Assembly: GCA_032718475.1 (NCBI GenBank)
Contig: JAUCBJ010003970.1
Location: 1-64,000 of the forward strand
DNA from: Nemertoderma westbladi
Lineage: Eukaryota > Animalia > Xenacoelomorpha
DNA: 64,000 nt
Direction of reading: 5' to 3'
The translations under genes were made by a program, and so were the position numbers. This document shows positions 1 through 64,000 of the stretch, in pieces (within the stretch, counting starts at the first letter, position 1; every line of letters begins with the position of its first letter). A model generated the notes under the pieces. The model saw only the letters and a program-made list of their open reading frames with translations. It made no database searches and was not told the origin of the DNA.

Positions 1-11
1 GTGACAAGTTG

Positions 12-64
12 AGTACTCTGCGTTGATACCACTGCTTTAAGCAGTGGTATCAACGCAGAGTACT
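12..64. other. Inverted dimer of SMART/PacBio ultra-low-input PCR adapter (artefact)
   Basis: 39-64 = AAGCAGTGGTATCAACGCAGAGTACT; 12-37 is its exact reverse complement; one T lies between them. Confidence 0.97.
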
Positions 65-1371
65 GTAATATAACAACCAATCATACAGCGTAAGATTAAT
101 TTATAACAACAAATCATACAGCGTAAGATTAATTTATTACAACCAATCATACAGCGTAAGATTAATTTATAACAACAAATCATACAGCGTAAGATTAATT
201 TATAACAACCAATCATACAGCGTAAGATTAATTTATTACAACCAATCATACAGCGTAAGATTAATTTATTACAACCAATCATACAGCGTAAGATTAATTT
301 ATAACAACAAATCATACAGCGTAAGATTAATTTATAACAACCAATCATACAGCGTAAGATTAATTTATAACAACCAATCATACAGCGTAAGATTAATTTA
401 TTACAACCAATCATACAGCGTAAGATTAATTTATTACAACCAATCATACAGCGTAAGATTAATTTATAACAACAAATCATACAGCGTAAGATTAATTTAT
501 AACAACAAATCATACAGCGTAAGATTAATTTATAACAACAAATCATACAGCGTAAGATTAATTTATTACAACCAATCATACAGCGTAAGATTAATTTATA
601 ACAACCAATCATACAGCGTAAGATTAATTTATTAAAACCAATCATACAGCGTAAGATTAATTTATAACAACCAATCATACAGCGTAAGATTAATTTATAA
701 CAACAAATCATACAGCGTAAGATTAATTTATAACAACAAATCATACAGCGTAAGATTAATTTATTACAACCAATCATACAGCGTAAGATTAATTTATAAC
801 AACCAATCATACAGCGTAAGATTAATTTATAACAACAAATCATACAGCGTAAGATTAATTTATTACAACCAATCATACAGCGTAAGATTAATTTATAACA
901 ACCAATCATACAGCGTAAGATTAATTTATAACAACCAATCATACAGCGTAAGATTAATTTATAACAACCAATCATACAGCGTAAGATTAATTTATTAAAA
1001 CCAATCATACAGCGTAAGATTAATTTATAACAACCAATCATACAGCGTAAGATTAATTTATTACAACCAATCATACAGCGTAAGATTAATTTATAACAAC
1101 CAATCATACAGCGTAAGATTAATTTATAACAACCAATCATACAGCGTAAGATTAATTTATTACAACCAATCATACAGCGTAAGATTAATTTATTACAACC
1201 AATCATACAGCGTAAGATTAATTTATAACAACCAATCATACAGCGTAAGATTAATTTATAACAACCAATCATACAGCGTAAGATTAATTTATTACAACCA
1301 ATCATACAGCGTAAGATTAATTTATTACAACCAATCATACAGCGTAAGATTAATTTATTAAAACCAATCAT
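65..1371. repeat. 33-bp minisatellite, ~39 copies
   Basis: Unit ATAACAACCAATCATACAGCGTAAGATTAATTT with few variants; explains the 444-aa ORF. Confidence 0.97.
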
Positions 1372-2470
1372 AGAGGGCCAAACGTAATAGTTCCAGTTAT
1401 TGAAATATAAATAACAATCATTTTCGTTAAGATAAGTAACTTCAATTAAATTATTTATCGAATTTAAATCTTGTGATGTAAAGTTTTAAATTCATTAAAA
1501 TATAAATTGTTTATAATTCACAGGTAGCAAACATACAGTATCTTATTTAATTCTCAAATTAACTATATAACAGGACCATTATACCGCCAGTTATTGGTGA
1601 GGTCAATAATTACCAACAAAAATTAAGATGCCATTTATTAATTTTTCGGTCGTAATACAAATATGTAGATTTTTATTGTAGATAGATTGATTTATATAAA
1701 ATAAAGATATTAAATATTTCTTTGGATTTGTGTTTCACAGAGTTCACTATACTTAGTTACTGTAAGCGGAATCTCAAATGCACAAACTAAATAGTTGCTG
1801 AGGCTTTAAACCTAACTAAAACTTTGAGATAATCGTAACCCTAAATCATAAGGAATTGTTGAACAATAGGATAATTGGTTTTTTTTGACGAAAAAGTGAC
1901 AAATAAGTCAACTAATGGAAACAAACAATAATTATTGTTTTTTTTAGCGACCAGTGAGATTTTCTGTTTTGTTTTTCGGGTTCAATATGACTTTGTACCT
2001 CAAAAAGTATTCTAGAATACCATTTAAATATAATCAGTAATTTTGCTAATAAAATATAATAATTTTCAGCATCAAAATTCCCCCTCAAAAACCACTTTCA
2101 ATACCCACAGCAGCCAGGATAAAATGTTTACTGTAATATATAACAGCCGTAGTTATAAGATGAATGCTACATGCGAAAAAGGAGATTAATATTAAAAACA
2201 AGACTGGCCGATAGGCTTAAATCGATTACGGGACACCGAAAAGACATTATCCTTAATGTATGGTTGTTCGTTTAGCAATAAATTAAAAGGAATCACATCA
2301 TACAACCACAATGGACTACCAAACGTATTTTAAAGAGGAAGTTATGGTTATTATTAGTAAAAAGAATATTAAACTGTATAGTTAAGTGGAATAGCTCCAA
2401 TAATGATAGAACACTGCAAATACGTTGGTAATAATGGTAACATATAAAACGTAGAGCCAATGAAATGACA

Positions 2471-2545
2471 TTACAGTAGCGAACACTGCCGTCGATGTTT
2501 CGAGTGCTGAACTTTTTTTGTTTTGTCCGAAGATCGTCGCTCTTT
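2471..2545 (-). CDS. Ras: Ras GTPase terminal exon (hypervariable region + CaaX)
   Basis: Acceptor ttgcag at 2546-2547, then KERRSSDKTKKVQHSKHRRQCSLL*; phase 0 matches the upstream exon ending RKD|gttagt. Confidence 0.9.
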   Translation of the reverse strand, partial: KERRSSDKTKKVQHSKHRRQCSLL

Positions 2546-2791
2546 CTGCAATGAATATAAAACGGGCGTCACACAACAATAATTTAGGTTCCAAAAATGT
2601 GGGGCGGTAACAAAAATAATGTGAAGCGTGAATGTAATAAATATACTGAAAGAAATAAAATTAAGGGGAATTTAAAATGTTAAGTTGGAAGTTAAAATAA
2701 AATGTAGAGGGACATCATAACGCGAGGGAAATCAATTAAAGTATAATTTACGAGACCATAGAGGAGGTTTATATTCTAGAATGCAACTAAC

Positions 2792-2955
2792 GTCTTTCCG
2801 TATTTCTCTCACTAATGTATAGAAGGCATCGTCAACCCCCATCCTAGTCTTGGCACTGGTTTCGATAAAGGACGCGTTATAACTTCGAGCCAATGCCTGA
2901 GCCGATTTATGCTCAACTGTTCTCTGATTGGCCAAATCAACTTTGTTACCGACCA
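2792..2955 (-). CDS. Ras: Ras GTPase internal exon (G4/G5 motifs)
   Basis: VGNKVDL...[26 protein letters not shown] matches H/K/N-Ras and Ras85D residues ~113-168; acceptor ctgcag at 2956-2957, donor gttagt from 2791. Confidence 0.95.
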
Positions 2956-3060
2956 CTGCAGACAGAATATATTTGGAATGGTACAAGTCTAAAGGTTTAA
3001 CACATACATCGCAGTAACTGACTCGCTACAAAACCCGGAAAATTATCGTAGGTGCTTTAG

Positions 3061-6000
3061 TTTGGGTACACTGTGTTGTGATACAATATTTTGTACACTG
3101 TTTGGTACACTGTGTTGTGATACACTGTTTGGTACACTGTGTTGTGATACAATGTTTGGTACACTGTGTTGTGATGCAATGTTTGGTACACTGTGTTGTG
3201 ATGCAATGTTTGGTACACTGTTTGGTACACCGTGTTGTGATACACTGTTTGGTACACTGTGTTGTGATACAATGTTTGGTACACTGTGTTGTGATGCAAT
3301 GTTTGGTACAATGTTTGGTACACTATTTGGTAAACTGTGTTGTGATACAATGTTGGTACACTGTTTGGTACACTGTGTTGTGATACAATATTTTGTACAC
3401 TGTTTGGTACACTGTGTTGTGATACACTGTTTGGTACACTGTGTTGTGATACAATGTTTGGTACACTGTGTTGTGATGCAATGTTTGGTACACTGTGTTG
3501 TGATGCAATGTTTGGTACACTGTTTGGTACACTGTGTTGTGATACACTGTTTGGTACACTGCTTGGTACACTGTGTTGTGATACAATGTTTGGTACACTG
3601 TGTTGTGATGCAATGTTTGGTACACTGTGTTGCGATGCAATGTTTGGTACACTGTGTTGTGATATAATGTTGGTACACTGTTTGGTACACTGTGTTGTGA
3701 TACACTGTTTGGTACACTGTTGTGATACAATGTTTGGTACACTGTGTTTTGATGCAATGTTTGGTACACTGTGTTGTGATGCAATGTTTGGTACACTGTG
3801 TTGTGATACAATGTTTGGTACACTGTGTTGTGATACAATGTTTGGTACACTGTGTTGTGATACAATGTTTGGTACACTGTGTTGTGATACAATGTTTGGT
3901 ACACTGTGTTGTGATGCAACGTTTGGTACACTGTGTTGTGATACAATGTCTGGTACACTGTGTTGTGATACAATGTTTGGTACACTGTTTGGTACACTGT
4001 GTTATGATGCAATGTTTAGTACACTGTGTTGTGATACAATGTTTGGTACACTGTTTGGTACACTGTGTTATGATGCAATGTTTGGTACACTGTGTTGTGA
4101 TACAATGTTTGGTACACTGTTTGGTACACTTTTTGGTACACTGTTTGGTACACTGCGATGTGATACAATGTTTGGTACACTGTTTGGTACACTGTGTTGT
4201 GATGCAATGTTTGGTACACTGTGTTGTGATGCAATGTTTGGTACACTGTGTTGTGATACAATGTTTGGTACACTGTGTTGTGATGCAATGTTTGGTACAC
4301 TGTATTGTGATACAATGTTTGGTACACTGTGTCGTAATACAATGTTTGGTACACTGTGTCGTGATACAATGTTTGGTAGACTGTGCGTCGTGATCAATGT
4401 TTGGCACACTGTGTCGTGATACAATGTCTGGTACACTGTGTCGTGATACAATGTTTGGTACACTGGGTCGTGATACAATGTTTGGTACACTGTGTTGTAA
4501 TACAATGTTTGGTACACTGTGTCGTGATACAATGTTTGATACAATGTTTGGTACACTGTTTGGTACACTGTGTTGTAATACAATGTTTGGTACACGGTGT
4601 CGTGATACAATGTTTGGTACACTGTGTCGTGATACAATGTCTGGTACACTGTGTCGTGATACAATGTTTGGTACACTGTGTCGTGATACAATGTTTGATA
4701 CAATGTTTGGTACACTGTTTGGTACACTGTGTTGTAATACAATGTTTGGTACACTGTGTCGTGATACAATGTTTGGTACATTATGTCGTGATACAATGTT
4801 TGGTACACTGTGTCGTGATACAATGTTTGGTACACTGTGCGTCGTGATCAATGTTTGGCCCACTGTGTCGTGATAGAATGTCTGGTACACTGTGTCGTGA
4901 TACAATGTTTGGTACACTGTGTCGTGATACAATGTTTGATACAATGTTTGGTACACTGTGTTGTAATACAATGTTTGGTACACTGTGTCGTGATACAATG
5001 TTTGATACAATGTTTGGTACACTGTTTGGTACACTGTGTTGTACTACAATGTTTGGTACACTGTGTCGTGATACAATGTTTGGTACACTGTGTCGTGATA
5101 CAATGTGTGGTACACTGTGTCGTGATACAATGTTTGGTACACTGTGTTGTGATACAATGTTTGGTACACTGTGTTGTGATGCAACGTTTGGTACACTGTG
5201 TTGTGATACAATGTCTGGTACACTGTGTTGTGATACAATGTTTGGTACACTGTTTGGTACACTGTGTTATGATGCAATGTTTAGTACACTGTGTTGTGAT
5301 ACAATGTTTGGTACACTGTTTGGTACACTGTGTTATGATGCAATGTTTGGTACACTGTGTTGTGATACAATGTTTGGTACACTGTTTGGTACACTTTTTG
5401 GTACACTGTTTGGTACACTGCGATGTGATACAATGTTTGGTACACTGTTTGGTACACTGTGTTGTGATGCAATGTTTGGTACACTGTGTTTTGATGCAAT
5501 GTTTGGTACACTGTGTTGTGATACAATGTTTGGTACACTGTGTTGTGATGCAATGTTTGGTACACTGTGTTGTGATACAATGTTTGGTACACTGTGTCGT
5601 AATACAATGTTTGGTACACTGTGTCGTGATACAATGTTTGGTAGACTGTGTGTCGTGATCAATGTTTGGCACACTGTGTCGTGATACAATGTCTGGTACA
5701 CTGTGTCGTGATACAATGTTTGGTACACTGGGTCGTGATACAATGTTTGATACAATGTTTGGTACACTGTGTTGTAATACAATGTTTGGTACACTGTGTC
5801 GTGATACAATGTTTGATACAATGTTTGGTACACTGTTTGGTACACTGTGTTGTAATACAATGTTTGGTACACGGTGTCGTGATACAATGTTTGGTACACT
5901 GTGTCGTGATACAATGTCTGGTACACTGTGTCGTGATACAATGTTTGGTACACTGTGTCGTGATACAATGTTTGATACAATGTTTGGTACACTGTTTGGT

Positions 6001-9000
6001 ACACTGTGTTGTAATACAATGTTTGGTACACTGTGTCGTGATACAATGTTTGGTACATTATGTCGTGATACAATGTTTGGTACACTGTGTCGTGATACAA
6101 TGTTTGGTACACTGTGCGTCGTGATCAATGTTTGGCCCACTGTGTCGTGATACAATGTTTGGTACACTGTGTCGTGATACAATGTTTGATACAATGTTTG
6201 GTACACTGTGTTGTAATACAATGTTTGGTACACTGTGTCGTGATACAATGTTTGGTACACTGTTTGGTACACTGTGTTGTAATACAATGTTTGGTACACT
6301 GTGTCGTGATACAATGTTTGGTACACTGTGTCGTGATACAATGTGTGGTACACTGTGTCGTGATACAATGTTTGGTACACTGCGCGTCGTGATCAATGTT
6401 TGGCACACTGTGTCGTGATACAATGTGTAGTACACTGTGTCGTGATACAATGTTTGGTACACTGTGTCGTGATACCATGTTTGGTACACTGTGTCGTGAT
6501 ACAATGTTTGGTACACTGTACGTCGTGATCAATTTTTGGCACACTGTGTCGTGATACAATGTCTGGTACACTGTGTCGTGATACAATGTTTGGTACACTG
6601 TGTCGTGATACAATGTTTGATACAATGTCTGGTACACTGTTTGGTACACTGTGTTGTAATACAATGTTTGGTACACTGTGTCGTGATACAATGTTTGGTA
6701 CACTGTGTCGTGATACAATGTTTGGTACACTGTGTCGTGATACAATGTTTGGTACACTGTGTCGTGATACAAAGTTTGGTACACTGTGTCGTGATACAAT
6801 ATTTGGTACACTGTTTGGTACACTGTGTCGTGATACAATGTTTGGTACACTGTGTCGTGATACAATGTTTGGTACACTTTTTGGTACACTGTGTCGTGAT
6901 ACAATGTTTGGTACACTGTGTCGTGATACAATGTTTGGTACACTGTTTGGTACACTGTGCCGTGATACAATGTTTGGTACACTGTGTCGTGATACAATGT
7001 TTGGTACACTTTGTGGTACACTGTGTCGTGATACAATGTTTGGTACACTGTGTCGTGATACAATGTTTGGTACACTGTGTCGTGATACAATGTTTGGTAC
7101 ACTGGGTCGTGATACAATGTTTGATACAATGTTTGGTACACTGTGTTGTAATACAATGTTTGGTACACTGTGTCGTGATACAATGTTTGATACAATGTTT
7201 GGTACACTGTTTGGTACACTGTGTTGTAATACAATGTTTGGTACACGGTGTCGTGATACAATGTTTGGTACACTGTGTCGTGATACAATGTCTGGTACAC
7301 TGTGTCGTGATACAATGTTTGGTACACTGTGTCGTGATACAATGTTTGATACAATGTTTGGTACACTGTTTGGTACACTGTGTTGTAATACAATGTTTGG
7401 TACACTGTGTCGTGATACAATGTTTGGTACATTATGTCGTGATACAATGTTTGGTACACTGTGTCGTGATACAATGTTTGGTACACTGTGCGTCGTGATC
7501 AATGTTTGGCACACTGTGTCGTGATAGAATGTCTGGTACACTGTGTCGTGATACAATGTTTGGTACACTGTGTCGTGATACAATGTTTGATACAATGTTT
7601 GGTACACTGTGTTGTAATACAATGTTTGGTACACTGTGTCGTGATACAATGTTTGATACAATGTTTGGTACACTGTTTGGTACACTGTGTTGTAATACAA
7701 TGTTTGGTACACTGTGTCGTGATACAATGTTTGGTACACTGTGTCGTGATACAATGTTTGGTACACTGTGTCGTGATACAATGTTTGGTACACTGCGCGT
7801 CGTGATCAATGTTTGGCACACTGTGTCGTGATACAATGTCTAGTACACTGTGTCGTGATACAATGTTTGGTACACTGTGTCGTGATACCATGTTTGGTAC
7901 ACTGTGTCGTGATACAATGTTTGGTACACTGTACGTCGTGATCAATTTTTGGCACACTGTGTCGTGATACAATGTCTGGTACACTGTGTCGTGATACAAT
8001 GTTTGGTACACTGTGTCGTGATACAATGTTTGATACAATGTCTGGTATACTGTTTGGTACACTGTGTTGTAATACAATGTTTGGTACACTGTGTCGTGAT
8101 ACAATGTTTGGTACACTGTGTCGTGATACAATGTTTGGTACACTGTGTCGTGATACAATGTTTGGTACACTGTGTCGTGATACAAAGTTTGGTACACTGT
8201 GTCGTGATACAATATTTGGTACACTGTGTCGTGATACAATGTTTGGTACACTGTGTCGTGATACAATGTTTGGTACACTTTTTGGTACACTGTGTCGTGA
8301 TACAATGTTTGGTACACTGTGTCGTGATACAATGTTTGGTACACTGTTTGGTACACTGTGCCGTGATACAATGTTTGGTACACTGTGTCGTGATACAATG
8401 TTTGGCACACTTTGTGGTACACTGTGTCGTGATACAATGTTTGGTACACTGTGTCGTGATACAATGTTTGGTACACTGTGTCGTGATACAATGTTTGGTA
8501 CACTGTGTCGTGATACAATGTTTGGTACACTGTGTTGTAATACAATGTTTGGTACACTGTGTCGTGATACAATGTTTGATACAATGTTTGGTACACTGTT
8601 TGGTACACTGTGTTGTACTACAATGTTTGGTACACTGTGTCGTGATACAATGTTTGGTACACTGTGTCGTGATACAATGTGTGGTACACTGTGTCGTGAT
8701 ACAATGTTTGGTACACTGTGTTGTGATACAATGTTTGGTACACTGTGTTGTGATGCAACGTTTGGTACACTGTGTTGTGATACAATGTCTGGTACACTGT
8801 GTTGTGATACAATGTTTGGTACACTGTTTGGTACACTGTGTTATGATGCAATGTTTAGTACACTGTGTTGTGATACAATGTTTGGTACACTGTTGGTACA
8901 CTGTGTTATGATGCAATGTTTGGTACACTGTGTTGTGATACAATGTTTGGTACACTGTGGTCGTGATCAATGTTTGGCACACTGTGTCGTGATACAATGT

Positions 9001-9324
9001 CTGGTACACTGTGTCGTGATACAATGTTTGGTACACTGGGTCGTGATACAATGTTTGATACAATGTTTGGTACACTGTGTTGTGATACAATGTTTGGTAC
9101 ACTGTGTCGTGATACAATGTTTGATACAATGTTTGGTACACTGTTTGGTACACTGTGTTGTGATACAATGTTTGGTACACTGGTGTCGTGATACAATGTT
9201 TGGTACACTGTGTCGTGATACAATGTCTGGTACACTGTGTCGTGATACAATGTTTGGTACACTGTGTCGTGATACAATGTTTGATACAATGTTTGGTACA
9301 CTGTTTGGTACACTGTGTTGTAAT
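3061..9324. repeat. 27-bp satellite with 12-bp sub-units and kb-scale higher-order duplications
   Basis: Unit TTTGGTACACTGTGT(T/C)GTGATACAATG; accounts for all ORFs between 3043 and 9363. Confidence 0.97.
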
Positions 9325-9816
9325 ATCCAAATAATAATTAAAGATCAAGAAAAAGCAAATTGATGCGAACTGAATAGCGAAATATATTGATAATTACTTG
9401 TTATTAATTACATATTGCATATTTAAACCAAGAATAAAATCATATAACGCATTATAGACGCAAAATTATTTGAAACCCTTAAATATTAATAAAAAATACA
9501 GACAAAATCCATAAATCCGGCATGTCGCCCGAACTATTTGAGGGAATATCAATTGTGGAATATCTATGGTAAATGTGTGGAACGATTCAGAAGTGGCCCT
9601 TTTCCAAAAGTCTCTGTAAGGATCAAAAGCCACAGGACTAATTGTCGGAAGTAACTAATTAGCCTTAGTATAAAACAAAAGATAACTGTTCGTTCGCTGA
9701 CGATGTGTATTAGAGTTCTGCTATCCGGAGTCAACCTGATGGTACTACATACTATAATGAATTAATAATATTTAATATTATTAATGAATGGGAGAATCTT
9801 TTAGGCTCGCTAAGCC

Positions 9817-12800
9817 AAGGAATGCCTGTACACCACCATGGGTAATCTTCCACAGTAAACCCTTCCACTCTGTTTCCTAAAGGAATGCCTGTTCACCACC
9901 ATGAGTGATCTTCCACAGTAAACCCTTCCACTCTGTTTCCTAAAGGAATGCCTGTTCACCACCATGGGTGATCTCCCACAGTAAACCCTTTCACTCTGCT
10001 TCCTAAGTAATGCCTGTTCACCACCATGGGTGATCTTCCACAGTAAACCCGTCCACTCTGTTTCCTAAAGGAATGTTTGTTCACCACCATGGGTGATCTT
10101 CCACAGAAAACCCTACCACTCTGTTCCCTAAAGGAATGCTTGTTCACCACCATGAGTGATCTTCCACAGTAAACCCTTCCACTCTGTTTCCTAAAGGAAT
10201 GCCTATTCACCACCATGGGTGATCTTCCACAGTAAACCCTTCCACTCTGTTTCCTAAAGGAATGCCTGTTCACCACCATGGGTGATCTCCCACAGTAAAC
10301 CCTTCCACTCTGTTTCCTAAAGGAATGCCTGTTCACCACAATGTGTGATCTTCCACAGTAAACCCTTCCACTCTGTTTCCTAAAGAAATGCCTGTTCACA
10401 ACCATGGGTGATCTTCCACAGTAAACCCTTCCACTCTGTTTCCTAAAGGAATGCCTGTTCACCACCACGGGTGATCTTCCACAGTAAACCCTTCCGCTCT
10501 GTTTCCTAAAGGAATGCTTGTTCACCACCATGGGTGATCTTCCACAACAGTAAACCCTTCCACTCTGTTTCCTAAAGGAATCCCTGTTCATTAACATGGG
10601 TGATCTTCCACAGTAAAACCTTCCACTCTGTTTCCTAAAGGACTGCCGGTTCATCGCCGTGGGTGATCTTCCACAACAGTAAACCCTTCCACTCTGTTTC
10701 CTAAAGGAATGCCTGTTCACCACCATGGGTGATCTTCCACAGTAAACCCTTCCACTCTGTTTCCTAAAGGAATGCTTGTTCACCACCATGGGTGATCTTC
10801 CACAGTAAACCCTTCCACTCTGTTTCCTAAAGGAATGCTTGTTCACCACCATGGGTGATCTTCCACAGTAAAACCTTCCACTCTGTTTCCTAAAGGACTG
10901 CCTGTTCACCACCATGGGTGATCTTCCACAGTAAACCCTTCCACTCTGTTTCCTAAAGGAATGCTTGTTCACCACCATGGGTGATCTTCCACAGTAAACC
11001 CTTCCACTCTGTTTCCTAAAGGAATGCTTGTTCACCACCATGGGTGATCTTCCACAGTAAAACCTTCCACTCTGTTTCCTAAAGGACTGCCGGTTCACCG
11101 CCGTGGGTGATCTTCCACAGTAAACCCTTCCACTCTGTTTCCCAAAGAACTGCCGGTTCACCGCCATGGGTGATCTTCCACAGTAAACCCTTCCACTCTG
11201 TTTCCTAAAGGAATGCTTGTTCACCACCATGGGTGATCTTCCACAGTAAACCCTTCCACTCTGTTTCCTAAAGGAATGCTTGTTCACCACCATGGGTGAT
11301 CTTCCACAGTAAAACCTTCCACTCTGTTTCCTAAAGGACTGCTTGTTCACCACCATGGGTGATCTTCCACAGTAAACCCTTCCACTCTGTTTCCTAAAGG
11401 AATGCTTGTTCACCACCATGGGTGATCTTCCACAGTAAACCCTTCCACTCTGTTTCCTAAAGGAATGCTTGTTCACCACCATGGGTGATCTTCCACAGTA
11501 AAACCTTCCACTCTGTTTCCTAAAGGACTGCCGGTTCACCGCCGTGGGTGATCTTCCACAGTAAACCCTTCCACTCTGTTTCCCAAAGAACTGCCGGTTC
11601 ACCGCCATGGGTGATCTTCCACAGTAAAACCTTCCACTCTGTTTCCTAAAGGACTGCCGGTTCACCGCCGTGGGTGATCTTCCACAGTAAACCCTTCCAC
11701 TCTGTTTCCTAAAGGAATGCTTGTTCACCACCATGGGTGATCTTCCACAGTAAACCCTTCCACTCTGTTTCCTAAAGGAATGCTTGTTCACCACCATGGG
11801 TGATCTTCCACAGTAAAACCTTCCACTCTGTTTCCTAAAGGACTGCCTGTTCACCACCATGGGTGATCTTCCACAGTAAACCCTTCCACTCTGTTTCCTA
11901 AAGGAATGCTTGTTCACCACCATGGGTGATCTTCCACAGTAAACCCTTCCACTCTGTTTCCTAAAGGAATGCTTGTTCACCACCATGGGTGATCTTCCAC
12001 AGTAAAACCTTCCACTCTGTTTCCTAAAGGACTGCCGGTTCACCGCCGTGGGTGATCTTCCACAGTAAACCCTTCCACTCTGTTTCCCAAAGAACTGCCG
12101 GTTCACCGCCATGGGTGATCTTCCACAGTAAAACCTTCCACTCTGTTTCCTAAAGGACTGCCGGTTCACCGCCGTGGGTGATCTTCCACAGTAAACCCTT
12201 CCACTCTGTTTCCTAAAGGAATGCTTGTTCACCACCATGGGTGATCTTCCACAGTAAAACCTTCCACTCTGTTTCCTAAAGGACTGCCGGTTCACCGCCG
12301 TGGGTGATCTTCCACAGTAAACCCTTCCACTCTGTTTCCCAAAGAACTGCCGGTTCACCGCCATGGGTGATCTTCCACAGTAAATCCTTCCACTCTGTTT
12401 CCTAAAGGAATGCCTGTTCACCACCATGGGTGATCTTCCACAGTAAAACCTTCCACTCTGTTTCCTAAATGAATGCCTGTTCACCACCACGGGTGATCTT
12501 CCACAGTAAAACCTTCCACTCTGTTTCCTAAAGGAATGCATGTTCACCACCATGGGTGATCTTCCACAGTAAAACCTTCCACTCTGTTTCCTAAAGGAAT
12601 GCATGTTCACCACCATGGGTGATCTTCCACAGTAAACCCTTCCACTCCGTTTCATAAAGGAATGTCTGTTCACCACCATGAGTGATCTTCCACAGTAAAC
12701 CCTTCCACTCTGTTTCCTAAAGGAATGTCTGTTCACCACCATGAGTGATCTTCCACAGTAAACCCTTCCACTCCGTTTCATAAAGGAATGTCTGTTCACC

Positions 12801-13366
12801 ACCATGAGTGATCTTCCACAGTAAACCCTTCCACTCTGTTTCCTAAAGGAATGACTGTTCACCACCATGAGTGATCTTCCACAGTAAACCCTTCCACTCT
12901 GTTTCCTAAAGGAATGACTGTTCACCACCATGAGTGATCTTCCACAGTAAACCCTTCCACTCTGTTTCCTAAAGGAATGACTGTTCACCACCATGGGTGA
13001 TCTTCCACAGTAAAACCTTCCACTCTGTTTCCTAAAGGAATGTCTGTTCACCACCATGAGTGATCTTCCACAGTAAACCCTTCCACTCTGTTTCCTAAAG
13101 GAATGCCTGTTCACCACCATGAGTGATCTTCCACAGTAAACCCTTCCACTCTGTTTCCTAAAGGAATGACTGTTCACCACCATGAGTGATCTTCCACAGT
13201 AAACCCTTTCACTCTGCTTCCTAAGTAATGCCTGTTCACCACCACGGGTGATCTTCCACAGTAAACCCTTTCACTCTGCTTCCTAAGTAATGCCTGTTCA
13301 CCACCATGGGTGATCTTCCACAGTAAAACCTTCCACTCTGTTTCCTAAAGGAATGCCGGTTCACCA
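9817..13366. repeat. 63-bp minisatellite, ~56 copies
   Basis: Unit AAGGAATGCCTGTTCACCACCATGGGTGATCTTCCACAGTAAACCCTTCCACTCTGTTTCCTA. Confidence 0.97.
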
Positions 13367-15410
13367 AGGCTTCCTAATTGGAAACCCAGGAATGTCACCA
13401 CTAGACCAAGCTTCTGCTTGGTCTTTTAAGGCATAATATTATTAATATTATTGAATTAATTACAAACACGTCGTGATATTATTATGCGTATAGCTAGCTA
13501 TTTACATCTTATAATTTCTAATGTTAATAAATTTATCATGAAAAATGTCAAATCTCTGTAAAATGAAACTGCAGTGATGATTATTAGACATAAAATATAC
13601 ACGATATCAAATCTTCTAAATACTGAGTATACAGTATATACTAATCTATAAGTGTAGGCCCTATGCTATACAGTACGTTATCACGCGCATCCCACGAACC
13701 TATGGTCTCTATCCATAGTATCAAATAAATTATTCACATTCCCCGTCAAGGTCGTGACGCAAAGTATTGAGAAAAAACGAGCTACCTAATCCAACAAAAA
13801 ATTCTTCCTGATTATGTGAAATAACACCTGAACCACTATATTGGTTTTTGCCGCAAAGACCAATGCATTTTCCATTATTAATATTTAATTGCGCAGCCTT
13901 AATGGACTGGCACCGAAGCCTTCCTTTAGGAAACGGAAATCGTGGAATATTTATACTCCCTTGAGATACGCTGGGATTTTTAATTATTCATTATTGTCAA
14001 TCATTTATTCCTAATTCTGCTTCAAATGATAATAATATATAATCCTCAGATTAATTTTGCCTCCTAACTATATAAAGCAACTGTACTCAATCGTGAGTGA
14101 TTGTAAAAGTGTGTTGTACTAATGAGTTCCAGTATAACCAATACCATTAGGCCATCCATCAGTACATTATAGTGACGTGGTTTGTAAAAGGAAATAGGCA
14201 TACAAGTAGAAGTAAGCAAACCTAGGCTGGAAAACATTTAATAATTTCTTTGAAACGCCACACCTGTGTCCTTCGAAGTCATATCAATGCAGCATTCTCA
14301 AATAATTAATTATACTTATAATAATACATCATTCTGACGTGAATCCCGTTGCGTGTGTACCATGTGAAAAGAAGGTAATGAACAAAGATTCTTTTTGGGT
14401 AGGGCCTTTTCTAAAACTGAAAGTTTAACGGATCGGGCATCGCATTGTTTTTTCTGTTGCTCGTCTGGTAACTGTTGCGCTGTTTATCAATAAACAGTAG
14501 AATGGTAAAACGTCATTTGCAGCATGCAACAAAATACCATACGCTGTGCGATTTGCAATTGCAAAATACCCTACAACCCTGTACCCCCAAAATACCCCCC
14601 CCCCCCCCCCCCCCCACACGCATCAGTTCATTTTCTCGTTGTCAGTCATTACGGGGCTGGTGACTCTCCCACAAGGTCGATTACCAAAGGGAACTGGAGG
14701 TTGGAAATTTCATCAGAAGTTGATTACTTGGATTCCGGTTGTTGTGGAATGTGGTATGTAATGGATAAGGTAACAGGTAGGCCTATCTAAGTTGCAAAGC
14801 TGAAAGCTACACAACACACCAGACCTGTTGCCGTACCAGCCAGAGTACCTTAATTAGTTGTGGCGAGGTTAGAATGAAACATTGAGTGCGAAATGGAAAG
14901 GAAAATTAGTTTAGGTTTGGAGTTCCATCACTTACGTTGGAAAGGTTAACATATTTGGTAAATCTCTCCCAGGAAATCTAAATGGTAATCGCCGACATAT
15001 TCGTTTGTCATCTCTCATCATAATATTGGTTCTAGATTACAGGGTGTACTACACTAGATATCTTGTTTTGTAAACTGGAAATAAATAATGATTTTGATTT
15101 GTGATCTAAATGGTTTGAATTTAGATCCATTTAAGTCAAAATCCACTGAATTTGACGGATTTCGTTTCCAAATGTAAATTTTTTATTCCTCTCGACTATT
15201 CAGGTACCACAGGCCAATCTTAATTTAAAGCCGGTACTTCCGGAATAAAGATTGTACTTAATTCCTATTTAACATGGTTGGAAATGAAACAAAGATAACT
15301 TATATTATATTCCTAAAAGTGGCGATCAAATAAATTGGATTCTTTATACAGCTATCCAAATTATCTCTCAGCAATTTAATGCGTCGGTATTTGCCTTCTG
15401 GTATTTAGGA

Positions 15411-16164
15411 CAGGGGCGTATTAAGGGGGGTGCAATGGGTGCAGCGGTGCAGGTGCACCCGGGCCGCCGCCGCCAAGGGGCAGCCAGTTGTTTTGTTCAA
15501 TATAATGTATATAATACATTATTTTTAACGGAATAAGCCACTTACAAACCATTTTATTATTAAATCACCTTTGGCTTGGAACAATAATGCTATTATCTAT
15601 CGTTATTTATATCTACTAGCCCATCGCCCATGTCATAAATATTCATTCCAGAACATCTATTTCTTTAACATGGGTTGAAACAGTCAGCTCGTAGTGTCAG
15701 AAACAAGTAGAAACATGGTAAAGTAAACATGAGTTGATTCTATTGGTTGTTCTATTGGTTGTGTGTCAACTTGAGTAGGAGTAGCCGGTTGGTGTTGCAA
15801 CTGTACAGTACAATGTTTAAGATAAAATTAATTAGTTAAACTAGTTCTAATTTATTATTTGGCTATTTTATTTTCTACATAAATATCCGTATATAAAAAG
15901 TGCATTTTAAAAGTTTCCAAAAGTTATCCTTTTAATTTATTTTATCCTTAATTTATTTTATCCTTAATTTATTTTATCCTTAATTTATTTTATCCTTAAT
16001 TTATTTTGCCAATTTATAGTTGCGGTTTGTAATTTTTCAATTTGTCGCACAAACTTAAATTTGTAAAAAAAAAAGCTCTGTTAGGGCGCAATGCATAAGC
16101 AATGCATAACACAATAAGCAATGCATAAGACAGATACAACCGCCATGTCCTTAATCCGCCCCTG
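15411..16164. mobile_element. Non-autonomous hAT-like element
   Basis: TIRs CAGGGGCGTATTAAGG / CCTTAATCCGCCCCTG; 8-bp TSD ATTTAGGA / ATTTAGAA (1 mismatch); internal 17-bp tandem at ~15925-16007. Confidence 0.8.
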
Positions 16165-16243
16165 ATTTAGAACTACTGGTACCGGTGTCTGATAGTCACT
16201 ATCAGACATGCCACTTTTCTACACCTGCTGTGACGGGTCTCAG

Positions 16244-16477
16244 GAATTCTTAGCCCGCGAGTATTCTTAGCCCGTAGGTATTCTTAGCCCGTGAGTATTC
16301 TTAGCCCGTGGGTATTCTTAGCCCGTGGGTATTCTTAGCCCGCAAAACAATAACGTTTATTGTTTTGGTTCCCCCAATACGCCTCTGAAACCTGCTCCTT
16401 TACTAACCTGCGCATTTAATATTGCTAAGATTGCTAAGAATACTCGGGGGCTAAGAATAATCGCGGGCTAAGAATTC
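16244..16477. mobile_element. Small TIR element with 17-bp subterminal repeats
   Basis: GAATTCTTAGCCCGCGA ... TCGCGGGCTAAGAATTC; tandem GTATTCTTAGCCCGT; true outer ends uncertain. Confidence 0.65.
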
Positions 16478-16811
16478 ACCCAATCCTGCGGCGGGGGCAT
16501 CTACCGCTACTACCTGGATACGAACTTACAGTATACCTGCATAATACTGCAGATTATCAATAAAATACAGCGTCCCGTAGGCCTACAGTACATACTGTAG
16601 GCCTACTGCTGTACTTCAGTATAAATGATACGAGTTATATTTATATGGGAGTAATTTATGGGATGTGATATGAGCGAGATATAATAGTCGTAAATTGTTA
16701 TCTAGCACTAATATTAATTTATGAATTCTTATTATATCGGTAAAGTTCCCGTGAGTAAATGCTACGCCGAGAGTTACACAATCATGTATGATTGTGTAAC
16801 TCTTATTATAA

Positions 16812-17110
16812 GAGACAGGGAGGGAAACTGGAGGCAAATCCCGTCTTGGCGAATTAATATCCCGCCTCAATGTTAAATTCTCAATTTATGGAAAGATTCA
16901 AAATGTACAGGGGGCGCACCGGGCCATTTTAAGTTAAGTACACCAGTCTTTCTGCTTTATATTTCACTTTGTAGTTTACCCCCATGTGAATACGAGGTTT
17001 TTCACTAAAAAGTAAAAACCCAGGTTATACACTTATAGAAGTGCTGAATCTAAACAAAACAATTAACAAATTAGTATCTATACATGTTATAAGAGAAAAA
17101 TAAGCGCTTA
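16812..17110. mobile_element. Adjacent fragments of MITE family A (16812-~16887) and family B (reverse, ~16915-17110)
   Basis: Similar to 29411-29500 and to the reverse complement of 25917-26193. Confidence 0.6.
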
Positions 17111-17857
17111 AACATTTAATAAGGAGAAATAAATAAAAATACTAATTCTTCATATATATTATATATATATATATATATAAATAATACCAATAAAAAAACA
17201 TGCGTGACGCCCTGATTCATTGGTACGCTTCTGTTAAGTTCTAGGTGGCGTTCTGATAGGCAACACCTGTAGTTGTCTGTGAAATGTCACCCACATATAT
17301 TTGTTGATTCTTAACTGTACATACACTAACTCAAAACTAAATTACGAAACATTAATAATAATATTAACAACTACGAACTAAATGCAACTCACCAAGTAAA
17401 CCAAAACTATTAACTCCAAAACAAACAAACTGAGTTAGCAACGATTGCCATGCCATCTGGGGTTTTTCATAATTTTCTAATTAGGTAAGGATATATACTT
17501 CGGCTAATAATGTTACGAATAAACATTTCTTAATATTTTATCATCCAATTTACGCCAGTTTGAAAATGAAACTTTTAGGCATAAGCGCATAACTGATTAC
17601 AATTATTAGTCACTAGCTACTGTAGGCCAAATTTAGCCAATACAGCATGGCGTACTACAGTTTATTATACTTAGTTACTAGTACCTTTTAAAACCATTCC
17701 CTTATAGAGAGAACGACCAGGACCAGTGAGAGACTAGAGACTTAATATTTTGAATTAAAAAAAGATACCATTACAAAATTAGCGCACACTATTTTATATC
17801 CTCAACAAGTACTATGAGGTTTCATTTGAATTGCACTAATTCTTAGGCAAATGCAGA

Positions 17858-17960
17858 GATTGGCTTTGATTGGCTGATGTATTTTTTTAAAGAAGAAGGC
17901 CCTGATTCGCCCAATCTTTATAAATGGCCTAATGAATACTGTAAGGCAAGTAACTCAGTA
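17858..17960 (+). promoter_or_regulatory. Candidate UPB1 promoter (CCAAT boxes, TATA-like, Inr-like)
   Basis: GATTGGC twice (~17858-17875), CCAAT 17911, TATAAAT 17919, TCAGT 17955; TATA-Inr spacing is longer than optimal. Confidence 0.35.
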
Positions 17961-18091
17961 TACACCGTGCAAATGCGTCATTAACATTATGGATATGCGT
18001 AGGTTGAATATTATATTAAACTATCAAATGAGTATTATTGATCTTTCCTTCTATTGTGTGTCGGTTTTCTATATTAAATAATTAATTTTCC

Positions 18092-18290
18092 GAGACACGG
18101 AGGGGGGGACTTGACGCAATTCCAATCTCGGCCTCGTCTCAATGTTAAATTATCAATTAAGGGAAAGGGGCAGGTTACTTACAGTGTGGCACGGTATTCT
18201 AACCAAAATAATAAACGAAAGACAATAGACCAGGTCAGGTTACAGTTTTATTTTTGGGAGTATTCAGCTGGATTGCGACGGAAGTCATAT
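18092..18290 (+). mobile_element. MITE family A, diverged copy
   Basis: GAGACACGGAGGGGGG start and body similar to 29411-29648. Confidence 0.7.
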
Positions 18291-18519
18291 CTGCGAAGCA
18301 GAAGCACGATTAATTACATAAAGCTGCAGTTACGGTAGGCCTACTCTGCTTATGATGTAGGCCTACCATCATACTCATGTAGGCCTACTCCTGTACTCAT
18401 ATTCATAATAGCACGTAATTCAAAAATAATTGTTTGTAGGCACATAATTCAATATTATTAATTTCAATCTAATATATTTCATAATTATTAAACTGAATTT
18501 GTTCCGCTTAGACATCGCC

Positions 18520-19662
18520 ATGGCTGCCGAATTAGATAATATTGACGAACTTCTCGAGGCCTATATCCCCAAGGAGAAACTCCCCGAGGTCCAACGCATT
18601 CTGTATGGGGGGGTTCCCGAACAAATCGAATTCCCAGCCGCTGTCGCCACGACAACAACCGAGCTGGATGTCGAGATTAAAGGCTACGAGTTCGGCGCGG
18701 AACGCGAACAAAGACGACCGCCGCGCCTGGTTACCATAGCGACGATACAAAACAAGATAGTAGAACCAACGGATGCGCCGGTACTCCAGCAGATGGCGTC
18801 TCTCCACAACCGCATCTCCGATATAACACGCGTAGCTGCGAGCGCAGGCGTCAACGTTCTGTGCTACCAGGAGACGTGGAACATGCCGTTCGCGTTCTGC
18901 ACGCGGGAACGCCTACCCTGGACGGAGTTCGCCGAGTCCGCCGAGGACGGCGCAACAATCCGGCTGTGTCAGAAACTCGCGAAAACCCACCGGATGGTAA
19001 TAATTTCACCTATTCTAGAACGCGACGCTGACGATGTAATGTGGAACACGGCGGTTGTTATAGACGAGAACGGGAGTATTCTAGGTAAATCCCGCAAGAA
19101 CCACATACCTCGTACTGGCGACTTTAACGAGTCTACCTACTATATGGAGGGCGGGATGGGGCACCCGGTGTTCGATACTCGATACGGGAAGATAGCGGTT
19201 AACATCTGTTACGGTCGACACCATCCGCTCAACTGGTTGATGTACGGGTTGAACGGGGCCGAGATTGTGTTCAACCCATCCGCGACCATAGGGGGTCTTA
19301 GCGAACCGTTGTGGCCGATCGAAGCGAGGAACGCTGCTATTGCCAACTCCTACTTCGTCGCGGCTATCAACCGCGTTGGCACCGAGGTCTTCCCCAACGA
19401 GTTCACTTCCGGTAACCGGAAGTCCGCGCATCGCGATCTCGGTTTGTTCTACGGGTCGTCGTACGTGACGGCCCCGTCCGGGGCTCGGTGTCCGGGACTG
19501 TCCCGGACACGGGACGGACTGTTGGTCGCTCGGATCGACCTCAACCAGTGTCGGCAGGTTAAGGACAGTTGGGGTTTCCGGATGACCGCGCGGTTGCCGA
19601 CCTATCTGGAGGAGTTGACGGATTTCCTCCATCCAGATGATAACGTAGATGACGACGAGTGA
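18520..19662 (+). CDS. UPB1: Beta-ureidopropionase (beta-alanine synthase, nitrilase superfamily), 380 aa, single coding exon
   Basis: gccATGg start; catalytic E ([14 protein letters not shown]), K (RKNHIPR) and C ([12 protein letters not shown]); [33 protein letters not shown] and WGFRMT are typical of animal UPB1/pyd3. Confidence 0.97.
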
Positions 19663-20890
19663 CACATCGATAGATTACAACTTTCCGAGTCAGTAACAGT
19701 ATCTCCTCGATGCCGCTATTTTAGATTTTGGTTTATCAATCAATTAATTATAGAAACTGTTAGGGTATCAATATTGTGTTAACAGCCATGACGTATCGGG
19801 TGATGGGAAATATAATTTTTATTTGATTTATAAATTATAAATTTATAATTAAAAAGGTATTGATTTTCGTTAATTAATTATATTTGAATAAGAAAGGTTT
19901 ATGAAATTTAATTTTTCGTTTATGGTCCGTCCCTTTATAAAAGGCATTGAGACACCGCAGCCGCAGTAAAATCTGATGTAAAATAATCTATATTATATTG
20001 TGTTTGTTTGCAACACTTTCACACCTCGTTAGTGTAATGTATGTAATATGTTAGTAGTTGTGTTGGTGATTTATAAATAAATTAGTAAATCAATGACCCG
20101 CACTCTCCAATCAAGAGAATAATTAATTAAACGCCTTTGTTTTTCTATTACAGTTATTTACTATTAGTTTATAGGATTAATATAATAATAATTTTTGTGA
20201 TATGTAATTATTAATTAATTACCCTATGATCTTTATTATTATGATTAGAGGATTATGGTTATACATATATATTATGTACCACCTTGCGATATGCTGCATT
20301 CCCATTAGATAATAGTTAATTAATAATATTACGAATAAATATCTTTATAGGTACAAATGACTTTGTTTTTCTATTGTGCGCCGTGGTTGTAGGCCGGCAA
20401 AGACCGACTTAGACCGGCAAAAGTCTAACAAAAACTTTAAATGTTCATATCTTTTGATTGCGTGAACGATTTTGGGCTTGTTTTGTAGCTCTTGATAAAC
20501 CCCAGAACATATTTATTTATAACAATTTACAATAATTAATCGTATTTTCATTTGTATTTTTACTGTTTATAGTAGATCCAGTGTAGATCTTGGGTGCAAC
20601 TTTAAGCGTATAGGTTTTTAGTACGCAGCTCCATAGATACCCAAGGCTTGACGACATGTTTTAGTTTTTATATGTTTGAAGAGACAATATGAAAATTAGG
20701 TACAGGACATAAACACGACTTAAATACATATTGATTTCGTCACTGTAAACACGAGGTTTGTAAATAAGGTTTGGGTTTTCTCAAAAAATAATACCGAACT
20801 TTGAAGGTTCATTCACTATTACTGGTAAATTAGGTCTTGAGGCACAATTACGAGCGCATTTTGAAGATAATTTTATGTGCTTTCTGTATA

Positions 20891-21376
20891 AGCACTCCGC
20901 ACCACAGCTTCCAGCACTCCGCACCACAGCTTCCAGCACTCCGCACCACAGCTTCCAGCACTCCGCACCACAGCTTCCAGCACTCCGCACCACAGCTTCC
21001 AGCACTCCGCACCACAGCTTCCAGCACTCCGCACCACAGCTTCCAGCACTCCGCACCACAGCTTCCAGCACTCCGCTCCACAGCTTCCAGCACTCCGCAC
21101 CACAGCTTCCAGCACTCCGCACCACAGCTTCCAGCACTCCGCACCACAGCTTCCAGCACTCCGCACCACAGTTTCCAGCACTCCGCACCACAGCTTCCAG
21201 CACTCCGCACCACAGCTTCCAGCACTCCGCACCACAGCTTCCAGCACTCCGTACCACAGCTTCCAGCACTCCGCACCACAGCTTCCAGCACTCCGCACCA
21301 CAGCTTCCAGCACTCCGCACCACAGCTTCCAGCACTCCGCACCACAGCTTCCAGCACTCCGCACCACAGCTTCCAG
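20891..21376. repeat. 22-bp minisatellite, ~22 copies
   Basis: Unit CAGCACTCCGCACCACAGCTTC. Confidence 0.95.
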
Positions 21377-21890
21377 TAGAAACCTCGAGCTTTATAGAGG
21401 TGGTCAATCTGAGTGATCTCCTTGTTGTGAAATACCTCACTGACGTATTTGACAGAAGGAAAGATGACAGAGGTCCAAAGGAAGTCCGCTGAGACCGCTG
21501 AGACTTTGGAAGCAAGGCGCATACATCTGGCAACATCCTTTTTATAAAGGTGTCTATGATGTACCGAAGGTTTATTTGTAGTAGTAAAAGTCACTGCCAA
21601 GTACTCTAAACTGTTTACAAATTCCCCGGGGGGGGTACCCATATAGTAGAGTTTGTCTAAATTGTCCGCCACGTCTAAATTTAACCGCCTTTGTTTTCGA
21701 GAGTTAAAAAAGTTCGAATTCGAGTGTTAACTTTGCAGTATTCCTCGAGTGCATCGAGCAAGTTTGCTTCCACCACAATTATCCTAAATGCTGTCGATAA
21801 CGCCCCTTCAACAGTCGTAGGAGAGGCGCAGCACAGATGGTCTTCAACGGTTTCCATCATAAGGTCTATCTGGAACCCATAAATATTGGC
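21377..21890 (-). pseudogene. Decayed non-LTR retrotransposon (LINE) RT C-terminal fragment
   Basis: Frameshifted peptides LLDALEEYCKVN and EFVNSLEYLAVTF resemble RT motifs after YADD (LLD.L..YC..N.L; V..FKYLGVTF); no intact YADD seen. Confidence 0.5.
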
Positions 21891-22714
21891 GCCCTACCTC
21901 ATTCTGTATTTGCTGGATATGCCAGGAACCAGCCACAAATAAAGAATACACAAAAGGCTGCTCTTTCTGTTCCGATCTTAGCTAGCTTTACTTTTAATAT
22001 GCCTCAGAGTACCTGATGAATAAATTTTAACAGCTTTTTAACCCCCAATAACTTTTAATTAAAGCTTATTTTATTTAAATTAATTTAATTAACATTAAAT
22101 ATTATGTTTGGTGCCAAATTTTATCATACCCATGGTGGTCATTAAATCGAATATTCAATATAACCACGTTGATGTGACCATATCATCTCCTATGGCGAAG
22201 CTATTGCCAAGAATGTAACGCCAACTCAGAAAAACAACGGAAAAATGTAGATCGTTAACTCAATTTTCGTGGTGCTATAAAATTGGTAACGTTGACGTGT
22301 TTAAATTGAGTCACCACTATTTTAAATACTTATAAGGTTCTCAACCATAAAATAAATCTAATTCGATATTTAATCGACTGTTTGTTCCATGTCGAGCCTA
22401 AAATCAGACGACTTTGGACAGGTTTGTAGACCGTGGGACATGTCGACTTCGGGAAAACTCACAGCAACATCGCCCAAGATCTACAACATTTATATCCAAA
22501 GTCTAAAATTGAGTTCTTGTTCGGAATACGTTTTATTCAAAGTCTACAATAACATGACATTTTCACATGACTTTTCAAGCTCTACAAAACGATTGCATCC
22601 TTTTGGGGGTAATTTTAAATTTTGTTATTGTGCATACGTGCACTGCTGGCTAACTACAGTGTTGATAGCGGTGCGTAGTAATACCAAAAATCATATATGA
22701 ATTATGAAAAACTA

Positions 22715-23909
22715 AATTAATTTTAATATAACTTTATCTTGCTAATATTTTGGCAGTGTGATATAAAGTGATAAAAAGATGACAAAAACACGTTTCGTGG
22801 AATTAAAACTTGAATTTAAACTTGCAATCCCGATCCCATAAATTGGGATCGCGAGAGTGGTAACTGATAATCCCGATCGCGATCCCGGAGATCCGAAAAA
22901 CTCTGGTCCCGTTTAAACACTAATATATTAGTGTGTAAAAGGGATTGTTCAGAAGTAGAAAAATGAAAAAGTGCGTCACCGGGGGTTGACGCACTTTCTC
23001 ATTTTTCTACTTCTGAACAAAGCCATAATATTACACCTTTAATTACAGTTGCAACAGCTCATTTCCAATTTATTTGTTTAAAAGGGATCCCGATCCCACA
23101 AACCCATAATATTTCACCTTTAATTACAGTTGCAACAGCTCATTTCCAATTTATTTGTTTAAAAGGGATCCCGATCCCACAAACCCATAATATTTCACCT
23201 TTAATTACAGTTGCAACAGCTCATTTCCAATTTATTTGTTTAAAAGGGATCCCGATCCCACAAACCCATAATATTTCACCTTTAATTACAGTTGCAACAG
23301 CTCATTTCCAATTTATTTGTTTAAAAGGGATCCCGATCCCACAAACCCATAATATTTCACCTTTAATTACAGTTGCAACAGCTCATTTCCAATTTATTTG
23401 TTTAAAAGGGGATCCCGATCCCACAAACCCATAATATTTCACCTTTAATTACAGTTGCAACAGCTCATTTCCAATTTATTTGTTTAAAAGGGGATCCCGA
23501 TCCCGATCCCTAAAAACCGGGATTCCGGCAAAAAATGCAATCCCGGTCCCGATCCCGACCTTTTTGTACCGGGATCCCGAAGTATAGGCCTATACAGTTA
23601 AGTAAATTTGTTAAATATTCGTATAAATAGTTCCAGCAAAACGGAAATGTTTTGATTATATCGGATTTTTATTTCTGTAAACCATCCAGTAATCAATTGT
23701 AAAATAATTTTAATAATAATTTTATCTTATTAATATTTCAGAAGTGTAAGATAAAGTGATTGTTGCCCAAAACCCGCGATATATACTATTATCGATAAGG
23801 AATTTAATTCAAAATTGCAATCCCGATCCCGAAAAACGGGATCCCGAGAGTGATAATCCCGGTCCCGATCTCAGAAATCCCGAAAAGTCTGATCCCGTTT
23901 AAAACACTA
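22715..23909. mobile_element. Two similar ends of a hAT-like element rich in GGGATCCCG motifs, flanking a hairpin and a tandem array
   Basis: ~22715-22922 and ~23705-23909 are similar and both end in AAACACTA (reverse complement TAGTGTTT, a hAT-type terminus); hairpin at 22946-23020. Confidence 0.5.
23025..23500. repeat. 81-bp tandem repeat, ~6 copies
   Basis: CATAATATTTCACC recurs at 23105, 23186 and 23267. Confidence 0.92.
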
Positions 23910-25916
23910 ATATATATACAGACGATATGTAAACGTTAAAGAAAATATAGTAAGGATCAAGAGGGGGAACCAATTTTAACTAAAATAGATACAATCGCTA
24001 AAAAAAATTAAATTTACAACGATGTTTCTCGTGTTGGGTTTGTTTCGAGGATCACATCAATACAAAGCCAGAACTGATCTCGCTGCTGGACTTGTTGCTG
24101 GCCAAATAATGCTTTTGGATTTATTTCGCAGAAAACTATACTATATAAACTTAGTCGATGAAATACACACGGCGCGCTTTTTGTTTTAAGAATGTCGCCT
24201 GAAATGTTTGTTTGTATTTTTTCAATCTATAATTAATCTATAACTTTTTCCCGGTGAAATTATTCCATTTTATTATATGTGTTGAAAGAGCTTCGAAGTA
24301 GAAAATGTTTGCACGTAATTTGAGCAAAATTCAATGACGCACTCAAAAGTGTCACTTTGGTGTCTGTTGGGCGTATTCCAAAACAGAACTCAATTAATAT
24401 CCAATATTGGTTTGTAGTTGAGCTGCTCTATACTTAAATTAATTAATATTTGCAGAACATTAATTATTTAACATTGAGAAAGACAGCATCAGGAGTTGAA
24501 GAGTACAATAATTTTAATCGCTTTGATTACTAAATTACTGTAGTCGTTCAATTTATTTTGTAACAGTACAAGAAAGTACAAATTTAAGAATAAACTTCCG
24601 TATTACATGGGAAATATACGTTGGACATTATTTCCCAAGTGATAAATAATAATTTTAAATTTATAATTTTTGAATCGATAGTATATCCAAAGTCTACATC
24701 AAAATGTAGACTTTGGAATTTTATATCACGTTCTACGTGAAAATTTGTAGGTAGACTTTTGTAGATTTGTAGACTAGTTTTAGCTCAATAACTTTCCTCA
24801 ACCTGAATCAACCTTATGTTTTATTACCAGATTTGTTTTCAGCACATAAAAAACTATCGAATGATATAAGATACTTGCCTATTTGACCAACTTTGAAATT
24901 TCGCATAAAAATTGCGCTTTTTGCCACTTAAAGTGACAGTGACCTGTAAGCATAGCTTCCAAGTTGCAATATTTTCCATATATATTTCATTTTTCGCAAA
25001 ATTTATACATTCATATCAACTATCAACATCACTAATTCATATCAACATAGAAGAAACAGCGGAGGAGAATGCTACGATTGGCACTTCACCCGTCTCTACT
25101 ACTTGTGAGGCTGTAATTAATTGTACAGCTAATAATATATTGTTTATTATATTTGTTTTACAATTACACTTTAGCTCATTAACCTCTTGTAACCTCTCGT
25201 TTTACCAATGCATTTATATCGGTCATTACTTGATATTTGTTTTCGAGAAATAATTAAACTATATAATTATTTATTTCATTTTCTGTGTTCATTAATCATA
25301 AATAGACTCTAAGATGCTATTATTTTATATCAAATAATACAATAAGATTTTAAAAAATAGTTATTACAGCGGAATTGTAAATTTAAGAAGGTGAAATAAA
25401 TAAGTAATCGCTGACGTATAAGCCTACACAGTACCGGTACACAATTAAAAGTATATACTGTAAATGATGTAAATATTATACAAGATCGCAAGAGCTCTCA
25501 ATATTATAATTAAATTAATAATCAAAGTACAACCAACATTACGTATTTAAATTAATTATTGACTGACTCATTCGTAATACCCACAGACTATATGAATTGA
25601 AAAGTGAAACTCAATTTCAATGACCAGCAAAGCCATGGATCTACTCATTGGACAGTCATTATTTCTATCATATTACCCAGGTAGCTAATCGATTAGCTAT
25701 ATGAGTGTATTTGAGGGGCGAGCCACGTGAGCGTCCGCGGTATAATTAGTGGACCTTCTGTCTTCGTCGTTTGAACACTGATAATTCGGTCAATCTTTGA
25801 TGAATTATACACATAGACAGACTTCTATGGTTCCTTAACCTGCCGGTAGAGGGCGATTGACTAGGTCCACTAACTGTACGTAAAGACTCATCTCGACTTA
25901 CGTTCGCGCGATGCAC

Positions 25917-26193
25917 CGCCCATGTGAAGAATACAAGGATTTCACTTTTCGGTCGACTTTTTATTGGAATTTTATATATGAAGATTTTTTATTTTTTTTA
26001 TTTATCTTTATTAAGTGTTTTATAGCGCTTATTTCTGTCTTATAACCTGTACATATACTAATTCGTTTATTGTTTTGGTTAGATTCAGCTCTTCTGTAAC
26101 ATGTGGTTTCAGTGAAAACCTGGTATTCTTCACATGGGGGTAACTGCAAAGTGAAATATAACGGCAGAAAGTCTGTTATTCTTCACATGGGCC
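25917..26193. mobile_element. MITE family B, complete copy
   Basis: TIR GCCCATGTGAAGAATA / TATTCTTCACATGGGC; TSD CGATGCAC(C) on both sides. Confidence 0.85.
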
Positions 26194-27819
26194 CGATGCA
26201 CCATACCCACTTACGTGTATTGTATTGTTTATTTTGAACATAATTTCGTAAACGATGTATAATAATAAATAATAATAATAAACAACATGAATAATGTAAA
26301 AAAACCCGCGGAGAAACTCGTTGAGCGGACCAAAATATGAATTTATAATATAATTCAGCAAAAGTTTTTAGAAATGTACTGAAGATTACGAGAGTAAAAG
26401 TAATATTAATTGAAACTATGATGCATTGCCTAGTAATAGTTATATGATTGTAAAGAAACTAATATAAAAACCAAAAAAAAAAAAACCGAAACGATAATTT
26501 TATTGCAAACTCCAAAATACATATAAATGGGTTGGATTGCGTTTACACTTCCGGTATCCCATATGTGTGTTGTATATTTGTTTTTAAGGGATGTAAAATG
26601 TGTGTTTTCCATTTTTGAAACAGTTTATGATCAATAAGGGGTAGACTGTTGATGGTTGATAATCAACTGATATACTAGGCTACTGTACGTTGTTTTCTCA
26701 ACTGATGAAATGTGTAAGCTACAAACCGTGCTGGAAATCTTTAAAAAATGTCGGTGTTTCACATACGACAATTGTTTTTTTTTTTTTATCTATATACTGT
26801 AGTAGGGTAGGTATGGTAGCCTATAGTGTTGTCATAAGGTGGGTCTCAGCGCCATCTAGTAAGGAATAAACGCATTATGTTGTAAGAATTTATTTCTTAT
26901 TCTTTCTGCTTTTTATTTACATCGTCGTTGCCATGGTCCTCTGTGGGGGGGGGGGGGGGGGGGGGGGGGGGGTCGGTTGCTCGTTTTTTTTTATTACTTA
27001 TTATAATAAATAGCGTTCACACATACTCTAACTGTACCATAGTGCAGGAAACACCGCCTTCTCAAAGTATTCAGTAATTAAAGTCATGAACTGCAAACTT
27101 GTGACGTCGAAATACAATAATGTAGATTTCGTTTAAAGAAACATCCTTTCTAAAATTAAAACTATTACGGTTAAAAATTGCAATAGTATTATTATACCTA
27201 CATATAAATTAATAGCTCAAATAATTAGAGCTGCACCAATTTAAAGCAAGTGGTTTATAGCAATAAATTACAATCCCTAATCATCTCTAAACAAAGTTTA
27301 CCCAGTGAAATGTAGCCCTACATAAACCTTTGTTTTAATACGTAAGTAAACTAGGGCCTATCTATATACACGTCGGAATAAAGTATAAAATTAAAAATAA
27401 ATGAATAGAAAATTTATACTGTTCGGACGAATGGTCATAATGCTTAAAACTGTCATTGGAATAATTAGCTAAAAAAAATATATATTTCTAAAAAATAAAA
27501 TGGTGAGATTATTAAAAGGTCACTAATAGTTGAGTCAATATAGCAAAAAACCCATAAGCAAAAAACCCATAAGCAAAAAACACATATTTTGGATTCTACA
27601 TATGCCTTGTAAATGTCCAAAAAAGTATATAAAATTTTATTTTGCGGATCATATGTTTAATTTTTGTTTATTTATGGAAATTCAGCGTAAATTTGCATAA
27701 CACAAGCAAATTTCAGGAACAGTATAAGGGAAAGAGTAAGCAACAAGCTGTGATTTAATGGGAAATTAGTAATATTTACACTGGCGTGTTACACATTAAT
27801 TGCTTTTAATTGCTAGTTT

Positions 27820-28140
27820 AGGCCCGTTTTCGCGTTTTTTTTTATGTGCGGTATTCTGAGCTTTTTTTGAGCTTTTTTTCAATCTTGTTTTGTTACGCCT
27901 TTTCTAACGTTCAGTTAAAATGAAGATTTAATATGAATGTTCTAGAATTAGATAATTATGATATTCGACCCATTTTATGAGCTGTTTTTCAAGCTTTTTT
28001 TGGATATATATTCTATATTTTAGGTTTTAACATTCCAAAATTCTCAGATTCATCTTAAAGCAATTAATTTCTAGAAATTGTTTTAACTAAAAAAAAAGCT
28101 TGAAATGAAGCTTATAAAAAAGTAGCGCGGGAAGGGGCCT
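27820..28140. mobile_element. Possible old Harbinger-like MITE
   Basis: AGGCCCGTTTTCGCG ... CGCGGGAAGGGGCCT imperfect TIRs with T-rich and A-rich subterminal regions. Confidence 0.4.
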
Positions 28141-28835
28141 TATCAAGAAGTCGTATCGAATTTTTAAATAGGGGCCTATTGAATATGAAAAGTTACTGAT
28201 ATATTAAGTTAACTGATGCAAAAAAAATTATATAATTGCGTGGAATGTAATAATTTCCATTAATGTTAGCCAAGGTTTTTCACAATAAAATTGTGATTGC
28301 TCTATTGATTTAGGTGTAATTAATTTATTTGTTTTAGTTTAAAAATCACGATAGTTTATCATATGGAGGGGTATCTTTGGGAATAAAGGTTTTTGGGGTC
28401 GACAAATCTGATGGGCGGGGTTTCCCTGGGTTACATACCCCCTTTTTGTAAAGAAGTAGTGTTAATAAGCTTCCCGTTTTGTACCAGCCAAACTGGTAGT
28501 AAAAATCAGGTAATTATTATACAAATTTGTTCCGGAAACTAAATTGGTAACTATCTAGTAGTGCATAGTTCAGTCAATCGCTAGTCATTGGACTAAAGTT
28601 TGTCTACGCCAAGTATATATGGTGAAATCCCACCAAATAGTTGCCTTGTTGCTATGTAAAATCCATGTTGCTAAGGAAAGAAACATGATATTATAATATG
28701 TTTTTCTAGACATTTTTGGAGGAATTAACAAGGTAATTTAGAATAAAAAATTGGTTTGGTTGAATTATGAATTTGTTACGGGTTGACCCCTTTTTGGCTA
28801 GATTGACTCGCCTATCACGACGTTTGTACTATACG

Positions 28836-29296
28836 CTAATTATTTAACTTCTGAAGAAGTACCTTTGGAAATATGTTTGAATTCCAAAAATCTCTACATC
28901 GTGTCATAATATTTGATATATAATCTTTATCATATTGAATCTCCTTTATGGTAACCTGTTTATTGTCTTCGAAGTGGGGGCTTGCAATGCATAACAATCC
29001 CTTTTGTTTATGTGCAAAATGCATTTGCAGTTGGATCTGGGCGAAGGGTCGAGGACGAACTACGCCATCCTTCATGTAACTGAGAACAGTTTCCTCCTTA
29101 GTTGGGCATTTGATCTCGACTGTATATTCTTTTAGTAAACCGTCGGGCGAGGCTCCAAATATTGGATCCTCTGGCATCAACAGCAGCCCGCAAGGTAGAA
29201 CCGCCTCTTTGTATTTCTCCCCTATAACCCGTAACACATCGGGTTCCAACCTCAAGCCTCTCCGCGTTGCCTCATTTCCTTTGAAATTGTCCTTTC
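28836..29296 (-). CDS. YqaJ/lambda-exonuclease-like PD-(D/E)xK nuclease, exon 3 (catalytic core)
   Basis: Acceptor ccgcag at 29297-29298; GLRLEP, CGLLL..PIFGASPDG, VEIKCP and QIQLQM motifs; stop TAG. Confidence 0.9.
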
Positions 29297-29410
29297 CTGC
29301 GGATACACGATGTTGTGACAGGATGTATTGTGTATTATTTTAATTTAATTGAGAAATAAAGTAATTATTCTAAAACAGCATTATTTTAAATATAATACCT
29401 ATAGTTAGGT

Positions 29411-29648
29411 GAGACAGGGGGGGGGGGGGGGGGGGGAACTCGACGCAAAACCCACCTTGGCGAATTAATATCCCGCCTCAATGTTAAATTCTCAATTTAG
29501 GGAAAGGAGCAGGTTACAGTGGCACGTTATTTTAACCAAAACAATAAACTAAACACAATAGAACAGGTTACAGTTTTATTATTGAGAGTAATCAGCTGTT
29601 ATTTGCGTCGAATTTCCCCTGGAGAGGGATGCATTTTTATTGCGTCCA
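29411..29648 (+). mobile_element. MITE family A copy inside nuclease intron 2
   Basis: Close match to the reverse complement of 40689-40917. Confidence 0.85.
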
Positions 29649-29649
29649 G

Positions 29650-29926
29650 TTTTTTTTGTTTTAGATGTAAAAAAATGTCTAAAAATGCCTGGGTTTCTGA
29701 AATGTAACAGAAATGTAGATCAGCACTTCAAATGCTAAAAGTTTTATTTTAAACAGAGAAACTACCTATATCACTACCTAACTCAGATAGGGGATCTATT
29801 AATATACGTAGTTTCTCTGTTTAAAATAAAACTTTTAGCATTTGAAGTGCTGATCAACTGTAGGCCTACTGTTATATTTCAGAAACCCAGGCATTTTAGA
29901 CATTTTTTGGCATCTAAAACAAAAAA
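29650..29926. repeat. Foldback/hairpin with ~120-bp arms
   Basis: ...GATCAGCACTTCAAATGCTAAAAGTTTTATTTTAAACAGAGAAACTAC mirrored at ~29807-29855, with outer arms continuing. Confidence 0.85.
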
Positions 29927-30014
29927 TTGTAAGTGTGGAAGTCCATATTCTGGTGACTAAATACCAGAATACGGGAAAAAAATAAAAGAGCTATATGAAT
30001 GTATCTAAACTAAC

Positions 30015-30231
30015 CAAGGATTTTATCAACCAATGTTCCGTTAGAAGTTTTACATCTAGACGTCTCGTGTAACTTAGAGGCGGTGACTCTCCCGTACCGA
30101 CATTGGAACCAAAGAGGACTACTACTCTGACCTTTCGTAGCCTCGCAAACAGCCTCGCAAATATCGGCTGTCATTGATGACGTCGCAAATTCAATATAAC
30201 TTGCTGGCGTAAGTAAATCAACTTTTTTCTC
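30015..30231 (-). CDS. YqaJ-like nuclease, exon 2 (absent from the ORF track)
   Basis: tacag|GAG AAA...CTT G|gttagt; EKKVDLL...ATKGQSSSPLWFQCRYGRVTASKLHETSRCKTSNGTLVDKIL carries the T.GQ...W...R.GR.TAS motif; phase 1 joins exon 3 in frame. Confidence 0.88.
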
Positions 30232-30371
30232 CTGTATAATGACAATAAACTCATTGAACTCAGTGTGTCTGGTGTATCCGTACTACTGTGGTTCCTTAAC
30301 ATATAAGATGTAGGCCATACCCCGATATAATGTTAGTAATGTAATATGAGAATACATTACTTACAACACTA

Positions 30372-30945
30372 CAGTACATTACTAACAACACTACATTACT
30401 AACAACACTACATTACTAACAACACTACATTACTAACAACACTACATTACTAACAACATTACATTACTAACAACATTACATTTCTAACAACACTACATTA
30501 CTAACAACACTACATTACTAACAACACTACATTACTAACAACACTACATTACTAACAACACTACATTACTAACAACACTACATTACTAGCAACACTACAT
30601 TACTAACAACACTACATTACTAACAACACTACATTACTAACAACACTACATTACTAACAACACTACATTACTAACAACACTACATTACTAACAACACTAC
30701 ATTACTAGCAACACTACATTACTAACAACACTACATTACTAACAACACTACAATACTAACAACACTAGATTACTAACATAACTACATTACTAACAACACT
30801 ACATTACTAACAACACTACATTACTAGCAACACTACATTACTAACAACACTACATTACTAACAACACTACATTACTAACAACACTACATTACTAACAACA
30901 CTACATTACTAACAACACTACATTACTAACAACACTACATTACTA
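30372..30945. repeat. 17-bp minisatellite, ~33 copies
   Basis: Unit CTACATTACTAACAACA. Confidence 0.95.
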
Positions 30946-30946
30946 A

Positions 30947-31181
30947 AGGCCATGATACACCACAGGAGCGGCGAGCGGCAGCGGCGAGCGGCCGCGGCAA
31001 GCGGCCACTTTTTAAAAATAGAACACATTATTTTCTATGGGTGATGATACACCACAAATGGCCGCTGCCGCTCGCCGCTCCTCTGGTGTTTCATAACTAA
31101 AGTCGCCGCTCACATCACATCGGCCGCTCGCCGCGGCCGCCCGTCGCTGCCGCTCGCCGCTCCTGTGGTGTATCATGGCCT
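30947..31181. mobile_element. PIF/Harbinger (Tourist-like) MITE
   Basis: Long GC-rich TIR AGGCCATGATACACCACAGGAGCGGCGAGCGGCAGCG; TAA TSD at 30944-30946 and 31182-31184. Confidence 0.88.
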
Positions 31182-32156
31182 TAACACTAATTAGCTAACA
31201 AGTTGTTGTTCAACTTAGATCAGATGCTTGGAAATTTGTTTAAACTGGATAACATGCGTTACAACTAAGAATCCACTATTCTGCACTAATGCACTACACA
31301 AAATTTAAATGCACTATTAGCTTTAACAGTACCCTACAATAAATAATTAGAACTCCGGGTGGGATGAAGAGAAGACCCCGCAATGCCCGCCAGGTATCGC
31401 TTCTGTATCAGTCCTTGTTACATATTTCAATATAGCCCGTACAGAAGGTAAGGTTGCTTTTATTTATTTTGTTGTTCTGGATTTATCTCAAGTTAGCTCA
31501 CAATTTAGACTGGGTTCGATCCTGGTCTGGTTTTGTGACTTTTTTTCTTAAAGTTTAGGAAGTTTCGTTTACAGCCCGCTTGCTGGCTTTTCTTCTTAGG
31601 TCAGGGATACTTGACCCAAGGTGGGACATGACAGAACCACATTAATGTTTTTATTACTACGCAATTTACATTAATCACTAAGTCTACTACAGTAAGGGCA
31701 AATATTTATTTAAAGTATATACAGTAGGTTTCCTGAACTATTCCGGAAATACTGTAGTAATACTGTAAATAATACCAACGCCTTGTTAAGTGTTCCCTCC
31801 CCTCCAGTGTAGTTTGAAGCTTCAAATTAGAATTTAAAGATATTTAAATTTTTCAACAATTTTACTTATCCGCAAGACTCATTCATATAATTAATTACAC
31901 TAAGGTTCAATTAGTGATATTGACTGATTGAAGTCAAGTACCGGCTGACCGGTATTTATTGCAAATTGAATTCCTAATCGGTAATGGTCCGGTCAGCCGG
32001 TTGTACCTTATCAAATTAATTTCTCGAAAACTTTTCGAAATTTACTGTAGGGCCTATTATATTTTCAATTAATTTGCCCTATGGGATTGAAGTACAATTT
32101 GTATAATTTGTTAAATAAATAAATAATTCTGTAGGCTTATTAAAATAAAGTCTAAC

Positions 32157-32342
32157 CTTATTCTTGTTACAATAATTTTTAATCAGGGTATCAATTTTCA
32201 CAAATTCAGAAGCATCTTCTAGTTCTCCTTTAATAAGTAGTTTTCCAAACTTTTCTATAAGATTGTCAGGGTCTTCATTGTCGCCTCCCGCTCCCGGGGT
32301 TTTGGAATCACTTGTAGTTGCGTGAAGAGGAAGCGATGCCAT
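32157..32342 (-). CDS. Probable first coding exon of the YqaJ-like nuclease
   Basis: acaATGg start; MASLPLH...NYCNKNK|gttaga phase-0 donor is compatible with the phase-0 acceptor of exon 2; no recognised domain, so the link is inferred. Confidence 0.6.
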
Positions 32343-33167
32343 TGTTATGTAATCAAATGAAACGCAATATTATTCTGAACGGTACATATAAATTGGTAAA
32401 TTAGTTTGGATTGGAGAATCGGTTTGTCGTTTTTAAATCTTTCTGCGTCTACTTAAGCAGTGGAAAGCTCCTTTAAGGGTAGACGGAGAACAATGTTTCC
32501 TTTGTGGATACGGAAGTTTTCTGCTGAATACCTTATTCATAAATCATAACTACAGACAGATTGAAGTGAAGAATTCGTCAAGTCCTCGATATGCAGAGAA
32601 AGGAGCAGGTTACATTGGTATAATAATTTCGTCTTTTTCGTATTTTCAGGTTTTATAACCGCAATAATTTTTCTTGTCCGTTTAAATCCTTTTTTTGTCC
32701 TTTTTTTTTACTTTTATGTCCTCCAAAAATCTACCGTTAGGTTCCTTGCTACCGGTTTCTCTACTGCTGTTCTCTTAGGCTATAAGTACCGGTATTAGTA
32801 TATAGAGCACTATTTTGCAGTATTGCATTGTATGTAGGTATAAAGCATATGCCTTAGAAATAATTATACTGTCTGACTGTATTATACCACATTACAGCAT
32901 TAGGTACTGACTCACTGATACTGTAATATGTACAGTTGTAAATATGATAGGCCTAATTGAGCTGAATTGTGATAAGTCCATACTATAGGCTTAAGTCGTT
33001 TTGTTTTATTCACTGTTCAACTTTCTCCTGTTTTATTATGTGCAGTTTTGTTTATACGCTTCTATGACAGCGGGTCTCCACCCACATAATATAATAATAA
33101 TAATGATAAAGGTAATTTATTAATTACGGTAATTTCAGAATTTTAGTATCGGTACCGGATTTACATA

Positions 33168-33935
33168 GTTTATTGTTATGTTCATGATATAGTTTATTGT
33201 TTTGGTTAGAAAATCCCGCCTCTGTAACCCGCTCCTTTCCCTCAATTAGTTAAATGATCGCGTTTATTGTTTTGGTTAGAAAATCCCGCCTCTGTAACCT
33301 GCTCCTTTCCCTGATTTGGTAAAGTGACCGTTTATTGTTTTGGTTAGAAAGGCCCGCCTCTGTAACCTGCTCCTTTCCTTCATTTGGTAAAGTGACTGTT
33401 TATTGTTTTGGTTAGAAAATCCCGCCTCTGTAACCCGCCCCTTTCCCTCAATTAGTTAAATGATCGTTTATTGTTTTGGTTAGAAAATCCCGCCTCTGTA
33501 ACCTGCTCCTTTCCCTCAATTAGTTAAGTGATCGTTTATTGTTTTGGTTAGAAAATCTCGCCTCTGTAACCTGCTCCTTTCCCTGATTTGGTAAAGTGAT
33601 CGTTTATTATTGTTTTGGTTAGAAAAGCCCGCCTCTTTAACCTGCTCCTTTCCTTCAATTGGTAATGTTATCGTTTATTGTTTTGGTTAGAAAAGACCAT
33701 CTATGTAACCTGCTCCTTTCATTCATTTGGTAAAGTGATTGTTTATTGTTTTGGTTAGAAAATCCCGCCTCTGTAACCTGCTCCTTTCCCTGATTTGGTA
33801 AAGTGACTGTTTAATGTTTTGGTTAGAAAGGCTAGCCTCTGTAACCTGATCCTTTCCTTTATTTGGTAAAGTGACCGTTTATTGTTTTGGTTAGAAAATC
33901 CGGCCTTAACCTGCTCCTTTCCATCAATTGGTAAT
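33168..33935. repeat. ~61-bp tandem array (~12 copies) of the shared module
   Basis: GTTTATTGTTTTGGTTAGAAAATCCCGCCTCTGTAACCTGCTCCTTTCCCT... repeated. Confidence 0.92.
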
Positions 33936-34204
33936 TGTTTTTGGCTATAAAATGAGTGTTTTGCTACGTCATGTGGTAATCGATTATCGACAACAACCAC
34001 AAACTATTAAATTTAGAGTCTTTTACCACACTGCCACAGGCGCATATGGCAATCTAGCTCATAGTCTATAAATCATGGAATTTTGAATGTTTTGGCACAG
34101 ACATAGTGAAACCAACTGTCCGACAGACCAGAAATCAACAAATTTTGAATGTTTTGGCATAGGCATGTTGAAATCAACTGTCTGACACTCCAGAAATCAG
34201 CAGT

Positions 34205-34535
34205 CTGACAGTTTGAAGAAATACATACATAAAAAGTCATTAAAAGGACAATAAAAGTCATTAAAGGGACAACAAAAGTCATTATGCACAATTCGTAAAA
34301 AAATGAGGACAAAAAAGTCAAATAAAAGGACATAAAAAATCACTGCCTTTTATAACTATCCTGGGGTAAATCTTTTCGACCTACGCGTAGCTACGCTGTT
34401 TTTAAGAGCAGCGATTTCTGTATGACCGTTCTTTTGACTTTTTTGTCCACATTTATTTACGAATTTACCATAATGAATTTTGTTGTCCGCTCAATGACTT
34501 TTTATGTATGGACGCATTTGTTCGTCAAACTGTCA
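34205..34535. mobile_element. Old TIR element
   Basis: TGACAGTTTGAAGAA...ATACATAAAAAGTCATT mirrored by AATGACTTTTTATGTAT...TCAAACTGTCA. Confidence 0.5.
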
Positions 34536-34754
34536 TTAGAGTAAAGTTTGTCTGTCCCAATTTGGAGTAAGTCCCACCAATCTGCCAATAGACCCCTTGT
34601 TGCTATGTAAAATCCATGTTGCTAAGAAAATAAACAGTAAATTGAAGGTGATCCACATACTTTATTTTATAGACTTTTTTGGGTGGTATTATCAAGGTAG
34701 GCTAAATATGGAATTAACAAATTGGTTTGGATGTGCGAATTTGTTATTGGTTAA

Positions 34755-35420
34755 CCCCCCCTCCTTGCTGGGTGAGCCAAAATTTTTATTTTTGTTTTCA
34801 TTCTTTAGCTACAAGCATTTGAAAAAGGTGTCTACGTCGATATTGAACATGTTACACTTCGGTTATTCTTCAATCATATAGTGATTTATATGTACAGTTA
34901 GATAGCAAATGGATTCCAAATATGTATCGCAATCTGAATTTCCTCGTAAAATAGCTTAGATATGGGTGTTCGAATGTTGCATGGTTATTTTAGGCTATTT
35001 TATTCTATTTAATACCATATTCTAGAACATATTGTTTATTCCATACGTAGCTGGGCAACAATGCAATAACTCTATAATAAAATATTCTGTAGCTATTCAT
35101 AAATAAACAAAGTGCTCCAGAATATTGTTTATTTGTTAAATAGAATAAAATAACCTCTCGCAGGCGCATAACCATGCACTTTCGAACGCTCATATCTTAG
35201 CTATTTTACGACGAAATTCAGATTGTGATACACATTTGGTATCCTTGCATGGCCAGCTTTCTAACTGTAGGCCTACCAACAAATCATATAAGATTGGAGA
35301 ATAACTGCAGTGTAACTTGTTCAATATCGATGGAGACACCTTTTTCAAACACTTGTTGCTAAAGAGCTAAAGAATGAAAGCAAAAAAAAATTCTGGTACA
35401 CCCACTAAGGAGGAGGGAGG
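34755..35420. mobile_element. Foldback element with ~235-bp imperfect arms
   Basis: ~34755-34990 is the reverse complement of ~35168-35420 (e.g. TTTGAAAAAGGTGTCT / AGACACCTTTTTCAAA). Confidence 0.8.
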
Positions 35421-36202
35421 TGAAACTGCCTCTGTTTCAAATTTCATACAATCTCATTACGATTTGTAGAAAAATTTGGGAGGGGGGGGGGGGGGGTGGG
35501 GGTTGGGCAGGTATCTGAATAAACACACTATATTCCAGGACGTGGTGTATATGGGAAAGATCTAAGTTCACCCAAGATCTAAGTTCGTTCAGGATCTAAG
35601 GTGATCTAGCAGTCTCGGATCTAAAGCAGGGGAACCGCCTGTAGGTAGGCCTATTCTATATTCAGATATTCTCCAGGCTAATTTCCTGATTACAGAATAA
35701 GGAATTGTAACGGTTGGACGTCTATGCTGCTATGTCTGTCTGTATGTATGTGTAATCTGGTAATGCAGTACTGCAGTACCGGTACCAAGACCGACTGTGA
35801 CTGACCATTATTGGCGTAATACTGTAATAGGCCTACCAATACTGCTGTACTGTAATATGGACCGGCTGACTGGTGCACGGTGATGCCTCGATAACCAACT
35901 GTCTGACAATCTGACCGTCAGCTGTCAGCAGACCAGCAAACCGTAACTAAAACTATTGACTGATTGAACTACCCCTATACCCAATCTGCCAATCCAACCC
36001 CAACCCAAACCCAGCTGCCAGCAACCGCCTGAACGGGGACCGCTGAGCTGCTGAGACCCTTGCAGCCTTGCACCTTGCGTACTCCTGTACTCCAGCATCC
36101 AGTACTCCAAACAGCCATACTCGCGCAGGTACCGCGCGGTTCCGGTCCGGTTTCAGGTCTGTCTGTCTGTGGTCTGTCGGTATCAGGATTGTGAAAGGTG
36201 CA

Positions 36203-36257
36203 ATGGAAAAGAAGCTGGAAAAAGAAATCTTATTCGATTATGATGTAAAAGTTAAAG
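36203..36257 (+). CDS. SRGAP: SLIT-ROBO Rho GAP (srGAP) first coding exon
   Basis: MEKKLEKEILFDYDVKVK-G|gtaggt resembles the vertebrate srGAP N-terminus KKDKEIIAEYE.Q.KE; phase 1 joins the exon at 58522. Confidence 0.8.
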
Positions 36258-36828
36258 GTAGGTCAGGCTGTCAGGGTCATGGTGAAATGACATTTCTACT
36301 TCTGTAGGCTGGTAGGCCTACTTATCCTGTTATCGGCTTATTTCTTTGTCAGTTTGTTGGCAACATTGATCTATTCCTGTATGCTGTATTCGTATTTGTA
36401 TAAACTATGACAACAAACAGACAAACGGGACTGGTTAATGGCTGAATGGGACCCTCCTGAATGCAGACAGTTTTCTGCATTTTTTGCAATTTTCAGCTTT
36501 TGTTTTATCGTTTGTTTTACAAACGTATGTTTTACAGTTTGTTTTGGTTTCTTCTGGCTACCACTGTAACCTCTGAACTGAACCTGCTCCTTTACTTTTC
36601 ATTTTTTTTTGTGATTTGGTGTGATTTGTTCTGTTGTTGTGATTCTGAAATCAGCACTCAGGTGTCAGGCTGTCAGGAGGGTCCCCTCCCCTATCCTGTC
36701 AGCCTGTTGTGCTTTTTCTTAACCAGTGCCCAACCTGCCAACAAACTGACAAAGGCTGAAAGGTTATTGGACTCGGGTCTATCGTCAGATCGTTATTCGT
36801 TCCCTAAGTCAGTAAGTGTGATGTGACA

Positions 36829-37386
36829 GACCGAACGTAATCAGATCGACAGACAGACAGATCGAATGTAACATAATTTTTACGAATCGAACGTAACCTC
36901 AATTATGTTACATTGGATCCTATAACTACAGAACTATGTTACATTCGATCTACAAATTACTAAGCCCGAATGTAACATATATTTATTTATTTTGTGTTTT
37001 GTTGATTTCAGGAGTTAACCGATGAAATGCTTCCTTTATTTACAGGAAGAAACTAGTTTAGTGAGTACAAAACAAAGACCCAAGACCCAATTAAGTAACC
37101 TGCATAATCTTGTACCATACAGTATGTCAGTACCGTATGTGTTAACTTTCGTTTATTGTTTTGGTTCCCCCAATGCACAATGCCCAACACGCCTTTGTAA
37201 CATAGGCCTACTCCTTTCTGCCTTTAGCTTTAAATGGCAATGTTACATTCGGGCATAGTAATTTGTAGATCGAATGTGACATACCGGTAGTCAGATAGTT
37301 ATAGGATCCAACAGTCCAATATAACATAATTGCGGTTATGTTCGATACGTAATAACTGTTACATTCGATACTGATTACGTTCGGTC
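36829..37386. mobile_element. TIR element with long subterminal inverted repeats
   Basis: GACCGAACGTAATCAG ... CTGATTACGTTCGGTC; mirrored GAATGTAACAT / ATGTTACATTCG motifs. Confidence 0.75.
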
Positions 37387-38772
37387 ATGTATCCGTTGCC
37401 TAACCCCGTAAGCCCGTCGTGTAGGCCTAGGTTATTTGCAACTTGATCACTTGCTGACTTGTACAACACTGTCTGACTGTACAGTATTTTAACTTTGCTA
37501 TTTATGGAATCGGTTATCTTTGGAAATTTGTAATAGAAGAACTTATATTTTTGAAATTAGTAATGTTTGTTTTTTAAATATCGTAAATTATTTTGCGATA
37601 ACTTGATGTAATAATTTTAAATCCCTTGTATTTTTAATGTGTGTTGTAAATATAAGTTTGTAATAATTAATTAGTATTTGTATTTAAATAATGTGCAGAA
37701 CTATATATTTGATTACGATGCCCTCTGCATGACTAATGTTAGAAGGGGGCACGTTAATAAGCCATTATTATTATTATTATTATATTGTTGAGAAGTCAAA
37801 CAACTCGTGAAATTTTGCTTTTGTTAAGCAGATTATAAAAGTGGCTTCTACCTGTCTACCGTAGGCTACTGCATACTGCTTTTCAAGTGGCATATTACAG
37901 TATTATAAAAGTGACCAATGAGAATGACCAGAGATAATGACCTGACCATCTGTTACACTTATATCTGTTCTGATGCACATGAGCTGTAGCGCAGCATCAG
38001 CCTTCACAGCTTCATGCAGTGCACCAATTGCTGATGCCATGATAATTGATAAAGGGATGGTCTACAGCTAAAGTTGAAAGTTGCAGAACTGACTGACTGA
38101 CAAGCAGTCACTCTCACTCACGTAGTCAGTTGCACTTGCCAGTTCAGCAGTTTGCAGTTCAGAGGGTTCGGCAGTTCCTCGTAATCAGGTTGAAAAAATT
38201 CCCGCCCTCTACGCTCGCTAGGCGCCTTTGAGATGGTTTTTCTCGTTTTACCATTTACATCACATCACGTTGGCTTGGGCTTGGCTGGTTCCATGCTACC
38301 ATGTTAATTTTATGTTTTACTTTTAATGTGTACCGGTACCGGCTGATCAGTACCGCGGTAGGTGCCAGATGGTAGGCTACGTAGTTCATACTCTTCTTCT
38401 GGCTGTTTGGTATTATTGCAATATTGCTATGTCAATATTGGATGAGATTCACTTTACACTAACCGACTAAACCACTAAACACAATGCCAATATTGACTTG
38501 ACACTAAATGTCAATATAACTTTTGTAACTTTCAGTCCAATCAAACATATTATATTGGTCTACCGGTACCTGTGAGGATTTGGTAAAGATAATATTCATG
38601 GTTTTTACTATTTTCTGTCTAAAGGACACATTCTGTTTACAAAAACAAATTTTATAGGTTAGCATACTCCTACCAGCACCATGAATTTTCAACGCTGTCC
38701 AAAACAAAGACTTATTTTTTGCTAAAAACATATAAGATAATTTTCAGATCTAATGAAAAACTGTAGGCTAGG

Positions 38773-39386
38773 CTGGTGTAACGGAGAATTTCCACGCCCC
38801 TAAATATTCCCCTCCCGGTTAAAATTCCCTAGTGTATTTTTACCCCCGATTAGAATTTATTTTCTTAAGCTTTTACTTAAAATAATAATTTTGTAGTTAT
38901 TGTCATTACTTAGATTTTGGCGCTTACACCTCATCCTAATGCAGTTGTAGGCTATCATTAACGATGCTTGTAAAAGGAGTTATATACAGTAACACACTCC
39001 GCTAAACTCATTCTAAGCGACCAGGTTTAGCAGATATATTATTTTGATCAATAGCGGTACCCAAGATAATCAGTAGCCAAGAAGACCAGGTTTAGCACAT
39101 TTAAAAACATGAGGCCTACGGAAATGTTGTGTGCTCCTATATTCTTGCTATCTTATTACATTTTCACTAGAGGATTCTAAAATACACTTAGGGAAAAACA
39201 CCGGGAGTGAGAATACACTAGGGAAATTTAACCGGGGATGGATTTGCAAAGAGTGAAAATTGATAAATGCAGCCGGGTGAGTTTACACTGGAGGAGGTTA
39301 AAATACACCCAGGGAGTGAGATTTCACCAGAGGGTTTTAACCGGGGGTGATTTTGCATGGGGATTGAAAATTCTGTGTTACACCGG
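38773..39386. mobile_element. TIR element (CYGGTGTAAC ends)
   Basis: CTGGTGTAACGGAGAATTT ... AAAATTCTGTGTTACACCGG with mirrored CCGGTTAAAATTCCCTAGTGTA motifs; no clear TSD. Confidence 0.6.
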
Positions 39387-40001
39387 AGTACGGTAACGTA
39401 TTATAATTTTATTTTCTTTAAAATATCTCATTTATTGTTGATTACTTACTGTTGATTTCGCATTATTTATTCTAGATGAGTAATTTACGTTGGTAATTAT
39501 TAATAAATTTAGCATTAAAATGTTTATTATTTATTGCTCTCTTGTTGCTTTACTCGACTTTCTGGTTTACATGTATACCCGTTGTAACTATTTCGGCAAC
39601 TTCGATCACACCGATTATCTTGATCGGCAACCTAAGTTGCTGAGAAAGTTGCCACGTGTTGTAAACCTACCTTTAATTATTTGATTTAACTTTTGGAATA
39701 TCAATTTCACACACAAAGTGAAGCTATGTAGTGTATAGCAGGTAGTATTATTTAATTATTATTTAATTTTTTTAATTATTATTAGGTGCAACATTTTACT
39801 CAAATTTTAGTTAAATTTGTTACGTTAAACTTCTGATTTAAGCAAAAACATATTATCATGTTATGTTATATTTTATTTATTATTTTTATTATTTATTATT
39901 TTATTATATGTATTAACAGCGAGTTGTTATTTAGCACTTTACAACTTTAGATGACATTACAGCATTGTATTGGCCTGTACATTTAGTATTGTATTTGGTG
40001 T

Positions 40002-40092
40002 TATTGTTTACGTGGTAACCCATGACGGCGTTAAGTAATGTCCTCTAAGGGGACATTACTTAACACCGTCATTGGATACCACGTAAACAATA
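40002..40092. repeat. ~91-bp near-perfect palindrome
   Basis: TATTGTTTACGTGGTA...GTTAAGTAATGTCC / GGACATTACTTAAC...TACCACGTAAACAATA. Confidence 0.85.
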
Positions 40093-40341
40093 GGTGGAAA
40101 TTTGCCTGACAGCCAGATTGGCCAACTGCATTACCTACCGGTAGGCGGGGTAGGGCCTAGCTATATTATTATAACATGGCTCCAAACGCCACCATAAATA
40201 TAAGCTAACTTATTTATAACATAATATATGTCATTTTTACATTTATTTATATACAGCAACTAATATAATTTGTACAGTTTCTATCACTTATAATGTATAT
40301 GTACAATCATTTCGTAATGTTAAAATTTTGGAATAAAACTA

Positions 40342-40480
40342 CATACATACTTGTTGCAAAGTACTTTACAGTGTTCTGATCCTCGTGGCTTTATTTTCAC
40401 TCACTAACTAACGTTCATTCGTGTAACAAAGACACTCGGATCATCACACTGTAAAGTGCTACTTTACACACAAGTATGTA
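40342..40480. repeat. Imperfect inverted repeat (MITE remnant)
   Basis: TACATACTTGT..CTTTACAGTG..GATCC mirrored by GGATC..CACTGTAAAG..ACAAGTATGTA. Confidence 0.55.
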
Positions 40481-40688
40481 AATCGTTATTACTCGAAATA
40501 GTAGCATTTTTCTCGAAAATAAAATATTATCTCGAAAATCCGTCTCTAATCTAATATTAATCATTCCTCGAAAGTGCGGATTAAAAAGTCGGACAAATAA
40601 CTATATACGTCATTGTTCATAAAATAGCATTTTATAGCGTGGCGGCACGTGTGTTTTTGACATGACAAAATTTGGGCCATAAACATTT

Positions 40689-40917
40689 CAGATAGGGGGG
40701 GGGGGGGGGGGGGGGTGGACGCAATAAAAATTAATCCCTCTCCAGGGGAAATTGGACGCAAATAACAGTTGATTACTCTCAAAAATAAAACTGTAACCTG
40801 TTTTATTGTGTTTAGTTTATTGTTTTGGTTAAAATAACGTGCCATTGAGAATTTAACATTGAGGCGGGATATTAATCCGCCAAGGCGGGTTTTGCGTCGA
40901 GTTTCCCCCCCTGTCTC
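40689..40917 (-). mobile_element. MITE family A, complete copy
   Basis: Ends CAGATAGGGGG / CCCCCTGTCTC; 8-bp TSD AAACATTT / AATCATTT. Confidence 0.8.
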
Positions 40918-41254
40918 AATCATTTAAACTGCAGATTATTATCAATGGCGAATTTAATTTTATTTAGTTTGTGAATTATTTGTAATTATGCACTTGAGCT
41001 CTCTAAAACAACCTTGTAACAGTAAAGCGTGATATTTCTATCTCGTACCCAACTGGCAGCGAAGTGGATAACGCATTAGGTTATAAATATGACTTCCATT
41101 GGTTCGATTCTCACCTATTTCATTTATGTAAGTTTTAGAATTGTGAAATAGTTTTAGTATGTATATATGTATTCGTATGACGTCATGTGATTATATTTAG
41201 AATGACGCGGTGATATACTAGACGTGGACGTGATCATGCATAATAAATGTATGG

Positions 41255-44200
41255 CGTAGGAGTTAGGAGCTACCATAGGAGTTACATTGCTAACATAGGA
41301 TTTTGACTGCTACCGTATGAGATACACTGCTACCGTATGATATACATTGCTACCATAGGAGATAAACTGCTACCTTAGGAGATACTCTGCTGCCATAGGA
41401 GTTACACTGCTACCGTAGGCGTTACATTGCTGTCTGCTACCATAGGAGTTACATTGCTACAGTGTGATATACATTGCTACCACAGGAGATATACTGCTAC
41501 TGTAGGAGATACACTGCTACCATAGGAGTTACACTGCTACCGTAGGAGTTACACTGGTACCATATGAGATTCAATGTTACCGTAGGAGATACACTGCTTA
41601 ACGTAGGATATACACTGCTAACGTAGGAGATATACTGCTGTCTGTTACACTGCTACCGTAGGTGATACACTGCTAATGAAGGAGTTACACTTCTATCGTA
41701 GGAAATACACTGCTACCGTAGGAGTTCCACTGCTACCGTAACAACTACACTACTTGCTAATGTAGGATTTACACTTCTACCGTATGAGATACACTGCATG
41801 CGAAGGAGATAGACTGCTGCCATATGAGATACACTGCTACCGTAGGAGATACACTGCCACCGTATGATATACACTGCTAGCGTAGGAGATAGACTGCTAC
41901 CATTGGATATAAACTGCTACCATAGGATATAAACTGCTACCATAGGAGATACACTGCTACCGTATGAGATACACTGCTACCGTAGGAGATACACTGCTAG
42001 CGTATGAGATATGCTGCTACCGTATGAGATACACTGCTACCGTAGGAGATACACTGCTAGCGTAGGAGATAGAATGCTGCCATATGAGATACACTGCTAC
42101 CGTAGGAGATACACTGCTAGCGCAGGAGATAGACTGCTACCGTAGGAGATACACTGTTAATGTAGGAGATACACTGCTACCGTAGGAGATACACTGCTAC
42201 CGTACGAGATACACTGCTAGCGTAGGAAATAGACTGCTGCCATATGAGATACACTGCTACTGTAGGAGATACACTGCTAGCGCGGGAGATAGACTGCTAC
42301 CATAGGAGATACACTGTTAATGTAGGAGATACACTGCTACCGTAGGAGATACACTGCTACAGTAGGCTGGTAGGTGATACACTGCTACCGTAGGAGATAC
42401 ACTGCTACCGTATGAGATACACTGCTAGCGTAAGAGATAGACTGCTGCCGTATGAGATACACTGCTACCGTAGGAGATACACTGCTACTGTATGAGATAC
42501 ACTGCTACCGTAAGAGATACACTGCTACCGTAGGAGATACACTGCTACCGTAGGAGATACACTGCTACTGTATGAGATACACAGCTAGCGTAGGAGATAG
42601 ACTGCTACCATAGGAGATACACTGCTACAGTAGGCTGGTAGGAGATACACTGCTACCGTAGGAGATACACTGCTACCGTATGAGATACACAGCTAGCGTA
42701 GGAGATAGACTGCTATCATAGGATATACACTGCTACAGTGGGAGATACACTGCTACTGTAGGAGTTACACTGCTAACGTATGAGTTACACTGCTACTGTA
42801 GGAGTTACACTGCTACCATAGGAGTTACACTGCTACCGTAACAGTTACACTGCTAATGTAGGAGATACACTGCTACCTAAGAGGTACAATGCTACCGTCG
42901 GAGTTACACTGCTACCGTAACAGTTACACTGCTAATGTAGGAGTTACACTTCTACCGTAGGAGATATACTGCTACCGTAGGAGATATACAGCTACCGTAG
43001 GAGATACACTGCTACCGTATGAGATACACTGCTAGCGTAGGAGATAGACTGCTGCCATGCCATATGAGATACACTTCTACCGTAGGAGATACACTGCTAG
43101 CGTAGGAGATAGACTGCTGCCATATGAGATACACTGCTACCGTAGGAGATACACTGCTACCGTATGAGATACACTGCTAGCGTAGGAGATATACTGCTAC
43201 CGTAGGAGATACACTATTAATGTAGGAGATACACTGCTACCGTTGGAGATACACTGCCACTGTAGGAGATAATACACTGCTACCGTAGGAGATACACTGC
43301 TACCGTATGAGATACACTGCTACCGTAGGAGATAAACTGCTAGCGTAGGAGATAGACTGCTACCGTAGGAGATACACTGTTAATGTAGGAGATACACTGC
43401 TACCGTAGGAGATACACTGCTATCGTATGAGATACACTGCTAGCGTAGGAGATACAGTAGGAGATACACTGCTTCTGTAGGAGTTATACTGCTACCGTAG
43501 GAGTTACACTGCTACCGTAACAGTTACACTGCTAATGTAGGAGATACACTGCTACCTAGGAGGTACAATGCTACCGTCGTAGTTACACTGCTACTGTAAC
43601 AGTTACACTGCTAATGTAGGAGTTACACTTCTACCGTAGGAGATATACTGCTACCGTAGGGGATACACTGCTACCGTAGGAGTTACACTACTACCGTAGG
43701 AGATATACAGCTACTGTAGGAGATACACTGCTACCGTAACAGTTACACTGCTAATGTAGGAGATACACTGCTACCGTAGGAAAAAAACTGCTACTGTAGG
43801 GGATACACTGCTACCGTAGGAGTTACACTACTACCGTAACAGTTACACTGCTAATGAAGGAGTTACACTTCAACCGTAGGAGATACACTGCTACCGTAGG
43901 AGATACACTGCTACCGTAGCAGTTACACTACTACCGTAACAGTTACACTGCTAATGTAGGAGTTACACTTCTACCGTAGATACACTGCTACCGTAGAAGA
44001 TACACTGCTACCGTATGAGATACACTGCTACCGTATGAGATACACTGCTACCGTATGAGATACACTGCTAGCGTAGGAGATATACTGCTGCGCTGCCGTA
44101 TGAGGTACACTGCTACCGTATGAGATACACTGCTAGCTTGGGAGATAGACTGCTACCGTATGAGATACACTGCTAGCGTAGGAGATACACTGCTACCGTA

Positions 44201-44310
44201 TGAAATACACTGCCAGCGTAGGAGATACACTGCTAGCGTATGAGATACACTGCTACCGTAGGAGATATAATGCTGCCGTATGAGGTACACTGCTACCGTA
44301 GGAGCTACCA
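41255..44310. repeat. 20-bp minisatellite (~150 diverged copies)
   Basis: Unit CTACCGTAGGAGATACACTG. Confidence 0.95.
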
Positions 44311-46006
44311 ACCTAACCTGCACATGGCCATAAGATATCTTCATGCAACTGTCTGGACCCCTGGCGCAAACACGTATATAGGTCATTCGTACGAGGTTTG
44401 TGGCTTCTCAATCAGGATTATGCATGTATGCACCCGGAAAAAATAGCACGCCGACATGTCAGTCTGGTAGCGTACATAGATTTGTATTCACTATTGGAGG
44501 GAATTATTCAAATGTCTGTATTACTGTAATTTACCTTATTTGTTATTAGCCTAAAAAGACAGCAGTTCAGTTATGGTATGCAGTGAATATATATATATAG
44601 CCTACATCAATTATTAACTCGGTATAGATTGTAGGGTGTAGCTAGGGTAGATAGTGTTTGTAGTTGTTACAGAAGGAGTTGGGTGATTTGTGCCAAATTG
44701 TGGTGCAGTAGTTGTTGGTTTGGGTAGGTACCGGTAGGTGCATAGTCAATAATGATATGTTTTAAATACAATAGTTACTGACAAATATATTATAAGTAAT
44801 AATGCGGCGAGGTGATGTTTGATGACTCATTGATTGGATGATAAACATATAGAGATTGCTGTATTGTAAATTTATTGTACGTGCGGTATATATATATGTA
44901 AGAGTGTGTTTTATAAGACCCGATGTTACCATTTTATAGGTTACCAGCGCAGCATACCATATATAATACACCTTTGGACTTTCATGTATTTGTTTTTCAT
45001 TAGTTTAATTGTCAATTTATATTCCTGCGATTATCGTGAACCGGCTATCTCAAATCATTTATGTATTTTAGGTATGTTTATTCTCTTACTGCATTGGGTT
45101 GCTGTCTAATATTAATGGTATAATTACATTGCAGATTCGATCCTTATATTTAATGCACAATTTCAAGTAATTGTGTCATTTTATCATCAAGATTTATACT
45201 CATTTATTTAGCTGGGTCTATTAATATAGATTGCTCAGAATGGCTTACATTGCATTAGGCTAGCGCCCATGAAAGTATGGAGGAATAGTAGATAGCGTGC
45301 TCATCTGTAATGCAGTACATTTTGTATATTTAGTTACCGGTACCCACTTCCAAGTTCCATTACGAATCAGTTTTCACATTGTTAAAGATCCCCGAATCCG
45401 AGATAGTAAGGCATGCTCTGGGCTCTGAATTAAATAAACCATCAAATCAAGGGTATGGAAGTCTCTTGGAATCAGACCTCTGGAGGTTAATTTATTACAG
45501 CAATGGCGGCTATTTGGCAGTCCTTGCTGACATCTTATTCTTACTGCTGAAAACTTCAGCCCCCTTGATGGCCATACATCGGGATGCGACGTGTCCAGAG
45601 CTCATAACATTTCATAAGATACAATGATCACTAACAAACGTACGTAATTGTGCAATCTCGGTATTTACCTTAAGTCCAGCACCACCCTTTAGACACGACT
45701 GGGTCTTTCAGGCCACTTATATCGTAGAAATGATCAGATCAGCAATGTGGATCATCTGTGGGTGATCTGATGTGGAATGCAGTTATTCTATGGTATCCGG
45801 GTGACGAGAATGCACTTCGCTAAAAGATGATAATGTAGCTGAATTGGGTACCGGTATTTACAAGGCTGAATGCGAACTGTGTGGAGGAGTTACGTTGCTG
45901 ACCTGATCGGCAATGTGGAAATTCATCAGGCACAGCCATTACAGTGGACTGAGATATTAATCCGAATTAGTTAGTAATTAACTTCAGTCGGGGTTTCGCC
46001 AAGTGA

Positions 46007-46108
46007 TGGTACTGATGACACTGGAACATGTTCTAGAGATTGGTACTGATGACACTGGAACATGTTCTAGAGATTGGTACTGATGACACTGGAACATGTT
46101 CTAGAGAT
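46007..46108. repeat. 34-bp tandem repeat x3
   Basis: TGGTACTGATGACACTGGAACATGTTCTAGAGAT. Confidence 0.9.
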
Positions 46109-47869
46109 TAGTTATGTTGTAGGTGCTGTAGCAGGCGGTGCACCGTAGCGCTGGTGCCCCACACTAAATTTATTGTGCTGCGTTTTCTATTTTTATTGAT
46201 ATAAAGCCATTAAGGAAATAAGATGTAAGATTAATGATTGTGTTTGTATGTGCACATGTTGCTGTGTATCTGTGTATTATTAACTTGTAATCACGTTATA
46301 AAGTTAAAATAACAACAATATGCTTTGGGATTTACTGTGATGTCATGTATTAGTGTCCAGGTCCATAGAAATATGTCAATTGTATCGGAAGAGGGGATAC
46401 TGCAGTTTAAGACACTCAAAGGTAAGTTATAGTGAGTGTGTTTGTGTGGGGGGGGGGGGGGGGGGGGGTGCGAAGCTCAGCATACCTGACGTTGTGCTGT
46501 TATATTTATCTTTGCATTTCATTAACCCCATCCATATAAAAAATACCACGATTTCACAAAAACCCAGGTTATAGAGGGAGTGAACTTAACCAAACCGAAG
46601 TAAAAGTATATTTTAATAAATGACCTAATAAACTCAGAATTAGTTTTGGTGTAGCCGCTGGAAAATTATCTTGTTTCTGAATTGAAGATATTTTCGGTAC
46701 CGGTACGCTATGATGTAACAAACATAGGTATACCTATACTTACTTTTCATAAATACGTGTTTTACTAATTTGTCATTTTATGTAATATGTGATAACTTTT
46801 AATTTATCTAAACTTTCTGCTATGTCCTTTATTACACAAACCAGGTATTCAAGCAAGCAATGTCTGATTTACAAGCGGCTTTCACATCTCACAGAGGTTA
46901 GTTTTGCAAGTGATCCTTCTTCGGTTTTTATATTTTGACTTGATTTACTTTACTAAACAAATTGCTATTTATTAAGTTAACCATGCTATGGTATAAAACA
47001 CTTTTAATATGTAATACTAACTTAACTTATAAATTGTTCGTTTTTAATAACAATTAACAATTGATAGGTATTTTGCTTATATTGTTCTTCAATATTCATT
47101 TACCAATACCATTAAATCTTACTACAACATCTGTTTTATTTTTTAAGGTTAAATATTGTTTTGAAACTAATCTTAGAATTTACTTTGTTTGTATGTTAAA
47201 CACTAACCAACAAATGCTATTCATTCATTTTGTTTGTATGGACGCCTCGCCTATATATGCGAATTTATACGGTTTAGTTTGTTCTTGGTCAAATCAGTTG
47301 TATACAATTACTAATATATACATCACTGTGTATTGGGGCAGTTTAACACGTCGTAACTCCCTCTAATTTTTTCGGAGCGCGAACTTTGTTCCTAAAATGT
47401 GAAAATGCGAATTTTGTTCCAATTCACAGCGAACTTTGTTCCTATTTTTGCGAATTTTTGGCAAATATATTGCGAACTTTGTTCCCATGACTACGAATTT
47501 TGTTCCACTCACACTTACAGTACTGCAGTAGCTAAACTTACTGTAGATGAATAACAACACGAATGCAGAAATTAACTTTCATGCCTCAACTTTCCCACGA
47601 TTTAACACAATAGTATTAGATTGAATAGGGAACTTTTACTTACCTGGAGAATCATTAACATAAATTAATTTTGCTTTAGAAATTATCTTACCGCCAGTAT
47701 TCAAGGCCCGGTCCACTTAATTATGGATTATATTAATGTTGGCGTTTTATACAAATATTGTCTTATTATAATAATAAATTATTATAATATTGATTTACTA
47801 AGAATACTTAGTTTATACGTAACGTACATACTAGTAATACGTTCCATGGTGTCAGATTATCCTATGTCC

Positions 47870-48157
47870 TGCCCATGTGAAGAATACCAGGATTTCACTT
47901 TTCGGTCGACTTTTTATTGGAATGTTATATATGAAGATTTTTTATTTTTTTTAATTTATCTTTATTAAGTGTTTTATAGCGCTTATTCCTGTCTTATAAC
48001 CTGTACATATAGTAATTCGTTTATTGTTTTGGTTAGATTCAGCCCTTATGTAACCTGGGTTTTGGTGAAAACCTGGTATTCTTCACATAACTGCAAACTT
48101 TGTGTAACTGCAAAGTGAAATATAACAGCGGAAAGTCTGGTATTCTTCACATGGACC
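47870..48157. mobile_element. MITE family B, second complete copy
   Basis: Highly similar to 25917-26193; TSD (C)CTATGTCC on both sides. Confidence 0.85.
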
Positions 48158-49094
48158 CTATGTCCCAAAGGATAACAATAATTACGGTACTGTTTGCGAC
48201 TTTGAAATTAAAAGTAAACATTTGAAACACAATCATTCAGTTTCCTAGCGCAAACCTATATATACCCTTTTCCTATAACGCAAACTGAATTCATCGAATT
48301 CTAATAATTATTGAGTCGAATGGACAATTTTTCTATTTAGTCAATTTTGACATTAAACATTATCAAAAAAATTATAGGTTACTTTCTCAATATATTTCAT
48401 TTTTAACCGAAAGTAGGTCGCTTTACCAATAAGTTACTTGCCCAATATTCGACTTACAGAATAAGTCATTTATTTGCCCAATAAGTTTTTTGAGACCATA
48501 ATTTCCATTCACTACGTATTCTGCCTGTTGCTAGGCCGACTACATCACATAATCAGATAGTGGCGCATATTGAGCGCAAGTAAAAATAGTGATCATCAGT
48601 GCAAATTGACCGCTTTTAAGTGAAATTATATATAGTTTATTGTTTTGGTTAGAAAACACCGCCAGTGTAACCTGCTCCTTTCCATTAATGTTCTTAATTA
48701 AATAAAGCTAAATCTCAAAGTATTGGGCAAGTGTCCTATTCGAAAACTCGCCTATTGGGCAAGTTTCCTATTCGAAAACTGGTCTATTAATTGGGCAAGT
48801 GTCCTATTGGGAAAGTGACCATACCAAATCTAGTTATTGGGGAAGTGACTCATAGGGAAAGTGTCTTAAGGTAAATATTACTGGGCAAAAGTCTCATTGG
48901 GGAAGTGTCCCTAATGGGCATCTGACAGTTAAACCATATTATAGTTATCTACATAGGATGATACATTTAGATAGGATAATATAGATCTTAATACGGATCG
49001 GATAGATAACAAATAATTGTTTGATCTCGAATTATATTGTATTAATTGTAAACAACATTTTAATGAAATGCCATGGATGGTAGGTCTCTCGTCT

Positions 49095-49527
49095 TTCGAC
49101 GCGTTCAAAATCCATCCATTTCAGGGTAAGATCGACGCGCAAATAACAGCTGATTACTCCCACAATTAAAACGGTAAACTGTTCTATTAACTTCCGTTTA
49201 TTGATTTGGTTAAAATAACTCGAGTTATAATTCGTTGAAATGGGATCTGCTACAAGTTAACCCTGCTCTCTCAGATTCCGAATACGAAAACCCCCACTGT
49301 TTTGAATTTCACCAGATGATTCTTCAATAATTTTGATATATTATCAAAGGTGCACATCTTGAGACCTAAGTATTAAAACCGGTATCTACGATGAATCAAC
49401 GCCATAAAAATGCATCCCTCTCCAGGGGAAATTGGACGCAAATAACAGCTGATTACTCTCAAAAATAAAACTGTATCAGATTCTATTGTGTTTAGTTTAT
49501 TGTTTTGGTTAAACCAAAACCTGTCTC
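49095..49527 (-). mobile_element. Two partial MITE family A copies
   Basis: GACGCAAATAACAGCTGATTACTC... at ~49135 and ~49435; CCTGTCTC end at 49520-49527. Confidence 0.65.
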
Positions 49528-50158
49528 GTATAGTAAGAAGCAATATCGGATTATCACAATACCAAATTTTTCAGCATTGATTTGAAATTATTAAAAAAAT
49601 TAGGGCCTGTGTTAGACTCAGATCTATAATAGTTTCTCTACAGGAAATGTTGGTGTATGTGCATCAAGGTGATTCTATAATTATATACATTAATGAAACA
49701 AATAAATTGTATATCGATTGCTATACACAGACTGAACTACCGGCAGCAGAAATGGCTAAATATATTATATATGCGCTAAAGGCATAATGGTTATTTATAT
49801 ATGCTCGGTTATTGACCCTTTGCTAACCCTCCTATACTATGGTAATTGCATTGTGCATTGTATACTAATACCAACCAATGAATGTTCATATGTATGTATG
49901 TTTGATGGGTTACCACACCTTAAACTAAAGCTTCATACAGTTTGTATACAAAACTGTTGCAGTGCTCCTTGGCACGACAACCAGCACATATATCGCCAAT
50001 AACTCACTGTGCTCTCTCCCTGTGATATTTCATCTAACTTCTAATAATATTTAAAAGTATATGTCACGGTTCAGTTAGTTCCAATGGCGGAATCTTTGTA
50101 GGTGAATGGTTGTGATGGTTTAAGGTGACAACCACCCACAGCAGTACTTACTACCTAT

Positions 50159-50465
50159 AGCCCCGTTCACATCCAACGGTGCGTGAGCGGTAAAGTAGTC
50201 TAGCGGTATTGAAGCGGTAAGCCAGCGGTACACTACCCGGAGCCCGTTCACACCCAACGGTACCGTTGCGGTAACTGATTTTCTATCTGTCGACTGTGAA
50301 TTCAACAGGAAATTACATTAATTGTTTTAACATTGTTTAAATGGGCTGCGGTAAACCGCGCGGTTTAGCGCACAACTACCTGTTGGGTCGTTCACAGTCA
50401 GTGGAGTACCGCTGGCCCTGCGGTACACCGCGCGGTGTACCGTTCCGTTGGATGTGAACGGGCCT
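50159..50465. mobile_element. PIF/Harbinger-like MITE
   Basis: TIR AGCCCCGTTCACATCCAACGG / CCGTTGGATGTGAACGGGCCT; 3-bp TSD TAT. Confidence 0.8.
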
Positions 50466-51369
50466 TATGGTCGGTACCATTGACCAAGATGAAGATCCAA
50501 CTCAATCTGTCAAGCTGAAAGTACTTACTTATATCAGAATAACTGCTGTAATAATGGATTGACTCTTATGCCTACAATATTTATTTTGAACTATTGTGAT
50601 TTAAATAATTATTTCTTTGGATATGTGTATGTATACATGACAACATGTTTCATGATGATTGTTTTAAGATTGGTAATAATTAATTATATTTGAACCGGCT
50701 GATTTTACCAAATAAGATTATTTATCGCGAATTTTTTGTCAGCATTATTGTCAAGGTCTATTCAATAACAATTTTTATCCTTATTGATTTTATTTACATA
50801 CGATTTTCCGACAATTTGACCACACAAGCAAATGTAATGCCTCTTTGTATGGTTGGTTGGTTATATGACTCACCAATAACGATTTAAGTGAATCATACGC
50901 AGAGCATTGAATTTGTATATTGTTTCACCATTTCTGTCTAGAGAACGCCGCATACTTTAAGTTGAACTATTTCGTATATTATTGTTCTGTCAGTTTTTAG
51001 GCAGGGGATACGATGTATGGAACCACATAAATGGGAATACGATGTATAGAACCACGTGTCTACTAGACGTTATTAGGGCCACTGAGATTGTATAATTGTC
51101 ATTGTATTGACCTCTTAACCTTAATATGAATCATTGACTACGCAGTGTGTGCCAATAATAACCAATAGTCCCTCATTTTATTTTGAATATTTGTTATGTC
51201 TGAATCGCCCAGAGTAACAGAGTAAATTTATTTCGGTGAAAGTGCAACAGGAAACATCAGGGACAACCTGAAGGCTCATCTCTGTTGGGAAACCGGAAGG
51301 CTCATCTCCCTTGAGCAATAAATATGCCCAGTTTTAGTACTAACGAGTTAGTGCTTTAACATTACCATT

Positions 51370-52020
51370 AGTTTGGCACATCATAACATGCCATTGGCTT
51401 AGAACATCATAGCCTGTCCTGGTGTCTGATTGTCACACTATGACGTGGGGATGGCATGGGATTAATTGCCTAATAGTTATAAATTGTATGATGTGGCATG
51501 AATGGCTGACAATTGCATTGGTTTGGCATGGTTTGTCATGGCACGGAATGAAACATCATGGCATAGCGCGTTGTGGCATTGCATAGCACAAACATCTTTG
51601 TATTGAATCGTCTAGCATTATTCGGAAAACTGGAAAGGTATTGTTTAACAACATTACATGTTATTGCGAGCATGGCGTGGGACGTCATGGCATGGCATAT
51701 GGTTACATTTAGGGTATAGTATGTGGTGGGCATGTAGATATCACAGCATGAGCATCGGAATTTGCCAGGTATGTATGGTATGTGCGTTCAATGTTATGGT
51801 ATATGGCATGACGGGGATGACGCATGGAATGCGGGCAAGGAACATCAGAAATATGCAGCATGGCACGTCACGGCATTGCATATCACTTGATGGAAAAATA
51901 ATCATGCCATAAGAGAGCATGGTATAGCAATAGAGGCATGTCCTGTAATGGTAAGATAATGAAACGGAACATGCATTGCAAGCGTATGTCATCCCAGGGC
52001 GGGGCATGGTATTTATGGTT
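51370..52020. repeat. Decayed (GCATG/TGGCA)-type low-complexity repeat
   Basis: Dense GGCATG and GCAT words. Confidence 0.6.
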
Positions 52021-53919
52021 GAAGGAAAGACTAGCCGTCTCATTCTAAGACTGCACGATGGCTTTCATATATTATCGGTAATGTGGATTTGAGTAATTAC
52101 GTAGCAAGGGTTGGAGGGTTTGTTTTGGCCCTATACTTGACAATGTTATTGTTACGCAGGATTGGCAATGGAATCGGATGTGTTTTTGATAAGAAAGGGA
52201 GCAGCATAGATTGTATGTATATGTCTACCGTATTATTGGCAGCCATAGGAAGTGATTGTCCTGACTTGTAATTTACTAGACATGCTCTGACTGACGTCAT
52301 TGGGCCCTCCCTTTACATCTGGCCCGGGCCCCACTGCCAGTCCGTCCTCTCTATGTCCGTTCCATTACCTTCTTTGTAACACCCCGCGGTGTTACACCTA
52401 CTATACCTAGTCCAATCCACTTTCACGGTGTGCGGCTCTTTGTCTTTAGTTACCGCGCTAATCAATGGATGGACTGGGCTCCATTGTTTGTTCCTGTCCT
52501 ATTGGCAGAAGCCAGTGATATGCCATTGTTGAGTTGAGGCATTATTGAAATCGGCTGCCTCCCATCCCAAAAATGATGATTGAATGAAAGCTATTGATCG
52601 TTTGTCCCCCAAAGAATAAGGTTGCCTGATATACGCGCGCATATAAGTGAGAACATACAGAATTTACCACAACTTATATACCGGTAGGTAGGTACCGTAG
52701 TGGCAATTTTTTGATGAACAACCCATTTCCAACCCAACTTTATTGCTAAGGCTACATTCTATAAATTTATTCTCTCACAGGCAAAAATAAAAATATTCAA
52801 AAATTATAATTCATTCCGTTTTTACCAGCATGATTCGAATTTATTGAGCGCCTTCCAGATCGCAAATGTGTTGTCGCACCTTTGCCTTGCATGTCCTTTA
52901 CCGTAAATGTAATACGAAAGTGTTAAAAATGCGAGAATTATTTCAATACACACCAATCAACTCCCTGTAAACAGAGAACTTTGGATCTCAGCTATGAACG
53001 AATTTATTTTTTTTCATTTTTGCCTCCTATCTTAAAGAATCTATTTATTTAGTGGGTGGCAGTAAGTTGGACTTGTCCTCCTATCTCTATCCAGTTAGTT
53101 AGTTAGTTAGTTTATACTACTATGTTGATTGTTGCCTCTAAGTTGCCTTTCATTCTAATTATTTAATAACAATTTATTTTCTGTCATTTATAATGATTAT
53201 GAATTGAAGGGCATGTTTTGTGGATTTGAATATATTTGTAATTTAATTTGGTAAAAAAACTGACCAAATTAATTTTTGTTCGGTCTTCGGTGAATCTAGA
53301 TTATTTTATTTATATTTTGTATTTTTGGCATTAAACGGGACACAACGGGACACGATTACCTGTTGCGTGATTCGCGTTATTTTTAGACATCCCTAATGTG
53401 TAAAAGGCAAGAATAACTGTTAATTGCCCAATGTTTTATAGTTGTTGTACAGCAACTTGCAATTGTTACTTTATAGTACCGGTATGTATACCTTACATAC
53501 ATATATAATATATATTAAATAATTAATTAAATAATACTTACTGTATATGAATTAATTAATAATTATGTAATATCGTTAACTAACCATGTTTACTACTAAA
53601 TAACTATGTAGGAGTAACAATTAAAACTAACTACTAATACATTTATATACTATACTACCAGTATAACTTAGTTTGTGGAAAATATACAAAGCGTTATTTT
53701 TATTTACTATACAAACCACCCATTGACTTTTTAAGTTACAATTTAAATACATACAAATTTTATGTTAATTTTACCAGTACAATTACAAGTATAACTAAAT
53801 GTTGGGATATTAAGATTCAATTTTTTATAAAATTTGACTTACAATAATTGGAATTATTTTATAGCAGTAATAAATACCTGAGTTTTTCTCGCACTTGACA
53901 GAACTAATGGCAATGTGGT

Positions 53920-54100
53920 TTCTATTGGTACGTGATAGCTGAACCTCAACTCTTATTATTGGCCGCACTCACCAGGTTTAAATCCATTTAAATGGCTTGT
54001 GTATGACAGCAATGGGAAGGTGTCCCATTCTCCATTGGTGGGCCAGCCTATCTATCAACATATATAAGAGACTGTAGGATATTGAATGACACTCAGTATA
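53920..54100 (+). promoter_or_regulatory. Candidate internal Pol II promoter in srGAP intron 1
   Basis: ATTGG at 53924, 53958 and 54034; TATATAAG at 54061; TCAGT at 54093. Confidence 0.4.
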
Positions 54101-55124
54101 ATTTCAAACACTCCTCCATAGCTTTATGGGTTTGTTTACAGTTTACATTACTGTGCAGTTACTTACAGATCTACTCCTTACCTTACTTAATTGAGGTTAA
54201 AGTCTAACTAATTGTCTTGACACTACTACTGTCTATTATTATTTTATCCACTAGCTTTGACATATTTTACTCCAACAATGTTTACTCACAGTATATTGGA
54301 TGTGTGGTTTAATTTGAAACAGGTGGTTGCGTTGGCGTATCGCACATACTGACGTTATGGCGTAGTTACGTATTTCTGCTTTTTACTTTATGAAAATTAA
54401 GTATAGAATAAATATTGTATATAATTATATAGTCGTCAGTTTGCTCTGTCTATATATTCATATATGGCATGTCTGCATATTTATTATTCTTACTTATTGT
54501 ATTATTATTTGTATATTCGTAAGTTTGACCCAATTAACTGGGATACCGGTATCTCAAGTATATAGGAGTTCGTTTATTACAATTAAGCCATACAATGGGA
54601 ACGGATTTAATTGAGGTTGGGTGTGGTGATGTAATTATTAATTTGGATATAATGTACTCTGTCAACTGTCACCACCACCCTCCAATAGAGTTACGAATAT
54701 TAGAAATTGTCACGTCAATATTTGAAACCGATCACGGAATAGTTTAATTTTCATTTCTGTATATCTTTATTATAAATTATGTTAATTTGTTAGCAGAATA
54801 TAAAATATTATATAGATATCTCATCGGTATTATTAACATATTGATAATAGCCAGCTAATGTATAAAATATTCATAAATTGTAAGTTAACTCATGTTGTCT
54901 ACCAACCTGACGACAAGATATAATATTTCGAATATTAGGGAAAATATTTATTATTCTATATTGTGTATTCTAGGACATAATAAGTTACAAATTATTTATT
55001 AAATGCCTTTCAATTCTATTTACGTAGTTTTAATGCGGTGTGACTGCAGTTAATCTAATTTTCAACCATTACATAAATATGGATAAAATGTTTCTTGTTT
55101 ATTTGTTTGTTATTTTTCTTGGAT

Positions 55125-55600
55125 AGGTATGTTAGGCACTGCTTGTTTTTTCTATGTTAGGTATAGTTAGGTACTGCTTGTTTTTTCTATGTTAGGTATA
55201 GTTAGGTACTGCTTGTTTTTTCTATGTTAGGTATAGTTAGGTACTGCTTGTTTTTATTTGGTTAGGTATTTAATTACTGCTTGTTCATGATATATTTTAT
55301 AATTTAGACAATAAATGTGTTTGTTTTATACCCCCGAATCTGTAAACACAGCTGAATTTCTATTATTATATTACCGGTAGTATACAAAATGCAATATTTA
55401 AGAACAACATTTTCTTCCATGATGGGGTAATTTTGTTCCATTAATTTTGTTCCATGAGGTAATTTTGTTCCATTAATTTGGTTCCATGAGGTAATTTTGT
55501 TCCATTAATTTTGTTCCATGAGGTAATTTTGTTCCATTAATTTTGTTTCATAAGGTAATTTTCTTCCATTAAGTTCGTTCCATTTATTTTGTTCCATTCA
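55125..55600. repeat. Two short tandem arrays (~35 bp and ~32 bp units)
   Basis: ATGTTAGGTATAGTTAGGTACTGCTTGTTTTTTCT and GGTAATTTTGTTCCATTAATTTTGTTCCATGA. Confidence 0.8.
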
Positions 55601-56669
55601 TTCCACTAAAAGTCGATTATAATATAGACCAACAACTCCCATAGGTCAGTTTTTTCTTAAATTCTGAAATTTATTACTTTTTTATTATATAATTATTAAT
55701 TATGTTGAAAAAACAATAATTTCATTTCACCATTTATCGAAGTTGATAAATTTATTCAGCTTTGAATTTTATCATGTTCACATATTTAAATGGCATAAAC
55801 ACAAATATCACCGTGTAATATTGTTTGGAATAAGCGGATTCCGTTAAATTTATTGATTTTTGGTTTTTTTGCTTCGTTGCTATAGTGATATGTTATGCAG
55901 GAGAAACTTAAATAAACCCTTTTAGAAAAATATCTCTGCTTCAAATTTCATGCGACCTTATTTAGATTTGTAAGAATATTATTAGCGTGGGCACTGAATT
56001 GAGAGATATCCATGCTACCCGCCACCCTCCTCGTATTTAATCTACTTTCTTGCGTAATGTAGTGTACCGCGCTTCATTGTAATTTCAACGGGGTTTTTAA
56101 AATCCTCCCCTGCTAGCTGCTCCTGCTGTGTGAAAAATGTGGATTCCTTTCCTGCTTGAAATATGATTTATGATGAAGGTGTTGTGCTCTTACGTAGTGC
56201 AGTACAACTGTATCGACATTGCTATTTGTCATCATATTCTTATTTGAATGTTAAAAATTTATTTTAATACATATAGACGAATCTATTCCAATCCAGACGC
56301 AGACATGTCAAACATTCGTTAATTAAATTAGGCTACGCGTGTTTACTTACCAGACCTATTCACATTTATATAATATATTATAATGTCTCTGTGAATTTGT
56401 TTAATTTATTTTTCGTTGATAAACAATAAACATATTCCATACAACATAACATAACTCAAGTTGTTTTTGTTAATTATCTTTATTATGCACTTTCACTTTT
56501 ATCTTAGTATTTTGGTTATGTGGTTAGTTCTGCCCTTGCGCTTCCGCTTAGTGCTTATATCCTTTTGTTTTTATTTTTAACTTAATTTTGGAGTTAAATG
56601 GTGTTTTAGTTATTAACCTCGCTTTTGTTTTGGTTACCGGTACTTAACTTCATTTGAACTTACTATTTG

Positions 56670-56905
56670 TATTTAGTGTTTTGGTTATTTACCTCCGTTA
56701 TACACTTACTTCTTAGTGTTTTGGTTATTTACGTCAGTTATTCACTTTCTACTTAGTGTTTTGGTTATTTACCTCAGTTATTCACTTACTACTTAGTGTT
56801 TTGGTTATTTACCTCCGTTATACACTTACTAGTTAGTGTTTCGGTTATTTTCCTCCGTTATGCACTTACTACTTAGTGTTTTGGTTATTTACCTCCGTTA
56901 TGCAC
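56670..56905. repeat. ~40-bp tandem repeat, ~6 copies
   Basis: TTAGTGTTTTGGTTATTTACCTCCGTTATACACTTACTAC. Confidence 0.85.
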
Positions 56906-57405
56906 TCGCTTAAACGTAGCAGTTCGTTCGCGCAGTCGGTCCGCAATCGAGGCGGCTCTTGCAGTTGCGTCAGATCTCAGGAGGCACCGGAGGCCCTAAC
57001 AATATGGGCCGACATTCACGACCGTAAGTGTAATTCCATTTCAACATTCGTATGATGCGTTTTCGTATGATTCGTTCGTATGATGCATTCGTGCGTTTGG
57101 ATTTAACTGTATACGCTTGAAAACTATTTAATATCATAACAATGTTCAGTGAGCAGTAACACTTCCTATATTTCAATTTTCAGTAAATGGTCTAAAAAAT
57201 GATTCAGACATAATTTGAACATATTTTAGATTAGGTTTCGGGCCCCAGTAAAGAGAGATCGCGACATAGGAGTTACGAGGTTTACAAGTAGTACCACGAA
57301 TCACGATGTTATGTTCACTTAATTATATATTAGTTACACTTTGTTTTAATCATAAACACTATACCATATTAATGGCAGGCTACTCCAATCTGCATTTATC
57401 ATTTA

Positions 57406-57512
57406 GTCATTTCATCGACCCAGTGGATGAACGGCTGAGTGGACCCTGGCGGGGCTGAACCTACAATCAATATATTGCAGGCCCTGCGCTCAACCAACTG
57501 AGCTACCCCGCC
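57406..57512 (-). mobile_element. tRNA-derived SINE fragment
   Basis: Minus strand GGCGGGGTAGCTCAGTTGG (A box) ... GGTTCAGCCCC (degenerate B box), then ACTCAGCCGTTCATCC..GGTCGATGAAATGA. Confidence 0.7.
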
Positions 57513-58521
57513 TCCGCCTATGTAACTTTTTTGATAATAATTTACTTGGCCGTAGTGAAGTGAATGGACGGCATACTTAATTACTTATAATATATTCCGC
57601 TCACTTCGTTACATGAATTGACGTCACATTATTTATTTACATCACTTATTATCTAATATCGGCTCTGTACTCTGTACACCCATTACATGGTAATCCCAAC
57701 CGTATGATGGGGTGTTGGTAGCTTTAGCGATCTAGTTGGTAAGTTGAAATCGTACTGTGGTGCCCCTCCCCAACAGTGTATTAATTCCACTATGTGGTTT
57801 CTGCTTTCTAAGCTTTCCTCTTGGTACCGATAATGTTAAATTGTATTTATTTACTTGTGTCCATGAATTGAGATAAATTTAGAACCAGCAACATATTGCC
57901 ATTTAATATCATTCAGTTACCAACCATACAGTACTAGTAAGTAATTACTACACTGTCTGAGTGTCTGTCTCTGATTATAGATCTCCAATGTTTCAGTGGT
58001 TGAAGGTCGAACGAACGTGTTCCCTAAACACGCCTGCTGCTACTTGCTGTGTGTACCAATAGATTTATGGACAGGACATGCACCATTTGGCTTCCCTTAC
58101 ATTTCCTCTTTCCCAAACTACAGTGTATATCAATCAATACATCAATAGGCTTGCAAAATCAATTCACAAATGTCGCCTGTCTAGTCAACCCAGCCTATGA
58201 AATTAATGGGTTTTCTCCTGAGAAATGTCCCTTGTAAATTTTTGCGATATGATATATTTACATTTGTGTGTAATTAATTACATATAGGGAGGGGAGTCAG
58301 TGTGTAATAATAATAATTACTCAATATTTAACTCACTCCTACAACACCCATACCGAACCCTGACGTAATTGTAGGCGCTGTTACTACAATTTAGCGATAT
58401 CCGTCTAGACTGAATTGACTTTATGGCGTAATTAGTTTGTTATTTTATTCGTATTCAGTTAACGTTGTCTATTACATGTGTGCAATTTAATTTTAGTGTC
58501 GCTTTTCACTTTATATCACAG

Positions 58522-58705
58522 ATTTAAAGAACCAACTACAGGAGCAATTGCGATGCCTGGACGGCCGTCTGGAAGTGGAACTGGGTCTCCTTGGGGACAT
58601 GCAAGATTACTACAAACGTCGCTCCGAGATTGAACTCGAATACTCAAGAAGTTTGGACAAACTCTCGGAACGATTCTTAGCCAAACACAAAAATGCCATG
58701 ATCAA
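58522..58705 (+). CDS. SRGAP: srGAP exon 2 (F-BAR/FCH domain; absent from the ORF track)
   Basis: cacag|AT TTA...: LKNQLQEQLRCLDGRLEVELGLLGDMQDYYKRRSEIELEYSRSLDKLSERFLAKHKNAMI|gtgagt, matching srGAP QL.EQ.KCL...DLQDFFRKKAEIE.EYSR.LEKLAERF. Confidence 0.92.
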
Positions 58706-60496
58706 GTGAGTTCGCAGACCAAACATTTAAACTCTTTGTTTCTTATTAACTTATTTATCATCGCCTTGCACAGGTTTTAGCATATTTCTAGCAATGAGTG
58801 TCTGGCGACTGTTTGCTTTGCTTTATTTCTAAGCGAATGCAGTTAAATATTCTATTATTGTCTCTAATTTTATTCTCCCGGTTATCCTGTGTTATACTGT
58901 GTAACCTATCCAACTTAGGGATGACCTCGTTACTATTATTAGTGGCGATCTGAGGGCGGACAATTAATAGTTCTCTAGAACTAAAACTGTATGTACTGTA
59001 CATAAATAATAATACATATCTACAACCATTGGGTATATCAATACATAACGTACACGAACAGACCAGATGTGCGTAATACACGACGCGTATTCATCTTATA
59101 TTTCTTTTAAACCAATTTTGATAGATAATTAGTAAATAACTCACTGTCCTCTCTCCTTTTGTTGAACGGACGTAGCTGTGGGGCGAGCCACGAAAGTAAG
59201 CGAGCTTAGCATACAGGTATCATTAACTCATTAACTCAATCGGTGTGTCTGTTGTTCTGTTGTGTTCAAATTTAAACGTTAATAACAGCCAAATCTATCC
59301 AAACTTGGTACACATGTAGTCTGGCAAAAGTTTAGAAATTTTCCAAGTTGAATTTGCCTGTGGCCTTTGAGAAGGTAAGATAAATTCAGTTAATTAATTA
59401 ATATTTAATTAATTAATGTTGGTTAGGGTAAAAAACAGCATTTTCAACATGACTTTTAATGGAAATTAATTATTTTATAGTATAAGATGTAAATAATTAT
59501 ACTTAAAAATTATACGGTGTAATCCCCATACCCCATTCCATTATAGTTTTTAATTAGTTCAAGTTATTTGCTTTAAGAAATGTGTTTTTAATTGATCTAA
59601 ACGTAATTAAGTTATTAAAATACGCCGTCAGCCGTCACTCTATACTTGTAGGCTCCCTTATTCCAAGGCATGTTTGTTATTGCCTAGCCTTTTTTTGATG
59701 CATTTATTTGATGGTTAAGTAACTTAAATAATATGCGTTCTTTAATTATTTTTGCTAGAAATTTGTGCTGTTTGTATATTTGTGAATCGCTTCCAGTTGT
59801 ATTTTGTGTTATTTTAAAAATATATATAACATATCACTTTTAAAACACAAATTTTAAGTTAATACCTCTGCCTTTCATCAATCGCACCATTGGTGCGCCT
59901 TTGGGTTGGGGTGGTGCAGATTAAGAGGGAGGTTAAGGGGTGGGGGTTGGGGGTGGGGCTTTATTTTCCTCTTAATTTGATTTACTGGTGTTTGGTTAAA
60001 TTTCTTGAATACCGAGTTTGTGATACAGTAGAATCAATATTAATCTGTATCTCATAATTAAGCCTCGTGCTGCGCGAAGGCCCCAGGAACGTGTTGGTTG
60101 TCTGTATACAGATAGGGAGCGATTACAATTGTTTGGTTTTACTGCAATACCTAATTTATTAGCGTATGTGAGGTAAATGTTTAATATAAATCATGCATAT
60201 ATATATACATCATGTAATCCAATCCAATCCAATCCATGGCGTGGTGAGAATCACATTTCATTTTATTTTACTATGACAACCGCCACATTATACATCTTAC
60301 CCATTACCGGTACAACTCTAGTAGTTAGTACGGTGACCTTCACTTATATGATGCGACACATAGATGATAGAAAGAAACCACAGGAATTATTGGTAGAGGT
60401 CCAATGTCCAGTGATATAATTTGTCTCAACTCCAAAGTTAGGCGAAACTCAGTTTGTTAAAAGTAATACGCCACGTGGGGTTGTGCGGCGAATTAA

Positions 60497-60734
60497 TCGG
60501 TCGGTCGGTCGGTCGGTCGGTCGGTCGGTCGGTCGGTCGGTCGGTCGGTCGGTCGGTCGGTCGGTCGGTCGGTCGGTCGGTCGGTCGGTCGGTCGGTCGG
60601 TCGGTCGGTCGGTCGGTCGGTCGGTCGGTCGGTCGGTCGGTCGGTCGGTCGGTCGGTCGGTCGGTCGGTCGGTCGGTCGGTCGGTCGGTCGGTCGGTCGA
60701 TCGGTCTTTCGATCGGTCGGTCAATCGGTCGGTC
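60497..60734. repeat. (TCGG)n microsatellite
   Basis: About 50 perfect units followed by a degenerate tail. Confidence 0.97.
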
Positions 60735-61322
60735 GTTTGTTTATAGTATATAGCGTTCAGTCCAGTGTTCAGTGCGCATTTTATATTTTTTATTTCACAT
60801 ATCGCGATTTAGCCCACAGAGTTGATCACACCTTATAGTCCAGAGTTCATACCACGGTTTAAGCGTAGTTACATTTTTTTATACTATGCATCTAATTTTC
60901 TAATTATTATGAAATCCTCTAACCATCAAATTTGTAGAATTTGTTTGTGTTTTTGTCACTTTGATTATCAGTAACTCTATCTGAACTAAAGAGTGAAATG
61001 TTCATGAGAATTCCGTTTCTATTAGGCTATACTACTGTAGTCTTATATTGAATATTGATATGTTGTGTGAATACCACACAGTATAAGCACGTTATCATTA
61101 TGTTTTCCTTGTTGCCTGCGGTTTGCACTGTTCTGCTGTCCAGGCAAATTTTCCCTTTGTGTTACTTTATTTCCCATCAGATTACAACAAGCCAAAGAAC
61201 TTATGGAAAAATCAGACCGATTGGCACGTCGTAAATCTAGGTAATGTTTCTGATAACCTTTGCTTTTGCCGGTATATCGGAGTTTCCTTTTACAAAAATA
61301 ACATCTGGATGTATTTAAGTCT

Positions 61323-61485
61323 GAGATAGGGGGGTCTATTGACGCAATCAGAATGAAACCCTCTCCGTGGGCATAGTTGACGCAAACTGCAGCTGATTAC
61401 GAGCAAAAATGAAACTGTAACCTATGCTATTGACTCTGGTTTATTGTTTTGATTAGAATAACATGCCACTGTAACCTGACCTTTT
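61323..61485 (-). mobile_element. MITE family A, partial diverged copy
   Basis: GAGATAGGGGGG start; GACGCAAAC..CAGCTGATTAC..AAACTGTAACC body. Confidence 0.65.
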
Positions 61486-61924
61486 ATTGATGATTACAGT
61501 GTTATACTGTACATTTGCGTCATTAGTCCACCTCTGTCTCTTAATTTTAGTTTATACTCAATTATTAATATTTCTCTGTACTTATGGTGGAAACTTTTTT
61601 TTCTATATAATAATTTCTTCATATGAAACTCCGGTATTGGCATTGTGTGCCTATAAACGTTGTGTATGTGCTACACTGTCCCTGCACGGCACCAACACGC
61701 GAGGCAGCTTTGGGTATATTCGTATAAAGGTTTTAGATCTGGTGATTTCTATTTAATCTTCCCATATCATTTTTGTTTTACTGACCCAGCTGATGTGTTC
61801 TGTATGTATTATAGTATTCACTAGAATGTTATTTACCTACAATGCTAGTGGGTCTTGGTGTGTGGTCGGGGCATGATCAATGAGATTATCTCTTGCAGTG
61901 ACAATGAGACCTAAGGGGGTTAGT

Positions 61925-63765
61925 CCCACAAATTGCCTACTGGCGGAGTGTGGGCTACAAACTGCCTACTGGTGGAGTGTGTGCTACAACCTGCCTACAA
62001 GATGAGTGGGGGCTACATCCTGCCTACAAGAGGAGTGGGGGCTACAATCTGCCTACTATAGAAATGTGGACTACAAACTGCCTACTATAGAAGTGTGGAC
62101 TACAAACTGCCTACTAGTGTTGCCTATACAAACTGCATACTAGGGGATTGTGGGCTACAAACTGCCTAGTGGCGGAGTGTGGGCTACAAATTTACTAGTA
62201 GAGGAGTGTGGGCTACAAACTGCCTACTAGTGTGGGCTACAAACTGCCTACTAGGGGATTGTGGACTACAAACTGCCTACGAGTGTGGAATATGGGCTAC
62301 GAACTGCCTAGTAGCGGAGTGTGGGCTTCAAATTCCCTAGTAGAGGAGTGTGGACTACAAACTGCCTGCTAGAGGAGTGTGGGCTACAAACTGCCTATTA
62401 GCGGTGCCTACAACCTACATACTAGGGGAGTATGGGCTACAAACTGCCTACTTTGTTGAGTGTGGGCTACAAACTGCCTACTTAGTTGAGTATGGGCTAC
62501 AAACTGCCTACTAGTGTGGGCTAAAAGCTGCTTGCTAGTTGAGTGTTGGCTACAAACTGTCTACTAATGTGGGCTATAAACTGCCTACTAGGGGAGTTTG
62601 GGCTACAAAATACCTTCTAGTGGAGTTTGGGCTTCAAACTGCCTACTAGAGGAGTGTGGGCTACAAACTACCTACTAGAGGAGTGGGGGCTACAAACTAC
62701 CTAATAGAGGAGTGGGGTCTACAAACTGCTTACTAGTGTTGGCTACAGACTGCCTACTAGTGTTGGCTACAGACTGCCTATTAGATGAGTATGGGCTACA
62801 AACTACCTACTAGAGGAGTGTAGGCTACAAACTACCTACTAGAGGAATGGGGGCTACAAACTGCTTACTAGTGTTGGCTACAAACTGCCTACTAGTGTTG
62901 GCTACAGACTGCCTATTATATGAGTATGGGCTACAAAATGCCTACTGGGGGGTGTGGGCTACAAAATGCCAACTAATGTGGGCTTCAAACTACCTACTAG
63001 AGGAGTGGGGGCTACAAACTGCTTACTAGTGTTGGCTCCAGACTGCCTACTAGTGTAGGCTACAAACTGCCTACTAGTGTTGGCTACAAACTGCCTATTA
63101 GATGAGAATGGGCTACAAACTGCCTACTGGGGAGTGTGGGCTACAAACTGCCTACTAGTGTGGGCTACAAACTGGCTACTAGGGGATAGTGTGTTACAAA
63201 CTGCCTACTGACCGAGTGTGTGCTACAAACTGCATCACTAGAGGAGTGTGGGCTACAAACTGCCTACTAGTGTGGGATACAACTGCCTACTCTAGGGGAG
63301 TGCGGCTACATACTGCCTACTAGTGTGGAATATGGGCTACTCCTACTTGGGGAGTCTGGGCTACAAACTGATACTAGTGTAGGCTTCAACTGCCTACTAG
63401 CGTTGCCTTCAAACTGCATACTGAGGGAGTGTGGGCTACAAGCTGCCTACTAGGGGATTATGGGCTACAAACTGCCTACTAGTGTGGAAAATTGGCTACA
63501 CCTACTTGGGGAGTGTGGGCTACAAACTGATAATAGTGTAGGCTTCAACTGCCTACTAGCGTTGCCTTCAAACTGCATACTGAGGGAGTGTGGGCTACAA
63601 GCTGCCTACTAGGGGATTATGGGTTACAAACTGCCTACTAGGTGATTATGGGCTACAAACTGCCTACTATGGGAGTGTGTGCCACAAACTGGCTACCAAA
63701 CTAGCGGAGTGTGGATATAAACTGCCTACTAGCGGAGTATGAGCTACAAACTGCCTACTAGGTAG
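61925..63765. repeat. Diverged ~25/31-bp minisatellite
   Basis: Core GTGTGGGCTACAAACTGCCTACTAG(AGGA). Confidence 0.9.
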
Positions 63766-64000
63766 GATACAATCTGCCTGCATTGCCTGAAACACTCCTG
63801 CCCTACAGGTTGTTATTATTTCATTGCTTGATGTGGTACAGTATTGGATCAGCAACATAATTATCAAATATCTATGTTACAAACTATACGGTTTACAGGT
63901 ATGTTACTATGACAATAAGTATACCTTTTATTTATATACAATGTGAGAAGGGGTTAGTCGAGTCTCGTGCTGCAGTATTTAATACATAAATAATTACATT

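What the first reader, a model, noticed from the sequence alone, without database searches (positions are those of the whole stretch)
28836..32342. Intact spliced lambda-exonuclease/YqaJ gene with no transposase: candidate domesticated nuclease
Seen: exons 32342-32157, 30231-30015 and 29296-28836 join with GT-AG and matching phases into 864 nt (287 aa) without stops. They retain T.GQ..W..R.GR.TAS, the motif-I Glu (LRLEP), SPDG, EIKCP and QIQLQM. The introns have accumulated two MITEs, a foldback and a minisatellite while the exons stayed open. I saw no DDE transposase, TIRs or N-terminal zinc finger. Known: YqaJ-type PD-(D/E)xK alkaline exonucleases are phage/viral recombination enzymes and occur in animals mainly as accessory ORFs of DNA transposons (ISL2EU, some Kolobok). 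Inference: a long-resident, selected host gene, possibly acting in end resection, recombination or TE control.
Basis: partly seen in the sequence, partly recalled or inferred. Interest (0 to 1): 0.75.

Follow-up and report, generated by a model that had tools for sequence, protein, structure and literature searches.

The report
Transposon exonuclease likely kept by host
This invertebrate locus holds an unbroken, intron-split gene for a phage-lambda-type enzyme predicted to chew DNA ends; its closest relatives are helper genes of jumping DNA, but the jumping machinery is missing here, so the host has likely kept the enzyme for its own use.

Summary
Three minus-strand exons join with GT-AG ends into 287 open codons. 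Exons 2 and 3 encode a complete lambda/LHK-type (YqaJ) exonuclease with the catalytic and 5'-phosphate-pocket residues in place; exon 1 looks coding but has no detectable homology.

The closest relatives (up to 50% identity) are second-ORF exonucleases of ISL2EU (PIF/Harbinger-type) DNA transposons. In 3 of 3 independent relative loci with enough flank, a DDE_Tnp_4 transposase lies tail-to-tail 70-300 nt away. The window has no trace of that transposase, of matching element ends, or of the SWIM-like N-terminus that 66 of 73 long relatives carry.

The intronic insertions look about 2-2.5% old. Unselected exons would stay open with probability 0.06-0.3, and keep all conserved residues too with 0.003-0.05. 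This supports selection moderately. Copy number, expression, synteny and dN/dS could not be tested.

Verdict: likely a host-kept ISL2EU exonuclease (0.6); main rival is a recently stranded transposon remnant (0.27). A dipteran clade with a lost or decayed SWIM region hints at a parallel case. My paper searches found no described domestication of this gene.

The parts
32157..32342 (-). Exon 1 (62 codons from ATG), likely coding; low-complexity start, takes the place of the family's SWIM-like N-terminus
   Evidence: Open, ATG-started, phase-0 donor; coding-like statistics; no significant homology
30232..32156 (-). Intron 1, 1925 nt, GT-AG, phase 0; 43% recognisable repeats
30945..31183 (.). MITE with terminal inverted repeats and TAA target duplication (PIF/Harbinger type)
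   Evidence: Arms 58 of 61 identical; flanks; TWA duplications define PIF/Harbinger per PMC4482050 (passage)
30371..30946 (.). 17-bp minisatellite, 33.9 copies
30015..30231 (-). Exon 2: helical lead-in and 5'-phosphate pocket (W103, R107, T112, S114)
   Evidence: Pfam Viral_alk_exo E 8.7e-7; family profile E 3e-25; residues invariant in 97 of 97 relatives
29297..30014 (-). Intron 2, 718 nt, GT-AG, phase 1; 69% recognisable repeats
29652..29926 (.). Foldback / MITE-like inverted repeat
   Evidence: Arms 112 identities, 6 mismatches, 3 gaps
29429..29648 (.). Dispersed repeat with sister copies elsewhere in the window
   Evidence: 176 identities, 8 mismatches, 1 gap to the copy at 40716-40905; other copies more distant
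28836..29296 (-). Exon 3: catalytic core (E152, S184, D186, E195, K197, Q221) and stop
   Evidence: Pfam YqaJ E 2.4e-9; model pLDDT 95.2; Foldseek LHK-Exo 3syy E 2.1e-8, TM 0.82; residues
26500..28835 (+). Place where ISL2EU relatives carry the convergent transposase; here only unrelated repeats, no transposase remnant
36203..36257 (+). Neighbour, not part of the gene: likely first coding exon of an F-BAR (srGAP-like) gene, head-to-head, ATG to ATG 3861 nt
   Evidence: Joins in phase to the exon starting at 58522 that hits Pfam FCH, E 2.2e-11; the name srGAP is recalled

Best explanation
This is an intact three-exon gene for a lambda/LHK-type exonuclease, descended from the second gene of an ISL2EU DNA transposon, that has likely been kept under selection by the host after the transposase and element ends were lost, and that is predicted to chew double-stranded DNA ends 5' to 3'. 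Shown: open spliced frame for exons 2-3, fold, catalytic and phosphate-pocket residues, nesting among ISL2EU-type proteins, absence of transposase and SWIM-like region. Inferred: exon 1 as the true start; Mg-dependent digestion from 5'-phosphorylated ends leaving 3' overhangs, probably as a ring-shaped trimer (by analogy with LHK-Exo); selection in place. Most likely cellular job (inferred, about 0.25 on its own): trimming free DNA ends such as transposon excision breaks or excised linear elements, no longer tied to its own transposase because the SWIM-like module is gone.
For: Frame and splice sites. Pfam; the family profile's best PDB matches are LHK-Exo (E 5.6e-22) and lambda exonuclease (E 2e-13); exon 3 model matches 3syy with TM 0.82. 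W103, R107, T112, S114, E195, K197 and Q221 are invariant in 97 of 97 relatives; E152, S184, D186 in 93, 95, 96 of 97; all are kept, with no deletion in well-filled columns. Their roles in LHK-Exo are from PMC3239189 (abstract and passages). Relatives in 3 of 3 independent loci with flank lie beside a convergent DDE_Tnp_4 transposase, as ISL2EU is defined in PMC4482050 (passages). The same transposase profile finds even a frameshifted copy (L005/L006, E 1e-24) but nothing in the window (best E 2.3). No SWIM-like match in the window (best E 8.2) against 66 of 73 long relatives. Neither intron position is shared with 5 independent relative loci. Intronic insertions are 4.3-5.1% diverged from sister copy or arm; simulated neutral decay of 2-3% leaves exons 2+3 open in 6-31% of runs, and open with the 40 conserved residues in 0.3-5%.
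Against: No test of copy number, synteny, dN/dS or expression was possible. Insertion ages are upper bounds, because arms and sister copies may differ at insertion; at 1% decay the frame stays open in 37-57% of runs. Four insertions missing the exons has P 0.13 by chance. The protein keeps 40 of 44 conserved columns, below the relatives' median of 42 (82 of 97 keep as many or more); the four changes are conservative, but if some arose after immobilisation the stricter probabilities overstate selection. The position of LHK-Exo Tyr134 is Pro218 (also in 3 of 97 relatives); Tyr134Ala cut LHK-Exo's rate to about 25%. Exon 1 has no significant homology. Transposon-borne relatives also have introns. 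The nearest AATAAA lies about 500 nt past the stop. The transposase profile is built mostly from insect proteins and could miss a more distant one.
Confidence: 0.6

Rival explanations
1. It is a recently stranded or non-autonomous ISL2EU remnant: the transposase and 5' part were deleted, and the exonuclease exons are still open only because little time has passed or because related elements were using it until lately.
For: All context-bearing relatives are transposon genes. Neutral survival of the open frame is 25-57% at 1-1.5% decay. Exon 1 may not be the true start. Unchecked notes on this genome report other intact DNA transposons with accessory genes.
Against: No transposase or SWIM-like fragment anywhere in 64 kb, while a decayed copy is found easily. 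Introns are 718 and 1925 nt with four insertions, and both keep GT-AG ends and phase. No element-end pair with a matching target duplication. A coding-like exon 1 in the right phase.
Confidence: 0.27
2. It belongs to an old cellular animal exonuclease lineage with no recent transposon ancestry, and its likeness to ISL2EU proteins reflects only a shared deep family.
For: The AU test does not reject joining the window protein to a dipteran clade lacking an intact SWIM-like region (p 0.41).
Against: Its nearest tree neighbour P0008 carries the SWIM-like region, and it nests among such proteins, though without starred support. All 5 of 30 looked-up relatives with a taxon name are insects. No hit exceeds 50% identity.
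Confidence: 0.08
3. It came directly from a virus or phage by horizontal transfer and later gained introns.
For: The fold is that of phage exonucleases; 370 viral stretches encode a relative.
Against: The best of 80 viral loci scores 72 bits (36% over 130 aa) against 176 bits for transposon locus L001 (40% over residues 59-278). Viral matches cover only the catalytic part.
Confidence: 0.03

Closest known systems
ISL2EU transposon second ORF (YqaJ exonuclease; PHIS / PIF-Harbinger superfamily; PMC4482050, PMC4122938, PMC9179366, passages)
   Same: Same protein family: 40-45% identity to the exonuclease of L001 and L003, which lie tail-to-tail with a DDE_Tnp_4 transposase.
   Different: No transposase, no element ends or AT duplication, no SWIM-like N-terminus, long repeat-filled introns at positions not seen in 5 relative loci, and an unrelated first exon.
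LHK-Exo (PDB 3syy) and phage lambda exonuclease (1avq, 3slp); Pfam YqaJ PF09588
   Same: Fold (TM 0.82 and 0.75), PD-(D/E)xK catalytic residues and 5'-phosphate pocket.
   Different: Eukaryotic and spliced; extra N-terminal ~95 residues; Tyr134 position is Pro; no annealing-protein partner seen nearby; trimer and activity untested.
Domesticated PIF/Harbinger genes of insects (DPLG/DPM, APLG/APM, LPLG/LPM; PMC9710019, passages)
   Same: Host retention of a gene from a PHIS-superfamily element, including the accessory ORF, with loss of element ends.
   Different: Those accessory genes encode MADF proteins and were kept beside their transposase; here the accessory gene is a nuclease kept alone. 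That paper has 0 hits for 'exonuclease' and 'ISL2EU'.
KolobokE (PMC9587614, passages)
   Same: A DNA transposon lineage encoding a lambda-exonuclease-like nuclease.
   Different: Its nuclease lies downstream of the Kolobok transposase domain; this gene's relatives pair with a separate, convergent DDE_Tnp_4 transposase. No KolobokE sequence was compared directly.

Membership tests
YqaJ / lambda-exonuclease family | Pfam YqaJ match above curated cut-off | tested here: met
   38 bits vs cut-off 22 on exon 3
YqaJ / lambda-exonuclease family | Lambda-exonuclease fold | tested here: met
   Exon 3 model pLDDT 95.2; 3syy TM 0.82, 1avq TM 0.75
YqaJ / lambda-exonuclease family | Catalytic E...PD...ExK and phosphate pocket R, T, S, S, Q | tested here: met
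   E152, D186, E195, K197; R107, T112, S114, S184, Q221
YqaJ / lambda-exonuclease family | Active-site Tyr (LHK-Exo Tyr134) | tested here: not met
   Pro218; the column is variable in relatives, Tyr in 45 of 97, so it does not define this subfamily
YqaJ / lambda-exonuclease family | Toroidal trimer and processive Mg-dependent 5'-3' activity | not tested
   No complex prediction was run; activity needs an assay
ISL2EU transposon (as an element) | Transposase ORF with DDE, HTH and THAP domains | tested here: not met
   Best E 2.3 in six frames of the window; controls found; Pfam 0 families in three + frames of 26500-28832
ISL2EU transposon (as an element) | Terminal inverted repeats starting GG with AT target duplication | tested here: not met
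   6 GG-starting 14-mer pairs between 20000-28835 and 32343-41200, none with matching duplication, at most 19 of 30 identical; short or decayed ends could be missed
ISL2EU transposon (as an element) | Second ORF with YqaJ domain | tested here: met
Domesticated transposon gene (criteria of PMC9710019) | Loss of element ends and other hallmarks of activity | tested here: met
Domesticated transposon gene (criteria of PMC9710019) | No related copies in the genome | not testable with these tools
   No genome held; only one copy in the 64-kb window
Domesticated transposon gene (criteria of PMC9710019) | Synteny in distant species | not testable with these tools
   No eukaryotic genome collection; no look-alike stretch in the scan's index
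Domesticated transposon gene (criteria of PMC9710019) | Purifying selection (dN/dS below 1) | tested here: inconclusive
   No orthologue for dN/dS; the indirect decay test gives moderate support

The most novel reading that the evidence does not exclude
Animals have repeatedly turned the ISL2EU transposon's lambda-type exonuclease into a stand-alone host nuclease by dropping its SWIM-like module: once in this invertebrate and once in flies (the clade holding Anopheles nili and Culicoides brevitarsis proteins), giving them a phage-Red-style DNA end-resection enzyme not described in eukaryotic genome maintenance.
Probability: 0.3. Interest if true: 0.72.

Novelty: new variant of a known kind. 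Interest (0 to 1): 0.46.

Why it matters
The function of the ISL2EU second ORF was called unknown in PMC4482050 (2015; passage). Described domestications of PHIS accessory genes concern MADF proteins (PMC9710019, passages). A host-kept, catalytically intact copy would be a nuclease domestication from an accessory gene without its transposase. It would also give a compact protein with which to assay what these exonucleases do. My eight paper searches (open-access library only) showed no such case, although PMC12711996 (one passage) lists a male-expressed YqaJ-domain gene in the Aedes albopictus M-locus. If the rival holds, this is an ordinary transposon remnant.

Tried and rejected
No whole genome is held, so copy number was not tested. 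No RNA holder was listed for 28600-32600; this says nothing on expression. A scan of prokaryotic genomes did not run. Scan-index look-ups by sequence, place and words found no look-alike of this stretch and no note on an exonuclease among 79 windows of this genome. tblastn of 120 transposases against the window gave two hits (E 0.013 and 0.042) more than 19 kb away, at unrelated places; treated as chance. The direct-orientation control in my element-end search (399 pairs) was swamped by repeats and is not used. Exon 1 in the ESM Atlas gave no hit above 0.78. Alternative first exons: of 8 phase-0 candidates with a strong donor in 30290-45000, exon 1 has the longest ATG frame; none is favoured by homology. 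The intron in L003 lies 10 nt upstream of the window's intron 2 and in another phase, so it is not shared. Host placement: the neighbouring beta-ureidopropionase is at most 66% identical to anything listed and groups with spider mites on a long branch (SH-aLRT 97), which I do not take as a placement. The name 'SWIM' for the relatives' N-terminal motif is only weakly backed: Pfam SWIM E 0.069 on 1 of 3 relatives scanned at a loose cut-off, and a middling match to ZSWIM8, Z 7.1, rmsd 2.9, 83 residues. The SWIM-region profile was built from the same relatives it was counted on. No complex prediction was run. No supplements were read; those of PMC4482050 hold ISL2EU family tables that may bear on intron positions and on the host range.

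Full report
Observation. They join with GT-AG ends in phases 0 and 1 into 864 nt, 287 codons plus stop. Exon 3 matches Pfam YqaJ above its cut-off, exon 2 matches Viral_alk_exo, and exon 1 matches nothing. Relatives align up to and on from the same codon at the exon 2-3 junction, so that junction is secure. Exon 1 is less secure. It ranks 14th of 508 candidate upstream exons in profile score and does not beat shuffles on the linker profile (117 of 1000 as good). It is coding-like, though: only 2 of 193 strong donors in unmasked window sequence end an ATG-started phase-0 frame this long, and its GC1-GC2 excess is in the top 1.5% of non-coding windows.

The protein. A profile of 40 relatives finds LHK-Exo (E 5.6e-22) and lambda exonuclease (E 2e-13) first among solved structures. 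A model of exon 3 (pLDDT 95.2) matches 3syy with TM 0.82. The residues that PMC3239189 (abstract and passages) assigns to the 5'-phosphate pocket and to catalysis map to R107, T112, S114, S184, Q221 and K197. These and the acidic E152, D186 and E195 are kept, with no deletion in well-filled columns. One departure is Pro218 in place of LHK-Exo Tyr134; that column is Tyr in 45 of 97 relatives. Overall the protein keeps 40 of 44 conserved columns against a median of 42, and the four changes are conservative. I therefore predict an active Mg-dependent 5'-3' exonuclease; this is inference.

Origin. Exon 3 finds 868 cluster representatives at E up to 0.001, and the best 150 are 32-50% identical (one search added 7 longer proteins). 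Of 30 hits looked up, 5 carry a taxon name and all 5 are insects. A metagenome scan gave 8 loci. L001 holds a related ORF tail-to-tail with a DDE_Tnp_4 transposase (E 9e-40) whose relatives often carry THAP, and the contig begins GG. This fits the ISL2EU definition in PMC4482050 (passages). A profile of those 120 transposases finds the same arrangement in L003 and in the frameshifted L005/L006 (one locus seen twice), 70-300 nt past the exonuclease stop. That is 3 of 3 independent loci with enough flank; L002, L004, L007 and L008 are too short. In trees of 98 and 43 rows the window protein nests among these proteins with an end branch of 0.69-0.79 (median about 0.5) and without starred support for its exact place. 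Viral relatives are far more distant: 72 bits at best against 176 for L001.

What is missing. The transposase profile finds nothing in six frames of the window (best E 2.3), and Pfam finds nothing in the three frames where the transposase would lie. No GG-starting inverted pair with a matching target duplication flanks the gene. A profile of the relatives' N-terminal Cys/His motif matches 66 of 73 relatives of 310 aa or more and 7 of 8 metagenome loci, but not the window (best E 8.2). I call this motif SWIM-like on weak evidence. Neither intron position occurs in five independent relative loci, although those loci have introns of their own. The locus is therefore not an ISL2EU element but a descendant of its second gene.

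Is it selected? No genome and no RNA run were available, so the criteria of PMC9710019 (passages: single copy, synteny, dN/dS) could not be applied. The indirect test uses the introns. They are 43% and 69% recognisable repeats: a MITE with a TAA duplication, a 17-bp minisatellite, a foldback and a dispersed repeat. Arms or sister copies differ by 4.3-5.1%, about 2-2.5% per copy. Simulated neutral decay of 2-3% leaves exons 2+3 open in 6-31% of runs, and open with the 40 conserved residues in 0.3-5%; at 1% the figures are 37-57% and 15-24%. These ages are upper bounds, and four insertions missing the exons has P 0.13 by chance alone. The evidence favours selection in place but does not prove it.

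Neighbourhood and host. The gene lies head-to-head, 3.9 kb from the likely first exon of an F-BAR gene whose next exon hits Pfam FCH (the name srGAP is recalled). An intronless beta-ureidopropionase lies 9 kb past its 3' end; its best listed hits are 66% identical and its tree position is unreliable. The host is an animal of a poorly sampled lineage.

A possible parallel. A starred five-protein clade (100/99) includes proteins of Anopheles nili and Culicoides brevitarsis. Read by eye, four members have short unrelated N-termini and the Anopheles protein has a decayed motif, while the catalytic residues are kept; some may be incomplete predictions. This suggests an older fly domestication with the same anatomy; I saw no genomic context for it. 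The AU test does not reject joining the window protein to that clade (p 0.41), so one or two events cannot be told apart.

Literature. Eight searches showed no domesticated ISL2EU exonuclease. I read passages of PMC4482050, PMC9179366, PMC4122938, PMC9587614, PMC9710019, PMC12711996, PMC13289751, PMC5718144 and PMC3424549, and the abstract and passages of PMC3239189; no supplements. PMC12711996 lists a YqaJ-domain gene in the Aedes M-locus, and PMC13289751 filters YqaJ genes out as transposon-related, which shows how such genes are overlooked.

Verdict. A real, intact, spliced exonuclease gene of ISL2EU ancestry, likely host-kept (0.6), against a stranded remnant (0.27), an old cellular lineage (0.08) or viral transfer (0.03). 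New variant of a known kind; interest 0.46.

Noticed in passing
proteins P0083, P0080, P0103, P0097, P0110: A well-supported clade of YqaJ proteins, including Anopheles nili XP_053672250.1 and Culicoides brevitarsis XP_063696094.1, with the SWIM-like region decayed or absent and catalytic residues kept: a candidate old dipteran domestication.
   Followed up: partly
window 18520-19659 (+): Intronless beta-ureidopropionase ORF (380 aa, GC 56%), best listed hits 66% identical.
   Followed up: partly
window 36203-36257 and 58522-58706 (+): First two coding exons of an F-BAR (srGAP-like) gene separated by a 22-kb intron.
   Followed up: partly
window 37942-38260 (-): GC-rich, promoter-like stretch followed by a short ATG-started frame ending at a GT, antisense inside the F-BAR gene's first intron; no Pfam hit. 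It could be another gene's first exon or a distant alternative start.
   Followed up: partly
window 28584-28790 and 34532-34758: Two copies of a ~220-bp repeat, about 70% identical, in direct orientation on either side of the gene; no further copy found in the window.
   Followed up: partly
window 33192-33934: 68-bp tandem array (10.9 copies) whose unit is related to part of the dispersed repeat in intron 2 and to copies at 16354, 18150, 48630 and 61439.
   Followed up: no
window 2735-3025 (-): Exon of a Ras-family gene (Pfam Ras E 4.4e-16).
   Followed up: no
window 21400-21730 (-): Frameshifted stretch resembling the end of a non-LTR reverse transcriptase (resemblance recalled; no Pfam support).
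   Followed up: no
L001 1-3931; L005/L006 about 8000-10050 (L006): A near-complete ISL2EU-type element (exonuclease and transposase tail-to-tail) and a frameshifted copy of another, in metagenome contigs.
   Followed up: yes
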